Shown piece by piece: positions 1 through 64,000 of a DNA stretch of 64,000 nucleotides. A model generated the notes under the pieces. It was not told the origin of the DNA, did not search any database, and was given only the letters and a program-made list of their open reading frames with translations. How positions within the stretch are numbered: position 1 is the first letter of the stretch; every line of letters begins with the position of its first letter. Location: assembly GCA_036397635.1 (NCBI GenBank), contig DASWIP010000080.1, forward strand, positions 37,792 through 101,791, read 5' to 3'. The translations under genes were made by a program, and so were the position numbers. Source of the stretch: Actinomycetota bacterium (GTDB lineage: Bacteria; Actinomycetota; AC-67).

Positions 1-325
1 CCTCCGCGTCGTCGGCGTTATCGAGAACATGGCGACCTTCATCTGCCCGGGCTGCGGTGAGCAGCACGACATCTTCGGGTCAGGCGGCGGTGCGCTGCTC
101 GCCGAGCAGCTGGACACGACGCTGCTCGGACGGGTGCCGATCGATCAGCGGTTGCGTGAGGGCTCGGACGAAGGCAAGCCGCTCGTGCTCACCGATCCGG
201 AGTCACCTGCCGCGAAGGTGCTGCTGGAGATCGCGCGCGAGATCGGCAAGACCGGCCCGTCACTGGCCGGCAAGCGCCTGCCGCTGCTCAGCGGTCCGAT
301 GGGCGCGGGCGGCCACGGCCACTAG
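1..325 (+). CDS. mrp: Fe-S cluster carrier ATPase Mrp/ApbC, C-terminal part (5' end outside window)
   Basis: Translation '...VIENMATFICPGCGEQHDIFGSGGG...' matches the conserved C-terminal region of Mrp/ApbC (CPxCG motif). In frame from position 2, stop at 325. Confidence 0.75.
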   Translation, partial: LRVVGVIENMATFICPGCGEQHDIFGSGGGALLAEQLDTTLLGRVPIDQRLREGSDEGKPLVLTDPESPAAKVLLEIAREIGKTGPSLAGKRLPLLSGPMGAGGHGH

Positions 326-911
326 CGCCGTTGCTCGCGTAGCGAAGCCACAGGTCCCCGACCGCGCGTCCGAGCAACATCCCTCCGATCACGTCGGACG
401 GATAGTGCACGCCCACGTAAACGCGCGAGAACGCGACCATGCGTGGGATCTTGCCCAGGAACCCTCGGGCCGGCGCCGTCACGCGATCCTCCACCACGCG
501 TGTCATCGCGGCGGCGACGGCCGGGTGCCCGCTCGGATAGCTCAGCCCGGCCGGTTTGCGGACGAGGACATCGACGGTGCCCGTGTCGTAGGGACGGGCC
601 CGGCGGAACAGCGGCTTGGCGGCCTGCGCCAGCGTCCAGGCGATCCCGCCGGCGGCGGTGAGGTCGCGCGCCAGGCGCCGGCGACCGCTCAGCCAGAGGA
701 CCGCGCTCGCGCCGGCGATCGCGTAGGTCGAGCCCAGATCGGTCAAGACCGGCATCGCCTTGTCGAAGGTGTCCGAGCGACGGTGCGCGATCGCCTCCCT
801 CGCACGCGCGTCCGCCACGGCGATGCGGCCGCGCGCGGCGAAGCCGAGCGCGGCCGCAGCCGCGAGCCTCAGCACCGGCCCGGCGAGTCCGGGTCGTCGC
901 GCGCGCGCCAC
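288..911 (-). CDS. PAP2-family phosphatase (phosphatidic acid phosphatase type 2)
   Basis: 207 aa with the PAP2 signature motifs 'SYPSGH' and 'YVGVHYPSDV'. Lies immediately downstream of tatA on the minus strand. Confidence 0.7.
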   Translation of the reverse strand: MARARRPGLAGPVLRLAAAAALGFAARGRIAVADARAREAIAHRRSDTFDKAMPVLTDLGSTYAIAGASAVLWLSGRRRLARDLTAAGGIAWTLAQAAKPLFRRARPYDTGTVDVLVRKPAGLSYPSGHPAVAAAMTRVVEDRVTAPARGFLGKIPRMVAFSRVYVGVHYPSDVIGGMLLGRAVGDLWLRYASNGASGRGRPRPSDR

Positions 912-913
912 CC

Positions 914-1306
914 CTACGTGTCCTCGAGCAACCGGGCGTCGCGGTCGAGCGCCGGCTCGGGAGGCGCCTGCTCGGCCGGAGGCTCGGCCGGGTGGGGTGC
1001 CGGCGGGCCGTCCGGCGCTCCGATGCGCTCGGTCCCCTCGGGTGCAGGCTCGGCCGGCGCCTGTTGCGACGAGGGCGTGTCGGGACGATCGATGACGCCG
1101 ACGGTGCTGCGGGGCGCATCGTCCTCGACGGCCGAGCGCAGCACATCGGCCGCCTTCTGTCCCTCGGCTTGGAACGTGCGGATCGCTTTGCCGAGGCTGC
1201 GCGCGATCTCCGGCAGCTTGTTGGGCCCGAAGATCATCAGGGCGAGCAGCAGGATCACGAACAGCTCTCCCATCCCCAGGTTCTGGATGAAGCCGATGGT
1301 CCCCAT
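914..1306 (-). CDS. tatA: Twin-arginine translocase subunit TatA/E
   Basis: N-terminus 'MGTIGFIQNLGMGELFVILLLALMIFGPNKLPEIARSLGKAIRTFQ' is a canonical TatA TM helix plus amphipathic helix. The C-terminus is Pro/Glu-rich. The ATG at 1306 lies 1 nt after the htrA stop. Confidence 0.85.
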   Translation of the reverse strand: MGTIGFIQNLGMGELFVILLLALMIFGPNKLPEIARSLGKAIRTFQAEGQKAADVLRSAVEDDAPRSTVGVIDRPDTPSSQQAPAEPAPEGTERIGAPDGPPAPHPAEPPAEQAPPEPALDRDARLLEDT

Positions 1307-1307
1307 A

Positions 1308-2561
1308 TCAGCGCTCCGAACGTTCGGCGAGGGTGGCGGTCGTCGTGCGCCGCTCGCCGTCGCGCACATAGATGATCGAGACACGGTCGCCGACGTCCTT
1401 GGTGATCAGGTAGCTGATCAGCTCTTCGAAGGAGGAGATGGTTCGGCCGTCCATCCCGACGATCACGTCCTCGGCGCGCAGGCCCGCGCGAGCCGCCGGC
1501 GCCCCAGCGAGCACGCTGGACACCAAGGCTCCCCGCCGGCCGGGGATGCTAGAGCCCTCGATCCCCAAGAACGGCAGGCTCGCGGTGCCCGTCTCGATGA
1601 TCTGATCGGCGACCTTGCGCACCGTGTCGATGGGGATCGCGAACCCGATGCCGACATTGCCACCGACGTCGCTGCCCAGGATCGCGGTGTTGATCCCGAT
1701 CACCTCACCGTTGATGTTGGCGAGCGCGCCGCCGGAGTTGCCGGGGTTGATCGCGGCGTCGGTCTGTATGGCATCGGGGATCCCCGACGCCGCGCCCTGG
1801 AGCGCGTTGCGATGCAACGCGCTGATCACGCCGGATGTGACGGTCGCCTCGAGGCCGAACGGGCTGCCGATCGCGACCGCCAGCTCACCCACGCGAAGGT
1901 CGTTGGAGGTGCCGAACGTCGCAGCGGGCAGCCCCTCGCGCGCGACCTTGATCACCGCGATGTCCACCACGGGCATCGCCGTACCTACCAGCGCGCCGGG
2001 GAGCCGGTCGCCGCTGGGCAGGCGCACCTGGATCTCGTCGGCGTCACGGACCACGTGGTCGTTGGTGATGATGTAGCCGTCGGAACGGTAGATCACTCCC
2101 GAGCCGACGGCCTGCTGTCCGAAGTCTCCGGCGACGTCGATCTGAACGATGTTGGGCAGCACCGCTTCGGCGACCGCGGCGGCGGCGTTCGCGGGCTCGT
2201 CCGGTGGATCCTCGATCGGCGGGGAGACGCGAACAACGGAGCCGCCGCTCACGCGGTCCTCGAACGCGTAGAAAGCCCCGACCGCCCCCGCCGCCGCGCC
2301 GAGCACGGCGGCGATCAGCGCGACGAGCACCACGACCGCGAAGCTCCGATGCGGCGGTCCCAGTCGCTCGTCCCAGAACGGTGTCGGGGGCTCCTCGGCC
2401 GGCTCCGGCTCGCCGCTAATCGGCCCGTCCATAGGCGGCTCCAGATCAAGCTCGGCGTGCGGCTCGGCCGGCAACCGATGCTCCACCGCCCGGACGTCCT
2501 CATCCGGCTCCGGCGCGAGCGCCAGCTCGAACGGAAGATCCGCCTTCTCGGGATCGCTCAT
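1308..2561 (-). CDS. HtrA/DegP-like trypsin-family serine protease with PDZ domain
   Basis: Catalytic-triad context 'ITNDHVV', 'GNSGGAL', and a C-terminal PDZ-like segment. An N-terminal TM segment precedes them. Start chosen at the ATG ('MSDPEK', 2561). The longer ORF upstream is low-complexity. Confidence 0.8.
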   Translation of the reverse strand: MSDPEKADLPFELALAPEPDEDVRAVEHRLPAEPHAELDLEPPMDGPISGEPEPAEEPPTPFWDERLGPPHRSFAVVVLVALIAAVLGAAAGAVGAFYAFEDRVSGGSVVRVSPPIEDPPDEPANAAAAVAEAVLPNIVQIDVAGDFGQQAVGSGVIYRSDGYIITNDHVVRDADEIQVRLPSGDRLPGALVGTAMPVVDIAVIKVAREGLPAATFGTSNDLRVGELAVAIGSPFGLEATVTSGVISALHRNALQGAASGIPDAIQTDAAINPGNSGGALANINGEVIGINTAILGSDVGGNVGIGFAIPIDTVRKVADQIIETGTASLPFLGIEGSSIPGRRGALVSSVLAGAPAARAGLRAEDVIVGMDGRTISSFEELISYLITKDVGDRVSIIYVRDGERRTTTATLAERSER

Positions 2562-2646
2562 CGGCTCTATCCTACGGCCCGCGCGATGGTGCGGCCGCGG
2601 GCCGCCGCTCGCGTGCCATGATGGCAGCATCGAGAGGAGGCCGAGC

Positions 2647-2901
2647 ATGCCCGACGACCAGGAGCAGCGGACGGAGGCCGAAGGCGAGAAGCAACGACGC
2701 TTCGGAAAGGTCGAGGCACGCTGGACCGCGGCCGGCATCATCGCGCTACTGTTCGGGATATTCGTGGCACAGAACAGCGACCCGGTGCGAGTCTCGTTCG
2801 TGTTCTTCGACGCCGAGGTGCGCTTGATCTGGGTCTTCCTGATCTGCGGCGTCATCGGCGGGATCGTGGACCGGCTCCTGCAGCGGCGCGGGATCCTATA
2901 G
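2647..2901 (+). CDS. Small membrane protein, LapA/DUF1049-like
   Basis: 84 aa with a single hydrophobic helix flanked by charged residues. Strong SD 'AGAGGAGG' lies before the ATG. Confidence 0.5.
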   Translation: MPDDQEQRTEAEGEKQRRFGKVEARWTAAGIIALLFGIFVAQNSDPVRVSFVFFDAEVRLIWVFLICGVIGGIVDRLLQRRGIL

Positions 2902-2927
2902 CAGCATCACTGCACGTCGGGACGGGT

Positions 2928-3707
2928 TCAGAAGAATCGAACCTTGGCCGCGAACTCGCTGGCCAGCGCGAGGATGACCGCCAAGTAGAAGAACCCGGTC
3001 GCCGCCTGTAACGAGTTCTCCTTGATCAGCGCGCGGATGAACAGAGCCATCACCGCGCACAGCGCGGCCAGGCCGACCGCGAGCGACACGGTCAGAACCC
3101 CGACGCCCAGCAAGGGTGAGAAGTCGGGGCGTGCCTCTCCCCCACCGGTGCCCCCGAGCAGCACCGCGAGCGCGGCCAGAGCGGTCCCGCTGAGGAAGAA
3201 TAAGTTGATCCGGCCCAGGTATTCACGCGACAGCTTCCGGTCCACCAGATGCCAATGGCCGAGCAGCAACCCGTCCACGACCGCGCCGGCGAACAGCGCG
3301 CCCGCGAGCAACTGGAACGCCGCCAACGGCGCGCCGTTGCGCTCTGCCGGGACCAGCGCCATCGCGATCAGCGCAGCGACCCCGACGGGCACCACCGCGA
3401 TGCCGACGACGCGCACGACACCCGGCGCGCGCAACCACACCACGACCTGCCAGACCACGGTCGCCACCGCGAACGCGCCGAGCAGCGCGAGCGCCGCCGC
3501 GCCCTCGCCTGCATCGGACAACGGGCCGCGCGCAGCGAGGAACGCCAGGATCGCGAAGGCCGCGAGCACTGCCCCATTGACCTTGTAGAAGCTCTCGCGC
3601 ACGCGGCCCCACAACGGCGTCAGCCACAGCACCGCCAGGCCACCGACCGCGATCTCGGCCAGCACCAGGGCGAGCACCATCGCGGGTCCACCGAGGGGAT
3701 CATCCAT
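2928..3707 (-). CDS. Polytopic integral membrane protein (hypothetical)
   Basis: 259 aa, multiple hydrophobic helices, GC3-rich codons. No recognisable catalytic motif. Confidence 0.55.
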   Translation of the reverse strand: MDDPLGGPAMVLALVLAEIAVGGLAVLWLTPLWGRVRESFYKVNGAVLAAFAILAFLAARGPLSDAGEGAAALALLGAFAVATVVWQVVVWLRAPGVVRVVGIAVVPVGVAALIAMALVPAERNGAPLAAFQLLAGALFAGAVVDGLLLGHWHLVDRKLSREYLGRINLFFLSGTALAALAVLLGGTGGGEARPDFSPLLGVGVLTVSLAVGLAALCAVMALFIRALIKENSLQAATGFFYLAVILALASEFAAKVRFF

Positions 3708-3760
3708 GGGTGTTCATTCGCGCGGTTCGACTGAGGCGCGCGCGGCCGCCATGATAGCGG

Positions 3761-4138
3761 GTGATGGCAGACGACATCGTCCCCGGTCTGGCCGGCGAAG
3801 CGAGGCGCGTGGTGACCGAGGCTCAGACCGCGATCGGGCTCGGGTCCGGCGACGTGCCGGTCTTCGGGACGCCCGCGCTGCTCGCGATGATGGAGGAAGC
3901 TGCTGTGGCCGCGCTGCTCGGGGCGCTGCCCGACGGGCGGACCAGTGTCGGCGTCTCGGTCGAGCTCGAGCATCTCGCACCCTCGCGCGTTGGCGCTGAG
4001 GTGCGTGCGCTCGCGCGCATGGTGTCGGCCGAGGGCGGACGCGTGATCTTCGATTGCGAAGCTTACGACGGGGAGACGCTGATCGGGCGGGCGAGGCATG
4101 CGCGCGCGATCGTTGATCGCGTGCGCTTCGGCCGATGA
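3761..4138 (+). CDS. Hotdog-fold thioesterase (FlK/YbgC-like)
   Basis: 125 aa. Central 'TSVGVSVELEHLAPSRVGAEV' followed by a Gly-rich strand, typical of small acyl-CoA thioesterases. Stop overlaps the next start (ATGA). Confidence 0.55.
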   Translation: MMADDIVPGLAGEARRVVTEAQTAIGLGSGDVPVFGTPALLAMMEEAAVAALLGALPDGRTSVGVSVELEHLAPSRVGAEVRALARMVSAEGGRVIFDCEAYDGETLIGRARHARAIVDRVRFGR

Positions 4139-4452
4139 GCACGTACGTCGAGGCCGCGCGCTTGACGGACGTCCCGCCGGGGACCGGCCGGAACGTCGAC
4201 GTGGACGGCCGGCCTGTTGCGCTGTTCAACCTGGACGGGACGTTCTACGCCTACGAGGGAGTCTGCCTGCATCGCGGCGGCCCCGTCGGCGAGGGTGATG
4301 TCGAGGACAGCGTGGTCACGTGTCCCTGGCACGGCTGGCAGTACGAGGTCGCAACAGGCCGGCACACGCTCGATCCTACGATCGGCCTCCGCCCCTACGA
4401 CGTACGGGTCGAAGGGGACGCGGTCCTCGTGGCGATCCCCGATCAGCCCTGA
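4135..4452 (+). CDS. Rieske [2Fe-2S] domain protein (NirD / Rieske ferredoxin-like)
   Basis: Rieske ligand motifs 'CLHRGG' and 'CPWHGW' about 17 residues apart. 105 aa. Confidence 0.8.
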   Translation: MSTYVEAARLTDVPPGTGRNVDVDGRPVALFNLDGTFYAYEGVCLHRGGPVGEGDVEDSVVTCPWHGWQYEVATGRHTLDPTIGLRPYDVRVEGDAVLVAIPDQP

Positions 4453-5969
4453 GCAAGCACGTACTCGACCAAGGTGCGCACGCCCGAGCCGGTCGCCCAC
4501 TTGCTGTTCTCGAATTCGTCCCTATCCGCCTTCGCGGTCCCCGCGATGTCCAGGTGCACCCACGGGGTGTCCCCGGCGAACTGCTTCAGGAACAGAGCGG
4601 CCTGCGTCGCGCCGGCCCCGACGTCGATGCTGCGATGATTGCGCAGGTCGGCGATGTCCGACTTCATGACCGGGAGATACTCCATCTCGAGGGGAAGCTC
4701 CCACGCCTTCTCCCCCGCTCGCTCCGCCGCGTCGAGCACCTTGCGGGTTTCGCTGCGGGGCTCCCCCACAACGCCGAAGACTTTGTTCCCGAGCGCGATC
4801 ACACAAGCACCGGTCAGCGTCGCGATATCCACGATCACATCGGCGCCGCGCTCGCGCGCGTAGGCGATCGCGTCGGCCATCACCAGACGGCCCTCCGCGT
4901 CGGTGTTCCCGATCTCCACGGTCGTTCCGCCGTATTGTGTGATCACGTCGCCGGGCCGCAACGCGTTGCCGTCTGGCATGTTCTCGGCGGTTGCGATGTA
5001 GGCCCACACGTTGACCTTCGGCTTCAAGTGCGCGATCGCCTCCATGGCCCCGAGCACCGCTCCGCCGCCGCCCATATCCATCTTCATCCAGTCGATACCG
5101 CTGGTGCCCGGCTTGAGGTTCAGACCGCCGGAGTCGAACGTGATGCCTTTGCCGACGAGCGCGATCGTGCGCTTCGCGCCGGCCGGCTCGTAGCGCAGCT
5201 CGATCAAGCGCGGAGCCTTCGGGCTGCCACGGCCGACGCCGAGGATGCCGCCGAACCCTTTCGCCTCCAGCTCCTTCTCGTCGAAGACCTTGATCTTGAG
5301 CCTGGTATCCTTCGCGATCCGCCGCGCTTCCTGCGCCAGCGACTCGGGGCTCTTGTCGTTCGACGGAGTGTTGGTCAGGTCGCGCGCGAGGTTCTGGCCC
5401 CGCGCGACCACCTGGGCGCGATCGACCTCCTTGCGTAACGCGCGCGCGTTCCACTTCTTCTCGCCGAGCAGCGTCACCGTCTCGACCACGTTCGGCACGC
5501 CGTTCTGCTGGGCCTTGTACCGCTGGTAACGATAGGTAGCCAGCTCGAAGCCCTCGACGAACAGGCGAACCACCGCGTCGGTGCCACCCTTGACGGCGCG
5601 AGGGATGGTCGTCGCGACGCTGCTCGCACCTCCGCTGCGACGCGCGACCATCGCGCCTGCCTTCATCGCGACGGTGCCCTTGGCCCCGGCCCGCTCTCCC
5701 ATCCCGATCAACAAGACAGACCTCGCGGGCAAACGGCCGAGCGTTTCGAACGCGATCGCGTCGCCCAGCTCGCCGGCGAACGTCGGCCTCTTCGTCGAGA
5801 TCTCGCCCAGCTGCGGCGTCCGCGCGATCACGTCGGCCAGCGACACGTCCAGCGCTGCGAGCACCTCCTTGACACCCGGCCCGGCCTCGCCGCCCTTGAA
5901 GACCGGCAGCGCGAGGACATCGCAGGAGACATCCTGCGGTCGATCGATTGAGAGAGAGAACGTGGCCAT
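4443..5969 (-). CDS. pepA: Leucyl aminopeptidase (M17 family)
   Basis: 508 aa with the M17 signature 'NTDAEGRL', 'GKGITFDSGG' and metal ligands. Confidence 0.9.
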   Translation of the reverse strand: MATFSLSIDRPQDVSCDVLALPVFKGGEAGPGVKEVLAALDVSLADVIARTPQLGEISTKRPTFAGELGDAIAFETLGRLPARSVLLIGMGERAGAKGTVAMKAGAMVARRSGGASSVATTIPRAVKGGTDAVVRLFVEGFELATYRYQRYKAQQNGVPNVVETVTLLGEKKWNARALRKEVDRAQVVARGQNLARDLTNTPSNDKSPESLAQEARRIAKDTRLKIKVFDEKELEAKGFGGILGVGRGSPKAPRLIELRYEPAGAKRTIALVGKGITFDSGGLNLKPGTSGIDWMKMDMGGGGAVLGAMEAIAHLKPKVNVWAYIATAENMPDGNALRPGDVITQYGGTTVEIGNTDAEGRLVMADAIAYARERGADVIVDIATLTGACVIALGNKVFGVVGEPRSETRKVLDAAERAGEKAWELPLEMEYLPVMKSDIADLRNHRSIDVGAGATQAALFLKQFAGDTPWVHLDIAGTAKADRDEFENSKWATGSGVRTLVEYVLAQG

Positions 5970-6102
5970 GAGATCGACTCCTCATCCGTCGGGAGAACGA
6001 CCCCGAGTATATGCACGGACCTCGCGAACCGGAAGGTGACAGCCGGCATCCCGGCGTGGAAGGATGCGTCAGAGTTGCATCCGTCACGAGCGGGAGGGAA
6101 CC

Positions 6103-6405
6103 ATGGTCACGATGCTGGTGTTCTACCGGGCGCCTGCCGACGCCGAGGCTTTCGAGAAGCGTTACGTCGAGGGCCATCTGCCCAAGATAGGGGAGTACCA
6201 GAACATCAAGGAGTTCTCGTTCCACAAGGTGTCACGCAAGGTCATGGGCGACTTCCCGTATGAGTACGTGTTCTCGGGCTCTTGGGCGGACAAGGACGGC
6301 TGGAAGGCGGACCTCGGCAGCGACGCGGCGAAGCAGGCGACCGAGGACGCGAACACCTTCGCCGAAGGCCTGTTCGACGTCGTCCTGCTCGAGCAGCTCG
6401 CCTGA
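6103..6405 (+). CDS. EthD-family / dimeric alpha-beta barrel protein
   Basis: About 100 aa 'MVTMLVFYRAPADAEAFEKRYVEGHLP...'. SD 'GGGAGGG' before the ATG at 6103. Confidence 0.55.
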   Translation: MVTMLVFYRAPADAEAFEKRYVEGHLPKIGEYQNIKEFSFHKVSRKVMGDFPYEYVFSGSWADKDGWKADLGSDAAKQATEDANTFAEGLFDVVLLEQLA

Positions 6406-6415
6406 GGAGCCGTCG

Positions 6416-7207
6416 ATGAGCGACACGATCATCTACGACGTCTCCGACGGTATCGCGACGATCACGCTGAACCGGCCCGATTCGCTGAACGCGCTCAACA
6501 CCGAACTGAGCAACGCGTTCATCAAGGCGATCGGGGACGCCGGGTCGGACCTGGGGGTGCGCGCGGTGATCATCACCGGCGCGGGGCGCGCGTTCTGCGC
6601 CGGCGCCGATCTCGCCGAGGTGCAGAACCAGATGGAAGGCGGGAAGCAGATGCGCCCGGACGAGATCCTGCGCACCCGCTACAACCCGATCGTGCTCGGC
6701 ATCACCGAGATGCCCAAGCCCGTGATCGCCGCCGTGAACGGCGCAGCCGCCGGCGCGGGCTCATCGGTCGCGCTCGCATGCGACATCCGCATCGCCGGTG
6801 ACAAGGCCAAGTTCCTGCAGGCTTTCATCAAGATCGGGCTGATCCCCGACTCGGGCGCTCACTGGCTGCTCCCTCGTTTGGTCGGGCAGGCCAAGGCGAC
6901 GGAGCTCGCGATAACCGGCGAGACGATCGACGCCGAGGAGGCGCTGCGGATCGGGATGGTCAACCGCGTGGTGCCGCAGGCCGAGCTGCTCGAGCAGGCG
7001 ACGGCGTGGGCCAAGCGGTTCGCCACCGGCCCGACCGTGGCGTACGGGCTGACCAAGAAGGCGTTCCGTCTGGCGGCAACCGCGGACCTGTCGACCGTTC
7101 TGGACATCGAGGCCGACCTGCAGGCCGAGGCGGCACTGACCCGCGACAGCGTCGAAGGCGTGGTCGCGTTCATCGAGAAGCGCGACGCGACGTTCGAGGG
7201 CAGATAA
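6416..7207 (+). CDS. Enoyl-CoA hydratase/isomerase (crotonase family)
   Basis: 'ITLNRPDSLNALN', 'AGADL', oxyanion-hole context 'AAVNGAAAGAG'. SD 'GAGGAG' upstream of the ATG at 6416. Confidence 0.85.
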   Translation: MSDTIIYDVSDGIATITLNRPDSLNALNTELSNAFIKAIGDAGSDLGVRAVIITGAGRAFCAGADLAEVQNQMEGGKQMRPDEILRTRYNPIVLGITEMPKPVIAAVNGAAAGAGSSVALACDIRIAGDKAKFLQAFIKIGLIPDSGAHWLLPRLVGQAKATELAITGETIDAEEALRIGMVNRVVPQAELLEQATAWAKRFATGPTVAYGLTKKAFRLAATADLSTVLDIEADLQAEAALTRDSVEGVVAFIEKRDATFEGR

Positions 7208-7210
7208 GCA

Positions 7211-7234
7211 AAGGGGCCCCGATGGGGGCCCTTC
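7211..7234. terminator. GC hairpin between convergent genes (hydratase + / secreted protein -)
   Basis: 'aaggggcccc gatg ggggcccttc' (one bulge). Confidence 0.35.
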
Positions 7235-7251
7235 GCTGCTGCTCGGATCGG

Positions 7252-7725
7252 CTAGACCAGCTTCTGATAATGCACCACGCTGTAGTTGTCGACCGTGATG
7301 GTCACGGTGCCGGTTCCCTCGGGCATCTCGATGCTTTGGCTCTCCCAGCGCTCCGTCTGCGGGTCGGTGGCCCAGTGCCACTCGATCGAGATCGTCGTGT
7401 CGCCGAACTGCCACGTCGCCGGGCCCGGATTCGCAGTCTGCGGGAGGCGTGTCACAGCGACAATCGCATGGGTAGCCCCGGGGGTGAGGTAGTTCGTGTC
7501 GACGAAGGGCAGGTCGGGATCGCCGGCTGTGAGGCAACCATTCGTCCCGGCGTTGAATCCGCGCCGGGCCGCGCCTGCGTCGGCACCCGAGAAGATCACG
7601 ATGTGCCCGGCGTCGCGGAGACAGTTCTCCTCATTGTCTTCCGTCGGATCCGCCTGTGCGCCCAACGGCGCGAGCATCAGCGCGGCAAGCGCGGCCGCCG
7701 CGAGCATGACGGTGCGATTCCTCAT
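7252..7725 (-). CDS. Secreted hypothetical protein
   Basis: Signal peptide 'MRNRTVMLAAAALAALMLAPLGAQA' from the in-frame ATG at 7725. Unknown function. Confidence 0.5.
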   Translation of the reverse strand: MRNRTVMLAAAALAALMLAPLGAQADPTEDNEENCLRDAGHIVIFSGADAGAARRGFNAGTNGCLTAGDPDLPFVDTNYLTPGATHAIVAVTRLPQTANPGPATWQFGDTTISIEWHWATDPQTERWESQSIEMPEGTGTVTITVDNYSVVHYQKLV

Positions 7726-7882
7726 GGGACCTCCCATCGTCTTCAGGCCTCTTGGGCCCGGCGGCGCGCCCCCGACCCCGCATCGATGGATTCGCCGGAG
7801 CTTCCGCCTCTCCTGCTTCCAGCCCCGTCGAGGCAGCGTGGTGAGGGGTACGATTGAGGAGAACCCCACAAGGGAGACCGTC

Positions 7883-8803
7883 ATGAGCTACGAGGAGAAG
7901 GTCGCAGCCTTCAAGGCGCGCATCGACGCCGGCGAGAAGATCGAGGCCTCGGATTGGATGCCCGACGCCTACCGCGAGGCGGCGTTGAAGTTCATCGAGA
8001 TGCACGCCAACTCCGAGATCATGGGCGCGTTGCCCGAGCGCGAGTGGATCCCGCGCGCGCCATCGCTGCGACGCAAGCTCTCGCTGACCGCCAAGGTCCA
8101 GGACGAGGTCGGCCACGCACAGATCCTGTACCGGATCGCCGAGGACCTCGGGAAGAGCCGCGAGGCGATGTTCGAGGATCTGATCAACGGCCGCACCAAG
8201 TTCCATAACGTGTTCCATTACCCGACCTATTCGTGGGGCGACGTCGCCGTGATCGGGTTCCTGATCGACGGCGCGGCGCTGGTGACACAGCGCGCGCTGC
8301 TCGACTCGTCTTATGCGCCGTACGTGCGCGCGATGAAGCGCATCTGCGCTGAGGAGTCGCTGCATCTACGCCACGGTGAGGACCTGCTGCTCGAGCTGGC
8401 GAACGGCACCGACGAGCAGCGCGCGATGTTCCAAGACGCCGTCGATCGCTGGTGGCGGCCGATCATGCACTTCTACGGCCCGCCGTCGAACCCCGAGAAG
8501 GACGTGCTGCTGCACTGGGGCATCAAGACCCGCTCGAACGAGGATCTGCGCAACGAGTTCTTCGACACCTACGTGCCGAAGCTCTGGGATCTCGGTTTCA
8601 GCGTTCCCGACCCGGATCTTCGATGGGACGGCGAGACCTGGAAATGGGGTTCAGAGGACTGGGCGCACTGGGACGAATTCTGGCAGGTCGTGCGCGGCAA
8701 CGGCCCGATGACGCAGACGCGGCTGACCTACCGGCGCGCGATCTGGGACAACCACGCGTGGTTACGCGATGTGTTCGCAGCCATCCCGCGCGCAGCCGCC
8801 TGA
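7883..8803 (+). CDS. paaA: 1,2-phenylacetyl-CoA epoxidase subunit A
   Basis: 306 aa ferritin-like di-iron oxygenase with ExxH motifs ('EVGHAQ', 'EESLHLRHG') and PaaA-specific conservation. SD 'AGGGAGA' before the ATG. Confidence 0.85.
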   Translation: MSYEEKVAAFKARIDAGEKIEASDWMPDAYREAALKFIEMHANSEIMGALPEREWIPRAPSLRRKLSLTAKVQDEVGHAQILYRIAEDLGKSREAMFEDLINGRTKFHNVFHYPTYSWGDVAVIGFLIDGAALVTQRALLDSSYAPYVRAMKRICAEESLHLRHGEDLLLELANGTDEQRAMFQDAVDRWWRPIMHFYGPPSNPEKDVLLHWGIKTRSNEDLRNEFFDTYVPKLWDLGFSVPDPDLRWDGETWKWGSEDWAHWDEFWQVVRGNGPMTQTRLTYRRAIWDNHAWLRDVFAAIPRAAA

Positions 8804-8818
8804 GCCCTGAAGTTCCCT

Positions 8819-10078
8819 CTAGACGATCTCGTAGACGCGTACCTCCGCCAGCCGGCTGCGCAGCAACGCGGTCGCGATGCCCGCGCTGTTCTGCAGCACG
8901 CTCGAGCCGTAGACGCTGAACGTGAGCTGCAGCTCCTCGGCTGCAGGGGCATCGGCCTCCTGCCGGCTCCACACGGCCATCCGCAGCATCTCGTCGAGCA
9001 GCGACACCGGCCCCCCGTGCGCGTCCACGATGCCGGCGCTCGCGCCGGATGCGCAAGCATCGCAAGGACCAGCGACTGCCGTCGCGGTCGAGATCGCCGA
9101 CTCGGTCCACCCGATGAGCGGCGTCGCGCCCTGCACGAACGCCTCGGCCGAATCCACCCTCAGGTCGACGACGTAGATGCGCGCGCGGACGGGCTCGCTC
9201 GGTGTGTCCTCCAGCGTGATCGCCGCGTCGCCGCTTGCGTTGCCCGATCCCGGCGCGGTCCCCGCGACCGGCGATATCACGTCGAGGTCCATCTCCAGGC
9301 GGCCGGTGCTGCGCGCCACCGCGCTGCGGCAGGTGAACGTGGTGCCGATCGACCCGTTGCAGCCACGATCGGCGCGCGCGGCGGTGTAGGGGGCAGCCAG
9401 CATACGCTCGACCGACGGCGTCGCCAGCTCGACGTGGCGCAGCGCGCCCACAACTCTTCCGTGTACCTCGCCGATCCCCTCGAGGGTCGCGGTCACCATC
9501 ACGTGAACCGACGCGCGGATCGTGCCCGGCGGCACAGGGCCACCCAACGGGTCTGCCATCACGGCCAGCACGCTCGCCTCGGCCGGCGGATCGGAAGGGA
9601 CATCCAACAGCTTCTCGGCGCGCCCGACGCAGGCCGCGCAGGTGTCGTGCTCGAGCACGATCTCGACGGACACATCGATCGAGCTCAGCAGCGGCAGCGT
9701 CCCGGATGGCTCCGCGAGCAGTTCATCGAACCCGAACGACGCCACCCCGAGCACCGCTTGGGTCGCCGTGGACCGCACGCTCGTCGCGGTGAACCAGGCC
9801 TCGGCGACACCGGTCACCACTCCGAGGGATGATCCTTCGTCGCGGGTCCGGGCGAGCAGCTCCAGATCGAACCCTCCGGTCTCCGCATCGGCGCTCGCGT
9901 CGAAGGTCACGCAGGTTCCGGTCAGGCCCAGCGAGTCGAAGCATCCCGCCGCCGCGGTCGCCTCCTGGTACGGCGCTGTCACGAAGACCTGGCGTGGGTC
10001 CGTATCGGCGTTCGCGGGCCCGGGCAGCGCGAGACTCATCGCCAGCAGCAGGACCGCTCCGATCCGTCGACATCCCAT
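8819..10078 (-). CDS. Secreted hypothetical protein (Cys-containing)
   Basis: In-frame ATG with SD 'GGGAGG' and signal peptide 'MGCRRIGAVLLLAMSLALPGPANA'. Strong GC3 codon bias throughout. No recognisable domain. Confidence 0.6.
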   Translation of the reverse strand: MGCRRIGAVLLLAMSLALPGPANADTDPRQVFVTAPYQEATAAAGCFDSLGLTGTCVTFDASADAETGGFDLELLARTRDEGSSLGVVTGVAEAWFTATSVRSTATQAVLGVASFGFDELLAEPSGTLPLLSSIDVSVEIVLEHDTCAACVGRAEKLLDVPSDPPAEASVLAVMADPLGGPVPPGTIRASVHVMVTATLEGIGEVHGRVVGALRHVELATPSVERMLAAPYTAARADRGCNGSIGTTFTCRSAVARSTGRLEMDLDVISPVAGTAPGSGNASGDAAITLEDTPSEPVRARIYVVDLRVDSAEAFVQGATPLIGWTESAISTATAVAGPCDACASGASAGIVDAHGGPVSLLDEMLRMAVWSRQEADAPAAEELQLTFSVYGSSVLQNSAGIATALLRSRLAEVRVYEIV

Positions 10079-10171
10079 GGTTCCCTCCCGTTCGACTCGT
10101 TCGCATCCCCATGAGGACCCGTGGGACGCTTCCTTGCACCCCCTCAGGGGTTCCGCCGGCCGCGCTAAGGT

Positions 10172-10510
10172 GTGCGTGTGGAAGTCTTCGAGGTCTTCCA
10201 GCGGCGGACCCATGACGATCCGCTGATCAACGTCGGCTCGATCAAGGCCCCCGACCTGGAGATGGCGTTGCTGCTCGCGCGCGAGACCCATTTCCGGCAT
10301 GGAGAGGGCGTCGAATGCTGGGTGTCCCAGCGAGGCGAGATGCACGCGGTGCCGGACCCCGAGACCATGGGCGGCGTGCTCGATCATTCGTACCGACGCC
10401 AGGACGGCTACGTCGGCGTCGGCGCGAAACACAAGCGGGTCAGCGAGGCGATCGCCGCGCGCGGCCTGCGCATCGACGCAGATCGGCCGACGGCGGGCAC
10501 CCGTGGGTAG
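10172..10510 (+). CDS. paaB: 1,2-phenylacetyl-CoA epoxidase subunit B
   Basis: About 110 aa 'VEVFEVFQRRTHDDPLINVGSIKAPDLEMALLLARETHFRHGEGVECWVSQ', characteristic of PaaB. GTG start (alternative GTG at 10178). Confidence 0.8.
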   Translation: MRVEVFEVFQRRTHDDPLINVGSIKAPDLEMALLLARETHFRHGEGVECWVSQRGEMHAVPDPETMGGVLDHSYRRQDGYVGVGAKHKRVSEAIAARGLRIDADRPTAGTRG

Positions 10511-11387
10511 CGATCCGCGGCTCGGGCTGCTGCTGGCGCTGGCCGACGACGAGTTGATCATGGGCCATCGACTAAGCGAGTGGACCGGCTGGGTCCCATA
10601 CGTCGAGGAGGACCTGGCGATGTCCTCGATCGCCCAGGACGAGCTGGGGCACGCGCGCGCTCTCTACGAGATCGTGTCGTCGATCGACGGGCAGGACGTG
10701 GACGCGCTCGCGCTGGGACGGGCGGCCGATGAGTACCGCAACGCCGTGTTGTGCGAGCGTCCGAACCGCGACTACGCATACACGGTCGCCCGGCACTGGC
10801 TCTACGACACCGCCGACGACGTGCGTCTCGCCGCACTGGATGCCACCACGTTCAAGGAACTGCGCGAGGCGATCGAGGTGTTCAGGCTGGAGGAGCGCTA
10901 CCACCTCGAGCACGCGCGCCTTTGGTTCCGGCGGCTGGCCGAGGGTCCGGTCGAGGCACGACGTCGGCTCGCCGACGCGCTCGAGGCGGCGATCGGCGAG
11001 GCGCTCGCGCTGTTCGAGCCGCTGCCGGAGGAGAACGCGCTGCTCGCGGATGGGACGTTGCCGCGCGCGCACGAAGAGATGCTCGCCGACTGGCTCGCGG
11101 TGATCGGCGCCGACCTGGACGCCGCCGGGCTGGACTACGTGCTCGCCGGCGGCGACGAGGGATCCGACGCGGAGATGATCCCGACCTCCGCGGGTGCGAT
11201 CGAGGCCGACGGGGACGCGCGCGCGCGCCTGCAGGTACCCGGCCTCGCACGACGCGACGGCCGATGGGCACACGAGGGTGCCTTCGCCGGCGCCGGCGGG
11301 CGGCACGGCCAACACTCGGAGGACTTCGAGCCGCTGTGGACCGAGATGACGGCGCTGTACCGCGCGCACCCGGGGGCGTCATGGTGA
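10503..11387 (+). CDS. paaC: 1,2-phenylacetyl-CoA epoxidase subunit C
   Basis: 'LLLALADDELIMGHRLSEWTGWVPYVEEDLAMSSIAQDELGHARALYEI' is the PaaC ferritin-like fold. GTG start overlaps the paaB stop. Carries a C-terminal extension. Confidence 0.8.
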   Translation: MGSDPRLGLLLALADDELIMGHRLSEWTGWVPYVEEDLAMSSIAQDELGHARALYEIVSSIDGQDVDALALGRAADEYRNAVLCERPNRDYAYTVARHWLYDTADDVRLAALDATTFKELREAIEVFRLEERYHLEHARLWFRRLAEGPVEARRRLADALEAAIGEALALFEPLPEENALLADGTLPRAHEEMLADWLAVIGADLDAAGLDYVLAGGDEGSDAEMIPTSAGAIEADGDARARLQVPGLARRDGRWAHEGAFAGAGGRHGQHSEDFEPLWTEMTALYRAHPGASW

Positions 11388-11869
11388 CGCGCGCGCTCAC
11401 CGAGGCCGGCGTGCTCGCGGCGCTGGACGAGGTGATGGATCCCGAGATCCCCTCGTGCTCGGTCGTGGACCTGGGCATCGTCGAGCGCGTCGCGGTCACC
11501 GGTGACGCCGTCGAGGTGGATCTGCTGCCGACGTTCTCGGGCTGTCCGGCCCTGGATGTGATCGGACGCGACGTGGCCCGAGCCGTCGAGCAGCTCGGCG
11601 CGCGCACGCAGGTCCGCTGGGTCCGCACGAGGCCGTGGACGACCGATCGGATCACCGAACGCGGGCGCGCGCGCCTGGCCGAGTACGGCATCGCGCCCCC
11701 CGGTTCGCCGGTTGTCGTCGAACTCGGAAGGCCGGACCCGATCGCGTGCCCCTACTGCGGTGCGAGGGCGACCGAGGAGCAGTCGGCGTTCGGGCCGACC
11801 CCCTGCCGTGCGATCCGCTACTGCCCGGCATGCCGCAATCCATTCGAGGCTTTCAAGCCGAAGGGATAG
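11381..11869 (+). CDS. paaD: Phenylacetate-CoA oxygenase subunit PaaD (MIP18/DUF59 domain plus C-terminal Cys cluster)
   Basis: 'VLAALDEVMDPEIPSCSVVDLGIVERV' and C-terminal 'CPYCG...CRAIRYCPACRNPFEAFK'. ATG overlaps the paaC stop (ATGGTGA). Confidence 0.85.
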   Translation: MVTRALTEAGVLAALDEVMDPEIPSCSVVDLGIVERVAVTGDAVEVDLLPTFSGCPALDVIGRDVARAVEQLGARTQVRWVRTRPWTTDRITERGRARLAEYGIAPPGSPVVVELGRPDPIACPYCGARATEEQSAFGPTPCRAIRYCPACRNPFEAFKPKG

Positions 11870-11875
11870 GATCCA

Positions 11876-12301
11876 ATGGTGGCCGATTGCCTGTTCTGCG
11901 GGATCGTCGCCGGGACCGAGCCGGCGGAGATCCTCTTCGAGGACGAGGACGCGATCGCGTTCCTGGACATCGGCCCGGCGACCGAAGGGCACACCCTAGT
12001 GGTGCCGCGGCATCACTGCGTGGACCTGTTCGACATCGGCGAGGAACGCGCGGGGACGCTCATGCGCACGGCGGTCGAGGTCGCGGAGCTGCTCAAGGTC
12101 GCGCTGCAGCCCGCGGGGATGAACATGGTTCACGCCAGCGGCGCGGCGGCATGGCAATCGGTGTTCCACTTCCATCTGCACCTGATCCCGCGCTATCGCA
12201 TCGACGAGCTGACGCCGCCGTGGCCGATCGGCCGCACCCGTGCAGATGGGAACGAACTGACGGCGGTGGCCGAGCGCATCCGCGCCATCGGCCTCGGCTG
12301 A
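11876..12301 (+). CDS. HIT-family (histidine triad) hydrolase
   Basis: Histidine-triad motif 'HFHLHLIP' and the N-terminal 'CLFCGI' zinc-site context. Confidence 0.85.
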   Translation: MVADCLFCGIVAGTEPAEILFEDEDAIAFLDIGPATEGHTLVVPRHHCVDLFDIGEERAGTLMRTAVEVAELLKVALQPAGMNMVHASGAAAWQSVFHFHLHLIPRYRIDELTPPWPIGRTRADGNELTAVAERIRAIGLG

Positions 12302-12341
12302 CGGTCCGGCTTGCTACGGCGCGCACTCAGACGGCGCGCGC

Positions 12342-12788
12342 TCAGACGGCGCCGGTCTCGGCGAGCGCCTTCAGCTTGCGCATGCTGGCGGCGAGCACGC
12401 GCTCGATCGGACGCCGAAGCACCGAACCGCCGAACTCCCCCAGCGACCCGAACGGCGGGTCCAACTCCTCGGCCCACTCGAAGAACGTGCCGCTTCCCGC
12501 GGGCTCCAGCTCCCACCACGCAAGCCCGCGGATCGGCCAACGATGATGCATGATCGCGATCATCCGCTCGGGCTCCCATCCGGTCACCGTGAAGTGGTCG
12601 CGCAGCGCGATGCCCGCGATCTTGGTCACCGCGCGCACCTTGGTTCCGACACCTTCGCGCTGCGGGCCGACGACCTCGACGCTGGTGGCATCGACCATCC
12701 AGCGCGCCGACCCCTCCCAGTCGCGGAGCAGATCCCACACGCGCGACGGCGGCGCTTCTATCAGCCCGGCGACACGGAAGAAAGCCAT
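12342..12788 (-). CDS. SRPBCC-family protein (polyketide cyclase/START-like)
   Basis: About 148 aa 'MAFFRVAGLIEAPPSRVWDLLRDWEGSARWM...' with a Bet v1-like pattern. Confidence 0.6.
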   Translation of the reverse strand: MAFFRVAGLIEAPPSRVWDLLRDWEGSARWMVDATSVEVVGPQREGVGTKVRAVTKIAGIALRDHFTVTGWEPERMIAIMHHRWPIRGLAWWELEPAGSGTFFEWAEELDPPFGSLGEFGGSVLRRPIERVLAASMRKLKALAETGAV

Positions 12789-12840
12789 GCAGGGCTTACA
12801 TCTACCCGACCCCAGCCGTGGGAGCACATAGACGGGAACG

Positions 12841-13518
12841 TCAGGTCGCGCGCCGCTGCAAGGCCTCCAGGTCGCGTATCACGATCTCACGCCGGTGCGT
12901 GCGGATCGTGCCACGGTCCCGGAGCGAGCGGAGCGCCTTGCTCACCGCCTCGCGCGAGGCACCCGTCCACCCCGCGAGCTCCTCCTGGGTCAGCGGAAGC
13001 TCGACGTGGATCTCGGCGTTGATCCGCTCGCCGAACTGCTCGGCCAGTTCGAGCAACCGTTGCGCGACCCGGCCGGTCACGTCGTGGGTGCCGAACTCGA
13101 CCCGTCTCAGGTTGGCCTCGCGGAGCCGCCCGACCACGGTTCGCAGCAACATGACAGCGACGCGAGGATGCTCCTCCAGATAGGCTTGGAACTCTGGTGC
13201 CGGCACGAGCAGCGCCTCGACAGGATCAAGCGCCGCCACCGTCGCCGATCGCGGCCGGCCGTCCAGCGTGGATAGCTCGCCGAGCAGCTCGCCCGGCCCC
13301 CGCATCGCGTAGACGACCTCTCCCCCGTCGGCGGTGTACGAGCAGATCTTCACCCGGCCCTGCACGATCACGACGACGTGATCGGAGAGGTCGCCCTCGC
13401 TGAACAGGTAGGTGCCGCGCCGGAAACGGCGGGTGGACGCACGATCGATGAGCGCTCGACGCTCTTGCTCGTCCAGCGACGCCAGGAACCCCTGCCGGTC
13501 GGGGCTCGGCTCTCCCAC
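12841..13518 (-). CDS. Crp/Fnr-family transcriptional regulator
   Basis: N-terminal cNMP-binding region ('GTYLFSEGDLSDHVVVIVQGRVKI...RGPGELLGELS') and C-terminal HTH ('LTQEELAGWTGASREAVSKALRSL'). Confidence 0.85.
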   Translation of the reverse strand: MGEPSPDRQGFLASLDEQERRALIDRASTRRFRRGTYLFSEGDLSDHVVVIVQGRVKICSYTADGGEVVYAMRGPGELLGELSTLDGRPRSATVAALDPVEALLVPAPEFQAYLEEHPRVAVMLLRTVVGRLREANLRRVEFGTHDVTGRVAQRLLELAEQFGERINAEIHVELPLTQEELAGWTGASREAVSKALRSLRDRGTIRTHRREIVIRDLEALQRRAT

Positions 13519-13550
13519 GTCGCTGTCATATCACGTTCGGCGGCAGAGGC

Positions 13551-13581
13551 GAAGGGATCCGGGCTTCGCCCGGATCCCTTC
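13551..13581. terminator. Perfect 14-bp-stem GC hairpin downstream of the 13603..14004 gene
   Basis: 'gaagggatccgggc ttc gcccggatcccttc'. Confidence 0.45.
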
Positions 13582-13602
13582 TCGTTGCGCGCCCCCCCCA
13601 GG

Positions 13603-14004
13603 TCAGTCGAGCGCGAGCGCGTCGCCCAGCCAGTTCGGTCCCGCCGGCCCGTGCTCGATCAGATCGGCCTGGCTCAGCTCTGAAGCGTCGCACTGCTCGA
13701 TCTGGTAGGCGGCGAAGCACCGGTCCAGCGCCGCGACCTTGCTGCCGGGGTCGACCGAGACGGTCGCGCGCACCGCAACCTTGTCCACGCGCGCCGTCTG
13801 GTCGACCGTGATGCCCTCAGGCGATGCCGCCAGCGACCCCGTCGTGCCGTGGGTGCTCGAGCCGGCGTTCGTTTCCACCGTCGACTCCCCGCCCCGATCG
13901 ATCCGGAACGTGGCCTCGTCGACCCGGTCCGCCGCGAAGGCGGCCGCACTCGCGAACAGGACGCTGCCCAGAACGAGGATCCCGATCAGCTGCTTGGCCT
14001 TCAT
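13603..14004 (-). CDS. Small secreted hypothetical protein
   Basis: Signal peptide 'MKAKQLIGILVLGSVLFASAAAFA'. 133 aa. Confidence 0.5.
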   Translation of the reverse strand: MKAKQLIGILVLGSVLFASAAAFAADRVDEATFRIDRGGESTVETNAGSSTHGTTGSLAASPEGITVDQTARVDKVAVRATVSVDPGSKVAALDRCFAAYQIEQCDASELSQADLIEHGPAGPNWLGDALALD

Positions 14005-14157
14005 GTCTCCCCCTTATCCGCCGGGACAACGTCCCGAAGTCACTGGGGCCACGGTACGGTCGGGAGGATCCGTCGACGAGGGAGTGGGTCACAGACGGGT
14101 GTGCACTATCCCGGTGTCGGATGTGAACCAGTGCACATCGCGGCGAGAACGCGCAGG

Positions 14158-15429
14158 TCAAGCGGCCCGTGCGCGCGCAGCCGGCGCCGTTTCCTCGGCC
14201 CGCAGCGTCATCGCGAGCACCAGCGCAGAGACCGAGGCGATCACGAAGAAGGCGGCCGAGAAGCTCACGTGCTCGGCGATGGCGCCGGCGGTCACGGGGC
14301 CGATCAGCGAGCCCAGATCGCCGGCGATGCGGTAGCCGCTGACCGCGACGCCTCGCGACTCGGCCGAGGCGACGTCGGCGATCATGGCGGTCGGGCCCGG
14401 CCGCGCGTACCCGCTGGCAGCGCCAACAACCGCCATCACCACGATCACCGATGTCGCATTGGTAACCAGGCCGAGAGCAGCCAGAGCCAGGCCGGCGACC
14501 ACGACCGCGGGCTGCAGCGCGAACTTGCGTCCGCGCCGGTCCGAGAGCGATCCCGCGTGCCAGACGACCAGCAGGCCGGCGAGCGCCGACGCGGTGAACG
14601 GCAGGCCGACCGAGCCTTCCGAACGCCCGAGCACGTCGCGCCAGAGCACAGGGAGCAGCGTCTGCATCGCCGAGACGACAAGGAACCCCCACATCGTGGC
14701 GGTGAGCGCTGCTCGATACGTCGGGTTGGCGAGCAGCGGACGCAGACGGCTCCACGCGGGTGCACGCGGCCCCGGAGGCTCACCGCTCGGCAGGTCGGGC
14801 GCCTGCGTGAGCGCTTCGGCGGGGACGCGCTCGGGGCCGAGCGCGCGCAGGATCAGCGGCACCGAGACCAGGCACGTGGCGCCGTACACGTACAGTGGGA
14901 CGTTCACAGAGGTGAGGGCGATCAGCACGCCACCGATCAGGGGCCCGAGCAGCAATCCGAGCACGAACGAGCCTTGGAAGATGCCCATCGCGCGGCCGCG
15001 CTCCTCGGGAGCAGTCGTGCCGACGAGGTACGCGAGCAGCCCGCCGAGGAACAAAGCCGAGCCGACGCCGCCCACCCCGCGCAGGACCCAGAGCTGGGTG
15101 AACGAGCCCGCCGCGCCGGCCGCGATCGAGGAGACGCCGACGATCAACGCGCCGAGCGCCGTGATCGGCCGCTCACCGAACTTGTCGATCAATGCGCCGG
15201 CGAACAGGTCGCCGATCAGCCGCGTGATCGCGAAGGCGGTGATGACCCAGCCGACGGCGGTCTCGCCGACCTCGAATTGCTTCGCGAACAGCGGCAGCGC
15301 GGGGATGATCAGGCCGAACCCGATCATGATCAGCAAGCTCATCCCGATCACGGCGCGGAAGCGCGCCGAGGCCAGCGGGGTGCGCCCGATCGCACCTGCC
15401 GCAGCGCTCGAGAAGGGTCGACGGGCCAC
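14158..15429 (-). CDS. MFS transporter
   Basis: 423 aa with 12 predicted TM helices and an MFS loop motif 'LSDRRGRK'. Confidence 0.8.
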   Translation of the reverse strand: MARRPFSSAAAGAIGRTPLASARFRAVIGMSLLIMIGFGLIIPALPLFAKQFEVGETAVGWVITAFAITRLIGDLFAGALIDKFGERPITALGALIVGVSSIAAGAAGSFTQLWVLRGVGGVGSALFLGGLLAYLVGTTAPEERGRAMGIFQGSFVLGLLLGPLIGGVLIALTSVNVPLYVYGATCLVSVPLILRALGPERVPAEALTQAPDLPSGEPPGPRAPAWSRLRPLLANPTYRAALTATMWGFLVVSAMQTLLPVLWRDVLGRSEGSVGLPFTASALAGLLVVWHAGSLSDRRGRKFALQPAVVVAGLALAALGLVTNATSVIVVMAVVGAASGYARPGPTAMIADVASAESRGVAVSGYRIAGDLGSLIGPVTAGAIAEHVSFSAAFFVIASVSALVLAMTLRAEETAPAARARAA

Positions 15430-15500
15430 GAGCAGGCATCCTATTCGGCCCTGATGGGGTTCTCTAACCGGCGCCGAGGTCGCGCCCGCGCGGCGCCCCC

Positions 15501-15604
15501 GGTCCTCACCGCGCGCAGCCGCCCACCGTACTCACGTGCAGATCCCGCCCACGGTCCTCACCGCGCGCAGCCGCCCACCGTGCTCACGTCCACATCCCGC
15601 CCAC
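15501..15604. repeat. Intergenic tandem duplication, 2 x 52 bp (3 mismatches)
   Basis: 'ggtcctcaccgcgcgcagccgcccaccgtactcacgtgcagatcccgcccac' is repeated immediately. Lies between the MFS start and the DegV stop. Confidence 0.8.
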
Positions 15605-15707
15605 CCGTTCTCGTCGCGCTCCGCTTCCGCTTGCCGGACGCAGATCGTTACGAGAACGGTGGCAGCCCGTCCTTCCGCCGTGGGAGGCCGTGGCGTTTAC
15701 CCGCGGC

Positions 15708-16553
15708 TCAGCCCCAGAAGGCCACGCCGAGCAGACCGGGTCCCGTGTGAGCGCCCATGAGGGGCGTGAACTCGGCCAGGAGGATCTCTTCGTACGCGAC
15801 CTCGCGCCGGAGCGTCGCCACCAGCTCCTCGGCCTCGTCGGCGCACGCGGCGTGCGCCACGCCGATGTGGAGCGGACCCCCCGCCGCCGCTTTGCGCACC
15901 TCGGTCAGCACGCGCTCGATGGCTCGCGCGCGCGTCCGCGGGCGGCCGAGCTGCTCGACCTGTCCGCGCCGAAACCCGAAGACGGGCTTGATGTTCAGCG
16001 CGGTCGCCGCATACGCCATGAGGACGTTCACGCGACCCGAGCGCCTCAGGAACTCGAACGTGTCGATGGCGGCGATGAAGGCGGTGCGGTCGGCGATGTC
16101 GCGCGCGCGCGCGGCCACCTCTTCGAGGCTCGCGCCGGCGGCCGCGGCGCGCGCGGCCTCGATCGCCGGCAGCCCTTCGCCCAGCGAGGCGCTGCGGGAA
16201 TCGACGACCACGACGCGGCTGGGATCCACCTCGCGCGCCGCGGCGACCGCCGCATCGTGGGTGGCGCTCACGAACGAGGCAACGGTCACGCAGACCAGCG
16301 TGTCGTACCGTTTGAGTGCCCGCTCGTAAGCGCTGCGGAAGTCGCCGATCGAGGGGGCGGAGGTCGATACCGGCACGCGCTCGGCCACGAGCGCGTCGTA
16401 GAACTCGCTCGGGTTCAGGTCGACGCCGTCGAGCGACACACGTTCGCCGAACTTCAGCACCATCGGCACCACGGTGATGCCGAGCTGCTCGAGCAGGTCC
16501 GGCGGGATGTTCGCCGCTGAATCGACCACGATGCCGGTCCTACCCGTCGCCAT
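15708..16553 (-). CDS. DegV-family fatty-acid-binding protein
   Basis: 'IVVDSAANIPPDL...' start and DegV-typical fold length of 282 aa. ATG at 16553. Confidence 0.75.
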   Translation of the reverse strand: MATGRTGIVVDSAANIPPDLLEQLGITVVPMVLKFGERVSLDGVDLNPSEFYDALVAERVPVSTSAPSIGDFRSAYERALKRYDTLVCVTVASFVSATHDAAVAAAREVDPSRVVVVDSRSASLGEGLPAIEAARAAAAGASLEEVAARARDIADRTAFIAAIDTFEFLRRSGRVNVLMAYAATALNIKPVFGFRRGQVEQLGRPRTRARAIERVLTEVRKAAAGGPLHIGVAHAACADEAEELVATLRREVAYEEILLAEFTPLMGAHTGPGLLGVAFWG

Positions 16554-16659
16554 ACATCCTCCCACGCCGCTCCGAGGCCCTCGGGCGGGATATACGATAC
16601 TTGCCGGGCCACCCACATGACGGCCCGACAGACATGCGACACCCAGACGCCCGACACAC

Positions 16660-17457
16660 ATGACGGCAGAGCTGACGCGCTACCGACTGCGCCATCGCGC
16701 GCGGCCCATCGACGTATGGGTCGCGGGCGACGGCCCGCCGATCGTGCTCCTACACGGCTGGGGCCTCAGCGGGCGCGTCTACCGCGATGCCGTCCTGGCG
16801 ATCGCCTCCCGGGGATACCGCGTCGCGGCACCATCGCTGGCCGTCGCCGAGTCCTGGAAGATGGACATGATCGCCGAGATGGCGGCCGAAGCCATGGCCG
16901 GGGTGGACGCGGCGCCGGCCCCGGTGCTCGGACATTCGTTCGGGGGCGCGGTTGGCGTGACACTGGCGGTCCAGCACCCCGACTTCGTGCGCGCGGTCGT
17001 TCCGATCTCCGCCCCGCTGGTCTCGCTCGGCACCCGCGGCATGGGCAAGGTCGTGTTGCCGGGACGTCATTTCCGCATCGTGACCCACGCGCCCGCCGCT
17101 GCCGCGCTGCTGCGCGCGGCCACCACACGCGGGGGCATCGGCAGCCTCGCGCGCGCGGCCCGCTGGGTCATCGGCAACGGGCAAGACCCTAGGCTCGAAA
17201 CCCTGGCCGCCACCGACATCCCGCGCGCGGTGGTCTGGGCCGAGGAGGACTCGCTGCTCTCCCCGGAGGTGGGACGGCGCGCCGCCGAGGTGCTCGCCTG
17301 CACCTTCCACTTGATCGGTGGTGGGAACGGATGGAATGGCACGCGGCTGCCCGATCACGACTGGCCGATGCGCCATCCCGAGCATTTCGCCGACACCATC
17401 CTCCGGATCCTCGGCTCACTACTGCCGGCGGACCCCGACTACGGGCTGCACGCGTGA
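16660..17457 (+). CDS. Alpha/beta-hydrolase fold protein
   Basis: 'VLLHGWGLSG' and nucleophile elbow 'GHSFGG'. Confidence 0.75.
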   Translation: MTAELTRYRLRHRARPIDVWVAGDGPPIVLLHGWGLSGRVYRDAVLAIASRGYRVAAPSLAVAESWKMDMIAEMAAEAMAGVDAAPAPVLGHSFGGAVGVTLAVQHPDFVRAVVPISAPLVSLGTRGMGKVVLPGRHFRIVTHAPAAAALLRAATTRGGIGSLARAARWVIGNGQDPRLETLAATDIPRAVVWAEEDSLLSPEVGRRAAEVLACTFHLIGGGNGWNGTRLPDHDWPMRHPEHFADTILRILGSLLPADPDYGLHA

Positions 17458-18428
17458 GCCGCTCCCGTCAGCGATGCCGCGCCGTGCTGGTCAAAGACGA
17501 CGGCACCCCATACGCGTGCCCGGACGACGCGCAGCCGGGACATCCGTTGTGCGCTCGGCACACCGGCCCGGCGGAACGGGTCGAGGCCGACACGCTGGAG
17601 GAGATGATCGGCGGGTGGGGTCGCGCGGCCGCCGATGCGCTCAAGAAGCGTTTGCGCGGCGAACAACCGGCCGACGGTTCCTACGACGAGGACCTGGTGC
17701 GCGCGCTGCTCCCCTTCGCGATGCCGCTATACGCGATGTACTGGCGGGTCGAGGTCATCGGGATCGAGAACATCCCGACCGAAGGGCCCGCACAGCTCGT
17801 GTCCAACCATTCGGGAACGTTCCCGTTGGACGGCGCGATGCTCAAGATCGCGGTCCTGAAGGAGCACGGCCGCAACCCGTGGCTGCTCGCCGGCGACCTC
17901 GCGTTCACGATCCCGGGGTTCCGCAGCCTGCTTCGGCTCGCGGGCAACGCGCGCGCGCATCGCCAGGACACCCTGGCGCTGCTACGCGCCGGCGAGCTGG
18001 TCGGCGTGTTCCCCGAGGGGTACAAGGGCATCGGCAAGGGATGGAAGCGCCGCTATCAGCTGCAGCGGTTCGGTCGCGGCGGGTTCGTCGAGGTGGCGAT
18101 GGAGACCGGAGCGCCCATCATCCCGGTCGCGATCATCGGCGCCGAGGAGACCTATCCGATGATCGCGAACCTGGGCTTCGTCGCACGCCGCCTCGGACTT
18201 CCCTACTTCCCGGTGACGCCGACCTTCCCGCTCCTCGGACCATTGGGCGTGATCCCATTGCCGTCGAAGTGGATCATCGTGTTCGGTGAGCCGATCCCGA
18301 TGATCGGCTTCGGGGCCTCCATGGCCGAGGACACGCAATCGGTACTCGAGCTCACCGAAGAGGTGCGACAGAACGTGCAGCGGATGCTGACCGAGCACCT
18401 GCCGCGCCGGCGCCGAACGTTCCTGTAG
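17454..18428 (+). CDS. PlsC-family acyltransferase (lysophospholipid acyltransferase-like)
   Basis: HX4D motif 'NHSGTFPLDG' and 'FPEGYKG'. GTG start overlaps the upstream stop (alternative ATG at 17604). Confidence 0.7.
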   Translation: MSRSRQRCRAVLVKDDGTPYACPDDAQPGHPLCARHTGPAERVEADTLEEMIGGWGRAAADALKKRLRGEQPADGSYDEDLVRALLPFAMPLYAMYWRVEVIGIENIPTEGPAQLVSNHSGTFPLDGAMLKIAVLKEHGRNPWLLAGDLAFTIPGFRSLLRLAGNARAHRQDTLALLRAGELVGVFPEGYKGIGKGWKRRYQLQRFGRGGFVEVAMETGAPIIPVAIIGAEETYPMIANLGFVARRLGLPYFPVTPTFPLLGPLGVIPLPSKWIIVFGEPIPMIGFGASMAEDTQSVLELTEEVRQNVQRMLTEHLPRRRRTFL

Positions 18429-18436
18429 GCGTCGGC

Positions 18437-18466
18437 GCGAAGGGCCCGGCACGCCGGGCCCTTCGC
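18437..18466. terminator. GC-rich hairpin (perfect 13-bp stem, 4-nt loop) between convergent genes
   Basis: 'gcgaagggcccgg cacg ccgggcccttcgc'. No U-tract, as is usual in high-GC genomes. Confidence 0.45.
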
Positions 18467-18482
18467 TCGCTCCGCGGTCCAG

Positions 18483-19748
18483 CTAGTCGCAGAAGGGAAA
18501 ATCAGCGACGATATCCGCGTCGACCTTCGTGATGGTCCTCAATCCCGCCGGCTCGGCAGGGTCGATGGCGCTGATCGTGCTCGCCGTCGCCGGGATCTTC
18601 TCCTCGCACGTGTCGCCGTAGGAGATATCGTTCAGCAGGCCGCCCATGTCCGCGTTCTCGAGGCTCTCGAACGCCGCCACGACGCCCTCACGCGTGAGGT
18701 CGCCGTCAGCTATCGCCTTCTCGAGGATCTGGTGGATGATGCGAGCCTGCGTGTAGCCGAACTGGAAGTAGATGTCCGGCTTCTGATCCGGCGCATACTT
18801 CTGGACGTTGTCGAGCATCTCCTTCATGCCCTCACACCCCGCGCCGACCTCACCCCACGAACATGCACCATCAGTCACCAGCCAGTAGGTCTGCTGCAGA
18901 TACTGGACGTGAGGAACGGCCGTGAACGCACCGATCCAGGTTGGCGACTGCCCGATCCATTGAGGCGCGTACCCTGCCTGCGCCGCCGTGCCGGTGATGG
19001 TCAGCGCCTGCGTCGGCACCGTGGTCAGGAACACGTGGTCGGCTCCGGCACGCGCCATGGCCGTGACCTGCGTCACGAACTCGGTATCGCTCGGCTTGTA
19101 GGTCGCCCTGGCGACGATCTCGAAGCCGAGTTTGTCGGCCGCGAACTCCAGCCCCTTCAGGCCCTCCTCGCCGTACTCGTCGTCCTGGTAGATGATGCCG
19201 GCCTTCGGCGTCTTGCCCAGGTCGTTGACGATGTACGACGCGGCGTTGATGAACTGGACCGGGTACGGCGCGCCCGCCGGCACGACGTACTTCTCCCTCA
19301 ACCATTGGGACGAAAGCGTCGCCGCTCCGGTCAGGATGCCGTCGGAGTTGATCTGCGGGAGGATCGCCTGCGTCGTCGGGGTACCAAGCGACTGGGCTAT
19401 CAGCAGCACCTGGTCCTTGACCGCCGCGTACTGCTGCGCATGAACCTGTGGGTCGTACTTCGTGTCCCGCTCGACCAGCTCGACCTGGTATTTCTCGTCA
19501 TCGGCGAGATCGCGGCCCACGCCACCCAGATCCTTGTTGACGTACTCGAAGTACACCCGGTGTCCGTTGGTCAGCGGCTCACCGATCACCTCGACACCGC
19601 CGCTGAACGGCGACAGCTCGCCCAGGAAGATGATCCGCCCGTCGGCATCCACACCGACCGAGGTCTTCACGCCGCTACGACACGCTGCGCCGACGAGCAG
19701 AAGCATGCTCACGCCCAGCAGCGCGACTACGCGCGGTGCCCGTTTCAT
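18483..19748 (-). CDS. ABC transporter substrate-binding protein (Leu/Ile/Val-binding family, type I PBP)
   Basis: Signal peptide/lipobox-like 'MKRAPRVVALLGVSMLLLVGAAC'. SD 'GAGGAGGTG' before the ATG at 19748. About 420 aa periplasmic-binding fold. Confidence 0.8.
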   Translation of the reverse strand: MKRAPRVVALLGVSMLLLVGAACRSGVKTSVGVDADGRIIFLGELSPFSGGVEVIGEPLTNGHRVYFEYVNKDLGGVGRDLADDEKYQVELVERDTKYDPQVHAQQYAAVKDQVLLIAQSLGTPTTQAILPQINSDGILTGAATLSSQWLREKYVVPAGAPYPVQFINAASYIVNDLGKTPKAGIIYQDDEYGEEGLKGLEFAADKLGFEIVARATYKPSDTEFVTQVTAMARAGADHVFLTTVPTQALTITGTAAQAGYAPQWIGQSPTWIGAFTAVPHVQYLQQTYWLVTDGACSWGEVGAGCEGMKEMLDNVQKYAPDQKPDIYFQFGYTQARIIHQILEKAIADGDLTREGVVAAFESLENADMGGLLNDISYGDTCEEKIPATASTISAIDPAEPAGLRTITKVDADIVADFPFCD

Positions 19749-19820
19749 CCCACCACCTCCTCGTTCGAGCCCATCCCTTGCCTTCGATTGTCGCATGATG
19801 TCCGCCTCCTCTCGGGGAAC

Positions 19821-20978
19821 TCAGTAGCTGAACGGCCAGGCCTTGAAGTAGATCTTCGCTCGGCGCCACAGTCCCGCCATGCCGAAGGGCTCGAAGACCA
19901 GGAACACCACGATCAGCAGGCCGAACAGGATGTTGTTGAGGTCGCTCACGCGGAGCAGACCACCCTCGAGGAACGGGATGCTCCCCGAAAACCTCTCGAT
20001 GACCAGCGGCATGGCAGTGATGAACAGAGCCCCGAGGATCGAGCCGAAGATGGTTCCGATCCCACCCACGATGATCATCGCCACGTACTGGATCGAGAGG
20101 AACAAGCTGAAGTTGGTCGGCACGACGAAGCGCACGTACGAGCCGTACAGCGCGCCGGCGATCGCCGCGAACGCGCTCGAGACGACGAACGCGGCGACCT
20201 TGTATCGGAAGAGGTCGACGCCGATGATCGCGGCCGCGATCTCACGGTCCCGGATCGCCTGGAACGCGCGACCGGCGCGAGTGCGCGCCAGGTTCTTGGC
20301 CAGCAGCGCCAGAAGGGCGAGCAGCGGCACGACCAGGTAGTAGAAGCTCTGGTCGCTGCTCAGACCCCCGATGTCGAAGAAGGAGAGCCCGCCTATCTCT
20401 GGTGGGGGAATGGGCCGTCCGCGCGGCCCGCCGGTGACGGCGTCGAGGTTGACGAACAGATGCTCGCCCACGAACACCAAGCCGAGCGTCACGATCGCGA
20501 GGTAAAGCCCCTTGAGCCGGAGCGCGAACGGGCCGATGATCGCGCCGACCAGCGCACCGAGGAGGCCGGCCAGTGGGATCCATACGATGAACGGCAGACC
20601 GAGCCCGCCGGCGTTGCTCGTAGCCTCCCCGCCGAAGTACCCGGCCGTGTAGGCACCCAGCCCGATGAAGAACGCGTGGCCGAGCGAGACCTGGCCGGTA
20701 TAGCCGGTGAGGAGGTTAAGACCGATCGCGCCGATCGCCGCGATCGCGGAGTAGTTCAGGATCACGAGGGGGAAGTCCTCGAGCATGAACGGCGCGGCGA
20801 GCACCACGACCACCAGGATCGCCATGCCGACGCGTCCACCGCTCTCGGGGAACAGTCGCAGGTCCTGCTCATAGGAGACGTGCAAACCCATAGGCCGGGC
20901 CCGGCGCGGGCCACCACCGCGGGCGACCACGTCCGGCATCACGCCGGAGTCGGACCGAGGCGTGCTCTCGACGCTCAA
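19821..20978 (-). CDS. livM: Branched-chain-amino-acid-type ABC permease
   Basis: 'LNLLTGYTGQVSLGHAFFIGLGAYTAGY' LivM signature. Start uncertain (TTG at 20978 overlapping the livH stop, or internal ATGs at 20939, 20891 or 20825). Confidence 0.75.
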   Translation of the reverse strand: MSVESTPRSDSGVMPDVVARGGGPRRARPMGLHVSYEQDLRLFPESGGRVGMAILVVVVLAAPFMLEDFPLVILNYSAIAAIGAIGLNLLTGYTGQVSLGHAFFIGLGAYTAGYFGGEATSNAGGLGLPFIVWIPLAGLLGALVGAIIGPFALRLKGLYLAIVTLGLVFVGEHLFVNLDAVTGGPRGRPIPPPEIGGLSFFDIGGLSSDQSFYYLVVPLLALLALLAKNLARTRAGRAFQAIRDREIAAAIIGVDLFRYKVAAFVVSSAFAAIAGALYGSYVRFVVPTNFSLFLSIQYVAMIIVGGIGTIFGSILGALFITAMPLVIERFSGSIPFLEGGLLRVSDLNNILFGLLIVVFLVFEPFGMAGLWRRAKIYFKAWPFSY

Positions 20979-21871
20979 ACCCGCTCCACTTCCCGGGTGC
21001 CGAAAAGACCATATGGCCGGATCATCAAGACGATCACCATCACGACGTAGGCAGCCACCACGTGGAAGTTGTTGCCGAGCCAGGGCGCGTACTGCGGCTG
21101 ATACCCCTGGCTCAGCACCTCGATCACGCCGATCGCGAGCCCGCCGACCACGGCGCCTCCCGTCGAGTCGAGCCCGCCGAGGATCACGGCGGGGAATGCG
21201 CGCAACGCCACGAAGCCCTTGTCGGGACTGAGGAACTGCGGGTACGCGACCAGGAACATGCCGGCGACGGTCGCCGTCGCGCCGGCGATCGCCCAGGCCA
21301 GCCCGGTCATGCGCCTCACGGAGACGCCGATCGACATGGCGGCCTCCTGGTCGAACGCTGCGGCGCGCATCGCGACGCCGACCTTGGTGTATTTGAAGAA
21401 CAGGAAGAACAGAAGCATGAGCCCGAACGCGGTGAGCAAGGTCGCGACGCTGACCTCGGTGAACCTGATCCCACCGACGGTGTGGACCGCGGTACCCCAG
21501 GGGTTGTCGATACTGCGAGGATCGAAGCCCCAGATGCTGGTTGCGATCTGGCGGACCGCGATCGCGAGGCCGATCGTGATCATCACAACGGCGAAGACCG
21601 GCTTGCCCACCATCGGGCGCAGGATCGTCCGTTCGATGGCGAGTCCCAGCACGCCCATCGACGCCATCGCGATCGGCAGCGCCAAGTAGAACGGGATGCC
21701 CATCTCGTTGCGGAACGTGAACACGAGGTACGCGCCGAACAGCACCAGTTCCCCATGAGCGAAGTTGATGACCTCGGACGATTTGTAGACGATGACGAAG
21801 CCGAGCGCGATCAGCGCGTAGATGCTCCCGAGCACGAGCCCCTGATACAGGAACTGCAGGAACTCGGTCAC
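20975..21871 (-). CDS. livH: Branched-chain-amino-acid-type ABC permease
   Basis: 'VTEFLQFLYQGLVLGSIYALIALGFVIVYKSS...' 298 aa. GTG start overlaps the stop of the upstream acyl-CoA ligase (GTGA). The long N-terminal ORF extension is Arg/His-rich and rejected. Confidence 0.8.
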   Translation of the reverse strand: MTEFLQFLYQGLVLGSIYALIALGFVIVYKSSEVINFAHGELVLFGAYLVFTFRNEMGIPFYLALPIAMASMGVLGLAIERTILRPMVGKPVFAVVMITIGLAIAVRQIATSIWGFDPRSIDNPWGTAVHTVGGIRFTEVSVATLLTAFGLMLLFFLFFKYTKVGVAMRAAAFDQEAAMSIGVSVRRMTGLAWAIAGATATVAGMFLVAYPQFLSPDKGFVALRAFPAVILGGLDSTGGAVVGGLAIGVIEVLSQGYQPQYAPWLGNNFHVVAAYVVMVIVLMIRPYGLFGTREVERV

Positions 21872-23718
21872 GAGCGGTACATCTCCTCGATAAGATCCGC
21901 GAATCGTTCCTCGAGCACCCGGCGCCTTACCTTCTGCGTCGCCGTCAGTTCGCCGTCGTCGTGGTCGAGCTCCTTGGGCAGCAGCCTGAACTTCTTGATG
22001 GACTCGACCGAGGCGAGCTGCTCGTTCGCCTTGCGGATCTCCTGCTCGACCAGGCCGGCGACCTCGGGCTTCTCGGTGAGATCCTTGTAGGTCGTGACGG
22101 CGAGGCCTTGCCGGGTCGCCCAGTCGCCCACCACGTCCACCTCGAGCCCGATCAACGCCACGACGTACGGCCGGCGGTCGCCGACGGCGACGCATTCCTT
22201 GATGTACGGGCTCTGCTTGACCTTGTTCTCGATCTCCGACGGCGAGAGGTTCTTGCCGCCGGCGGTGATGATGATGTCTTTCATGCGGTCGAGGATGAGG
22301 AGGTGGCCGCGCTCGTCGAACTTCCCGACGTCGCCGGTGTGCAACCACCCGTCGGTGTCGACCGTGCGCGCCGTCGCGTCGGGGTCCTTGTAGTAGCCGG
22401 CGAACACCATCGGGCCTCGCAGGAGGATCTCGCCGGTTTCGGGATCGATGGCGATCTCGGTGAGCTCCAGCGGAACGCCGATGGTGCCGAGGCGGACGTC
22501 GTCGGGCGGCGTGAGGGACCCGATGCCGGATGACTCGGTCTGCGCCCAGCCTTCGCGGACCGGGATCCCGATCGCGTGAAAGAACCTCAGCATCTCGGGC
22601 GCGATCGGTGCCGCCCCGCTCACGGCGACCTTGCAACGCACCATCCCCAGCCTTTTCTTCAGCGGCCGGTAGACGAACAGCCAGCCGAGCGCGTACAGCA
22701 CGCTCCACGGGAACGGCGTGCGCATCCTGTTGGCGAACCGCTTGTCTGCGATCTTCATCCCCCACCGGATCCAGAAGTGATAGGAGGCTCGCTTGATCCG
22801 GGAGGAGTCCCGCATGCGGATCTGGACTCCGGCCGCCATCTTCTCCCAGATCCGAGGAACGCCAAGGAAGATGGTGGGCTCCACTTCACGGAGGTTCTCG
22901 GGCACGGTCTCGATCGACTCGGCGAAGTTGGCCGACACGCCGAACGCCAGCGGGACATAGATCGTGAAGATCTTCTCGGCGACGTGGCACAACGGCAGGT
23001 AGCTGAGGACCCGGTCGCCGGGACCAAGATCGCCCCAAGCCGTGGAGGTAACCTGAACGGCGGCAGCGAGGTTCGACTCGGAGAGCATCGCGCCCTTCGG
23101 AGGACCGGTGGTCCCTGAGGTGTACACGATCATCGCGATCTCTTCGGGCTCGCGCTCGCCGATGAGGCGCTCGAACGCGTCGGGATCCGCGGTGTGCTTC
23201 TCACGTCCACGAGCGAGCACATCGTCGAACAGAGTCAGCCGCGGATCGTCGTAGCCGCGCAGTCCGCGGTCGTCGATGACCACGATGTGCTGGAGGCCGG
23301 GGCACTCGGCCGATGCGGCGAGCACCTTGTCCACCTGCTCCTGGTCCTCGACCACCACCAGCCGCGCGCCCGAGTGCGAGAGCACGTAGGCGACCTCGTT
23401 GACAGGATTCGTCGGGTAGACCCCCACCGAGACCAGCCCGGCGCACACCGCGCCGAGCTCGGCGAACACCCACTCGGGACGATCATCGCTCAGGATCGCG
23501 ATCCGCTCTCCGGTCTGCAGGCCGAGCGAAAGCGCGCCCAACCCGAACGCACGCGCGCGCTCCTCGTAATCTGCCCATGTGTACTCGCGCCAGATCCCGT
23601 GGTGCTTCTCGCGTAGCGCAACGGATCCTGGGTTCAGACGGGCTCTGTGTAGGAAGATCGCCGGGAGCGTCGCGAGCTCCTGCCGTGGTGCCGGACGTTC
23701 ACGAAGCTCGACCGCCAT
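21868..23718 (-). CDS. Long-chain acyl-CoA synthetase (AMP-forming, FadD15-like)
   Basis: 616 aa with the AMP-binding motif 'YTSGTTGPPKG' and 'GYGQTE'-equivalent 'GWAQTESSG'. Embedded in the liv-type operon. Confidence 0.85.
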   Translation of the reverse strand: MAVELRERPAPRQELATLPAIFLHRARLNPGSVALREKHHGIWREYTWADYEERARAFGLGALSLGLQTGERIAILSDDRPEWVFAELGAVCAGLVSVGVYPTNPVNEVAYVLSHSGARLVVVEDQEQVDKVLAASAECPGLQHIVVIDDRGLRGYDDPRLTLFDDVLARGREKHTADPDAFERLIGEREPEEIAMIVYTSGTTGPPKGAMLSESNLAAAVQVTSTAWGDLGPGDRVLSYLPLCHVAEKIFTIYVPLAFGVSANFAESIETVPENLREVEPTIFLGVPRIWEKMAAGVQIRMRDSSRIKRASYHFWIRWGMKIADKRFANRMRTPFPWSVLYALGWLFVYRPLKKRLGMVRCKVAVSGAAPIAPEMLRFFHAIGIPVREGWAQTESSGIGSLTPPDDVRLGTIGVPLELTEIAIDPETGEILLRGPMVFAGYYKDPDATARTVDTDGWLHTGDVGKFDERGHLLILDRMKDIIITAGGKNLSPSEIENKVKQSPYIKECVAVGDRRPYVVALIGLEVDVVGDWATRQGLAVTTYKDLTEKPEVAGLVEQEIRKANEQLASVESIKKFRLLPKELDHDDGELTATQKVRRRVLEERFADLIEEMYRS

Positions 23719-24533
23719 CAGGCTCCTCCTCCTGCCGTGCCCATCTCGGGTGTGCCTTGCTCCTCGCCCAGGTAGGCGCGGATCACCTCGGGGTTCGCCT
23801 GAACCTGCTCGGGCGATCCCTCGGCGATCTTGATCCCGAAGTCGAACACCGCTACGCGATCGGCGATGTCCATCACCAACCCCATGTCGTGCTCGACCAG
23901 GATCTGGGTGACACCGAGCTCGTCTTTGATGTCGAGGATGAATCGCGCGGTGTCCTCGGTCTCCTCGACGTTCATGCCCGCCACCGGCTCGTCGAGCATC
24001 AGCAGCTTCGGATCCATCGCGAGGGCACGTCCGAGCTCGACGCGTTTCTGAAGGCCGTACGGCAGGTTCGAGACCAGCTGCGACCGGTACCGCTCGATCT
24101 CCAGGAACTCGATGACGCGCTCGGCCGCCGCCCGATGCTCGACCTCATCGGCCTTAGCCCGCCCCCACCACAGCGCGCCGCTGACGACGCCGGTCTTCAT
24201 CAGGTGGTGGCGCCCCAGCATCAGGTTGTCGATCACCGTGAGGAAGGGGAACAGCTCGATGTTCTGGAAGGTCCGCGCGATCCCCGCCTGCGGCACCTCG
24301 TGACGTTTCAGACGAAGCAGGTCCTGCCCTTCGAAGGTCACCCGCCCGGCGGCCGGCTCGTAGACCCGGCTGATGACGTTGAAGATCGAGGTCTTGCCGG
24401 CACCGTTTGGGCCGATGATCGCGAACAGCTCGCCCTCGGCGACCTCGAAGGACACGTCGTCGAGCGCGCGCACCCCAGCGAATGCGAGCGACACCTCCTG
24501 GAAGGACAGCAGTGTTCGGCTCACGACAGCCAC
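23718..24533 (-). CDS. livG: ABC transporter ATP-binding protein
   Basis: Walker A 'GPNGAGKTS', signature 'LPYGLQKRVEL', Walker B 'LLMLDEP'. Confidence 0.85.
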   Translation of the reverse strand: MAVVSRTLLSFQEVSLAFAGVRALDDVSFEVAEGELFAIIGPNGAGKTSIFNVISRVYEPAAGRVTFEGQDLLRLKRHEVPQAGIARTFQNIELFPFLTVIDNLMLGRHHLMKTGVVSGALWWGRAKADEVEHRAAAERVIEFLEIERYRSQLVSNLPYGLQKRVELGRALAMDPKLLMLDEPVAGMNVEETEDTARFILDIKDELGVTQILVEHDMGLVMDIADRVAVFDFGIKIAEGSPEQVQANPEVIRAYLGEEQGTPEMGTAGGGA

Positions 24534-25315
24534 CTCTTGCGGCGACGGTAGTGCTTCACGTCCCGGTACGAGCGGCGCGCCGATCCTTCCGCGCCAAGTC
24601 CGAGATAGAACTCGCGAACATCCTCGTCGCGGAGGAGATCCGATGCCATCTTGTCCATGACGACCCGGCCCGTCTCGAGGATGAACCCGTGCTGCGCGAT
24701 CTGCAGTGCCATCGCGGCGTTCTGCTCGACCAGCAGCACCGCGGTCCCCGAGCGGTTGATCTCGACGATGATGTCGCGGATCTGTTGCACGATCCGCGGC
24801 GCCAGACCCAGGCTCGGCTCGTCGAGTAGCAGAACCTTCGGGGAAGCCATCAACCCGCGCGCGATCGCCAGCATCTGCTGCTCGCCGCCGGAGAGATAGC
24901 CGGCGACCCGGCGACGACGCTGCTCGAGCACCGGGAACAGCGACATGACCCAGTCGTAGGTACGACGGACGCCCACGCCGTCGCGTCGGGTGAAGGCCCC
25001 GGCCCGCAGGTTCTCGTCCACGGTGAGCGAGACGAAGATCCGCCGGCCCTCGAGCACCTGGGTGATACCGCTGCGCACGATCGCGGCGGCATCCAGCCGG
25101 TCGATCCGGTGGCCGTCCACGAAGATGCCGCCTTTGGTGATCTCACCGTCGTGCACGTGAAGGAGGCCCGAGATAGCACGCAGGGTGGTGGTCTTCCCGG
25201 CCCCGTTGGCGCCCAGGAGAGCCACGATGCCACCATCGGGAACTTCGAGGGAAACGCCGCGCAGGGCGAGGACGACATCGTTGTAAACGACCTCGATGCC
25301 CCGAACCTCGAGCAC
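24521..25315 (-). CDS. livF: ABC transporter ATP-binding protein
   Basis: Walker A 'GANGAGKTT', 'LSGGEQQMLAIAR', 'LLLDEPS'. Confidence 0.85.
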   Translation of the reverse strand: MLEVRGIEVVYNDVVLALRGVSLEVPDGGIVALLGANGAGKTTTLRAISGLLHVHDGEITKGGIFVDGHRIDRLDAAAIVRSGITQVLEGRRIFVSLTVDENLRAGAFTRRDGVGVRRTYDWVMSLFPVLEQRRRRVAGYLSGGEQQMLAIARGLMASPKVLLLDEPSLGLAPRIVQQIRDIIVEINRSGTAVLLVEQNAAMALQIAQHGFILETGRVVMDKMASDLLRDEDVREFYLGLGAEGSARRSYRDVKHYRRRKRWLS

Positions 25316-25603
25316 CCTCTGCCCTCGCGCTTCCCCTCGGCGTCAAGAAAGCGATCCCATCCTATGACGTGCTCGGTACATCTCGCCGGTGCCGGGTGTA
25401 ACTCGTCACGCTTGATAGGTTCCGTCCTCACCCGGTTCGTCACATATGCGTCGGCATCGGCCTCGATAGGTCAAGCGTCCCCCCCTGCACCGGGATGAAC
25501 CTGACCACGAAATGAGCCGAACGCATCAGGCCCGTCGACGCCCGGTGCAACTACCCTCGCTACGAAGGGTGTTCGCGACGCGGCGAACCCACATCCGACG
25601 GGG

Positions 25604-25819
25604 ATGGCGATGCTGCTGACGATTTTCACGTACCGCCTCTGGCTGAGCGCTCGCCTTAACCTGCGCTCCGAGCGCGGAGCGACCGCGCTGGAGTACGCCA
25701 TCGTCGCCGCCGGGATCGCAGCGGTCGTCGTGCTGGCCGTAGCGCTGCTCGGAGGGGCGACCAACTCCGACTTCGCCTGCACCGCCGAATCCTGGGAGAC
25801 TCGAACCGAACGCTGCTAG
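25604..25819 (+). CDS. Flp/Fap-family type IVb prepilin (orphan)
   Basis: '...RSERGATALEYAIVAAGIAAVVVLAV' matches the Flp processing motif (G/xTAxEY) followed by the hydrophobic helix. No tad/cpa genes within the window. Confidence 0.5.
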   Translation: MAMLLTIFTYRLWLSARLNLRSERGATALEYAIVAAGIAAVVVLAVALLGGATNSDFACTAESWETRTERC

Positions 25820-26463
25820 CTCCCCTGCGTCCGGAAGTACGCAAACACTTGTGCGAACAGCTGCTTGGCGTCATCGGGAAGCTCGACATGTCCCCCGAGC
25901 AGCTTGGCAGCGATGAAGACCTGCGCCGTCCGTTCGACCTCGCGCGCTACCAGCATCGCCTTGGACAGATCCCGGCCGACCGCGACCAACCCGTGCGAGG
26001 CGAGGAACGCAGCGTTGCTGGTCTCGCCGAGCGCCGCCGCCACGTTGTCGGCGATCTCCTGGGTCCCCGAGATCGCGTACTCCGCGACCCGAACCCCGTC
26101 GCCGACGTAGACGCCGAACTCGTCCAGGAACGCGGGGAGTGGAACGCGCGCGGCCGCGAACGCGCTCGCCCAAGTGGGATGTGCGTGGATGACCGCGCCG
26201 ATGTCCTCCCGGAACCCGTAGCACGCCAGATGCACCTTGTGCTCGACCGACGGCGCGCGCGCGCCCTCCAGAACGGTTCCCTCCAGGTCCATCAGGATCG
26301 TGTCGTCGGGCGTGATCTCCGCATAGGGGATCGACGAGGGCGTGATGATCACGCCCTCGGGCACGCGCGCGCTGACGTTGCCGGAGGTGCCGACGGTGAG
26401 GCCGCGGTCCTCCATCTCACGGCCGGCGCGGGCGACGGCTTCGCGCTGCTCGAGATAGCGCAT
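25816..26463 (-). CDS. Class II aldolase/adducin-family protein
   Basis: 'GTSGNVSAR', and Zn-ligand His context 'VIHAHP'. 216 aa. Start ATG at 26463 lies 2 nt after the kinase stop. Confidence 0.8.
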   Translation of the reverse strand: MRYLEQREAVARAGREMEDRGLTVGTSGNVSARVPEGVIITPSSIPYAEITPDDTILMDLEGTVLEGARAPSVEHKVHLACYGFREDIGAVIHAHPTWASAFAAARVPLPAFLDEFGVYVGDGVRVAEYAISGTQEIADNVAAALGETSNAAFLASHGLVAVGRDLSKAMLVAREVERTAQVFIAAKLLGGHVELPDDAKQLFAQVFAYFRTQGS

Positions 26464-26465
26464 CG

Positions 26466-27926
26466 TCACATCAGGTCTCCGATCCGTAGAGTCCCGGTCT
26501 CCAGCGCGGCATGCTCGCGCCACGCGGCGTAGTGCGCAGGGTAGCCGTCGGCGGCGCGCGGAGCGACGTCGTGTCCGCGATCGTGCATCGCCTCAGTCGC
26601 CGACTCGACGCCGCCGTGGTGAGCCGACGCGGACACGATCGCGGCGCCGAGGGCCGACGAGGCGGGCTCGACGGCGACGCGAACCGGCTCCTCGCCGGAT
26701 CCCGCCAGCGCCGCCGCGACGACGCCCGAGCGCGCGACGCCACCGGCCAGCGCCAGCGAGCGGTGCTCGCCGAGCCACTCGAGGCCGGCGCGCGCGCCGA
26801 ACGCGACGCCCTCGAAGACCGCGCGCAGCACGTCCGCGCGCGGGCGACCGAGCGCGAGCACCGGCGCGGGGAACGACAGCGCAGCGCGACGCACCAGCGG
26901 GAAGTTCCCGATGTCGCTGGGCCGCGGGTCCACGAACACGACGCCGCCGGCGCCGGGCACGCCCGTCTCGGCTTCCGCGGCCAGCGCGTTCACGTCCGTC
27001 GCCAGCACACCCCCGAGCCAACTCAGGAGCGCGCCGGCCTCACCGCAGTGCGCCTCGCGCACCCATCGGCCCGTCATCGGATGCGGCGAGCGCCACAGGC
27101 GACCGGCCGGATCGGCTGTGGCATCGGCGGTGACCACCTCCGCGATCATCGTGTTGCCCGCCACGACGATCGCGTCACCGGCGTCCCGAACCCCCATGGC
27201 CAGCGCCGCCGCCTGGGTGTCGGCGCCGCCGGACACGACCGGGATGCCCGCCGGGATGCCGAACCGCTCGCTCGCGGAAGCGCGCACATCCCCGACCGCG
27301 TCCCCGACCGCGCGCACCTCCGGCAGCACGCTGTGGGACACACCCAGCGCCTCGAGCAGCTCCTCGCTCCACGCATCGGCCGCGATCTCGTACACGAGCA
27401 GCTCGGCGGCCTGGGTCCGCTCGGTCGCGGCGATCCCGGTCAGCTCGTAGACGACCCAGTCCGCGAGTGAGAGCGCGTGCGCGACCCGGGCGGCGTCGTC
27501 CGGCGCGTTCTCGCGCATCCACGCCAGCCGCGCCGGCAGATACAGCATCGCGGGGAGCCGCCCGTTGATCCGGTAGATGCGCTCGCCGTGCACGCGCTGC
27601 TGCTCGATCCCTTGGGCGACCGCGCGCCCGTCCGCGTTGGGTCCCACCAAGATCGGCGCGCCCTCGGCGTCGAGCAGCGCGACGCCGCTGCGCTGCGAAC
27701 AGACCCCGATCGCCGCGATCGCACCGGCATCGCACCTCGACACCGCATCGCTCAGCGCGGCGGCGACCGCCGCGAGCGCATCGCCCGGCTCGAGGTCGGT
27801 GAGCCCGTGCTCGTTCGTGCGGTAGCGCCATGCATGCTCGGCGGCGGCGACGCGGCGACCTCGCTCGTCCACGATGAGGCATCGGGCGCCGCCGGTCCCG
27901 ACGTCGACGCCGGCGAACAGGGTCAC
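26466..27926 (-). CDS. FGGY-family carbohydrate kinase
   Basis: N-terminal 'LFAGVDVGTGGARCLIVD' and C-terminal FGGY fold, 486 aa. Confidence 0.75.
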   Translation of the reverse strand: MTLFAGVDVGTGGARCLIVDERGRRVAAAEHAWRYRTNEHGLTDLEPGDALAAVAAALSDAVSRCDAGAIAAIGVCSQRSGVALLDAEGAPILVGPNADGRAVAQGIEQQRVHGERIYRINGRLPAMLYLPARLAWMRENAPDDAARVAHALSLADWVVYELTGIAATERTQAAELLVYEIAADAWSEELLEALGVSHSVLPEVRAVGDAVGDVRASASERFGIPAGIPVVSGGADTQAAALAMGVRDAGDAIVVAGNTMIAEVVTADATADPAGRLWRSPHPMTGRWVREAHCGEAGALLSWLGGVLATDVNALAAEAETGVPGAGGVVFVDPRPSDIGNFPLVRRAALSFPAPVLALGRPRADVLRAVFEGVAFGARAGLEWLGEHRSLALAGGVARSGVVAAALAGSGEEPVRVAVEPASSALGAAIVSASAHHGGVESATEAMHDRGHDVAPRAADGYPAHYAAWREHAALETGTLRIGDLM

Positions 27927-28921
27927 GTCGAGGCCCGCAGAACCTCGGGGTTGACGACGCTGGACGGCACCTCGCCGGCGAGCACTGCCTCGAGCCCATC
28001 GGCGATCTGCGCCGTGTGCGTCTCGATCGTCTCCACCGTCGTCCCGCCGATGTGGGGGGTCAGCACCACGTTGGGCATCGACGTGAGCGGATGATCCGCC
28101 GGCAAGAACTCGTGGTGGAAATGATCCAGCGCCGCGCCGGCCAGCCGTCCATCTGCGAGCGCGTCGAGCAGCGCCTGCTCGTCGGCGATGTCGTAGCGCG
28201 CGGTGTTGACGAAGTACGAGCCCGGTCGCAGCCGCGCGAAGATCGCAGCGTCAAGCATCCCTCGTGTTGCGTCGTTCAGCGGCGCGTGCACGCTGACGAT
28301 GTCCGAGGCCTCGAACAACTCTCCCGGTGAGCCGACGGGCTGGACCCCGCCGGCGCGCATGTCGTCCGCATCGATCATCGGATCGGAGGCGAGCACGCGC
28401 GCTCCAAGCGCCAGCAGCTTGCGCGCGGTCGCGCGCCCCACGGCACCGAACCCCACCAGTCCGACCGAGCAGCTGCGTAGCTCTCGCCCTCGGTACCGCT
28501 GCTGCGCGATGCGCTCGTCGACCACCCACCGGCCGGCACGCACATCGTCGTCTGCGGCCACGATCGAACGCAGCAGTGCGAGCATCAGCGCGACGGCCAG
28601 CTCCGCAACGCCCTCCGCGTTGCGGCCCGGCGTCCGGATCACCGTGACCTCGCGGCGCGTCGCGGCGGTCATGTCGACGTTGTTCGGATCGCCGCGACAC
28701 ACGCACAGGAACCGCAACGACGAGCCCTCGAAGACCTCAACCGGGATGAAGTCGGCCTCGACGATCAACACATCCACACCCGCAAGCCGCGCGAGCAGCT
28801 CGCCGGCGGCGTGCAGCTTGATCGGGACGTGATCGATCCACGGGTCGAGCTCCAGATCCCCGAGCGCGCGCAACCGAGCCAGCGCCGGGCCGGCGAGCGG
28901 AGCGAGCGACAGGATCCGCAC
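27923..28921 (-). CDS. D-isomer-specific 2-hydroxyacid dehydrogenase (NAD-binding)
   Basis: 'GLVGFGAVGRATARKL' Rossmann motif and catalytic 'HIGGTT'. GTG start at 28921. The upstream ORF extension is low-complexity. Confidence 0.8.
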   Translation of the reverse strand: MRILSLAPLAGPALARLRALGDLELDPWIDHVPIKLHAAGELLARLAGVDVLIVEADFIPVEVFEGSSLRFLCVCRGDPNNVDMTAATRREVTVIRTPGRNAEGVAELAVALMLALLRSIVAADDDVRAGRWVVDERIAQQRYRGRELRSCSVGLVGFGAVGRATARKLLALGARVLASDPMIDADDMRAGGVQPVGSPGELFEASDIVSVHAPLNDATRGMLDAAIFARLRPGSYFVNTARYDIADEQALLDALADGRLAGAALDHFHHEFLPADHPLTSMPNVVLTPHIGGTTVETIETHTAQIADGLEAVLAGEVPSSVVNPEVLRAST

Positions 28922-29000
28922 GGCGCGCCAGTCTAACGGCTTCGACGCCCGCCCCCTGCGGCGCGACGGGGCGGCCCCGAGCGAATATCCTCCAACGCCG

Positions 29001-30035
29001 ATGCGGAAGATCGTCAAGCGAGTCGTGCTGGGACTGCTCACGCTCGCCGTGCTGTTCGCCGGGCTGGTCGCGTACCTGGCGATCAGCACGCCGGGCCCGC
29101 GCGAAGCTTCGGCGTGGGAACGCTTGCCCGACCTGCCGCGGCCGCGCGGCGAGTTCGCGGCGGCGGTCGGCGCGCGCGTCGGCGACTGCCCGCCCGAGAA
29201 CCCCGCGTGCGTCGCGTCCCCGGTGCGCTTGTTCGTGATGGGCGGGCTCGGCGGTCTGGGCAGGACGATCGATGCGGTCGACATCTACGACCCGGAGGAT
29301 CGGTCCTGGTCCGCCGGACCGGCGCTGCCCGAGAAGCGCCATCATCCCGCCGCGGCGGGATGGGGAGGACTCGTGTATCTGAGCGGTGGTTCGACGTCCT
29401 CGACGGACTGGACGCCTTTGGCCAACCTGTGGGCGCTCTCTCCGACGGGGGACGCGTGGGAGCAGCTCACGCAGATGCCCGAGGGTCGCATGGGCCACAA
29501 GATGATCGCCCTCGACGGGAAGCTGTTCGTCGTGGGTGGGCGAGGCGAGAGTTCGAACGTCCTGATCTACGACATCGCCCAGCGAGCGTGGAGCATCGGG
29601 GCCGAGATGCCGATCCCGCGCGATCACCTCGCCTCCGCGGTCGAAGGCGCGCGCATCTACGCGATCGGGGGACGCGACAACGATCTGGTCGCGCGCGTCG
29701 ACGTCTACGACACGGCGACGGATTCGTGGACCGAGGGGCCGTCGCTGCCCGAGCCGATGAGCGCGATGGCGGCCGGCACGCTCGACGACGGACTCCACGT
29801 CGTCGGCGGAGAGGATCCCGGCACGTTCGGCGGCGGGGTCATCGACCGCCACTACCACCTGCTGCCGGGAGCGCAGACATGGCAGGAAGCTCCCCTACCG
29901 ATCGTGGCGACCCACGGCAGCGCGAGTGCCGTGCTCAGCGACAAGCTCGTGATCGTGGGCGGCGCGCGCCGGCAAGGGGCGCTCTCACCGCTCGGGTGGA
30001 CCGGGATCGTCCAGGTCTACCCGAGCGGCGAGTGA
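29001..30035 (+). CDS. Kelch-repeat protein with N-terminal membrane anchor
   Basis: N-terminal TM segment, then repeated Kelch blades ('LFVMGG', 'LFVVGG', 'IYAIGG', 'LHVVGG', 'LVIVGG'). Confidence 0.75.
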   Translation: MRKIVKRVVLGLLTLAVLFAGLVAYLAISTPGPREASAWERLPDLPRPRGEFAAAVGARVGDCPPENPACVASPVRLFVMGGLGGLGRTIDAVDIYDPEDRSWSAGPALPEKRHHPAAAGWGGLVYLSGGSTSSTDWTPLANLWALSPTGDAWEQLTQMPEGRMGHKMIALDGKLFVVGGRGESSNVLIYDIAQRAWSIGAEMPIPRDHLASAVEGARIYAIGGRDNDLVARVDVYDTATDSWTEGPSLPEPMSAMAAGTLDDGLHVVGGEDPGTFGGGVIDRHYHLLPGAQTWQEAPLPIVATHGSASAVLSDKLVIVGGARRQGALSPLGWTGIVQVYPSGE

Positions 30036-30069
30036 TCCACCTCGGTGGCGTCCAGGCGGGCACGCTCGG

Positions 30070-31083
30070 TCAAGCGTGTACGCGCGCGCGCCGCGCGACG
30101 AGCAGCGCGAGCGCGGCCAGCAGCACCGTGATGCTGCCCCACCCTGTTGCTCCCGCTTGGGCCGCCTGCTCCGCAGCCGTGACCCGGGCGAGCGCAGCGG
30201 AGACCATCTCCATCGGCACGCCGGCGGCGAGCAACCTGCGCACCGCCTCGGTCCGCAGCGCGACCGTTTGGGCGCGAGCGACGTCAGCGGGTGCCATGTC
30301 CGGCCCACCGTCGCCCGGGAGCGGGCCGTCGCCCTCGCCGGGGCAGATCGGGTTCCCACTGCCGCGGCGGTTCTGGTAGCCGCACAGGTACAGCTCGGGG
30401 TCCTCGAGGATGCGCGGGATGTACTCCTGCGAGTCGGCCATCTGCTCTTCGGTATAGGCCTGATCGAACGGTCGGATCACGTGGTACTCGTCGATGCAGG
30501 CGACGATCGGCACGATCACGCCGCACGCGTTGTGATCCATGATCGTCAGCCCGACCTGGGTGTCGGTCATCCCGTCGTCGCAGTACTTGCTCTCGTGCTG
30601 AGAGGCGAGGCAGACATCGACGTAGGTCGCGCCGCCGTGCTTGTCATGAACGCTCTCGCCGTAGCGCGCGTCGTGGTCCGAGCAGTCGTGCGCGAACTCG
30701 AACAGGAAGCAGTGGCTGGCAGCGAAGCCGGCGTGCATCTCATTCGGCCCATCTTCGCCATACCGAGGGAACGTGCTGTTGCCCGCATCGACCCATGCGC
30801 AGTTCTGGTTCGACTCGTAGCTGCCGTCCTCACGGTAGTACGAGCACTCGTCACGCCAGCGCTGCGCGTCCTTGCGCTGCTCCCCGTCGTCTCGATCCTC
30901 GAGGTCGAACAGCGGAACATAGTTGCCGTCCCGCCAGTTCGGCGCTGCGGGAGACTCGTGGCACTCGACCTGGTTTCCCTCACCCCGCTCTTCCCCGTCG
31001 TAGGTACACTCGTGAGCTTGGGCGCGGCCGAAGCCGAGCATGGTCACGGCCAGGACCGCGAGCAGCAACATCGAACGCTTCAT
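30070..31083 (-). CDS. Secreted Cys-rich acidic protein with C-terminal TM anchor (hypothetical)
   Basis: Signal peptide 'MKRSMLLLAVLAVTMLGFGRAQA'. At least 16 Cys, many Asp/Glu/His. C-terminal hydrophobic tail 'ITVLLAALALLVARRARV'. Confidence 0.55.
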   Translation of the reverse strand: MKRSMLLLAVLAVTMLGFGRAQAHECTYDGEERGEGNQVECHESPAAPNWRDGNYVPLFDLEDRDDGEQRKDAQRWRDECSYYREDGSYESNQNCAWVDAGNSTFPRYGEDGPNEMHAGFAASHCFLFEFAHDCSDHDARYGESVHDKHGGATYVDVCLASQHESKYCDDGMTDTQVGLTIMDHNACGVIVPIVACIDEYHVIRPFDQAYTEEQMADSQEYIPRILEDPELYLCGYQNRRGSGNPICPGEGDGPLPGDGGPDMAPADVARAQTVALRTEAVRRLLAAGVPMEMVSAALARVTAAEQAAQAGATGWGSITVLLAALALLVARRARVHA

Positions 31084-31095
31084 GGTTACCCCCTC

Positions 31096-32658
31096 CTAGC
31101 CCAGCACCCGGAAGGCCCAGATGCCGCTCAGATCATCCAGCGGGAGTCCTTGTTCGGTCGTCCCGCTTCCGATGTACAACGAGTCCCCGACCAGTGCGGG
31201 GGCCGACGACGGCGCGCCGTTGAGCGGCACGCGCCGAAGCAGCACACCCGTATCGGCGTGGAAAACATTGATGGCGAAGTCGACTGTTGAGGGCACGAAC
31301 ACGACGCCGTTGGCGTAGGTCGGTGCGCCGTAGGACTGCCGCGACAGCGGCGAGCGCCACAGGATCCGCCCGTCCGCGGCGCTGAGCGCGTGGATCGACA
31401 ACATGCGCAGCGGATCCTCGAGCAGCGACGGGTCGGGCTGCTCCTCGCTGAACGGGGTCGAGATCGCGGTCGTGGCGAACACCGCAGGCTCGCCGTTCAC
31501 CTCGCCGAGCGCCGTCGTGCCGATGATGCCGCCGATCGAGAAGTCCGAGTTCACGCGGCCGGACTGGCCCGGATGGGCCGTCCAGGCCTCCTCGCCGGTG
31601 ACCCGATCGCGAGCGTAGTACCAGCCGTCCTTGCTGCCTTCGCCCACCAGACCGCCGGGCAGCAGGTTCGGGGAGGCGCCGAAGTCGTCGTCGAAGTGGC
31701 GGCTCTCGCTGCGCTCGCCTCGCGGGTCGTACTGCCAGCGGTAAGCGCCCGACGTCAGGTCGATGCCCCACATGGACTCGCCGCTGGTCGGGCCGTCGCG
31801 GCTGCAGCTCGCTGTTCCGAAGAAGACCATGCCCGCTTCGGTGTCCACCGCCGGCGAGGACCAGACGCCGCCGCAGCCCTGCCCGGTCCCGTGCCCGTAG
31901 GTCAGCGGGTCGGTCGTGTAGACGTAGCCGTCCTCACCGTCCTTGTTCTCGTCGGTCGTGTAAGAAAGCTCAGCCTCGGGGTCGAACTTCCAGATCGCCT
32001 CGAGTGTCCATGGCTCTCCGGGCTCCAGCCGCACCGCGAGGATCCCCGTCCGCCCGACGTTGGCTCGGTTGTGGACGTCGTGGCCGACGACGATCCACGT
32101 CTGTTCGCCGACCTCGACGATCGCCGGGGAGGACAGGATGTCGATGTCGGAGTCGGACCCCTCGCACCTCGGTTCGCTGTGCGCGCGCGGATCGGTGCAC
32201 AGGCTCGCCAGGATCGAGCCATCGTCCGCGTCCAGAACGTAGAGCGTCGAGCCGCCTGGGATCACCACTACACGCTTTCCACCCACGTCGCTCACCGCGG
32301 CGGAAGCGACGATCTTGCCGACGTAGTTCCGGTTCCCATCCGGGATCTCGAAGATCCAATCGATCTCGCCGGTCTCGGCGTCGACCGCATACAGGGGCCC
32401 TGCGTTCGCGCCGACGTAGACCACGCCGTCGACGACGCTCGGCGATGCGGTCACCGGGCTGCCGGTCTCGACGTACCACTTGGGCGCGAGCGTCGGCGCG
32501 TTCAGGGGCGTGATGCTCGAGCAGCTCTCTGGTGCCGCGAACGTGCGGCCGAGGTCCCGGCCGTACATCGGCCAGTCGCATTCGACATCCGCGCGTGCGC
32601 CGGCGACGCTCAGTACCAGCGCGAGGAGCGCGACCGAACCACCTACCCTGCGGCCCAT
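31096..32658 (-). CDS. Secreted PQQ-like beta-propeller repeat protein
   Basis: Signal peptide, then repeated 'G.VY.G...G.LYA.DA.TG...W' blades typical of PQQ/BamB-like propellers. 520 aa. Confidence 0.7.
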   Translation of the reverse strand: MGRRVGGSVALLALVLSVAGARADVECDWPMYGRDLGRTFAAPESCSSITPLNAPTLAPKWYVETGSPVTASPSVVDGVVYVGANAGPLYAVDAETGEIDWIFEIPDGNRNYVGKIVASAAVSDVGGKRVVVIPGGSTLYVLDADDGSILASLCTDPRAHSEPRCEGSDSDIDILSSPAIVEVGEQTWIVVGHDVHNRANVGRTGILAVRLEPGEPWTLEAIWKFDPEAELSYTTDENKDGEDGYVYTTDPLTYGHGTGQGCGGVWSSPAVDTEAGMVFFGTASCSRDGPTSGESMWGIDLTSGAYRWQYDPRGERSESRHFDDDFGASPNLLPGGLVGEGSKDGWYYARDRVTGEEAWTAHPGQSGRVNSDFSIGGIIGTTALGEVNGEPAVFATTAISTPFSEEQPDPSLLEDPLRMLSIHALSAADGRILWRSPLSRQSYGAPTYANGVVFVPSTVDFAINVFHADTGVLLRRVPLNGAPSSAPALVGDSLYIGSGTTEQGLPLDDLSGIWAFRVLG

Positions 32659-32716
32659 GGGCTCGATGATTCGCCGCCCGAGCCCGGATTCCTCTAAGAG
32701 ATCCGGCGTTCCGCCC

Positions 32717-33148
32717 TCAGGAACGCGGCGTCATGTCGAGGTCGGGGGGCGGCACGTCGGGAACCTTCCATCGCAGGAAGGACTTGTCGTAGAGATCGTG
32801 GTAGGCGTTCGCCTGTGTCACCATCGCTGCGAACGCTTCCTCGAACGCCTCCCAGTCGGCGTCGTCGATCGCCTTTCGGACTGCCTCGACCTCGGTCGAG
32901 CAGAACGCATCGACGTTGTCGGAGTACTTCGGCCGCAGGAAGGCGCCCTTCTGCAAAAGGTTGACGGCCTCTTTCAACTGGAAGCGCGCCAGCGGCTGGT
33001 TGCGTGCCTTGCCGGCGTAGTAGCACTTCCAGATCCGCTCGCCGACCAGCGGCATCACTTCGGCCATGCCCGGCAGCAAAGGTCCCAGGTCGTCCAGCGA
33101 GAACGAACCCTTCCCGGTATCGATGATGTGGTCGTGCTGCTCGGTCAT
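32717..33148 (-). CDS. Hypothetical protein
   Basis: 144 aa from the ATG 'MTEQHDHIIDTGKGSF...'. Coding-like composition, no motif recognised. Confidence 0.4.
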   Translation of the reverse strand: MTEQHDHIIDTGKGSFSLDDLGPLLPGMAEVMPLVGERIWKCYYAGKARNQPLARFQLKEAVNLLQKGAFLRPKYSDNVDAFCSTEVEAVRKAIDDADWEAFEEAFAAMVTQANAYHDLYDKSFLRWKVPDVPPPDLDMTPRS

Positions 33149-33221
33149 CTCCAGCCTCCAGATCCGTGCTCGCGAGCAACGATACGCGGCAGCCCGGCGC
33201 GGGCACCAACCACGAGGCGCG

Positions 33222-33316
33222 CGCCCGCACCGTCCCCGCGCACCGGCACCACCCCCGCGCACCGGCACCACCCCCGCGCGCCGGCACCGTCCCCGCGCGC
33301 CGGCACCACCCCCGCG
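33222..33316. repeat. Tandem repeat, 5 x 19 bp (c[ag]ccggcacc[ag][ct]ccccgcg)
   Basis: Units at 33222, 33241, 33260, 33279 and 33298. Lies in the divergent intergenic region between 32717..33148 (-) and 33534.. (+). Degenerate GCGCGCC-rich copies follow to about 33440. Confidence 0.8.
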
Positions 33317-33533
33317 ATGAGTCGAACCTGTCCGGGATCTGCATCACATACGGGCGCGATCCCTGACCAGAACGCGCGCGTGCGCGCGCCAACGCGCGCC
33401 GGCACCACGTGCGCGCGCCCGACGCTGCAACGCGCGCCGGGATCCCAACGACCACCTCTCCGGCCGTACGCGCGCCGGAGCGGAAAGGACGATGAGGCCT
33501 TGGGGGCCCGCACGCCGATAGGCTTCGCTCGGC

Positions 33534-34679
33534 ATGCGAGACCGCGCCGCGATCGTCGGGATCGGGCAGACCGAGTTCGCCAAGGACATCGGCCGGCCCG
33601 AGCAGCGCATCGCCTTGGAAGCGATCAGCGCGGCGCTTGACGACTCGGGCGTCGGCGCGCACGAGGTCGACGGGCTGGTGAAGTTCTCGCTCGAGAACAC
33701 CATGGAGGTCGACATCGCGCGCAACCTGGGGATGCAGAACCTTCGGTTCTTCGCCGACGTCGCCTACGGCGGCGGCGCCGGGTGCGGCGCGGTCGGTCAC
33801 GCCGCCATGGCGGTCGCCTCGGGACAGGCCGAGGTCGTGGTGGTATGGCGCGCGCGCAACCGCGGTTCGGGTGGCCGGCCGTGGGCGAAGAAGGGCAACC
33901 GGGCCGGCGGCGAGATGCAGTGGTTCCTGCCGTTCGGCCTGTCGCGCCCGGTCGATCAGATCGCGATGCTCGCGCGCCGTCACATGATCGAGTACGGATC
34001 CACGTCCGAGCAGCTCGGCGCCGTCGCCGTCGCGTTCCGCGAGCACGCGCAGCAGAACCCCGCCGCGCTGATGCACGGCCGGCCGATGACGCTGGAGGAC
34101 TACCTTGCGTCGCGCTGGATCTCCGAGCCGCTGCGGCTTTTCGACTGCTGCCTCGAGACCGACGGCGCGCTCGCCGTCGTCGTCACCTCGGCCGAGCGCG
34201 CGCGCGATCTCCGCCGCCCCGCTGCGCTGGTACGCGGCTACGCGCAGGGCACCGGCTCCGAGCACCTGGTGATGGCCAACTATTTCACGCGTGATCCGCT
34301 GGACTCCCCCGGGCATCACGCCGCGCGCGACCTGTGGCGCAACGCCGGCATCGGCCCCGATGAGATCGACTCCGCGCAGATGTACGACGCGTTCACGCCG
34401 CTGATCCTGATCTCGCTCGAGGCGTTCGGCTTCGCCAAACCCGGCGAGGGAGGGCCTTTCGCGGCCGAGGGCAATCTGCGGCTCGGCGGCGCGCTGCCGA
34501 CGAACACGTCGGGAGGCGGCCTGTCCGAGGCCTACGTGCATGGCATGAACCTGATCCTGGAGGGCGCGCGTCAGATCCGCGGCGATTCCGTCAACCAGGT
34601 GGCGGGCTGCGAGACCGTGATGGTGTCCAGCGGTAACGGCGTCCCGACCAGCGCCTTGGTGCTGAGGAAGGACACATGA
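33534..34679 (+). CDS. Thiolase-like protein (SCP2/Ltp-type, non-specific lipid-transfer thiolase)
   Basis: 'AAIVGIGQTEF', condensing-enzyme fold of 381 aa. Followed by a DUF35 partner. Confidence 0.8.
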   Translation: MRDRAAIVGIGQTEFAKDIGRPEQRIALEAISAALDDSGVGAHEVDGLVKFSLENTMEVDIARNLGMQNLRFFADVAYGGGAGCGAVGHAAMAVASGQAEVVVVWRARNRGSGGRPWAKKGNRAGGEMQWFLPFGLSRPVDQIAMLARRHMIEYGSTSEQLGAVAVAFREHAQQNPAALMHGRPMTLEDYLASRWISEPLRLFDCCLETDGALAVVVTSAERARDLRRPAALVRGYAQGTGSEHLVMANYFTRDPLDSPGHHAARDLWRNAGIGPDEIDSAQMYDAFTPLILISLEAFGFAKPGEGGPFAAEGNLRLGGALPTNTSGGGLSEAYVHGMNLILEGARQIRGDSVNQVAGCETVMVSSGNGVPTSALVLRKDT

Positions 34680-35116
34680 GCGAGCAGCCACGACCCAAGG
34701 ATGCCGGGCGTGCAACGGCGCCGCGTCCGATCCCGGATCCGGATGCCGCGAGCGCGCCGTTCTGGGAGGCGGCGGCGCGCCACGAGCTGCTCGTCCAGCG
34801 ATGTGCCGGATGCGGCGAGTTCCGGCATCCACCCCGGCCGATGTGCCCGCGATGCAGCTCCTTCGAGCATACGTGGGAGCGCGCGAGCGGCCGTGCGCGC
34901 GTGTGGTCTTGGGTGGTCGCGCACAACCCCGTGCTGCCGGCATTCGCGGACAGGGTCCCGTACAACGTGGTCGTAGTCGAACTGGACGAAGGCGTGCGGA
35001 TGATCGGGAACCTGCTCGACGTGCCCGTCGATCAGATCAGCGACGGCATGAAGGTGGTCGTGGACTTCGAGGACGTCGAGGATGGCGTCGCGCTCCCCGC
35101 GTGGAGGTGCGTGTGA
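34676..35116 (+). CDS. DUF35 Zn-ribbon/OB-fold protein (thiolase partner)
   Basis: 'CAGCGEFRHPPRPMCPRCSS' zinc ribbon plus OB fold. ATGA overlap with the upstream thiolase. Confidence 0.8.
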   Translation: MSEQPRPKDAGRATAPRPIPDPDAASAPFWEAAARHELLVQRCAGCGEFRHPPRPMCPRCSSFEHTWERASGRARVWSWVVAHNPVLPAFADRVPYNVVVVELDEGVRMIGNLLDVPVDQISDGMKVVVDFEDVEDGVALPAWRCV

Positions 35117-37215
35117 GCGTCGTGGAGGACCGTGCGGCGACCGATCTGACGTTGTTCTTCCGTCCACGCGTGATCGCCGTCGTCGGCGCGACCGACAACC
35201 AGCGCCACGGTAACTACTTCCTGTTCAAGAAGGTGCAGGCCCGCGCCGCCGTGGACGGCTCGAAGGTGTGGGCCATCAACCCGCGCGAAGGACTGACCGA
35301 GATCGAAGGGTCGCCCTGCGTGCCGACGATCGCCGAGGTCCCCGAGCCGATCGACCTCGCCGTCGTGATGGTCAACAAGGAACGCATCGTCCCGGTACTG
35401 ACCGAGGTGTGTGCGCGCCGGCCCGGCTTCGCGATCGTGTTCACGGCGGGCTTCCGCGAAACCGGCCGGGCCGAAGATGCGGCCCTGGAGGATCAGATCG
35501 CGCGCATCTGCGCCGACGCGAACGTCCGGCTGTTCGGCCCGAACACCAACGTCAACGCGCTCGAGACGTTCCCGGACCTGCCCGGGCCGAAGATGGCGCT
35601 GGTGACGCAGTCGGGTCACCAGGGCCGCGGCGTCGCGCAGGGTCACGCGCTCGGCATCGGCGTGAAGACCTGGGTGCCGACGGGCAACGAAGCCGACCTG
35701 GAGGCCGCCGACTTCTTCGATCATTTCGTCGATGACGACGAGGTCGCGATGATCGCCGCCTACATCGAGGGGTTCAAGGACGCCGCGACACTTCGGCGTG
35801 CGGCGTCCCGCGCGGCCGCGCGCGGCAAGCCCATCGTCCTGGTGAAGATCGGCCGGACCGAGGCCGGCGCGCGCATGGCCGCGTCGCACACCGGTCACCT
35901 CACCGGATCGGACGCCGTGCACGACGCGTTCTTCCGCCAGTTCGGCATGATCCGTGTCGACGACCTCGACGAGGTGCTGGACATGGCGGGGATGTTCACG
36001 CGCCTGCCGCGCGCGCCCGGCGACGGCATCTGCATCTACGCGATCTCGGGAGGGACCGGCACCCACATGGCCGATCTCGCCGCGGCCGGCGGCCTGCGCA
36101 TTCCGACGTTGAGCGAGGGCACGCAGTCGAATCTGCACGAGCTCGGCATCCCCGATTACCTAACGGTCGCGAACCCGGTGGACAACGGCGCGCAGCCGGT
36201 GCGCACGCCGGGGGTGAACCGCGCGCTGATCCAGGCGTGCATGGACGACCCGAGCACCGACATCCTGGTCTGCCCCATCACGGGCATCCTGCCGTCGATG
36301 TCCAGGATCGTCTGCGAGGACATCGTCGACGCGTACCGCACCGCCACAAAGCCCGTGATCGTGATCTGGGGCTCGCCGGTCACCGATGACGAGGGTTACC
36401 GTCTGCTGATCGAAGGCCGCGTCCCGATGTTCCGCTCGTTCACCGCGTGCGTGAAGGGGCTGCGGCGTTACATCGACTTCTGGCGCTTCCACGACTCGTT
36501 CGAGCAGCCGCCGATGACCGACGCCGCGGTCCCCGATGAGCTGGCCGGGCTGCTCGCCGGCGACGGACCACTCTCCGAGCACGACTCGGCGACCGTCGCA
36601 GGCCGCTACGGGGTGTCGTTCCCACCGACGGAGCTATGCGCGACGCCCGACGAGGCCGAACGCGCGGCCGGGAAGCTCGGCGGCGACATCGTGCTGAAGG
36701 CGTGCGCCCCCGAGCTGCTCCACAAGAGCGATCTGGGTCTGGTGAAGGTCGGTGTACCGGCCGGCGACGTGCGTGCCGCGTTCACGGACCTGCTCGCGCG
36801 CGCGCGCGCGGAATCGCATGTCGGCGTGCAGGGGGTCTTGGTGCAAGGGATGGCGCCCGACGGCGTCGAGTGCATCGTCGGCGTCAAACGCGACGAGCAG
36901 TTCGGCCCGGTCGTACTGTTCGGGCTCGGCGGCATCTTCGTCGAGGTGCTGAAGGACGTGTCGATGCGTATCGCGCCGCTCTCACGCCGGGATGCCGAGG
37001 AGATGATCCGCGAGGTCCGAGCCTTCCCCCTGCTCGCCGGCGCGCGCGGCCGCGCACGCGTGGATCTCGACGCGCTCGCCGGCCTGCTGGTGAACGTGTC
37101 GCGCCTGGCGATGGATCTGCGTGATCGCGTCGCCGAACTCGACCTCAATCCCGTGCGCGTGCTGCCGGACGGTCAGGGCGTCATCGCGCTCGACGCGCTC
37201 GTCGTGCGGGGATGA
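35113..37215 (+). CDS. Acyl-CoA synthetase (NDP-forming), fused alpha/beta (CoA-binding, CoA-ligase and ATP-grasp domains)
   Basis: 'VIAVVGATDN...' CoA-binding N-terminus, then succinyl-CoA-synthetase-like 'SQSGHQGRG', then a C-terminal ATP-grasp region. GTG start with SD 'GGAGG' overlaps the DUF35 stop. Confidence 0.75.
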   Translation: MSVVEDRAATDLTLFFRPRVIAVVGATDNQRHGNYFLFKKVQARAAVDGSKVWAINPREGLTEIEGSPCVPTIAEVPEPIDLAVVMVNKERIVPVLTEVCARRPGFAIVFTAGFRETGRAEDAALEDQIARICADANVRLFGPNTNVNALETFPDLPGPKMALVTQSGHQGRGVAQGHALGIGVKTWVPTGNEADLEAADFFDHFVDDDEVAMIAAYIEGFKDAATLRRAASRAAARGKPIVLVKIGRTEAGARMAASHTGHLTGSDAVHDAFFRQFGMIRVDDLDEVLDMAGMFTRLPRAPGDGICIYAISGGTGTHMADLAAAGGLRIPTLSEGTQSNLHELGIPDYLTVANPVDNGAQPVRTPGVNRALIQACMDDPSTDILVCPITGILPSMSRIVCEDIVDAYRTATKPVIVIWGSPVTDDEGYRLLIEGRVPMFRSFTACVKGLRRYIDFWRFHDSFEQPPMTDAAVPDELAGLLAGDGPLSEHDSATVAGRYGVSFPPTELCATPDEAERAAGKLGGDIVLKACAPELLHKSDLGLVKVGVPAGDVRAAFTDLLARARAESHVGVQGVLVQGMAPDGVECIVGVKRDEQFGPVVLFGLGGIFVEVLKDVSMRIAPLSRRDAEEMIREVRAFPLLAGARGRARVDLDALAGLLVNVSRLAMDLRDRVAELDLNPVRVLPDGQGVIALDALVVRG

Positions 37216-38195
37216 AGCTCGAGCAGCTGCGTACCCCGGCGCTGCTCGCGGACGCGGATGCGCTACAGCACAACATAGACACCATGGCGGCGGCGCTGCC
37301 CGGCGCGCGACTACGGCCGCACGTGAAGGCTCACAAGTGCACAGCGCTGGCCCGTCTGCAGGCCGACGCTGGGCACCGGACGTTCTGCGCGGCGACGGTG
37401 CGCGAGATCGAGGGGATGGCGGCCGCGGAACTGGGTGAGGACCTGCTGCTCGCCAACGAGACCCTTGACACGACGCGCCTCGGCGCGCTGGACGCCCGCG
37501 TGACCATCGCGGTCGATTCGCGGGAAACCATCGACGCGGCCGCGCGCGGCGGCGTGCGCGAGGTGTTGATCGACGTCAACGTGGGACTGCCGCGGTGCGG
37601 CATCGCACCGGACGAAGCCGGACGGCTGGCAGACGCCGCGCGCGCCGCCGGGCTGACCGTGCGCGGCGTGATGGGCTACGAAGGCCATGCCGTCGGCATC
37701 CCCGACCGCGCCGTGCGCGAGCAGCTCTGCGCCGACGCGATGCAGGCGCTGCAGCGCGCCCACGCCGACGTCGGCGGCGAACTGATCTCGGCGGGGGGCA
37801 CCGGCACCTACGACATCAACACCTGGGCGACCGAGATCCAAGCCGGTTCCTACGTGCTGATGGACACCGCGTACGCGCAGCTCGGCCTGCCGTTCCGGCA
37901 AGGCCTGTCGATCCTTTCGACCGTCATCAGCGTCTCCGCCGGCTGGGCGGTCGCGGACTGCGGGCTCAAGGCCCTGGGCATGGATCACGGCAACCCGTCG
38001 ATCGACGACGCCGAGGTCTGGTTCGTGTCCGACGAGCACGTCACGTTCGCGCCGTCGTGGCGCGCGCGCGTCGGCGAGCGCGTCTGCGTCCGGCCCGCAC
38101 ACATCGACCCGACCATCGCGACGCACGAGCGCATGCACCTGGTGCGCGGCGACGAGCTGCTCGACACCTGGGAGGTCGATCTGCGCGGATGGTGA
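37212..38195 (+). CDS. PLP-dependent alanine-racemase-fold enzyme (D-serine dehydratase / D-threonine aldolase-like)
   Basis: 'RLRPHVKAHKC' PLP-lysine context, 327 aa. Confidence 0.7.
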   Translation: MKLEQLRTPALLADADALQHNIDTMAAALPGARLRPHVKAHKCTALARLQADAGHRTFCAATVREIEGMAAAELGEDLLLANETLDTTRLGALDARVTIAVDSRETIDAAARGGVREVLIDVNVGLPRCGIAPDEAGRLADAARAAGLTVRGVMGYEGHAVGIPDRAVREQLCADAMQALQRAHADVGGELISAGGTGTYDINTWATEIQAGSYVLMDTAYAQLGLPFRQGLSILSTVISVSAGWAVADCGLKALGMDHGNPSIDDAEVWFVSDEHVTFAPSWRARVGERVCVRPAHIDPTIATHERMHLVRGDELLDTWEVDLRGW

Positions 38196-38680
38196 GTATC
38201 GATCCGCTGCTCGAGCAGCATTACCCAAGCGTGCGTGCGATCTTCGAAGAGGGGATCGCCGGCGGCGACGCCACGTTCGAAGCAGTCGCCCCGGATTGGC
38301 GGGGCTTCGACGATCGGTTCCTGCCGGCGTGTCGCCTGGTCGCGCGCGACGGCGGTGACGTCGTGGGGTGGGCGGCGCTCACGCCGTACTCGCGCCGCGA
38401 GGTGTATCGCGGTGTCGCCGAGGTCAGCGTCTACGTCGCGAGCAGCTCACGCGGCCGGGGCGTCGGGCGCGCGCTGCTCGAGGCGCTGATCGCATTTTCG
38501 GAGGCGGAAGGGTTCTGGACGCTGCAGGCCGGCATCTTCACCGAGAACGCGGCCAGTCTCGCGTTGCATCACGCGTGCGGGTTCCGCATCGTGGGCGAGC
38601 GTCAGCGCATCGGCCGCATGCCCGACGGGCGCTGGCGCGACGTCGTGCTGATGGAGCGCCGCAGCGCTGCGGTCGACTAG
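38189..38680 (+). CDS. GNAT-family N-acetyltransferase (phosphinothricin-acetyltransferase-like)
   Basis: 'RGRGVGRALLEALI' acetyl-CoA-binding motif. ATG overlaps the upstream stop (ATGGTGA). Confidence 0.8.
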   Translation: MVSIDPLLEQHYPSVRAIFEEGIAGGDATFEAVAPDWRGFDDRFLPACRLVARDGGDVVGWAALTPYSRREVYRGVAEVSVYVASSSRGRGVGRALLEALIAFSEAEGFWTLQAGIFTENAASLALHHACGFRIVGERQRIGRMPDGRWRDVVLMERRSAAVD

Positions 38681-39210
38681 TCGGACCGCACGGCGAAAGA
38701 GACACAGGTGTCTCTGACGTTCGGGAGCAACTCGATGATCGCGCGCCGCCCGTCTTGGCCTTCCCAGTCGGGCATCTCGTGGCCGAGCGAGATGCGGAAC
38801 GACCGGAACGCGATCGCGAGCATGTCGGCGACGTGCAGGCAGCCCTCGTCGCGCGGGATGCGCTGCTTGAGCTGCTCCTGGTTGCGTCGCCACACGCTCG
38901 CACCGATCAGGCCGGCCAGCGCCGACATCGCGCGCGGGCACGTGTCGAACGGATGCTTGAGCATGCGCCCCGCGGCCTCGGTCACCGTGCCCTCGGTGTC
39001 GACGCGCAGCGCGATGCGCATCGAGTGGAAATCGTCGTCCAGCTCGGTCACCGAGATCCAGCCGTCCTCGACCGCGTGCAGATGGGTCTGGAACGAGCGC
39101 TCGAAGCGTCGCTCGCCGGCGCGCGCGGCCGCGGTGAGCTGCTCGTAGGCATCAGCGATCGCGTCGGCGTCGGGCGACGGCGTGGTCCAACGAGGTTCGG
39201 GCATGTCCAC
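38677..39210 (-). CDS. Hypothetical protein (possibly DUF2889-like)
   Basis: 177 aa, coding-like. The family assignment is from memory and uncertain. Confidence 0.4.
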   Translation of the reverse strand: MDMPEPRWTTPSPDADAIADAYEQLTAAARAGERRFERSFQTHLHAVEDGWISVTELDDDFHSMRIALRVDTEGTVTEAAGRMLKHPFDTCPRAMSALAGLIGASVWRRNQEQLKQRIPRDEGCLHVADMLAIAFRSFRISLGHEMPDWEGQDGRRAIIELLPNVRDTCVSFAVRSD

Positions 39211-39244
39211 GGATGCTACTCGGCCCCTGCTAGCCTCGCGCGCG

Positions 39245-40303
39245 ATGAGACGGGTCGGGATCGTCGCGGTCGCACAGACCGATCATGCGCGCCACCGCGA
39301 CGATGCGACCGCCGCCGAGTTGCTCTATCCGGTGGTCAAAGAGGCCGTCGCCGCGAGCGGGCTCTCGCGCCACGAGATCGACTACACCTGCGCCGCGTCG
39401 TCCGACTTCCTGGAGGGACGGCCGTTCTCGTTCGGCTTCGCGTTGGACGCCGCGGGCGCCGTCCCGCCGATCGAGGAGTCACACATCGAGGGCGACGGCG
39501 CTTGGGCAGCCTACGACGCGTGGGTGCGCATCCAGGCGGGGCTCGCCGATTCTGCGTTGGTCGTGGCCTGGGGCAAGTCGAGCGAGGGATCCCTCCCCCA
39601 CGTGCTGAACGCGACGCTCGATCCGTTCTGGGAGTCGCCACTTGGGCTGGACGCGGTCGCGCTCGCTGCGCTGCAGGCGCAGGCGCTCGGGCTGCCCGAC
39701 GAGCAGCTTCACGCGATCGTCGCGCGTAACCGCGCGGCCGCACGCGCGAACCCGCATGCGCAGATCACCGCCGAGCCCGACCCGGCCTCGCCGTTCATCG
39801 TCGAACCGTTCCGACGCGAGCACCTCCCGCCGATCTCGGACGGCGCGTGCGCGCTCGTGATGGCGGCCGAGGAAGTGCTCGCGCGGCTGGATGCGCCGGT
39901 CGCGTGGATCGGAGCCGCCGCGCATGCATCCGACGCGGCGAGCATCAGCGCGCGCGACCTCACCCTCGCGAGCAGCGCGCGCGCCGCCATCGCCGCCGCG
40001 GACCCGGATCGGGATTGGCGCATGCTGGACGTCGCCGAGGTGATGGCGCCGTTCCCGCACCAGGAGCCGATGCTGCTCGAGGCGTTCAGCATCAACGTCG
40101 GCGCAGTGAACCCCTCGGGTGGCGCGCTCGCCGCGAACCCGATCATGGCGACCGGCCTGGTGCGCCTTGCCGAGGCCGCGCTGCAAGTGACGGGAACGGC
40201 GGGCCTGCGGCAGGTTCCGGGCGCGCGACGCGGGCTCGCGCACGCGACCGCCGGGCACTGCCTGCAATCCAACATCGTGTTCCTGCTGGAGGGAACACCG
40301 TGA
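39245..40303 (+). CDS. Thiolase-like protein (SCP2 type)
   Basis: 'VGIVAVAQTDH' start, condensing-enzyme fold. Confidence 0.7.
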   Translation: MRRVGIVAVAQTDHARHRDDATAAELLYPVVKEAVAASGLSRHEIDYTCAASSDFLEGRPFSFGFALDAAGAVPPIEESHIEGDGAWAAYDAWVRIQAGLADSALVVAWGKSSEGSLPHVLNATLDPFWESPLGLDAVALAALQAQALGLPDEQLHAIVARNRAAARANPHAQITAEPDPASPFIVEPFRREHLPPISDGACALVMAAEEVLARLDAPVAWIGAAAHASDAASISARDLTLASSARAAIAAADPDRDWRMLDVAEVMAPFPHQEPMLLEAFSINVGAVNPSGGALAANPIMATGLVRLAEAALQVTGTAGLRQVPGARRGLAHATAGHCLQSNIVFLLEGTP

Positions 40304-41436
40304 GGCCGGTCGCCGTCCTGGGCGTCGGCCAGACCGACCACGCCAGCGCGCGCACCGACGTGTCGCTGCCGGGCCTGATCCGCGATGCGATCGACCGCGC
40401 GCTGCTCGACGCTGCGTTGGAGCATGACGACATCGACGCGGTGATCCTGGGGACGGCGCCTGACTTCTTCGAGGGCGTGATGCTGCCCGAGTGGTGGCTG
40501 GCCGGCGCGCTCGGCGGCATCGGCAAGCCGGTCCTACGCGTCCACACGATGGGCTCAGTCGGCGGTGCGACCGCGATCACAGCCGCGGCGCACGTCGGCA
40601 GCGGTCTGTTCGAGCGCGTGCTTGCGGTCGGATTCGAGAAACATTCGGAGTCGCAGGCGTTGTGGGGCCTCACGCCGCGCAACCCGTTCGGCCGCACGTT
40701 CGGCGCCGGCGCCGGCGCCGCGTTCGCGCCGATCTGCCGCGCGTATATGCAGCGCCACAGCGCGCCGGCCGAGATCGGGCCGCGCGTCGCGGTGAAGGCG
40801 CGCGCGAACGCGCTGCGGAACCCCCACGCGCATCTGCGCTTGGACCTGACGCTCGACGAGGTGCTCGCGTCGCCGATGCTGTGGGACCCCATCCGGCGCC
40901 TCGAATCCTGTCCGCAATCCGACGGCGCCGTCGCGATGATCTTCGGCGCGGAAACGCATGCGCGCGCCGGCGCCGCATGGGTGCGCGGCGTCTCGACCAT
41001 GGCGGAGGCGCTGTCGTATCCGGGCCGGGACGTGCTGCGCGCGCCGTCGGGCGTCGAGTGCGCGCGGCGCGCGTACGCGCAAGCAGGTATCACGCCGGCC
41101 GACCTGGACGTCGCCGAGATCTACGAGCCCTTCAGCTGGATCGAAGTGCTGCTGTACGAGCTGCTCGGGTTCTGCGAGCCTGGTGAAGGCTGGCGGATGT
41201 TCGACCACGGTGACACCGACCTCGGAGGCCGCCTGCCGGTGAACCCGAGCGGTGGCGTGCTCTCGACCAACCCGATCGGCGCGAGCGGCATGCTCCGCAT
41301 GGCGGAAGCAGCGCTGCAGGTGATGGCCCGCGCCGGCGAGCGGCAGGTGGACGGCGCGCGCACCGCGCTCGGTCACGCCTACGGGGGCACGCTGAGCTAC
41401 CACGCGTGCATGGTGCTGTCGAAGGAGAAACCGTGA
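40300..41436 (+). CDS. Thiolase-like protein (SCP2 type), paralog
   Basis: 'VAVLGVGQTDH'. GTG overlaps the upstream stop. Confidence 0.75.
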   Translation: MRPVAVLGVGQTDHASARTDVSLPGLIRDAIDRALLDAALEHDDIDAVILGTAPDFFEGVMLPEWWLAGALGGIGKPVLRVHTMGSVGGATAITAAAHVGSGLFERVLAVGFEKHSESQALWGLTPRNPFGRTFGAGAGAAFAPICRAYMQRHSAPAEIGPRVAVKARANALRNPHAHLRLDLTLDEVLASPMLWDPIRRLESCPQSDGAVAMIFGAETHARAGAAWVRGVSTMAEALSYPGRDVLRAPSGVECARRAYAQAGITPADLDVAEIYEPFSWIEVLLYELLGFCEPGEGWRMFDHGDTDLGGRLPVNPSGGVLSTNPIGASGMLRMAEAALQVMARAGERQVDGARTALGHAYGGTLSYHACMVLSKEKP

Positions 41437-42362
41437 CCTTCGTCCGCAGGCCGCTCGACATCGAATACCCGTACACGCACTCGACCGGGCCGGTCGTCGG
41501 GCGCGCGCTCGCGGCGCTGCGCGACGGCGTGCTGCTGGGCGCGCGCTGCTTGCAGTGTGGCGCGGTCGGTGTGCCTGCGCGCGACTGGTGCGAGCGCTGC
41601 GGCGGCGCTGTTGCCGACCTGGTGCCGGTCGGCCCCGGCGGCGTGGTGCGCCACGTCGCGCGCGTTCACCGACCGACCGCGCTCGCGCCCACCGTCGAAG
41701 CATGGGCGTTGATCCGGCTCGACGGCGCCGACACGGACCTTCTCTACGCGGTCCGCGGCGACGTGCAGCCGGGGGGGCGCGTGCGTCCAGTCTGGCGTGA
41801 GCAGCGCGCCGGCTCGATCACCGACATCGAAGCCTTCGAGCCAGGCGAGCCCGAGGACGTTTCAGCTGAAACGTCCTCGGCACCGATCGAGATCTTCCAC
41901 CGTCACGTCTCGCTGCCGTTCACCCTGTCCGCGGGCACGCAGCTCAGCCGCTACTACACCGACATCCGCGAGGGCCGCGGCCTGCACGGGGTACGCTGCT
42001 CGCGATGTGACATGGTGCTGGTGCCGCCACGCGAGGCCTGCCCGCGTTGCTGGGCCGACACCGAAGACTGGATCCCGATCCCCGACCGTGGCATCGTCAC
42101 CAGCTTCGTCGTGGTCAACGTGCCGTTCCACGGCCAGCAGATCGAGATCCCGTACGTGCTCGCGTGGGTGCGCCTCGACGGCGCCGACACATCGTTCCTG
42201 CACCTGCTTAGCGAGATCGATCCGTCCGACGCGCGCATGGGCATGCGCGTCGAAGCCGTCTGGCGCGAGCAGCGCTCCGGCTTCCCCAACGACGATATCG
42301 ACCACTTCCGCCCCACCGGCGAGCCCGACGCGCCGCTGTCGGACTTCATCGAAGGGCTCTAG
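41433..42362 (+). CDS. Tandem double DUF35 (Zn-ribbon/OB-fold) protein
   Basis: Two ribbons ('CLQCGAVGVPARDWCERCGG' and 'CSRCDMVLVPPREACPRCW'), each followed by an OB-fold segment. GTG with SD 'GAAGGAG' overlaps the upstream stop. Confidence 0.75.
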   Translation: MTFVRRPLDIEYPYTHSTGPVVGRALAALRDGVLLGARCLQCGAVGVPARDWCERCGGAVADLVPVGPGGVVRHVARVHRPTALAPTVEAWALIRLDGADTDLLYAVRGDVQPGGRVRPVWREQRAGSITDIEAFEPGEPEDVSAETSSAPIEIFHRHVSLPFTLSAGTQLSRYYTDIREGRGLHGVRCSRCDMVLVPPREACPRCWADTEDWIPIPDRGIVTSFVVVNVPFHGQQIEIPYVLAWVRLDGADTSFLHLLSEIDPSDARMGMRVEAVWREQRSGFPNDDIDHFRPTGEPDAPLSDFIEGL

Positions 42363-42526
42363 GACACCACGAAGAGTGCCCGCAACGCCTCGCCCGAGGC
42401 CAAGATGCCGTGGGAACCAATCTGGCAGGAACTAGGCGTCAACTCGTCGAAGCCGACGGCATCGGGAGCCGCCCTTCACGAGAGCGAGGACGGCACGGTC
42501 GGTCGGTGACACAAGTATTCCTGACG

Positions 42527-43348
42527 CTAGCCTGGCAGTTCAGCAATCCACAGAATCGACGAGCCATGAAACGGGCTGGTGGCGATCTCGACCTCATAGC
42601 TCCAGTCGCCCTTAGCGTCGGTTGCGACAGCTGCCCACGGGAACGGTCCAAGGGAGGGATGAATCCGGGGGTCCAGTCCCCACGAGCTATCGCCGTCTCC
42701 ATCTGGCCCCTTGATGGACAGGCTGCCGGCCTTAGAGTGTAGAAGCGCGAATAGGTATCCACCATTCTGACGAACTTCCCTTAGACCGACGGCTGCCGAG
42801 GCTCCCAGGAGTCCGGCACCGGTACCAATGTTGAAGTCGGCTACTGAGTACTGGTAAGCCACGCCTCCTGAGCGACTCGGTTCTGGATCCCCCTCCACCA
42901 GAACGTGGCATTGAATCGTTCCTCCCCAGGAAGCCCAAATGACCCTGAGGCGCGTATTCTCTTCGGATGTTGTCTCACTCATGACCACTGGACGTACGGA
43001 TCCCTCCGTTAACACGACCTGCTGCTTTGCCCCGGTGAGAGTGAGATCAGCCCGCACGCTGAGGTCAGGTTGAATTCCTAGCCATGAGGCGCTGAGGCCT
43101 CCCGCTTCAGCCTCCATGGAATACGCCTGAAAAATCCGGTGCGGCGAGGACTCAGAGTCTCCAGGGACCGTGCACTGCAGCTCCCAATTGGTATCCGCCT
43201 CCGGCAAGAAAGCATCGACGTAACCCACCGGAACTGACAACTGCTCGCGCGTCTCTGGAGCTAAGGGGGCCTTGGCCTGAACAATATGCGGGATTAGCCC
43301 GGCACACAGCGCCAACGCGACCACGGTGATTGCGCCCGGTCGAATCAC
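42527..43348 (-). CDS. Secreted hypothetical protein with atypical codon usage (likely horizontally acquired)
   Basis: Signal peptide 'MIRPGAITVVALALCAGLIPHIVQA'. Frequent TTA/CTA/ATT/AAT/TCT codons and lower local GC than the flanks. Confidence 0.6.
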   Translation of the reverse strand: MIRPGAITVVALALCAGLIPHIVQAKAPLAPETREQLSVPVGYVDAFLPEADTNWELQCTVPGDSESSPHRIFQAYSMEAEAGGLSASWLGIQPDLSVRADLTLTGAKQQVVLTEGSVRPVVMSETTSEENTRLRVIWASWGGTIQCHVLVEGDPEPSRSGGVAYQYSVADFNIGTGAGLLGASAAVGLREVRQNGGYLFALLHSKAGSLSIKGPDGDGDSSWGLDPRIHPSLGPFPWAAVATDAKGDWSYEVEIATSPFHGSSILWIAELPG

Positions 43349-43494
43349 TTGGCCGGCCCCTCATCCAAGTACATGATCACCTTCGCCTTGAGAAGATGCG
43401 AACCAAGTACACAGTCCAATGGAACGGAACGGCCGGCGCATCCCTGGATCCCCCATGACCGGCATGCTTCCCTGCGGATCGGGCAGCTTCCTGC

Positions 43495-44655
43495 TCATCC
43501 GCGGGGCAGGCCGAGCGCGCGCTCAGCCAGGATGTTCTTCTGGATCTCAGTGGTGCCCGCGCCGATCGTTGTCATGCGGCTCCACACCTCGTCGTGCGCC
43601 CACGAGCCGTCGTCGATCGCGTCCGCGTCACCCTTCCAGCGCAGCCCGTCCGGCCCGAACGCGTGCATCGCCGCTTCGGCGAGGTCTTGGGACACCAGGC
43701 TCCAGTGCAGCTTGCCGATCGGAACCTCGGGCCACGGGTCGTCGCCGCGCGCAGCCTTGGTCACAGCGCGCAGCGCCGTCAGCCGGATGATCTGCACGCG
43801 CACGTACAGATCCGCCAGCTCCTGCTGCAGCGCGGCGGCGCGCACCGGATCGGACGGCCACGATTCTTCGTGTGCGAGCAGCTGCTCGAGCCGCTGCCGG
43901 AGGTTGATGCCGTAGGTGACGGTTCCGACGCGCTCGTGCGTGAGCGTCGCCATCGCGACGCGCCACCCGTCGCCCTCGTCGCCGAGCCGGTCGACGACCG
44001 GCGCGCGCACCTCGGTGAAGAACACCTCGTTGAACTCGGTCCCGCCGGTGATCTCGCGCAGCGGCCGCACCTCGACGCCGGGCGCGCGCATGTCCACCAC
44101 GATCATCGACATGCCGCGGTGTCGCTGCTCGGACGGATCGGAGCGGCACAGCAGCAAGCATCGATCCGAACGGTTCGCGCGAGAGATCCACACCTTCTGC
44201 CCGGTGATCACGTACGCGTCGCCGTCGCGTTCGGCACGAGTCGCGAGCGCCGCGAGGTCGCTGCCGGCGCTCGGCTCGCTGAAGCCTTGGCACCAGATCT
44301 CGTCGGCGGCGAGCATCGGCGGCAGCCAGCGTTGGAGCTGCTCGTCGGTGCCGTACTCGAGGATCGCCGGGCCGATGTTCCACACGCCGATCGAGTTGAT
44401 CACCGTGGGCGCGCGCGCCTCGGCCAGTTCTTCTTGGTAGATGACTCGTTGCGCGACCGAGGCTTCGCGGCCGCCCCACGCGCGCGGCCAGCCGGGCGCG
44501 ACCCAACCGGCGTCGGCGAGACGCCGTTGCCACGCGCGCCTGAACTCGAATGCGTCGTCGGCATCGCCGGGGAGCGGGCCGGGATGGTTCGCGGCGAGCC
44601 ACGCGCGTAGCTCCGCACGGAACGCGGCATCCTCGGGAGTGTCGTCGAAATCCAT
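43495..44655 (-). CDS. Acyl-CoA dehydrogenase
   Basis: ACAD N/M/C domain pattern and C-terminal 'GAGTTEIQKNILAER'. Confidence 0.8.
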   Translation of the reverse strand: MDFDDTPEDAAFRAELRAWLAANHPGPLPGDADDAFEFRRAWQRRLADAGWVAPGWPRAWGGREASVAQRVIYQEELAEARAPTVINSIGVWNIGPAILEYGTDEQLQRWLPPMLAADEIWCQGFSEPSAGSDLAALATRAERDGDAYVITGQKVWISRANRSDRCLLLCRSDPSEQRHRGMSMIVVDMRAPGVEVRPLREITGGTEFNEVFFTEVRAPVVDRLGDEGDGWRVAMATLTHERVGTVTYGINLRQRLEQLLAHEESWPSDPVRAAALQQELADLYVRVQIIRLTALRAVTKAARGDDPWPEVPIGKLHWSLVSQDLAEAAMHAFGPDGLRWKGDADAIDDGSWAHDEVWSRMTTIGAGTTEIQKNILAERALGLPRG

Positions 44656-44797
44656 TTCAGAACGTTATCCGGTCGAGCAGCTTGCCCGCCTCGCCGATCT
44701 GCTCGCAGTAGACGAACATGCCGCGCACCTTCTCGATGCTCACGCGCGCGCATCATCGCATCCGATGTCCGCCGCCGAGTAACCGGGGCATCAGGCG

Positions 44798-44858
44798 CAC
44801 ATCCCCCCGAACTTGTCCGGATCCTGCAGGGTGTACTGACACCATCCCGGACGAGAAC
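44798..44858. repeat. About 61-bp direct repeat, copy A (carries a truncated 5' fragment of the DUF559 gene)
   Basis: About 87% identical to 45766..45826. The minus-strand reading 'MVSVHPAGSGQVRGD...' parallels the DUF559 N-terminus 'MVPVQPAELGQARGD...'. Confidence 0.7.
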
Positions 44859-44873
44859 CGGTGGGCGGAGCGG

Positions 44874-45812
44874 TCACGGTGCGTCGTGGAGGGCCGCCCA
44901 GATCGCGGCGACTAACCTCTCCGGGCGCGCGAGGTCCCTCCAGGTGACATGGATGACCCGCCAGCCGAGCAGCGTCAGCGCGTTGCGCCGTGCCAGGTCG
45001 TGCTCCCAGGGCATGCGGCCGGAGTGCCACCGGTAGCTGTCCGCCTCGATCGCCAGCCGGGCATCGGGGAACGCGAAGTCCACCACGGCTACGGTCCGCC
45101 CACCGCTCCTGATCCGGTACTGGGGAAGCGGTTCGGGCAGACGGGCGCGCCGCAGGACCCGCAGCAGCCGCGACTCCAGGACGCTCTCCGGAGGAGGATC
45201 CGAGGGAGCGCGCGCTTCGAGCAGGGCGCGCATCACTGCGATGCCGGGCCGTCCTCGCTGGTCTCCACGGACGTGCCAGCGCATGCGCGCGATGGAGACG
45301 AGGCGGCGGCGGAGCGCGTCGTCCAGCGCCTCCTCGACCGCATCTCTCGACGCCACCGCCGCGATGTCGATCAGCGTGCGCGCCGGAACGGTCACGGGGA
45401 TCGCCTCCACGATCGTCACGTCTCCGGCCGGAAGAGCGTTCCGATGCACGATCCCGGGTGCGATGCGGTCCCGGCGCCGGGGCACCGTCAGCTCGATCGG
45501 CCCCGGCTCGAAGCCTGCGAGACGAGGCAAGGCGGCAGCCGCGCGATGCGACGCGACGGCGCCGTCACCCCACGCGAGGCAAGCCGCAAGCAGAGACTGG
45601 CGCCATGACGGCGGGACCCCGGCGAGCCGGAACACCCCGCTCGCGCATCGCTCCCACCGGCCCACCTCGAGCCGGTGGTCGATGAAGCCACGCGTAGCGC
45701 CGAGTTCCCTCAGCTGTGCCCGCGTGAAGACCCCGTGCTGGCGTTCCGCAAGGCGCGCCACGCCCGCATCCCCCCGAGCTTGTCCGAGTTCTGCAGGTTG
45801 TACTGGCACCAT
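44874..45812 (-). CDS. DUF559 / AbiEi-N-like domain protein (Vsr-fold endonuclease-like family, multi-copy in actinobacteria)
   Basis: N-terminal 'FTRAQLRELGATRGFIDHRLEVGRWERCASGVFRLAG', C-terminal DUF559-like 'VDFAFPDARLAIEADSYRWH'. Confidence 0.7.
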   Translation of the reverse strand: MVPVQPAELGQARGDAGVARLAERQHGVFTRAQLRELGATRGFIDHRLEVGRWERCASGVFRLAGVPPSWRQSLLAACLAWGDGAVASHRAAAALPRLAGFEPGPIELTVPRRRDRIAPGIVHRNALPAGDVTIVEAIPVTVPARTLIDIAAVASRDAVEEALDDALRRRLVSIARMRWHVRGDQRGRPGIAVMRALLEARAPSDPPPESVLESRLLRVLRRARLPEPLPQYRIRSGGRTVAVVDFAFPDARLAIEADSYRWHSGRMPWEHDLARRNALTLLGWRVIHVTWRDLARPERLVAAIWAALHDAP

Positions 45813-45826
45813 CCCGGACGAGAACT
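45766..45826. repeat. About 61-bp direct repeat, copy B (spans the 5' UTR and start codon of the DUF559 gene)
   Basis: Pairs with 44798..44858. Confidence 0.7.
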
Positions 45827-45939
45827 AACACGGGCGCATGGCGATGTCGCGCTCAGGTGACCGGGTCGAGCACATCGGGGCGATTTACCACCGCGTCGGC
45901 GACGTCCTCCACACACGCGACGTCCGCGCGCAGCCTCCG

Positions 45940-47136
45940 TTAGGCCGATGCGACCACGCGCGCGGGACGGAAGCGGACGGGGAGGCGGTTGGGCGAGCGG
46001 AACGCGTCCCCTTGGATGTACGTCTCGCCGCCGTCCGCGTCCAGCCGCAGGTCCTCCAGCCGATCGAGCAGCGCGTTCATCGCCGTGGTCACCTCCGCGC
46101 GCGCGAGGTGCTCGCCCAGGCAGCGATGCGGCCCTTCGGCGAACGCGAGGTGCGGCGCGCGCACCGCGAACAGGTCGTAGCGGTCCGGATCCTCGAACAC
46201 CGCCTCATCCCTGTTGGCCGAGCCGAGCACCAATCCGATGTGCGCGCCGGCGGGGATCACGGCCGCACCCACCTCGACGTCGCGGGTCGTCATCCGCTCG
46301 ATGAACTGCACCGGGGTCTCCCAGCGCAGCGCCTCCTCGATCGCGGCGGGTAGAAGGTCACGCTGATCCCGTACGGCGTCGAGCTGCCGCGGGTCGTGCA
46401 GCAGCGCGAACAGCAGGGAGCCGAGCAACCGGTAGGTGGTCTCGGCGCCGGCCGGCAGCAGCAGCCGCAGGAACCCAAAGATCTCCTCGTCGGGCAAGGG
46501 CCGCCCGTCGATCTCGGCCCCGGCAAGCTCGCCGATGAGATCCTCGCGTGGGTCGCGACGACGCTGCTCGACGATCGGCGCGAGGTAGGAGCGCATCTCC
46601 TCGGCGGCCTGCAATCCGATCGAGGTCTCCGAGAGCCCGAGCATCGCGATCGACAGCCGAACGAACCGTGGATACTCCTCTCGCGGGATCCCGAGCAACT
46701 CGGCGATGATCTGGATGGGATAGCGGATCGTCACCTCCGAGACCAGCTCGGCGCGCCCGTGTCCGGCGATGCGGTCGATCAGGTCGTGGATCGTCGGCTC
46801 GATCAGGGTGGGCAGCACCCGCTCGATCGCGCGCCGGCGGAAGGTGCCGCCGATCAGCGCGCGATGCTGCTGATGCTCGGCGCCGTCCATCTGCAGGATC
46901 GACGGGCCGAACGCCAGACCGACCGAGTCCTCGTAGCCGCGCGACGAGAATGTCTGCGGGTCACGCAGCATCCGCTCCACGTCGGCGTAGCGGAAGATGG
47001 TGAACCACGCTCCCGCCGGATCCTGCTGCATCACCGGATCCTCCCGGCGCGCCCAGGCGTAATCCGGGTAGGGATCGCGCGCGTCGCCGACCGCGAGCTT
47101 GATCAGCGCGTCGAGGTCGTCGGGCCAGTCGCTCAC
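45940..47136 (-). CDS. Cytochrome P450
   Basis: Heme-ligand loop 'FAEGPHRCLGEHLA' and 'ETLR'-equivalent 'EEALRWETP'. Confidence 0.85.
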   Translation of the reverse strand: MSDWPDDLDALIKLAVGDARDPYPDYAWARREDPVMQQDPAGAWFTIFRYADVERMLRDPQTFSSRGYEDSVGLAFGPSILQMDGAEHQQHRALIGGTFRRRAIERVLPTLIEPTIHDLIDRIAGHGRAELVSEVTIRYPIQIIAELLGIPREEYPRFVRLSIAMLGLSETSIGLQAAEEMRSYLAPIVEQRRRDPREDLIGELAGAEIDGRPLPDEEIFGFLRLLLPAGAETTYRLLGSLLFALLHDPRQLDAVRDQRDLLPAAIEEALRWETPVQFIERMTTRDVEVGAAVIPAGAHIGLVLGSANRDEAVFEDPDRYDLFAVRAPHLAFAEGPHRCLGEHLARAEVTTAMNALLDRLEDLRLDADGGETYIQGDAFRSPNRLPVRFRPARVVASA

Positions 47137-48359
47137 GACGGCGAGAACCTGATCGGGACGCAGTTGGGCGAACGGAACGCGTAGCCGAGCACATGAGGGT
47201 CGCGTCCATCAGCGTCCAGCCGCAGATCCGGCAGCCGGTCGAGCAGCACGTCCAGCGAAACCGCCGCTTCGAGCCTGGCCAGATGCTCACCCAGGCAGCG
47301 GTGCACCCCGTCGCCGAACGCGACGTGGGGCGGCGGACCAGTCCGAGACAGATCGTAGGCGTCGGGGGCGTCGTAGCGAGCCTCGTCCCGGTTCGAGGCG
47401 CCCAGGTTCACGAACACCGGGGTTCCCTCCGCGATCGCGACCCCGGCCAGTTCGGTGTCCCGAGTCGCCTCGCGCATCGCGAACTGCACCGGCGCCTCCC
47501 AACGCAGCGACTCCTCGACCGCTTTCGCGATCAGGCTCCGGTCGGCGCGCACGGCCTCCAGCCGCGACGGCTGCTCGAGCAGCGCGAGCGTCATCGAGCC
47601 GAGCAGCCGATACGTGGTCGCCGCGCCCGCCGGGATCAGCAGTCGCAGGAACCCGTGGATCAGATCCTCGGGAAGCTTCTGCCCGTCGAGCTCAGCGGTG
47701 ACCAGATCGCTGATCACGTCATCGCCGGGCGCGGCGCGGCGCTGCTCGATCACGGTCGCGAAGTAGGCTTCGGCTTCCTTGGCGGCCGCGACGGCGCGAT
47801 CCCAGTCCACCGCGGCGCTCTCGAGCGATACCGCCCAGCGCTGCCAGCGCTCGAGATCGATCGCCGGCACGCCCAGGATCTGCGCGAAGACGCGCACCGG
47901 CACCTGCCAGGTGAACTCGCGCACCAGCTCGGCGTCGCCGCGCGCGGCGAACCGGTCGATGGCCTCGTGGGCGACCGGACGGATCAGGGTCTCCTCCCAC
48001 TGCTTGACCACGGTCGGCCGGAAGGCGTGCCCGATCAGCTTGCGGTGCACGAAATGCTCGCGGCCGTCCATCTCCAGGATCGTTCGCCCGAGCAGCGGTC
48101 GCATCCACGCGCCGTTGATCCGCGCCGAGAAGGTCTCCTCGTCGCGCAGGACGATCGATGCGACGTCGTAGGAGAAGACCATCGTGACCGGCACGCCCAG
48201 ATGCTTCGCCGGCGCGACCGGGGACGCGCGCCGAGCCTCGTGGTAGCGCGGGTACGGGTCGCGATCGTCGCCGATGTTGGCGGCGAGCAGATCGACCTCG
48301 CCGGTCGCCGACGCCCCCGGCTGGTCGGTCGCCCCGGGCACTGGCTGGTCGGTCGCCAC
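47133..48359 (-). CDS. Cytochrome P450 (tandem paralog)
   Basis: 'FGDGVHRCLGEHLA', 'EESLRWEAP'. ATGA overlap with the downstream P450. Confidence 0.85.
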   Translation of the reverse strand: MATDQPVPGATDQPGASATGEVDLLAANIGDDRDPYPRYHEARRASPVAPAKHLGVPVTMVFSYDVASIVLRDEETFSARINGAWMRPLLGRTILEMDGREHFVHRKLIGHAFRPTVVKQWEETLIRPVAHEAIDRFAARGDAELVREFTWQVPVRVFAQILGVPAIDLERWQRWAVSLESAAVDWDRAVAAAKEAEAYFATVIEQRRAAPGDDVISDLVTAELDGQKLPEDLIHGFLRLLIPAGAATTYRLLGSMTLALLEQPSRLEAVRADRSLIAKAVEESLRWEAPVQFAMREATRDTELAGVAIAEGTPVFVNLGASNRDEARYDAPDAYDLSRTGPPPHVAFGDGVHRCLGEHLARLEAAVSLDVLLDRLPDLRLDADGRDPHVLGYAFRSPNCVPIRFSPS

Positions 48360-48427
48360 GGGCTCCTCCCGGTTCGCCTGACGCGGGTGTCAGTCGCAGC
48401 CTACCCCCGCGTGGCTATGCTCCGCGC

Positions 48428-49510
48428 GTGACCGAGCCCCTCACCCCGATCTACGACGAGCCCGTCCGCGGCACCTACCCCTCACTGGCGTGGCTCGGGC
48501 TGCACGGTCGGGACCGGATGAGCACTGGCCGCGCGCTGAAGATCCCCCGTCCCCCCATGCATCACCTCACCGGTCTGCGTCCGGTCGCGATCGAGCAGGA
48601 CGAGGTCGCCTGGGAACTGCCGGCGAGCCCCTGGTTCCAGACCGCGGCCGGCCCGTTCCTCGGCGGAATCTCGGCGCTCGCGGCCGACGCACCCCTGGGC
48701 GGAGTCCTGTTCCCGCACCTCGAGCCCGGCGCCTACCCCACCTCCTCGGAGCTGTCGATGAGCTTCCTGCGCCCCGCCGGGGTCGCCAGCGAGAAGCTGG
48801 TGGCGCGCGCGCGCCTGATCGATGTCGGCCGCACCCAGGGGCTGTCGGAGGCGACCGTGGCGGACGCGCGCGGCCGTGTCGTCGCGCACATGACCTCCCG
48901 GTTGTTCATCAAGACCATCACCCCGGTGCCCGGCCCACCGGACGAACTCACGCTGCCCGAGCAACCCGTCTACGACACGCCCGATCCGTGGGAGCGCCCG
49001 CTTCCGGCGGCGCTCGGGCCCCTGCGCGCCGGGGAAACCTCGGGCATCGACGCGCTCCGCAGGATCGCCTCGGGCGAGTCGCCCGGCGGCCCGTTCATGC
49101 ATCTGTTCGGGATGCGTCTAACGGAAGCGGAGGAAGGCTCGGTGCGGCTGGTGATCCACGCGAGCGAATGGCTCAACAGCGCGGCGCGCGCCATCTACGG
49201 TGGCTTCCTCGCCCTGTTCGTCGACGCGGCGATGACCTTCGCGGTCACCTCGACCATCCCCGCCGGCGGCTCGTGCGCCGCGCTCGACGTCAAGGTGCAT
49301 TTCCTCCGGCCGGGGATCGCCGACGGGCGCGAGCTGGAATGCCGCGCGTTCGTGGTGCATCGGGGGCGCCGGTTCGCGGTGACGCAGGCCGAGCTGCTCA
49401 ACCCTGATGGCAAGCCGGTCGTGATCGCGAGCGGCTCGTCGATGGTCCTCGCCGATCGGCCCTGGGGCTCGATCGTGATCGCCGACGAGGACTCGCCGGG
49501 CGACGACTAG
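48428..49510 (+). CDS. Tandem hotdog-fold (PaaI-type) thioesterase
   Basis: Two PaaI-like halves ('...HLTGLRPVAIEQDEVAWELPA...' and '...HLFGMRLTEAEEGSVRLVIHASEW...'). GTG start. Confidence 0.65.
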   Translation: MTEPLTPIYDEPVRGTYPSLAWLGLHGRDRMSTGRALKIPRPPMHHLTGLRPVAIEQDEVAWELPASPWFQTAAGPFLGGISALAADAPLGGVLFPHLEPGAYPTSSELSMSFLRPAGVASEKLVARARLIDVGRTQGLSEATVADARGRVVAHMTSRLFIKTITPVPGPPDELTLPEQPVYDTPDPWERPLPAALGPLRAGETSGIDALRRIASGESPGGPFMHLFGMRLTEAEEGSVRLVIHASEWLNSAARAIYGGFLALFVDAAMTFAVTSTIPAGGSCAALDVKVHFLRPGIADGRELECRAFVVHRGRRFAVTQAELLNPDGKPVVIASGSSMVLADRPWGSIVIADEDSPGDD

Positions 49511-50340
49511 CTCTCGTAGCCTGCGTCGCGATCGCGGAAGACGTCCTTCATCGAACCTTTCTGCTGGCGAGCAGCGAGCGCGTCCAGCGACGTCTTGGTG
49601 TTGTGCTGGAACTGGTGGACCATGAAGTGGTACTCGAGCGCCGCGCGGTACCCACCGAGGTCCATCGCGTGATTGACCGAGCGCTTGATGTTCTGCGCGG
49701 TGATCGCCGGCAGCCGCGCCACCTTCTCGGCCAGCTCGAACGTCGCCTCCTCCAGCAGCGCGCGCGGCACCACCCGGTTCACGAACCCGAGCCGGTGTGC
49801 CTCGGGAGCCTCCAACGCGTCGCCGGTGAACAGCAACTCCTTCGCCTTCCGCGGTCCCAACTCGATCTCCGCGAGCAGCTCCACCCCCGCCGCCGTCATG
49901 CGCGCGACCGGGTTCTGGAACACCGCGTCGTCGGCGCACACGATCAGGTCGCACATCGCCGCGAGCATCCATCCGGCAGCGACCACGTGGCCCTGCACCA
50001 TCGCGATCGTCGGCGTGCGCAGGTCGCGGATCGCTAGGCATTTGTCGAAGTACTGGGTGCGTTCGTGGTCGAACTTGCCCTCGGGCGTCAGTCGCTTCTC
50101 GTGCCACTCGTCGGCGGGCGCTTCGCCGACGTAGGCCTTCAAGTCGTGCCCAGAGGACCAGTGGTCGCCGGCACCGGCCAGCACGATCACTCGAACGTCC
50201 GGGTCACGGTCGGCGACGCGCATCGCGTCGTCCAGCTCGTCGATCAGCGCGGTGTTCTGCGCGTTGCGCACCTCGGGCCTGTTCATGGTCACCAGCTCGA
50301 TGGCGCCGCGCCGCTCGACCAATAACGTCTGGTAGCCCAT
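49507..50340 (-). CDS. Enoyl-CoA hydratase/isomerase-family protein
   Basis: 'VTMNRPEVRNAQN', 'GAGDHWSSGHDL'. ATG at 50340 with SD 'GGGGAGGA'. The longer ORF extension is low-complexity. Confidence 0.75.
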   Translation of the reverse strand: MGYQTLLVERRGAIELVTMNRPEVRNAQNTALIDELDDAMRVADRDPDVRVIVLAGAGDHWSSGHDLKAYVGEAPADEWHEKRLTPEGKFDHERTQYFDKCLAIRDLRTPTIAMVQGHVVAAGWMLAAMCDLIVCADDAVFQNPVARMTAAGVELLAEIELGPRKAKELLFTGDALEAPEAHRLGFVNRVVPRALLEEATFELAEKVARLPAITAQNIKRSVNHAMDLGGYRAALEYHFMVHQFQHNTKTSLDALAARQQKGSMKDVFRDRDAGYES

Positions 50341-50531
50341 CAATCCTCCCCGGCCCAACGGCGCTGGATCTGCTGCTCGCGCACGCGGCAGGACCTCTCG
50401 AGCGCCCCCGACGCTCGCGCCAGCTCGCGTGCCTCCTCGAACCAGCGCACGCGCTCCTGAACCGGAAGACGCGCGATCTCGCGCAGTTGCGCGCGTCGGT
50501 GCTCGTCCCACGACACCGGCCAGTCACTCAC
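50340..50531 (-). CDS. Small Arg/Glu-rich hypothetical protein (63 aa)
   Basis: GC3-rich codons. GTG start overlaps the NTase stop. Its stop overlaps the hydratase ATG, and its 3' end encodes the hydratase SD. Confidence 0.4.
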   Translation of the reverse strand: MSDWPVSWDEHRRAQLREIARLPVQERVRWFEEARELARASGALERSCRVREQQIQRRWAGED

Positions 50532-51015
50532 GTTGATGTATCGCCTCCAGCGCTTCGATATCGGCCAGGTCTTGGTGCCGTCCGGCCGCGCGTTTCATCG
50601 CGAGCAAGTGCTCGAGTGACACGATACGCGTTTCCGTGACTCCGTAGGGAACAACGATCGACGACGCCCACATCTCCTGGAACGGGAACGGCTCCTCGAC
50701 GAACACGTCCACCCTGCGGGTGAGGTCGTGAACGTCTCTCATGGGGAAGGCCTGCATGTTCCGCTCATCGATCCAGCGTCGTCGCGTCTCAGGATCTGCG
50801 AACGATGCGGCGTCGACAGGTACCGAGGGCGTGAGCCCCAGCCCACTGAGAGCATCCATCGTCCGCCGGGCGTTATCGGGCTCCAGGTCGACGATGAGAT
50901 CAACGTCAAGCGTCAGGCGAGCGTGCCCATGCAGGACCACGGCCAGGCCGCCGACGACCAGGTAGCGCACCCGGGCCTCGTTCAGCGATCGGAGCAGCTC
51001 CTCGACGAAGGTCAC
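50524..51015 (-). CDS. Minimal nucleotidyltransferase-fold protein
   Basis: 'VVGGLAVVLHGHARLTLDVDLIV' (GG...hG..R.T.DxD NTase motif). C-terminal 'HLLAMKRAAGRHQDLADIEALE'. Confidence 0.6.
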   Translation of the reverse strand: MTFVEELLRSLNEARVRYLVVGGLAVVLHGHARLTLDVDLIVDLEPDNARRTMDALSGLGLTPSVPVDAASFADPETRRRWIDERNMQAFPMRDVHDLTRRVDVFVEEPFPFQEMWASSIVVPYGVTETRIVSLEHLLAMKRAAGRHQDLADIEALEAIHQRE

Positions 51016-51059
51016 GCCCCATTATCCGCGCCGCACGGCCGCAAACGCCGAAGAGGGGG

Positions 51060-52232
51060 CTAGGCCTTCGGCTCGCGGGGCAGGCCCAAGATGCGCTCGG
51101 CGATGATGTTGCGCTGGATCTCGCTGGTGCCGCCTGCGATCGACGCCGCGCGCGACCACAACATCGCGCGCGCCCAGCGTCCGCCGTCCACGGCGAGGGG
51201 ATCCTCGGCGAGGCGCAGCGCGTCCGATCCGATGATCGCGCCCGCGTGCTCGGCCATCCGCTGCGTCGTCTCGGTCCAGAACAGCTTCACCATCGACGAC
51301 TCCGGCCCGACCTGCTCGCCCTTCTCGAGCCTCGTCAGCGTGCGCGCATTGTGAAGCCGGAACAGTTCGACATCCATCCACGACTGCGCCACCTTCTGCC
51401 GTACCAGCGGATCGTCGTACAGGCCGCGCGCGACGGCGGTCCGTAGCAGGAGGTCGCGGGCAACCTCCTGTAGCACTTGCTCCTTCCACACGAAGCTGGT
51501 CCCGCGCTCGTTCGCCAGCGTCGTTCCGGCGACGCGCCAGCCCTCGTTCTCGTTGCCGATCAGATTCTCGGCCGGGACCGGTACCTCGTCGAAGAACACC
51601 TCGTTGAACTCGGACTCGCCGGTGATCTGACGGAGCGGTCGCACGTCGATGCCGGATGCGTCCAGCGGGACGGCGACCATCGAGATCCCCCGGTGCTTCG
51701 GCGCCTCTGCGTCGGTGCGCACGAGCGCGATCCCGAAGTCGGCGACCTTTGCGTAGGACGACCATACCTTCTGACCGGTCACGTAGAACGTGTCGCCGCG
51801 ACGCTCCGCGCGCGTGGACAGCCCGGCGAGGTCGCTGCCGGCCCCGGGCTCGGAGAAGAACTGGCACCAGATCTCGCTCGCATCCAGGATCTTCGGCAGC
51901 CATCGCTCCTTCTGCTGCTCGGTCCCGTGGGCCATCAGCGTGGGACCGACCAGGTTCACGCCGGCGCGTCCGAGGATCTGCGGGGCGCGCGCGCGCGCGA
52001 GTTCCTCGTTGTAGATCGCGACCTGGACCAGCGATGCGCCACGGCCTCCGTACTCGGAGGGCCAGTGGATGCCGACCCAGCGGCCGGCGGCGAGCGTCCG
52101 CTGCCACTCGCGCAGCGTTTCCACCTCGCGGAAGTCCGAGGCGACATCGATGTCCGGCGGCGGATGCTCGGCCAGCCACCCACGAAGCTCGTCCCGGAAG
52201 GAGAGATCGTCGGCGGAGAGGTCGAAGTCCAT
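51060..52232 (-). CDS. Acyl-CoA dehydrogenase (paralog of 43495..44655)
   Basis: Same architecture, C-terminal 'GGTSEIQRNIIAER'. Confidence 0.8.
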   Translation of the reverse strand: MDFDLSADDLSFRDELRGWLAEHPPPDIDVASDFREVETLREWQRTLAAGRWVGIHWPSEYGGRGASLVQVAIYNEELARARAPQILGRAGVNLVGPTLMAHGTEQQKERWLPKILDASEIWCQFFSEPGAGSDLAGLSTRAERRGDTFYVTGQKVWSSYAKVADFGIALVRTDAEAPKHRGISMVAVPLDASGIDVRPLRQITGESEFNEVFFDEVPVPAENLIGNENEGWRVAGTTLANERGTSFVWKEQVLQEVARDLLLRTAVARGLYDDPLVRQKVAQSWMDVELFRLHNARTLTRLEKGEQVGPESSMVKLFWTETTQRMAEHAGAIIGSDALRLAEDPLAVDGGRWARAMLWSRAASIAGGTSEIQRNIIAERILGLPREPKA

Positions 52233-52279
52233 CTCGCAAGGATGACAGAGCGCTGCCGGCTGGGGCGAACCCGGGACGA

Positions 52280-52308
52280 CGACGGCGGGGGCACAGCCCC
52301 CGCCGTCG
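52280..52308. terminator. GC-rich hairpin (13-bp stem) downstream of the secreted-protein gene
   Basis: 'cgacggcgggggc aca gcccccgccgtcg'. Confidence 0.4.
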
Positions 52309-52321
52309 GTTTCAGCGGCGT

Positions 52322-52984
52322 CTAGATTGTTGCGTCGTTCGCCATCATGTCGGCGTCTACCACCATGGTTCGCTTGCCGACGATGGCCTTCGCGTTGCCA
52401 GTCCCGGTCACGTTGGCGGTCAGAGAACTCTTGACCACGATCTCGTGGATCCCTGATCCGACGTTGAGCCAGATCCAGCTGAAGCTGTTGGCTGCGCGCG
52501 TGTCCAGGTACTGTCGGAACTCGTGATCGTCTTCGTCGTCGTCGTCGGGGCCGATCGTGACCTGGTTGAACTGCGCGCGGTTGCAGAACACGACGCGCCC
52601 GTTATCCCCTTCGGTCACCGGCACCGGCGTCCCATCGATCTCGACCCACACCTCGATCTTGGCGATCGCCTCCGAGGAATCCGACTCGCCGGCGCCCGCC
52701 GGGGTGCGGATGATGGTGTCGGTGAACAGTGCGCACTCGGCGTTGACCTCGATCAGGAGATCCGTCGGAGACGAGGTGCGCATCGTCCCGCTGAGCAGGA
52801 CGGCTTCCTCCGACGCGGCACCGTCGACCAGCGGGGCGGTCATGACCTCCATCGTGGAGCCGGCAGCGACCACCTTGTTGGCAGGCTGATGGGTGGCGCC
52901 GGCGGGCGCGATGAGGCTGGCGGTCAGCGCACCGATAACTGCGGCGGCCAGAACCATGGACCATCTGACGGCGGGTTTCCTCAC
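52322..52984 (-). CDS. Secreted hypothetical protein
   Basis: Signal peptide 'MRKPAVRWSMVLAAAVIGALTASLIAPAGA'. Acidic 'DDDDEDDHE' stretch. Confidence 0.5.
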   Translation of the reverse strand: MRKPAVRWSMVLAAAVIGALTASLIAPAGATHQPANKVVAAGSTMEVMTAPLVDGAASEEAVLLSGTMRTSSPTDLLIEVNAECALFTDTIIRTPAGAGESDSSEAIAKIEVWVEIDGTPVPVTEGDNGRVVFCNRAQFNQVTIGPDDDDEDDHEFRQYLDTRAANSFSWIWLNVGSGIHEIVVKSSLTANVTGTGNAKAIVGKRTMVVDADMMANDATI

Positions 52985-53196
52985 GTGACGACCTCCTTCG
53001 CTGGGACTTCAGTCCCAATTCGGGCCGGAGAACGTGCTTCCCTCCCGGCGGGTCCGGATTGCCTGTTTCAGGTTACCCGCCAGTCCGTGGACCAAACCTC
53101 GCAAATGGCTCAGAGCGAAACCTGACGCTTCTGTCACGCTTCGAGCACCCCGCAGTAGGATGGCCGCCGACCCGAGCTCGTCCGAGGAGGCGAACG

Positions 53197-54330
53197 ATGG
53201 CCCGGCAGTACCAGGTGATCTCCACCGACGACCACATCATCGAACCCGAAGGCCTGTTCGACGGCAGGCTCCCGGCGGAGTTCGCCGACCGGACGCCCCG
53301 ACTCGAGCACGGCGAGGATGGCTCGGCTTGGCACGTCCCGGGGATCGAGAAGCCGATCCAGATGAGCGGCCTGTCTACAGCCGCCGGGCAGAAGGTCGAG
53401 GAGTTCAGCCCCAAGTCCAAGACCTTCGAGCAGATGCGCCCCGGATGCTACGACCCCGCCGAGCGCCTCAAGGACATGGAAATCGACGGCGTGGACGCCC
53501 AGGTGTGCTTCCCCACGCTCCCGGGGCTGGCCGGGATGGACTTCATCGAGATCGAGGACCGGGCTTACGCGCTCGCGCTGATCCGCGCCTACAACGACTG
53601 GCTGGTGGACGAGTGGAACGCCGCTGACCCCGAGCGTCTGTTCGGGGCCGCCATCCTCCCCCTGTGGGACCTGGACGCGTCCGCCGCCGAGGTGCGCCGG
53701 GTCGCCGGACGCGGGATCCGGGTGGTCTCGCTGCCGTCCAGCCCCGGCACGATCCCCGGGTGCAAGAACTTCCCCGACCCAGCCTGGGAGCCATTGTGGG
53801 ACGCGCTCGAGGAGACGGGCCTGCCCGCGGAGATCCACATCGTCAGCGGCAAGGCCGACCTCTCCGCGTTGCAGGCGACCGGCGCCGGCACCGAGATCTT
53901 CGTGGCGCTCGCGCCGTCATCCAACATGACCACGGTCGCCACCCTGCTGTTCAGCGGCATCCTGCACAAGCACCCAAAGCTGAAGTTCATCTCCGCCGAG
54001 TCCGGCATCGGCTGGCTCCCCTACTTCATCGAGCGGGCCGACTACGCGCACCGCAAGCACCGCTTCTGGACCGGATCGAACATCGAAGTGATGCCCTCGG
54101 AACTGTTCCGCCAGTCCATCTACGCGAACTTCATCAGCGACAAGGCCGGCGTCGAGATGCGCCACCTGATCGGCGTGGACAACATCATGCTCGGCACCGA
54201 TTATCCGCACACCGATTCGTCGTGGCCGGAAACCCGGCGCGTGATCAAGGAGCAGATGGGCGACATCCCCGAGGACGAGCGCCACAAGATCTGCGCCGGT
54301 AACGCGATGCGCGTGCTGAACCTGGGGTAG
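53197..54330 (+). CDS. Amidohydrolase-2-family metal-dependent hydrolase
   Basis: 'ISTDDHIIEP' start, 'GTDYPH' C-terminal metal-ligand motif. SD 'GAGGAGG'. Confidence 0.8.
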   Translation: MARQYQVISTDDHIIEPEGLFDGRLPAEFADRTPRLEHGEDGSAWHVPGIEKPIQMSGLSTAAGQKVEEFSPKSKTFEQMRPGCYDPAERLKDMEIDGVDAQVCFPTLPGLAGMDFIEIEDRAYALALIRAYNDWLVDEWNAADPERLFGAAILPLWDLDASAAEVRRVAGRGIRVVSLPSSPGTIPGCKNFPDPAWEPLWDALEETGLPAEIHIVSGKADLSALQATGAGTEIFVALAPSSNMTTVATLLFSGILHKHPKLKFISAESGIGWLPYFIERADYAHRKHRFWTGSNIEVMPSELFRQSIYANFISDKAGVEMRHLIGVDNIMLGTDYPHTDSSWPETRRVIKEQMGDIPEDERHKICAGNAMRVLNLG

Positions 54331-54390
54331 CGCGCTGTATCCGGTCGAGCTGACCGGAACAGGCTCCGACTGCGCGAGCTGGACCCGTCG

Positions 54391-54777
54391 ATGACCGACG
54401 CCGTCTGGCCGATCGTCGCCGAGGAGACGCAGATCTTCGGTCCCCCGGGCTTCGCCCGCACGCGCGAGGAACTCCGTGACTGGCTGCTCGAGCAGCGCTC
54501 CGCCGCGCGCGCGCCCATCTACCGCGGGCGAGGCTACGCCGCCGAAGCCGCGCCGCTGGTCGTCGGCTTCGGTTTCGAGCAGCTCTCCCTTCGGCGCTTC
54601 GACGCGCTGATCGAACCGTACAACCGCGACGTCGATGAGGGTGGCCGAACAGCTCGGGATGCGACGCGACGAGGTGCTCGAGGGCGTGATCGAGACCGGA
54701 CCCGGCGAGTCGAGGAACGCTGTCCGCTACTCGCTCGTCCGTCGGGGAGGCGCCGATATTTCCTGAGGAGATGTGCG
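54391..54777 (+). pseudogene. Decayed GNAT (RimJ/RimL-like) acetyltransferase remnant
   Basis: Frame 1 carries 'GRGYAAEAAPLVVGFGFEQLSLRRFDALIEPYNRD'. The +1 frame continues 'SMRVAEQLGMRRDEVLEGVIETGPGESRNAVRYSLVRRG'. Motif A is missing, so there is a frameshift plus an internal deletion. Confidence 0.5.
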
Positions 54778-54866
54778 CACTTCAGCGCAGCACGTCCGCC
54801 GTATCCCCAGCTATGCTCGCCGCGCCGGCCCGCAGCCGGCTTCGTTCCGGAAGGGGGTGAACGATC

Positions 54867-55121
54867 ATGCGACGATCCGTCGCGGTCATGCTCTTGACGG
54901 TTGTATTCATCTTCGGGTTGGGTGCGGCTTCGGCCTCGGCCGTCCCGTTGCACCAGCACCAACTGACAACGCCCAATGGCAAGCAAGTGCTGGTAGCTGA
55001 TGGGTTCTGCCGGGTGCCGGAGATCTTCGGCGAGGGAGGACGCGCCCATCAGGCGCTCCACAATTTCCACCAGCACGTCCACCTGGGGAGCCCACCCGTA
55101 GGCTTGGCGTTCTTCTGCTAG
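54867..55121 (+). CDS. Small secreted His-rich hypothetical protein
   Basis: SD 'AAGGGGGTGA', signal peptide 'MRRSVAVMLLTVVFIFGLGAASASA'. 84 aa. Confidence 0.45.
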   Translation: MRRSVAVMLLTVVFIFGLGAASASAVPLHQHQLTTPNGKQVLVADGFCRVPEIFGEGGRAHQALHNFHQHVHLGSPPVGLAFFC

Positions 55122-55191
55122 ACCTTCACATCTGAGCCGGGCCCGCGAGCCAATCGCGGACCCGGCTCGATGGGCGCGCTAGCCTGGGCTC

Positions 55192-55896
55192 ATGCCCGAG
55201 CGCCAGATCGTTCCCTTCGGAGGCATGCGTCCGACCACCGACGGCAGCACACATCACCTGATCACCTGGCTGCTCGATCTGACGGAGAAGCCGCGCGCCA
55301 AGGTGTGCAATATCGCCACCGCGACCGGTGATGCGACCGAAACGCTAGCGCGCTACTACGAGCGCATCCCCGCGGCACGCGCCGAACGCACCCACCTCGC
55401 CTTGTTCAACCGCACGGTGCGAGACATCACGTCGTTCCTGTGCGAGCAAGACGTCATCTTCGTCGGCGGCGGCAACACCGTCAGCTTGCTCGCGGTGTGG
55501 CGCGCGCACGGCGTGGACACGGCCCTGCGGGCTGCCTGGGAGGCCGGGGTGATCCTGACCGGCGGCAGCGCGGGCTCGCTGTGCTGGTTCGAGTGCGGGA
55601 CCACCGACTCCTACGACCTGTTCAACCTTGAACCCTTGCACGACGGACTCGGGTTCCTGCCGGGCAGCCACTGCCCGCACTACGACGGCGAGGTGCAACG
55701 CCGCCCCTTGTACCACCGGCTGATCGGCGAAGGATTCCCCGCCGGGTATGCGATCGACGACGACGCTGCGATCCGATTCATCGGGAGCGAGGTCGGCGAG
55801 GTCGTGAGCGCGCGCGACGGCGCGACCGCCTACCGGGTCGAGAAGGTCGGTGACCAGGTGATCGAGACCCCGCTGACGGCACGCTCGCTGCGTTAG
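55192..55896 (+). CDS. Peptidase S51-family (dipeptidase E / cyanophycinase-like) protein
   Basis: 'VIFVGGGNT' and 'LTGGSAGS' nucleophile context. Confidence 0.75.
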   Translation: MPERQIVPFGGMRPTTDGSTHHLITWLLDLTEKPRAKVCNIATATGDATETLARYYERIPAARAERTHLALFNRTVRDITSFLCEQDVIFVGGGNTVSLLAVWRAHGVDTALRAAWEAGVILTGGSAGSLCWFECGTTDSYDLFNLEPLHDGLGFLPGSHCPHYDGEVQRRPLYHRLIGEGFPAGYAIDDDAAIRFIGSEVGEVVSARDGATAYRVEKVGDQVIETPLTARSLR

Positions 55897-55934
55897 CCGC
55901 GCGCCCTCAGCCGATCGCCCTCAGCCGCGCGCCC

Positions 55935-57077
55935 TCAGCCGCGCGCGATGATCATGCGCTGGATCTCGCTGGAACCGCCGGCGATGCGCATCACACGCGC
56001 CAGGCGGTAGAGCCGCTCGACGGTGTTGCCACGCATGTAGCCGGCGCCGCCGAAGATCTGCACGCAGCGGTCGACCACGTGGCCGACCATCTCGGTGCAG
56101 AAGAGCTTGGCCATCGAGATCTCGCGGAACACGTCCTCGCCGGCATCGGCACGCTGCGCCGCGTCGTAGCACATGGCGCGTGCGGCGTAGAGCTCGGTGT
56201 CGGAATCCGCAATCATCCACTGGATCGCCTGATTCTCGATGATCGGCTTGCCGAAGGTCTTGCGCTCCTTGGCGTAGGCCTTCGCAAGCCCCAGCGCGAG
56301 GTCGGCCATCCCGATCGACAGCGATGCCATGGTGAGGCGCTCGTTGCCGAGGAACTGCATCGCGTACTGGAACGCCTTGCCCGGCTCGCCGATCAGGTTC
56401 TCGGCCGGCACGAACGAATCGTCGAACCAGACCTCGGCCTGGATGTCGTCGCCGCCCATCGATCGCTGCACCTCGCCGACGCGATACGCGTCTCGATCCA
56501 CGAGCAGCATGCTGTATCCGCCCTCCGGCGTCCGCGCGAGCACCTGCAGGAAGTCCGCGAACGGCGCGTTGGAGATGAAGTGCTTGACCCCCGTGAGGAC
56601 GTAGCCGCCTTCGGCAGCCGACGCCGTCGTTCGGATCGCCGCGAGGTCGCTCCCCGCTTCCGGCTCCGTGAGCGCGATCCCGGTCGTCGCCTCCCCGCGC
56701 ATCAGCGGCATCAGGTACCTGTCGCGCTGGTGCTCGTCGGCCAGGTGATAGAGCATCTTGTTCGGCCCGAAGGGCAGCTCCCCGAGCATGAGCATCCCGA
56801 GATGGGATCCCGCGCGCGCGACCTCCTCGCGCACGAGACACATCGCGTATTCGCCGAGCCCTGCTCCCCCGACCTCCTCGGGCATGAACATCGCGAAGAA
56901 CCCCGCCTTGATACTGCGTTTCATCACGTCGCGGCACAGCTCGAACGTCTCGTCGGTCACCTCACCCGACGCGAGCAGCTCGTGGTTGGCCGCATCCAGC
57001 GGCAGCACCTCCCGCTCGAGGAACGCGCGCACCGACGAAACCAGTTCGCGGATCTCCGGTGCGATGTCGTGATGCAC
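55935..57077 (-). CDS. Acyl-CoA dehydrogenase
   Basis: 'GGSSEIQRMIIAR' C-terminus, ACAD fold. Confidence 0.8.
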   Translation of the reverse strand: MHHDIAPEIRELVSSVRAFLEREVLPLDAANHELLASGEVTDETFELCRDVMKRSIKAGFFAMFMPEEVGGAGLGEYAMCLVREEVARAGSHLGMLMLGELPFGPNKMLYHLADEHQRDRYLMPLMRGEATTGIALTEPEAGSDLAAIRTTASAAEGGYVLTGVKHFISNAPFADFLQVLARTPEGGYSMLLVDRDAYRVGEVQRSMGGDDIQAEVWFDDSFVPAENLIGEPGKAFQYAMQFLGNERLTMASLSIGMADLALGLAKAYAKERKTFGKPIIENQAIQWMIADSDTELYAARAMCYDAAQRADAGEDVFREISMAKLFCTEMVGHVVDRCVQIFGGAGYMRGNTVERLYRLARVMRIAGGSSEIQRMIIARG

Positions 57078-57180
57078 CTGCCCTGCTCCGATCCCTCGCT
57101 CCGGGCTGACGTCGGCGTCAGTTCTGCACCATGCTACGGGCAGGACGCCGGCGCGGCGAGAACGGGGCGATCGCCACGCG

Positions 57181-58323
57181 TCAGAGGTTCTTGGCGATGA
57201 TCAGGCGCTGGATCTGGTTGGTCCCGCCGCCGATCGGGCCGAGCAGCGAGTCGCGCACGAGCCGTTGCATGTCGAACTCGCGCAGGTACCCGTAGCCCCC
57301 CATGACCTGCATCCCGTCGATGCAGACCTTGCGCGCGGTCTCGGTCGTATAGACCTTCGCCTGCGAAGCCGCGACGTTGCAGTCCTGGCCGGTCGCCTTC
57401 AGCCAGGCGGCGTAGTAGGTGATCAGCCGGCAGGTCTCGGCACCGATGGTCATGTCGGCCAGGATCTGCTGGATCATCTGGTATTCGGCGATCGGTTTGC
57501 CGAACTGCACGCGCTGCTTCGCGTAGGCGATCGCATCCTCGGTCGCGCGCCTGGCCATGCCGGTGTACTGCGCGGAGATCATGATCCGCTCCAGGTCGAG
57601 CTGCTTCATCAGTTGCAGCCAGCCCTGATCCGCCATCGAGGGCCCGCCCATGACCATCGATCCATGCACGCGCACGTCCTCGAACCAGACCTCGAATAGT
57701 CCGATCAGCTCGCTGCCGATCTTGCCGAGCCGCCTGAACGTGATGCCGGGCGTGTCCATCGGCACCATGAATATGGTCATCCCCGAGTACTCCGCGCCCG
57801 GAGATGTGTTCGTCGCCAGCATGATGTGGGTAGCCACGTCGACGCCCGAGATCATCGTCTTCTGTCCGTTGATGACCCAGTGGTCGCCGTCCCGGGTCGC
57901 GCGCGTCTCGATGTGCACCGCGTCGCTGCCGGCGTTCGGCTCGGTCAGGCCGAAGCAGCCACGGATCTCGCCGGCGGCGACGCGGGGCAGCCACTCCCGC
58001 TTCTGCTCCTCGGAACCGTTGTACACGATCATCTCGCCGGCGAAGAAGGCCGGCAGGATGAAGATGCTCGCGACGGCGGCGCTGCCGTAGGCGAGCTCCT
58101 CGGCCGCGATCACGAACTCCATGACACCGCCGCCGGTCCCTCCGTACTCCTCCGGGAACGGAAGCCCAAGCAGGCCGGTCGCGGCAACCTTCGGCGTCAG
58201 TTCGATCGGGTACCGCCCTTCATCGTCGAGGCGACGGTCAAGGTCCGGTGGGCACTCGCGCTTGATGAAGTCCCGGATCATCTCGCGGAACGCCTCTTGC
58301 TCCTCGGTGAATCCGAAATCCAT
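57181..58323 (-). CDS. Acyl-CoA dehydrogenase
   Basis: 'GGGTNQIQRLIIAKNL' C-terminus, 'GLTEPNAGSD'. Confidence 0.85.
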   Translation of the reverse strand: MDFGFTEEQEAFREMIRDFIKRECPPDLDRRLDDEGRYPIELTPKVAATGLLGLPFPEEYGGTGGGVMEFVIAAEELAYGSAAVASIFILPAFFAGEMIVYNGSEEQKREWLPRVAAGEIRGCFGLTEPNAGSDAVHIETRATRDGDHWVINGQKTMISGVDVATHIMLATNTSPGAEYSGMTIFMVPMDTPGITFRRLGKIGSELIGLFEVWFEDVRVHGSMVMGGPSMADQGWLQLMKQLDLERIMISAQYTGMARRATEDAIAYAKQRVQFGKPIAEYQMIQQILADMTIGAETCRLITYYAAWLKATGQDCNVAASQAKVYTTETARKVCIDGMQVMGGYGYLREFDMQRLVRDSLLGPIGGGTNQIQRLIIAKNL

Positions 58324-58770
58324 TCAGGCCTCCTCGGCGGGGCGGAACTTCGGCAGCCGCAGCGGCTGGTGGAACGCGTCCTCGAGCTGCTCGTCGAACC
58401 AGACCTTGACCGGCATCCCGATCCGAACGCTTTCGGCCGGGCAGTCGGTCACGTTGCTGGTGATGATCGGCCCCTCGTCGAGCTCGACGTCGGCCACGAC
58501 GTAGGGAACCTCGTCGGCGAACGAGGGATGGAATGCGTGTCGCACGACCGTGAAGCTGAACACAGTGCCGTGCCCCGACGCCGGCTGCCAGGACAGATCC
58601 TGGGACAGACAGCTCGAGCAGCACGGCCCACCCGGCAGCTGCCGGTTGCCGCATGCCCCGCACACCTGGATGCGCAGCTGCTCGACCAGCGTGCCTTCCC
58701 AGAAGCCGCGCGTCTCGTCGATCACCACGGGCGAGGTGCCCATCACCAGCTCGGTCAGCGTGTGGGCCAT
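58324..58770 (-). CDS. DUF35 Zn-ribbon/OB-fold protein
   Basis: 'CGACGNRQLPGGPCCSSC'. Abuts the ACAD start. Confidence 0.75.
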   Translation of the reverse strand: MAHTLTELVMGTSPVVIDETRGFWEGTLVEQLRIQVCGACGNRQLPGGPCCSSCLSQDLSWQPASGHGTVFSFTVVRHAFHPSFADEVPYVVADVELDEGPIITSNVTDCPAESVRIGMPVKVWFDEQLEDAFHQPLRLPKFRPAEEA

Positions 58771-58773
58771 CGG

Positions 58774-59931
58774 TCACCGCACCTCGTTGGTTACGATCAG
58801 CGTGGCGTGCGCGGCCTGGAACCCGCCGTGGCCCGAGACGACGCAGACCTCGGCGGCCGGAACCTGCCGCTCGCCGCACGCACCGCGGATCTGGCGCGCC
58901 GCTTCGGCCAGATGGTTCCAGCCGGTCATGTTCGCTTCCGACAGCATCCCGCCGGAGGTGTTCACGGGCAGCGCGCCTCCGAGCATCAGGTTCCCCTCGA
59001 GCGCGAACGGTCCGGCCTCCCCCTTCTTGCAGAAACCGTAGTCCTCCAACGTGATCAGCACGGTCGAGGTGAAACAGTCGTAGAGCTGCGCCACATCGAC
59101 GTCCTCGGGGCCGATGCCCGCCATGGCGTAGGCGCGCGCCGAGGACCGCGCGCCGGCGAAGTGCGTGTAGTGCGTGGGGTCTCGGAAGCCGTCGAGGTTG
59201 TCGCCGGCGCCCATCCCGGCGATATACGCCGGCGGCTGCCGCAGATCTCGCGCGCGCTCCGCGCTGGTGACGACCAGGGCGACGGCGCCGTCGCTTGCGG
59301 CGATCGTGCAATCGAGCACCCGCAGCGGCTCGGCCACATAGCGCGACGCGAGGTACTCCTCCATCGTCAGGGGATCTCGATAGGTAGCGGCCGGGTTCAG
59401 CGAGGCGTGACGGCGACAGGCGATCGCGACCGAGCCGAACATCTCGGCGGTGACGCTGTACTCGCGCATGTATCGCATCGCGCTGCGCGCCTCCATCACC
59501 GGCCCCCCGGCCATCCCGTAGGCGATCTCGTCGGCCTGACCCCGCCCCATCTGCGCGAGCCCGAACAGCATCGGCATCCCGGTCTTGGCGTTCTCGCCGA
59601 ACACGCACAACGCCACCTCGCACATCCCCGCATGGATCGCCATCGCGGCCTCCTGCACCAGCGAGATCGCCGTCGCGCCGCCGATCGACTTGGTCGACAG
59701 GTAGTTCGTCCGCAGCCCGAGCATGCGCCCGAGCACGTGCCCGTGCAACAGCAATGGCTCGGAGAACTGCGACTCGGTGAACAGCCCGTCGACGTCGTCC
59801 TTGGTCAGTCCCGCGTCCTCCAGCGCGAGACGCGCGGCCTCGGCCTGCAGGCTCCACGCCGAGCGTCCCGGCAGCTTGCCGAACGCAGTGGTGCCGACGC
59901 CGGCGATCGCGGTGTCCCCGGAGATGCTCAT
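58774..59931 (-). CDS. Thiolase-like protein (SCP2 type)
   Basis: 'TAIAGVGTTAFGK', 385 aa condensing-enzyme fold. Confidence 0.8.
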   Translation of the reverse strand: MSISGDTAIAGVGTTAFGKLPGRSAWSLQAEAARLALEDAGLTKDDVDGLFTESQFSEPLLLHGHVLGRMLGLRTNYLSTKSIGGATAISLVQEAAMAIHAGMCEVALCVFGENAKTGMPMLFGLAQMGRGQADEIAYGMAGGPVMEARSAMRYMREYSVTAEMFGSVAIACRRHASLNPAATYRDPLTMEEYLASRYVAEPLRVLDCTIAASDGAVALVVTSAERARDLRQPPAYIAGMGAGDNLDGFRDPTHYTHFAGARSSARAYAMAGIGPEDVDVAQLYDCFTSTVLITLEDYGFCKKGEAGPFALEGNLMLGGALPVNTSGGMLSEANMTGWNHLAEAARQIRGACGERQVPAAEVCVVSGHGGFQAAHATLIVTNEVR

Positions 59932-60025
59932 CCGGCGGGCAGTGTAGCCTCGTGCCTGACTCCCATGTCAGGTCGCGGGACCGTAGACTCGGCCTTCCAG
60001 ACTGCAGCGAAAGGGGCATCCGAGC

Positions 60026-60964
60026 ATGAAGATGCGCAGGCTAGGCGCCGACGGGCCGGAGATCTCGGTCGTCGGATTCGGCGCGTGGGAGATGGGCGGC
60101 AGCCATTGGGGGCCCAACCCCGAGGAGGACGTGCTCGGCGCCGCGATCCACGCCGGGCTTGACGCCGGCATGAACTGGATCGACACGGCGGAGGTGTACG
60201 GCAACGGCGTCTCCGAGGAGGTCATCGGCCGCGTGCTCGGGAGCCGCGACGACGTGCTCGTGTTCACCAAGGTGGCACCGAGCCCCACCGGATCCGGTTT
60301 CACGCCCGAGCAGGTGCGCGCGGCGGCGCAGAAGAGCTTGCGGCGTCTCCAGCGCGAGGTGATCGACGTCTACCAGCTGCACTGGCCCTCCGGCGATGTC
60401 CCCATCGAGGAAACCTGGGGCGCCATGGCCGAGCTCGCCGCTGAGGGCATCGTCCGCTACATCGGCGTCTCGAACTTCGACGTCGAGCTGCTCGAGCGAT
60501 GCTTGGCCGTGCGCCACGTCGATTCGCTGCAGCCGCACTTCAGCATGCTCAAGCGGGACGCGCGCGACGATCTGCTTCCCTTCTGCGATCAGAAAGGTAT
60601 CGGCGTGGTGGCGTACGGTCCGCTCGGGTTCGGCCTGCTGACCGGTGCGATCACCATGGAGACCACGTTCCACGACGAGGACTGGCGCGCCGGCAAGACC
60701 GGCCTCGGCAACTATGAGCGCCTCTTCGCGCCGGAGGCTCGCGCCAAGCACCTCGCCGTGGTGGACTCGTTGCGACCCGTGGCGGACCGGCTCGGAGTCA
60801 GCCTCGCGGAGCTGGCGCTCGCCTGGAACATCCACCAGACCGGCGTCACCGGCGCGATCGCCGGATCGCGCGATCCCGCGCACACGGGCACGAACGCGCG
60901 CGCAGGCCATCTGGTGCTGACCGAGAAGGATCTGGAAGAGATCGAGGGCCTGCTCGCGGGCTGA
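60026..60964 (+). CDS. Aldo/keto reductase
   Basis: 'IDTAEVYGNG', 'IGVSNF'. Confidence 0.85.
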   Translation: MKMRRLGADGPEISVVGFGAWEMGGSHWGPNPEEDVLGAAIHAGLDAGMNWIDTAEVYGNGVSEEVIGRVLGSRDDVLVFTKVAPSPTGSGFTPEQVRAAAQKSLRRLQREVIDVYQLHWPSGDVPIEETWGAMAELAAEGIVRYIGVSNFDVELLERCLAVRHVDSLQPHFSMLKRDARDDLLPFCDQKGIGVVAYGPLGFGLLTGAITMETTFHDEDWRAGKTGLGNYERLFAPEARAKHLAVVDSLRPVADRLGVSLAELALAWNIHQTGVTGAIAGSRDPAHTGTNARAGHLVLTEKDLEEIEGLLAG

Positions 60965-60968
60965 GATC

Positions 60969-61616
60969 ATGAACAAGCGCGAGCTGGTCACTCCCATGGT
61001 CGAGCAGATCGAGGCCGCGATCGACGCCGGCGACCAAGCGGAGGCGAAGAGGCTGCTGGGCCTGATGGTCGGCGACTGGACGAGGAACAAAGACTATTCC
61101 ATCAACTGGATCACGTCGTTGTTGTCGTTCATCGGGCGGCGCATGGGCAACGATGCGGTCGAGGAAGCCCTGCGTGACTTCGGCGAGCGCTACCTGCGTG
61201 CGCGCCGCGGCGGCGGCGCCGAACCGCGAAAGATGGTCGAGTACGTCGCGCGCGCCATGAAGGCCAACGGCGCCTCGGTCGAGCTGGACGAGGACGACCA
61301 GAGATGGGAGCTGCGCTTCCGTTGCGGCAGCGGCGGAACGCTGATCGACGAAGGCGCGTACGCGCCGCCGCGCGACTACCTCGTGTTCACCGCGAAAGGA
61401 CCGCTGACCTACGGGGAGGAGTCGATCCCCGTGTACTGCGCCCACTGCCCGGTCAACAACGAGATCCAGCCCATCGAATGGGACGGGGTTCCGGCCTCGA
61501 TCGTGTACCCGCAGACTGAGCCGGGCGGGATCTGCACCCATCACATCTACAAGGATCCGTCGCTGATCCCGGCGTCGGTGTACGAGCGCATCGGGAAGCG
61601 ACCACCGGAGGCGTGA
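60969..61616 (+). CDS. Hypothetical Cys/His-rich protein
   Basis: 215 aa. 'CGSGG', 'CAHCPVNNE', 'CTHH' suggest a metal site. No family recognised. Confidence 0.45.
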   Translation: MNKRELVTPMVEQIEAAIDAGDQAEAKRLLGLMVGDWTRNKDYSINWITSLLSFIGRRMGNDAVEEALRDFGERYLRARRGGGAEPRKMVEYVARAMKANGASVELDEDDQRWELRFRCGSGGTLIDEGAYAPPRDYLVFTAKGPLTYGEESIPVYCAHCPVNNEIQPIEWDGVPASIVYPQTEPGGICTHHIYKDPSLIPASVYERIGKRPPEA

Positions 61617-61948
61617 TGGAGGCCCACGAGACCACCCACGAGCGTTATGTCGAGCAGATCTCGAAGATCGAACGGCTTGCACCGGAGCGGGAAGCCGAGC
61701 TGCTCGCGCAGACGCGCACGGGAGATCGCGACGCGCTCCGCGAGGTGATCTGGTCGTACCTCCGCCTCACCTACCACCTGGCGCAGGAGCTGAAGCCGGA
61801 GTGGATGGAGCCTCTGCTGGCCGCGCAGGAAGCCAACGCCATCCTGAGCCAGGTGGTGGAGGCGCCCGACATCGACGAGATCGAGCCGGCGCTGGAGGCG
61901 AGGCTGCGGGTGCTGTTCGACCGACTCGAACAGGCCGGCTCAGACTGA
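61613..61948 (+). CDS. Hypothetical protein (weak sigma-70 region-2-like helix)
   Basis: ATGA overlap with the upstream gene. 'EREAELLAQTRTGDRDALREVIWSYLRL'. Confidence 0.4.
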   Translation: MMEAHETTHERYVEQISKIERLAPEREAELLAQTRTGDRDALREVIWSYLRLTYHLAQELKPEWMEPLLAAQEANAILSQVVEAPDIDEIEPALEARLRVLFDRLEQAGSD

Positions 61949-61958
61949 GAGAAACAGT

Positions 61959-61980
61959 GGAGGGCCCCGAAGGGCCCTCC
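61959..61980. terminator. Bidirectional GC hairpin between convergent genes
   Basis: 'ggagggccc cgaa gggccctcc', a perfect 9-bp stem. Confidence 0.45.
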
Positions 61981-61995
61981 AGTCCGTCGTGACGA

Positions 61996-62445
61996 TCAGC
62001 CGCAGTTGTTCGCGGTGTCCATGACAAGTTGATCGGCCGACTTGGGCTGCGCCGGCTGCGCGCCCGTCTGGCTCGGGTTCGTGTCGGCCTTGCTGCCGTT
62101 CGGGCCGCTGTAGAACCTCACCCCGCCGCTGTCGGCTTCGGCACCGATGAACCCGTCGGTGCATTCGCTGCCGGCGTTGTCGGAGTCGCCATCGACGTCG
62201 ACGTACCCGCGCTGTGCATTGGCGTCGCCGCCGATCTCGGCGCTGCCCTTGCCCGGCGCCGGGACCGTGCTGCCGTTGTTGCACACGGCCAGCCAGCCGG
62301 CGCCACCCGCCGGGTCGCCGGAGTTCCGAACGCTCACGCCGGCCGGCGTGCTCGTCCCACCGTTGCAACGGCTCGACGCCGCCTGACCCGCACTGAAGCC
62401 GAACGCGGCCGATACGACGACGGCCGATGCGATAAGGATCCGCAT
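61996..62445 (-). CDS. Secreted Gly/Asp-rich hypothetical protein
   Basis: Signal peptide 'MRILIASAVVVSAAFGFSAGQAA'. Cys pairs. Confidence 0.5.
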   Translation of the reverse strand: MRILIASAVVVSAAFGFSAGQAASSRCNGGTSTPAGVSVRNSGDPAGGAGWLAVCNNGSTVPAPGKGSAEIGGDANAQRGYVDVDGDSDNAGSECTDGFIGAEADSGGVRFYSGPNGSKADTNPSQTGAQPAQPKSADQLVMDTANNCG

Positions 62446-62623
62446 CCTCTTCACCACGCTCCCCCTCCTTGGTATCCCCTCGCGACTCACGGCCGCGGGC
62501 CCCACCGTTGGGGTCGGGTGAAGGTTCGACGAACTAGAACAGGTTTCCTTTCACCGGGATGCAAACTTCCTCGCGCCCGTGGCCGATCGCGGCCGATTCG
62601 TCCGATCGGTCCCGGAAAGTCCC

Positions 62624-63790
62624 TCAGAGCAGCTCGAGGACCGTGGCGTTCGCCTGGCCGCCGCCCTCACACATCGTTTGGAATCCCAAACGGCCGCCGG
62701 TGCGCTCGAGCTCGTGCAAGAGCGTGACCATGATGCGCGCGCCCGAGCAGCCCACCGGGTGGCCGAGGGAGATACCGCTGCCGTTGACGTTGACGCGCTC
62801 GTGATCGATACCGAACTCCTTCTCCCACATCGGCACGATCGATCCCATGGCCTCATTGCACTCCAGCAGGTCGAAGTCCTGGACCCGAAGCCCCGTCCGG
62901 TCGAGCAGCTTGCGGGTCACCGGCACCGGTCCCTGCAGCATCACGATCGGCTCGCAGGCGGCGACGGCGAAATGGGCCAGGCGCGCGCGCGGCGCCAGGC
63001 CGAGCTGCTCGGCCCGTTCGGCGGACGCGATCATGATCGCTGCGGCCCCGTCTGAGATGGGAGAGGAGTTCCCGGCGGTGATGTCGGGCGTGCCTTCCAT
63101 GATCGCCGGCAGGCGCGCGAGCGTCTCCATGTCGGTGCCGGGCCGGATGCACTCGTCGGTGGTCATCTCTTCGATCGTTCCGCCGGGCAGCGTGACCTTG
63201 ATCGGCACGATCTCGCGCTCGAAGCGGCCTTCCTGCGTCGCCTGCCATGCGCGGCGGTGCGATTCGACCGCGAGGGTGTCCATATGCTCGCGGGAGATGT
63301 CCCAGCGGCGCGCGATCTCTTGGGCGGCCTGGAACTGCGTGTAGAGGAACTCCTTGCCACCGACGGCTTCGAACCACGAGTCGCTGAACGCGAACCCGGG
63401 GTTCACCGCGTTGGTGCCGAGCCCCACCATCGACATGACTTCGACCCCGCACGCGATCGCCAGATCGTAGGCACCGGCCATGACGCCCTGCGCGGCGAAG
63501 TGAACGGCTTGTTGGGCCGAACCACATTGGCGATCCACCGTCGTCGCAGGGACGTCCCACGGGAGCCCGGCCGCGATCCACGCGTTGCGGGTGACGTTGA
63601 CGCCTTGCGCGCCGGTCTGCGTGACGCAGCCGCCGATGACGTCGTCGACCGCGAGCGGATCCACGCCGGTCCGCTCGAGCAGCGCGCGGAGCACCGTCCC
63701 CAGCAGATCCGTCGGGTGCGTCTGGGCCAGCTTGCCGTTCTTCTTCCCGATCGGACTCCGAACCGCCCCGACGATCACCGCGTCACGCAT
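62624..63790 (-). CDS. Acetyl-CoA C-acyltransferase (thiolase II)
   Basis: Active-site motifs 'VDRQCGSAQQA', 'NGSGISLGHPVGCSGARI', 'GGGQANA'. Confidence 0.9.
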   Translation of the reverse strand: MRDAVIVGAVRSPIGKKNGKLAQTHPTDLLGTVLRALLERTGVDPLAVDDVIGGCVTQTGAQGVNVTRNAWIAAGLPWDVPATTVDRQCGSAQQAVHFAAQGVMAGAYDLAIACGVEVMSMVGLGTNAVNPGFAFSDSWFEAVGGKEFLYTQFQAAQEIARRWDISREHMDTLAVESHRRAWQATQEGRFEREIVPIKVTLPGGTIEEMTTDECIRPGTDMETLARLPAIMEGTPDITAGNSSPISDGAAAIMIASAERAEQLGLAPRARLAHFAVAACEPIVMLQGPVPVTRKLLDRTGLRVQDFDLLECNEAMGSIVPMWEKEFGIDHERVNVNGSGISLGHPVGCSGARIMVTLLHELERTGGRLGFQTMCEGGGQANATVLELL

Positions 63791-63808
63791 GTCAGCCGCC
63801 TTTCGTCT

Positions 63809-63858
63809 GTTCTGGTACCGGGTGGCACCCATATACGAACGCTATCCGGTACCAGAAC
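63809..63858. promoter_or_regulatory. Perfect 13-bp inverted repeat with 24-nt spacer upstream of the thiolase
   Basis: 'GTTCTGGTACCGG-N24-CCGGTACCAGAAC'. Confidence 0.4.
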
Positions 63859-63883
63859 CGTTCCCTGATCCTTTCCCGCTCGA

Positions 63884-64000
63884 TCACGCGCGCATCTTCT
63901 TACGCAGTGCTTTGGTCGCCGTCGTATCGACCGCGAGCGAGTAGTCATCGACCTCCCCGGTCAGCACCACGCCGTAGTCCCGTTGGGCTGCCTCGCGGCT
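63884..64000 (-). CDS. 3' end of an unidentified CDS (N-terminus outside window)
   Basis: Minus-strand reading '...SREAAQRDYGVVLTGEVDDYSLAVDTTATKALRKKMRA*'. Confidence 0.4.
   Translation of the reverse strand, partial: SREAAQRDYGVVLTGEVDDYSLAVDTTATKALRKKMRA

Follow-up and report, generated by a model that had tools for sequence, protein, structure and literature searches.

How a gene for a secreted protein with sharply deviant codon usage came to lie inside a high-GC catabolic cluster, and what its product might do there, are the questions raised by this locus. The gene is located within a 64,000-nucleotide stretch of an Actinomycetota contig (hereafter, the window), and a first-pass annotation made from the sequence alone had described its codons as the signature of a recent horizontal acquisition. 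Our analysis points to the segment at 42363-43494 being a foreign single-gene islet that replaced an enoyl-CoA hydratase (ECH) gene and that encodes an exported all-beta binding or structural protein outside the CoA-thioester pathway. We give this reading a probability of about 75%.

A GC-poor islet carries a single gene with atypical codon usage

The ORF was found exactly at the coordinates first given for it, 42527..43348, and we could add its strand, which is minus. According to the ORF listing, it starts with GTG and encodes 273 amino acids. Its frame contains no stop codon, and the other five frames of the same interval carry 8-12 stops each, making it the sole open frame. By our own arithmetic, about 0.032 stops per codon, that is, about 9 per 273 codons, would be expected by chance at 60% GC. 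A Shine-Dalgarno-like GAGGGG (43357..43362, minus strand), read from the sequence and putative in its function, precedes the GTG by 8 nt.

The GC content at the three codon positions of the ORF is 0.65/0.52/0.63. As a reference we used the 58 other genes of the window, which were picked by the usual high-GC frame signature, and thus all comparisons refer to a 64-kb baseline and not to the whole genome. On this baseline, the ORF lies outside normal variance both in GC3 (0.63 versus 0.876 ± 0.029, with a minimum of 0.779 among the reference genes; z = -8.7) and in CAI, calculated with an index built on the window's own genes (0.345 versus 0.694 ± 0.045; z = -7.7). All six of the A/T-ending codons that had been singled out earlier proved to be enriched in the ORF relative to the reference genes: ATT (n = 10; 36.8 versus 0.4 per 1000), CTA (n = 5; 18.4 versus 1.6 per 1000), TTA (n = 2; 7.4 versus 0.4 per 1000), AAT (n = 3; 11.0 versus 1.1 per 1000), TCT (n = 2; 7.4 versus 1.5 per 1000), and GGA (n = 13; 47.8 versus 10.9 per 1000).

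The drop in local GC, first placed at about 42400-43350, was equally evident in our profile, which dips to 0.56-0.64 across about 42350-43450 and stays at about 0.70 on either side. The islet that we delimit within this dip, the putative replaced or inserted segment, spans 1,132 bp (42363..43494), from the stop codon of the DUF35-protein gene on its left to the stop codon of the acyl-CoA dehydrogenase (ACAD) gene on its right. Its GC content is 0.604 as compared to 0.70 for both flanking genes, and the lowest-GC window of 1132 bp in the whole 64 kb falls on it (0.602 at 42341; mean 0.688, sd 0.025). The intergenic flanks within the slot are also GC-poor (0.64 and 0.60). Furthermore, the dinucleotide relative-abundance distance of the slot is 0.186, which ranks first among 629 windows (mean 0.073, sd 0.025).

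The islet lies within a predicted side-chain degradation cluster

Pfam analysis agreed with the initial description of the neighborhood, in which the ORF was bordered by a thiolase/DUF35 triad and an acyl-CoA dehydrogenase. The triad, encoded on the plus strand, consists of two SCP-x-type thiolase-like genes (about 39218-40303 and about 40300-41436) followed by a gene for a protein with a tandem double DUF35 (zf-ChsH2 and OB_ChsH2_C; 41433..42362; GC3 0.87), which forms the left boundary of the islet. The right boundary is formed by the ACAD gene (43495..44655, minus strand; GC3 0.89), which has all three ACAD domains and is located upstream of the foreign ORF. Beyond it are an AbiEi/DUF559-like gene and two P450 genes, and the rest of the window contains more thiolase/DUF35 pairs, ACADs, an ECH, a 4HBT thioesterase, an amidohydrolase, and CoA ligases.

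Thiolase-like enzymes pair with DUF35 proteins in the degradation of steroid and bile-acid side chains, as in Ltp2-ChsH2 and Sal-Shy (PMC12329534, PMC11321319). The flanking cluster is alike in its SCP-x-type thiolase-like genes with DUF35 proteins, its ACADs, ECHs, and P450s, and judging from this gene content, the surroundings of the islet are a lipid- or steroid-type side-chain degradation cluster, the substrate class being a predicted one. The foreign ORF itself has nothing in common with the Ltp2-ChsH2 and Sal-Shy proteins. We rejected the possibility that it encodes an enzyme of beta-oxidation or steroid side-chain degradation because it matches no enzyme family, carries a signal peptide, is not kept with the cluster in relatives, and has homologues in unrelated contexts.

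The ORF runs in the same direction as the ACAD gene and starts 146 nt downstream of it. A scan for promoters and terminators, together with a fold of the downstream spacer, gave no signal above shuffled controls. Because the two genes share a strand and lie 146 nt apart, and because no terminator was detected, transcription of the upstream ACAD gene might read through into the ORF.

The product belongs to a rare family of divergent proteins

An exhaustive phmmer (HMMER) search of 1.84 billion representatives at E <= 1e-3 returned 17 proteins, comprising the query itself, 15 true homologues, and P0130, which we discarded as a spurious match to a repetitive adhesin. The homologues are distant, sharing 26-37% identity with the query over lengths of 156-281 aa (most of them 238-281 aa), and the best one, P0122 (E = 7.6e-21), aligns over residues 42-272. 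Any two members of the family are 17-40% identical, and the named members come from Actinomycetota MAGs. A word-indexed search of 5.8 billion proteins retrieved nothing beyond the protein itself, which came from JGI metagenomes, and a profile built from alignment A1 (the 16 family sequences) retrieved three proteins only. The ORF had no match in Pfam, PHROGs, or PDB sequences, and the sole NCBIfam match, to SsaO at E = 0.08, is meaningless. When Pfam was run on the ORF together with its 15 homologues, nothing was found except one CBM_35 match at E = 0.027, and a PDB profile search gave nothing below E = 0.15.

Alignment A1 revealed six invariant residues, W141, G142, C147, P215, G247, and W249, and Cys59 is shared by all sequences that extend over its column. 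The recurrent motifs are LRxAWASWGxxxxC, DFxxGxG, GYLFA, GPxG, GxWxY, and LWIxELP. On the minus strand of the window, the W-A-S-W-G hallmark (residues 138-142) is encoded at 42923..42937, the invariant Cys147 at 42908-42910, and Cys59, the second conserved cysteine, at 43172-43174. Because the ORF has homologues with conserved motifs and family-wide signal peptides and is the sole open frame, it is a genuine protein-coding gene. The family to which it belongs is rare, very divergent, and so far undescribed: it has no representative in Pfam, NCBIfam, or PDB, it comprises 15 true representative clusters among the 1.84 billion searched, and it is repeatedly a compositional outlier.

The protein is predicted to be exported and to adopt an all-beta fold

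A rule-based call supported the signal peptide seen at first pass, as an n-region Arg, a hydrophobic segment, and a V-Q-A site are all present. The predicted Sec-type signal peptide covers residues 1-25 (43274..43348, minus strand), with cleavage after V-Q-A. The N terminus reads V/M-IRPGAITVVALALCAGLIPHIVQA, followed after the cleavage site by KAP; it contains one Arg (Arg3), and V-Q-A and the subsequent Lys occupy residues 23-26. The h-region, AITVVALALCAGLI, reaches a 10-residue Kyte-Doolittle mean of 2.77, and strong hydrophobicity is confined to residues ~5-23 of the protein. Full-length family members have an equivalent n-h-c segment. We also considered a lipoprotein, but found no lipobox: the sole N-terminal cysteine is placed in A-L-A-L-C15, where the Leu at -1 is unfit, and other family members do not conserve this Cys. 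The mature protein is acidic, with a size of ~26 kDa and a pI of ~4.6. Export together with two conserved cysteines suggests that a Cys59-Cys147 disulfide may stabilize the protein.

AF2 supplied with the family alignment predicted an all-beta protein of ~16 strands (pLDDT 76.8, pTM 0.76), as compared to a pLDDT of 32.6 from the single sequence. Foldseek searches against PDB and BFVD with the model gave no convincing match: TM did not exceed 0.31, the rmsd was for the most part above 13 A, and we discarded these matches. In a comparison with beta-sandwich (jelly-roll) binding domains of the galectin, C1q, GOLD, or ConA-like type (4agg_A, 4d7y_A, 7rrm_C), sequence identity was 6-8%, coverage reached only ~40% of the mature protein, and there was no sequence-profile match.

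One could consider such a product to be a secreted enzyme with a ConA-like or jelly-roll fold, a polysaccharide lyase or glycoside hydrolase, and not a binder. We regard this as unlikely. Across the 16 aligned sequences, the invariant positions comprise W, G, C, and P alone. That D, E, H, K, and R are never invariant speaks against catalysis and in favor of a structural or binding function. Moreover, there was no match by sequence to a glycoside-hydrolase or lyase family, and the genomic contexts of the homologues are not consistently carbohydrate-related. Returning to a binding or structural protein, we propose that the product may be exported by the Sec pathway and that, outside the cell, it would act as a lectin-like beta-sandwich and not as an enzyme, with presumably no role in the surrounding cytoplasmic CoA-thioester pathway. 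The most specific form of this proposal, in which a Sec-exported, disulfide-stabilized beta-sandwich unrelated to that pathway binds an extracellular or envelope ligand, is a tentative one to which we assign clearly less than even odds.

Family members deviate from their neighbors at most but not all loci

The GC3 of the family members was compared with that of their neighbors at eight other independent loci. The member was lower than its neighbors at L088 (0.69 versus 0.81 and 0.89), L089 (0.63 versus a median of 0.84), L092 (0.76 versus 0.87-0.97), and L095 (0.64 versus a median of 0.79). At L094, the member (0.75) was compared with native genes at 0.89-0.95, three co-oriented low-GC3 genes having been set aside, and at L091 it was slightly lower (0.56) than the only neighbor available for comparison (0.64). 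Native-like values were found at L096 (0.80, with a neighbor median of 0.80) and L097 (0.93, with a neighbor median of 0.90). The family is thus a GC3 outlier at about six of these eight loci and native-like at two of the eight. At L094, four low-GC3 genes for secreted or hypothetical proteins run in the same direction, and the member comes last among them. The one at L095 lies in a low-GC3 sub-island amid resolvase, RadC, HTH_17, and DUF6308 genes, in a region that is clearly mobile DNA. Among the neighbors of the nine family loci, no partner gene was found in common, and no non-coding DNA is common to the islet and the other family loci.

These comparisons bear on the possibility that the gene is native and that its rare A/T-ending codons are kept by selection, either for low expression or for TTA control. 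Translational control by the rare TTA codon is known from bldA in Streptomyces. The two TTA and ten ATT codons of the ORF could be understood in this way, and the GC3 values below those of the neighbors at most loci are readable as a trait of the family. However, selection on codons does not account for non-coding flanks that are equally GC-poor, for a dinucleotide signature that is the most deviant in the window even when normalized for base composition, or for the absence of the gene from the slot in four relatives, two of which have an ECH gene there. In addition, the members at L096 and L097 are native in composition, and thus low GC3 is not a functional requirement of the family. A family that is able to use native codons and yet often looks foreign favors transfer over rare-codon selection, and we consider it quite improbable that the gene is native with selected codons.

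The slot holds other genes in relatives, including two orthologous ECH genes

The same gene was found in the same context in two other JGI contigs, one with 100% DNA identity (L002) and one with 99.79% identity and no differences within the ORF (L001). Copies that are 100% identical represent the same locus in other samples. When the GTDB species set was scanned with the ACAD, we obtained 80 loci, mostly from Solirubrobacterales and with a best identity of 49%, none of which was syntenic or had a family member. Three loci with the matching arrangement (L083, L085, and L087) were located via orthologues of the DUF35 protein (60-66% identity); in each, the slot is bordered by thiolase-thiolase-DUF35 at one end and by an orthologous ACAD (64-73% identity) at the other. 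The closest relative found, L098, came from a metagenome scan and shares 84% aa and 83% nt identity in the ACAD and 77% aa identity in the DUF35 protein. Over these four loci, the orthologues of the boundary genes range from 60 to 77% aa identity for the DUF35 protein and from 64 to 84% aa identity for the ACAD.

The content of the slot varies among these relatives. It holds a 112-aa hypothetical protein in L083 and three genes in L085 (a hydrolase, a melibiase, and a tRNA-editing-domain gene). In L087, it holds a crotonase-type ECH (10918-11646; GC3 0.91), and in L098, a plus-strand ECH gene (457-1206). The slot genes of L083, L085, and L087 are all native in GC3 (0.87-0.94). The two ECH genes are orthologous (60% identical) and occupy the same position as the ORF, flanked by the DUF35 and ACAD genes. 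They differ from it in being on the opposite strand, in having a native GC3 (0.91 in L087), and in encoding a cytoplasmic pathway enzyme with no sequence relation to the 273-aa protein.

The boundaries of the exchanged segment are sharp. As shown by blastn, homology to L098 stops at 42362/42363, at the DUF35 stop codon, and restarts at 43493-43495, at the ACAD stop codon; the intervening sequence cannot be aligned. The 273-aa protein had no tblastn match in L098. Within the window, there is no orthologue of the slot ECH (the best match, at 6425-7186, is 36% identical), and a search of 42300-43560 for remnants of the displaced ECH or of other slot genes gave nothing significant. Paralogues that may compensate for the lost slot ECH lie at 6260-7207 and 49507-50511. 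The gene is thus missing from the matching slot in all four relatives found, and the question of whether it is conserved in synteny, which the first-pass annotation had named as a ground for refutation, is answered in the negative.

Based on these comparisons, the ancestral order would have been thiolase-thiolase-DUF35-ECH, facing the ACAD gene, and in the lineage of the window the ECH segment would have been exchanged for the foreign gene. An ECH followed by its replacement appears to be the most economical reading, with the order of loss and gain drawn from only two ECH-bearing relatives.

The opposite course, in which an ancestral gene persisted here but disappeared from the relatives, its composition drifting under relaxed selection and AT-biased mutation, is quite improbable. 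The content of the slot differs in every relative but L098 and L087, which indicates frequent turnover, and losses must therefore occur. Yet the orthologous ECH, on the opposite strand, is present both in the closest relative L098 and in the more distant L087. Furthermore, the intact ORF keeps its signal peptide and all family-invariant residues, unlike a decaying gene, and a GC3 drop of 0.25 within 1.1 kb, with edges that are sharp at the stop codons, is unlike regional mutation. As for the reading that there is no gene at all, and that the ORF arose by chance in a low-GC spacer or is a decayed remnant, the missing Pfam, NCBIfam, PHROG, and PDB-sequence matches, the word-indexed search that gave the protein itself alone, and the failed single-sequence AF2 model (pLDDT 33) speak for it, but it is effectively refuted by a frame free of the expected stops, by homologues that share conserved motifs and reach E = 7.6e-21, and by the pLDDT that AF2 reached once the family alignment was used.

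Horizontal acquisition is supported independently of codon usage

Horizontal acquisition of the gene at 42527-43348 is supported by evidence other than its codons, namely the dinucleotide signature, the GC-poor flanks, the lack of the gene at this slot in relatives, and the composition of the family elsewhere. The horizontal part of the original claim is therefore upheld by composition and by the slot of the relatives, while the word "recent" can be bracketed but not turned into a date: the acquisition falls after the split from the lineage of L098, whose ACAD gene is 83% identical at the nucleotide level, and predates the spread of the population that was sampled, in which three contigs carry an identical copy of the gene.

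Pfam detected no integrase, transposase, or other recombinase adjoining the islet, and a search of its boundaries found no direct repeats or target-site duplication flanking it. tRNA and Rfam scans of the 64-kb window were empty. The AbiEi/DUF559-like gene is located 1.4 kb from the islet and is not a recombinase. No donor was found, the nearest homologue being only 34% identical, and tblastn with the protein gave no matches in plasmid and phage collections.

Significance of the islet and comparison with known systems

The single-gene transfer of a hypothetical secreted protein is a common event and as such would hold little surprise for a specialist. What is new here is the extent of the islet, the reality of the gene and its assignment to a rare undescribed family, the evidence for replacement of the ECH, and the patchy and often foreign-looking distribution of the family. 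The homology check that had been suggested for the product led to the 15 distant homologues, the exhaustive HMMER search succeeding where Pfam, NCBIfam, and PDB sequences gave no match. The locus provides a clean and well-bounded case in which a foreign gene would have displaced a pathway gene of a catabolic operon without scars of a mobile element, and it could serve as a case study of turnover at operon ends.

A broader and more speculative reading, which we think rather unlikely to hold as a whole, is that these proteins form a fast-evolving secreted accessory family of high-GC Actinomycetota that moves as promoterless single-gene cassettes into operon-end slots and that would serve conflict or recognition at the cell surface through a two-lobed beta-sandwich unlike solved structures. 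If this were true, phage-receptor masking, superinfection exclusion, and inter-microbial binding would be examples of such functions. With regard to this family, we observed pairwise identities of 17-40%, varying contexts, and an often foreign composition.

Phage "morons" are single accessory genes inserted between conserved genes. The present case resembles them in being a lone extra gene of atypical composition, located between two conserved genes and encoding a product of the secreted or surface type. In contrast to morons, it does not lie in a prophage, has no phage or PHROG match, and has no promoter or terminator of its own that we could detect.

The closest parallel in composition is with acquired islets of atypical base content, for which Lawrence and Ochman reportedly provided the amelioration framework for compositionally atypical acquired genes. 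The islet shares with them the sharp drop in GC and GC3, the deviant codons and dinucleotides, the absence from syntenic relatives, and the variable slot. It differs from them in that it consists of one 1.1-kb gene without an integrase, tRNA, repeats, or other mobility signature, and in that its arrival was probably not a pure insertion but displaced a pathway gene, the ECH.

Genes and strain variation around the islet

Beyond the ACAD gene (43495-44655, minus strand) that borders the low-GC islet, we found a minus-strand gene at 44874-45812 (GC3 0.82), whose product combines AbiEi_4 and AbiEi_1 N-terminal domains with an MTES_1575/DUF559-like C terminus. It is placed between the ACAD gene and a pair of P450 genes. 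The syntenic relatives L083, L085, and L087 have in its stead a gene for an AMP-binding CoA ligase, oriented divergently to the ACAD gene. The AbiEi/DUF559-like gene is a second accessory gene or a rearrangement adjoining the islet.

The two P450 genes lie in tandem on the minus strand (45940-48359) and are paralogues with 47% amino acid identity. We compared 12.5 kb of the window with L001, a JGI contig covering the same locus, and found 26 nucleotide differences (99.79% identity), 24 of which fall at 46380-47732, inside the two P450 genes. The gene at 45940-47136 carries 18 nucleotide and 3 amino acid changes, and that at 47133-48359 carries 5 and 1, respectively. From this comparison, the P450 pair is a local hotspot of variation between strains or of recombination.

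On the other side of the islet, the plus-strand gene at 41433-42362 encodes a tandem double DUF35 protein, with halves ~38% identical and two zf-ChsH2 stretches. This gene partners two thiolase-like genes. Elsewhere in the window, at 33534-35116 and at 58324-59931, there are two pairs in which a thiolase gene accompanies a single-DUF35 gene.

Other atypical stretches of the window

The minus-strand gene at 50524-51015 encodes a DUF6036/AbiEii-like nucleotidyltransferase, and its GC3 of 0.78 is the minimum among the 58 reference genes of the window. It is probably, together with an adjoining 63-aa ORF called in L001, a toxin-antitoxin-type insert within the catabolic cluster.

A gap of 861 bp without a normal high-GC3 gene extends over 54331-55191. 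It includes a plus-strand ORF (54391-54897, GC3 0.72) that matches the GNAT Acetyltransf_3 model at positions 55-126 of 138 only and could be a remnant, either truncated or foreign. An 889-bp stretch at 20979-21867 (GC 0.65), with an ACAD-like gene region on one side and an AMP-binding ligase gene on the other, had no convincing gene, and Rfam and tRNA scans gave no match there.

Family members at other loci

Homologues of the secreted protein encoded in the islet were also located on other contigs. In L092 (8001-9430), the gene for P0124 is situated immediately upstream of a PhdYeFM antitoxin/PIN toxin pair, with three alpha-amylase/GH31 genes on its upstream side; its GC3 is 0.76, as compared to 0.87-0.97 in its neighbours. 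In L094, the gene for P0127 closes a run of four co-oriented genes (2652-6593) whose GC3 is 0.70-0.75, as against 0.89-0.95 in the genes that flank the run. Of its three partners, at least two code for hypothetical proteins that begin with a signal or lipoprotein-like sequence, and this four-gene run may represent a transferred operon of exported proteins. In L095, P0126 lies within a sub-island of low GC3 (0.64-0.71; 4433-11919) and adjoins a gene for a secreted 1337-aa protein to which no function is assigned. Genes for resolvase, RadC, HTH_17, DUF6308/RNase H, and DNA polymerase III beta are found in the region around it, which is therefore a mobile element.

Follow-up and report, generated by a model that had tools for sequence, protein, structure and literature searches.

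The window, which is the whole 64,000-nucleotide stretch of DNA analyzed here, contains on its minus strand a gene for a small nucleotidyltransferase (NTase) followed by a short open reading frame (ORF), and the two lie between genes for an acyl-CoA dehydrogenase (ACAD) and an enoyl-CoA hydratase (Table 1). The product of the short ORF is highly charged, with 13 Lys and Arg and 12 Asp and Glu in its 63 residues. The original prediction had described an NTase with its characteristic motif, a charged ORF overlapping it, a stop codon overlapping the hydratase ATG and a Shine-Dalgarno sequence for the hydratase within the last codons of the small ORF, and all of these were confirmed in the sequence. 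The overlap with the hydratase is a single nucleotide, such that the A of the small-ORF TGA (50342-50340) is also the A of the hydratase ATG (50340-50338), and the sequence GGGGAGGA is located 3-4 nt upstream of this ATG.

Table 1. Features of the NTase locus, in coordinates of the window.
Feature	Position	Strand	Description
Enoyl-CoA hydratase	49507-50340	minus	277 aa; host gene beside the insertion
Small ORF	50340-50531	minus	GTG start, 63 aa
Predicted inserted segment, ~719 nt	50341-51059	minus	Spacer, putative promoter, NTase and small ORF, from ACAD stop to hydratase start
Shine-Dalgarno of hydratase	50344-50351	minus	GGGGAGGA, made by the last codons of the small ORF, GGG GAG GAT
NTase/small-ORF overlap	50524-50531	minus	8 nt, GTGAGTGA, small-ORF start and NTase stop
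NTase gene	50524-51015	minus	GTG start, 163 aa, motif GGLAVVLHGHARLTLDVDL
Shine-Dalgarno of small ORF	50544-50548	minus	GGAGG, within the 3' end of the NTase gene
-10-like hexamer	51021-51026	minus	GATAAT, separated from the NTase GTG by 5 nt; may serve as promoter of a leaderless NTase mRNA
Acyl-CoA dehydrogenase (ACAD)	51060-52232	minus	Pfam Acyl-CoA_dh_N, _M, _1; host gene beside the insertion

The hydratase matches Pfam ECH_1 (E 2.8e-43) and NCBIfam PRK08290. A longer, GTG-extended ORF of 334 aa was rejected as spurious: the 277-aa form matches the gene call in locus L007 and the starts of the orthologues, in which the hydratase ATG is found about 10 nt past the ACAD stop. The other overlapping ORFs that were listed by ORF finding in this GC-rich window were also dismissed as spurious. 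No Rfam match was obtained within 49000-52500. A 22-nt imperfect direct repeat has copies 720 nt apart, which is about the length of the inserted segment, and is probably a chance occurrence.

NTase family and catalytic residues

The NTase is a member of Pfam DUF6036 (PF19502), with a score of 31.0 bits (cut-off 23.6, E 2.7e-7), and most of its homologues carry a precomputed assignment to the same family, in which the NTase subfamily alone comprises more than 1,400 clusters. Against Pfam AbiEii (PF08843) it scores 18.1 bits, which is below the cut-off of 22.5, and it is therefore not a member of this family, while some of its relatives do have precomputed PF08843 matches. The toxin MenT1 scores 36.2 bits on the AbiEii model and is thus AbiEii and not DUF6036. 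A profile of the NTase family matches MenT1 with E 2.3e-8 over residues 4-158, at an identity of only 22-23%, and MenT1 is the best match of the NTase both by sequence and by structure comparison. The next structural neighbors are TM1012, LnuA and ANT(2'')-Ia. LnuA and ANT(2'')-Ia act on small molecules.

Mutagenesis has identified T39, D41, K137 and D152 as catalytic residues of MenT (PMC10435456). In the HMM alignment, T35, D37, D39, K141 and D152 of the NTase are aligned with MenT1 T39, D41, (D43), K137 and D152, and across 113 homologues each of the five is either invariant or conserved to 90% or more. T39 of MenT1 is the phospho-acceptor, yet it is dispensable for toxicity (PMC11375011), and the conservation of T35 would therefore fit a regulatory role.

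The NTase is acidic (median pI 5) and its small partner is mildly basic (median pI 8). This is the opposite of the usual toxin-antitoxin (TA) pairing, in which an acidic antitoxin binds a basic toxin. By our own count, the MenT1 segment in the profile alignment is also net acidic. In the literature searched, DUF6036 and PF19502 are mentioned in no paper, and none was found that links DUF2204 with toxin-antitoxin systems.

The small ORF

Many overlapping spurious ORFs occur in the GC-rich window, and a 63-codon ORF alone therefore means little. A single-sequence search with the 63-aa ORF gave only one match, a 98% identical copy, and there was no match in Pfam, NCBIfam or PADLOC. The family was instead found through the neighbors of NTase homologues, followed by profile building. 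In GTDB genomes of many phyla, each of the 37 loci with an intact NTase of the subfamily also has a homologous small ORF immediately downstream. These ORFs share the motif W..hRR.QL....(T/S)PxERLxWLEE...A..GAL, of which TPxERLxWLEE is the conserved core. All members are unnamed, with 968 clusters when grouped at 90% identity and 1841 representatives when grouped at 50%, and the family reaches low-GC genomes of Thermodesulfovibrionales (L034) and Bdellovibrionales (L039). Differences fall mainly at third codon positions, with a pN/pS of 0.09-0.20, and gene callers annotate the small ORF in independent assemblies. Partner and NTase co-diverge (Mantel r 0.61; 0 of 2000 permutations gave as high a value).

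The arrangement of the two genes is also conserved. In 40 of 44 loci the small ORF begins before the NTase gene ends, with an overlap of 4 nt in 19 loci, 8 nt in 13, and 11 nt and 14 nt in 4 each. A Shine-Dalgarno core 4-mer is found at -18 to -4 in front of 27 of 38 small ORFs, compared to 7 of 39 NTase starts. The 8-nt overlap GTGAGTGA is read as putative translational coupling.

The possibility that the 63-aa ORF is merely a chance open frame in GC-rich DNA, with only the NTase being real, was suggested by the many spurious ORFs of similar length in the window and by the one near-identical match in the single-sequence search. It is refuted by profile-level conservation across phyla and GC contents, by the size of the family and by the low pN/pS; it also fits poorly with the retained overlap and Shine-Dalgarno sequence and with the independent gene calls, and its probability is negligible. 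On the same evidence of conservation, selection and retained start signals, the small ORF is a real gene. Co-occurrence with NTase homologues and a synonymous pattern of substitution had both been put forward as tests of it, and both came out in its favor, such that the suggestion of an uncharacterized two-gene module is borne out as a conserved pair.

Independent natural fusions, in which the NTase and the partner are joined in frame, occur in P0104, P0077 and L020. A predicted structure of a fusion protein, from an alignment with only 10 NTase rows, shows the partner part as two helices with the TP at the turn (pLDDT 82-88). The original prediction that the partner is not a HEPN protein agrees with the database searches above and with the absence of the HEPN Rx4-6H motif: the only His is H11, and it has no Arg 5-7 residues upstream. 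Comparison of the partner profile with the PDB gave no MenA1 chain at E<=10, and only a chance helical match to uL29. The partner belongs to a previously unnamed family and is a putative antitoxin.

A -10 element upstream of the NTase

A two-hexamer sigma-70 scan found no promoter, and the -10-only element described here came from inspection of the aligned upstream regions. A TANNNT hexamer begins at -14 to -11 from the NTase start in 27 of 41 distinct modules, whereas 2000 shuffles gave 1.2 on average and never more than 6, and in most modules the -10 box is 5-8 nt before the start codon. The hexamer in the window, GATAAT, has 5 of 6 matches to TATAAT and is not strictly TANNNT. This placement suggests that the NTase mRNA is leaderless; in Mycobacterium tuberculosis, 32 of 37 TA pairs are leaderless (PMC3898074). 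The module appears to carry its own -10 element, and not to be simply dependent on the operon promoter.

Insertion site and genomic neighborhoods

The ACAD-hydratase junction was compared in orthologous loci. In six of them (L090, L093, L094, L099, L105 and L110) it is empty, with the ACAD stop 10-14 nt from the hydratase ATG, while others contain divergent module alleles or other cargo, for example a VapBC pair in L098. In the two other occupied junctions the small ORF likewise runs right up to the hydratase, overlapping its start in L115 (ATGA) and stopping 2 nt short of it in L089. ACAD orthologues in L089-L116 are 78-88% identical, and hydratase orthologues 72-85%. The module alleles at this site are only 51-63% identical, against 73-88% for the genes on either side. 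Since junctions are empty, carry divergent alleles or carry other cargo, the context of the catabolic operon is best described as an insertion hot spot, and the module as a self-contained cassette placed there.

In other genomes the neighborhoods of the module are unrelated to the ACAD-hydratase context. It often adjoins other TA pairs, among them PIN/DUF6364, PIN_3/RHH_6, ParE/Phd and HicAB, and its neighbors at some loci include genes for an SLFN_AlbA_2 ATPase, PLDc_2 or SIR2. Its distribution is patchy, and it occurs in variable regions. The translational chaining to the hydratase that had been noted for this locus is present at the sequence level, but is incidental, given the six empty junctions, the unrelated cargo in others and the different neighborhoods of the module elsewhere.

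Gene loss and distant relatives

At a number of loci (L051, L052, L065, L075, L135, L138, P0337 and P0344) the NTase is truncated or deleted and the partner is intact, while none of 42 intact NTases is without a partner. In L138, purifying selection still acts on the orphan partner. In the unbiased NTase-seeded sample the asymmetry of decay is 4 to 0 and, with the lengths of the genes taken into account, does not reach significance. The partners of more distant DUF6036 NTases contain a related (S/T)PxER motif. Some of these proteins are encoded upstream and carry no further domain, and others are fused to a DNA-binding domain, HTH_3 (E 1e-12) or RHH_1 (E 2.7e-6). An antitoxin fused to a DNA-binding domain is the classic type II architecture.

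Comparison with known systems

The closest known system is MenAT1 of M. tuberculosis (Rv0078B-Rv0078A; PDB 8AN4, 8AN5, 8RR5). Both have a two-lobed minimal NTase (163 aa here, ~196 aa for MenT1) with the catalytic T, D, D, K and D residues in common, and a short partner with no DNA-binding domain and two helices, which are predicted here and which in the 68-aa MenA1 form a V shape. Both are found in horizontally acquired or variable regions. They differ in that the NTases belong to separate Pfam families, with the low identity given above, and that no similarity in sequence is detectable between the partner and MenA1. The gene order is also reversed, the NTase coming first with the coupled partner downstream, whereas MenA1 is upstream of its toxin, and a putative leaderless-type promoter is a feature of the module here. 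For MenAT1, toxicity, tRNA modification, a heterotrimer and Thr phosphorylation have all been shown (PMC10435456, PMC11375011), while in the present module they are putative.

Other systems are less similar. The toxins of AbiE (AbiEi-AbiEii, type IV) and of MenAT3 and MenAT4 (DUF1814 NTase, COG5340 antitoxin) are ~290 aa long with extra C-terminal elements, unlike the 163 aa here, and the gene upstream of them encodes a wHTH antitoxin of ~200 aa. Here the upstream gene is ACAD, and no gene of AbiEi type is adjacent to the NTase. A gene with an AbiEi_4 domain does occur at 44874-45812, but this is about 4.5 kb away, with hydratase, thioesterase and two P450 genes between. HEPN-MNT (HepT-MntA, type VII) also combines a minimal NTase with a two-gene, tightly overlapping organization, but in that system a HEPN RNase is held in check by the NTase, which acts as the antitoxin, whereas the evidence here points to the NTase as toxin. 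Pfam DUF6036, DUF2204 and the structural-genomics protein TM1012 (2EWR) are uncharacterized, with no described function or partner.

Proposed function and alternatives

The pair has the general features of a TA system, namely two small, adjacent and co-oriented genes, strict co-occurrence and, judging from the overlap, coupled translation. The natural fusions, and the partners that persist as orphans or next to a truncated NTase, lend indirect support to a toxin that its partner would bind and neutralize. The most likely explanation of these data is that it is a MenAT-like TA module with a new antitoxin family. We think it reasonably probable that it is an autonomous, horizontally mobile, TA-like module with an NTase of the MenT/AbiEii kind, located in an ACAD-hydratase hot spot. 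By analogy with MenT1, the DUF6036 NTase would be the toxin, adding nucleotides to the 3' acceptor ends of tRNA and so blocking translation. The 63-aa two-helix protein would be the antitoxin, which would bind the NTase directly via the conserved E26/W30/E32 face of helix 2 and neutralize it by blocking the active site. It may also induce auto-phosphorylation of T35, as MenA1 does for T39 of MenT1. With a -10 box 5-8 nt before the start codon, the NTase would be made from a leaderless mRNA, and the overlap of 4-14 nt together with the internal Shine-Dalgarno sequence would couple translation of the partner to it, tying the supply of partner to NTase synthesis. The data establish the anatomy of the module, the strict pairing of its genes, selection on the small ORF as a coding sequence, the relationship of the NTase to MenT1 in sequence and fold with its catalytic residues retained, the polymorphism of the insertion and the conserved -10 element, whereas the toxicity, the toxin and antitoxin roles, the physical binding, the substrate, the phosphorylation and the transcription start are inferred.

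An alternative is that the NTase is a non-toxic enzyme. It would nucleotidylate a protein or, like LnuA and ANT(2'')-Ia, a small molecule such as an antibiotic or a metabolite, and the 63-aa protein would serve as its regulator, specificity subunit or chaperone, or be its substrate. We consider this unlikely: K141 and D152, which belong to the DUF1814/MenT C-terminal motif, are invariant or nearly so, the operon context is not kept in relatives, the partners of related NTases bear antitoxin-type HTH or RHH domains, and the neighborhoods are TA or defense islets. In addition, partners outlast loss of the NTase as orphans, and a mere accessory subunit would hardly be expected to do so. The reversed polarity implied by the type VII analogy of the original prediction, in which the NTase would be an antitoxin that nucleotidylates a toxic small protein, has in its favor that a minimal NTase precedes its partner as MntA precedes HepT. 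It is nonetheless very improbable, as the NTase has no NTP_transf_2/MNT Pfam match, while the partner has neither a HEPN domain nor the Rx4-6H motif. It is a hydrophilic, helical protein without any feature that obviously suggests toxicity, and it persists where the NTase has been truncated or lost altogether, a situation that a toxic partner would make lethal.

A role in abortive infection or phage defense largely overlaps with the TA explanation, and differs from it only in biological role. The small protein would be a sensor or latch that is released or destroyed on infection, unleashing the NTase in an AbiE-like or fused-TA-sensor-like manner. The relationship of the NTase to AbiEii, the SLFN_AlbA_2 ATPase, PLDc_2 and SIR2 neighbors, the NTase-partner fusions and the strongly divergent alleles at one hot spot, which are typical of defense genes, are consistent with such a role. 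A search with PADLOC gave no significant match for the module (best E 0.0026), however, and tblastn of plasmids and phages found no homologue, and we regard a dedicated defense function as rather doubtful. Similarly doubtful is a distinct TA or defense class that is not a variant of MenAT, in which the (S/T)PxERLxWLEE protein would be a portable NTase-latching module across the DUF6036 clade, with a mechanism not yet described and an NTase target that is perhaps not tRNA. On this reading the protein occurs on either side of the NTase gene, as part of one protein with the NTase, or joined to an HTH or RHH domain, and it might, for example, reach into the nucleotide site with its conserved Glu and Trp, or act as a sensor of infection or stress.

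Significance

If the MenAT-like reading is correct, it would provide the first functional hypothesis for the uncharacterized DUF6036 and for an unannotated family of small proteins with ~1,800 clusters at 50% identity. MenT-type tRNA-targeting toxins would then reach beyond mycobacteria into Actinomycetota, Myxococcota, Acidobacteriota, Nitrospirota and other phyla, and the partner would be a third, sequence-unrelated antitoxin solution on one toxin fold. The family would also be a naturally occurring case in which to ask whether antitoxins generally induce auto-phosphorylation of the conserved Thr. With its conservation over phyla and its place next to the start codon, the -10 box is a clean candidate for the study of leaderless TA expression. 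For annotation, the lesson is that a gene pair in a 'catabolic operon' can be a selfish insertion that preserves translation of the gene downstream.

Gene organization

The minus strand carries all the genes of this part of the window. The NTase stop codon overlaps the start of the small ORF (GTGAGTGA), which is preceded by GGAGG 12 nt upstream, inside the NTase gene. The small-ORF TGA and the hydratase ATG have one A in common, and the final small-ORF codons contain GGGGAGGA, the Shine-Dalgarno sequence of the hydratase. The original prediction described an NTase, an overlapping 63-aa ORF, a stop/ATG overlap and this Shine-Dalgarno sequence, and every element was found. The sole correction is to the hydratase start: a longer GTG-initiated frame is spurious, because orthologues begin at the ATG.

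Features of the module and its surroundings (window positions)
Feature	Position	Strand	Remarks
ACAD	51060-52232	-	first in this gene order
ACAD-NTase spacer		-	44 nt
-10-like hexamer GATAAT	51021-51026	-	upstream of NTase start
NTase	50524-51015	-	163 aa, GTG start
Small ORF	50340-50531	-	63 aa, GTG start
Enoyl-CoA hydratase	49507-50340	-	277 aa
Double hot-dog thioesterase	48428-49510	+	between AbiEi_4 protein and module
Tandem P450 genes	45940-47136, 47133-48359		between AbiEi_4 protein and module
AbiEi_4 protein	44874-45812	-	312 aa

The label AbiEi_4 for this 312-aa protein comes from the 99% identical contig L007, where it is reported together with MTES_1575, an endonuclease domain of DUF559-like type. 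About 4.5 kb separates the gene from the module, and no NTase adjoins it.

The small ORF is a conserved gene

Used as a single-sequence query, the 63-aa ORF matched only a 98% identical copy. NTase homologues merely 55-58% identical adjoin an overlapping ORF of 65 or 77 aa, which is plainly similar to it. An NTase alignment was scanned against one genome per GTDB species, giving 80 loci, from which HMMs were made for both the NTase and the small partner. All NTases with a family-profile score of 157 bits or more have the small domain directly after them on the same strand (37 loci, from Actinomycetota, Myxococcota, Acidobacteriota, Nitrospirota, Binatia, Gemmatimonadota, Verrucomicrobiota, Bdellovibrionota and Gammaproteobacteria). 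The overlap between partner start and NTase stop is 4 nt at 19 loci, 8 nt at 13, 11 nt at 4 and 14 nt at 4, and an SD-core 4-mer precedes the small ORF in 27/38.

The partner consensus is W..hRR.QL....(T/S)PxERLxWLEE...A..GAL, in which W30 is invariant and E26, L28, L31 and E32 nearly so. A profile search expanded the family to 968 clusters at 90% identity and 1841 representatives at 50% identity, nearly all of them stand-alone proteins of 53-100 aa; none carries a name or a Pfam domain. Among four close relatives, pN/pS for the non-overlapping core is 0.09-0.20, with most differences at third codon positions, and NTase and partner divergence are correlated (Mantel r 0.61; 0/2000 permutations as high). 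It is therefore concluded that the small ORF is a genuine gene under selection and that the pair is inherited as one unit. The original suggestion, a two-gene module not yet characterised, is borne out: the partner is kept at all 37 loci and shows coding conservation among relatives.

Three independent in-frame NTase-partner fusions were seen (P0104, P0077 and L020 3947-4714), two of which (P0077 and L020) have NTase D152 changed to Glu at the junction. Assembly frameshifts within the overlap may explain some of these fusions. Some partners have long extra C-terminal domains (L064 4486-4992, L052 and the 245-aa P0293, whose extension is 190 aa); the tail of the 168-aa L064 partner resembles NTF2/SnoaL by eye.

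Identity of the NTase

The window NTase is DUF6036 by Pfam, with DUF2204-like and AbiEii models matching below threshold. A profile of 113 homologues matched MenT1 of M. tuberculosis (8AN4, 8AN5, 8RR5) over residues 4-158 at E 2.3e-8, the one family of solved structures matched convincingly; TM1012, ANT(2'')-Ia, LnuA, and then MenT3 and MenT4 ranked after it. The conserved MenT catalytic residues are T39, D41, K137 and D152 in MenT1, and D43 aids metal binding (Xu et al. 2023, PMC10435456). In the HMM alignment, T39/D41/D43/K137/D152 correspond to T35/D37/D39/K141/D152 of the window NTase, all invariant or at least 90% conserved. Because MenT1 itself belongs to Pfam AbiEii and not DUF6036, the relation is at superfamily level: a common clan, common motifs and the nearest solved fold.

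The partner and its wider relatives

No sequence relative of known function was detectable for the partner. In the predicted model of the natural fusion P0104, it forms two helices meeting at the TP turn (pLDDT 82-88). MenA1, the antitoxin of MenT1, is a V-shaped protein of 68 aa with two helices and no DNA-binding domain, which spans two MenT1 protomers and triggers T39 auto-phosphorylation (PMC10435456, PMC11375011). The likeness is in architecture only, and on predicted partner helices: MenA1 is absent from the partner-profile matches even at E<=10, and menA1 lies upstream of menT1, whereas the partner here is downstream of the NTase.

NTases 27-38% identical (subfamily 2) have no downstream ORF; a small upstream ORF overlaps the NTase start, and has a related FW..(S/T)PxER motif and a C-terminal RLQRV.RV element. 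An HMM of these upstream proteins recovers the downstream partners of subfamily 1 (E 3e-9 to 8e-4), and hhalign of the two families gives 63% probability and E 7e-5. Some other loci fuse (S/T)PxER to a DNA-binding domain, either an XRE-type HTH (HTH_3, E 1e-12) or a CopG RHH (E 2.7e-6), and at still others the NTase neighbour is similar to CopG_antitoxin or UPF0175. Type II antitoxins have a standard layout of a DNA-binding domain and a toxin-binding tail. The HTH and RHH fusions match this layout and so suggest, by analogy, that (S/T)PxER binds the NTase and that the NTase is the toxin. The distant DUF6036 loci with upstream or alternative partners lie within L045-L088 (for example L050, L055, L057, L058, L061, L066, L079; L071, L081, L084; L087; L049, L086).

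In the NTase-seeded sample, the NTase is cut before K141 and D152 with the partner intact at four loci (L051, L052, L065, L075), and no intact NTase lacks a partner. Partner-seeded look-ups found two orphan partners, one in an islet of ParE/Phd and HicAB pairs (L135 2501-2689) and one at L138 (partner 1501-1707), where synteny with L132 indicates clean NTase loss and purifying selection still acts on the orphan. In P0337 and P0344 an NTase stub is fused to an intact partner domain. An NTase harmful in the absence of its partner would be expected to decay in this way, although the unbiased count, 4 against 0, is statistically not decisive.

An insertion hot spot between host genes

Orthologous ACAD-hydratase junctions, all on related soil metagenome contigs, were gathered by a metagenome scan with the hydratase. 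At six of them nothing is inserted, and 10-14 nt separate the ACAD stop from the hydratase ATG (L090, L093, L094, L099, L105, L110). Two more, L089 and L115, contain the NTase module, with NTases just 51% and 63% identical to that of the window between flanking genes 73-88% identical. Eleven have other cargo (L092, L095, L097, L098, L100, L102-L104, L106, L112, L116), including a VapC(PIN)/RHH pair with a 131-aa membrane protein in L098 and, in several, an oppositely oriented gene for a 145-aa protein. The junction, being empty or holding either the module or other cargo, is therefore an insertion hot spot.

At six loci the opposite-strand protein (144-157 aa) has the motif GARWRRNPDGxWMRWSYLG, and L115 has an additional 109-aa cupin-like gene ahead of the NTase. 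Two imperfect copies of a 22-nt direct repeat (77% identical) lie at 50306-50327, in hydratase codons 5-12, and at 51026-51047, in the ACAD-NTase spacer. Their spacing of 720 nt is close to the inserted length, but the repeat is probably due to chance, because repeats of like quality are common in this GC-rich stretch.

The proposed chaining to the hydratase holds in part. In all three occupied junctions, the window's included, the partner ends 0-2 nt from the hydratase ATG or overlaps it, but the link to this particular gene reflects hot-spot insertion, as the six empty junctions show. Chaining is the inserted cassette's way to keep the downstream host gene expressed. Elsewhere the neighbours are hydantoinase and thiolase genes, PIN/DUF6364, PIN_3/RHH_6, PLDc_2 and Schlafen-like ATPase genes, or glycosyltransferases; no copy was found in sequenced plasmids or phages.

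Predicted promoter and translation signals

Upstream regions of the window, L001-L044, L064, L089 and L115 were surveyed by aligning 45 nt. A TANNNT hexamer, often TATAGT or TATACT, starts at -14 to -11 from the NTase start in 27/41 distinct modules (shuffled regions: mean 1.2, maximum 6, 2000 shuffles). This -10-like element thus lies 5-8 nt ahead of the start codon in modules from many phyla, a geometry which predicts that transcription starts at the NTase start codon or 1-2 bases away. An SD-like 4-mer precedes the NTase in just 7/39; together with the hexamer this implies that the NTase mRNA would be leaderless, and the partner would be translated by coupling. In M. tuberculosis, 73% of primary TSSs have TANNNT 7-12 bp before them, and 32/37 TA pairs are leaderless (PMC3898074).

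From ACAD to the hydratase there is no gene-strand terminator-like site and no Rfam element, so that read-through from the host operon and onward into the hydratase is also likely. The scan's single terminator-like site belongs to the other strand and lies within the hydratase gene.

A probable MenAT-like module

The pair is, with very high confidence, a conserved, mobile and co-functional module. That it is a toxin-antitoxin system with the NTase as toxin is moderately favoured, and a MenAT-like NTase toxin-antitoxin module is the best-supported identity. It differs from MenAT in that the putative toxin comes from the uncharacterised DUF6036 branch, the putative antitoxin is a new small-protein family, and the toxin gene comes first. 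The mechanism is less certain than this identity: by analogy, the NTase would extend tRNA 3' ends, and would be neutralised by partner binding and/or T35 auto-phosphorylation.
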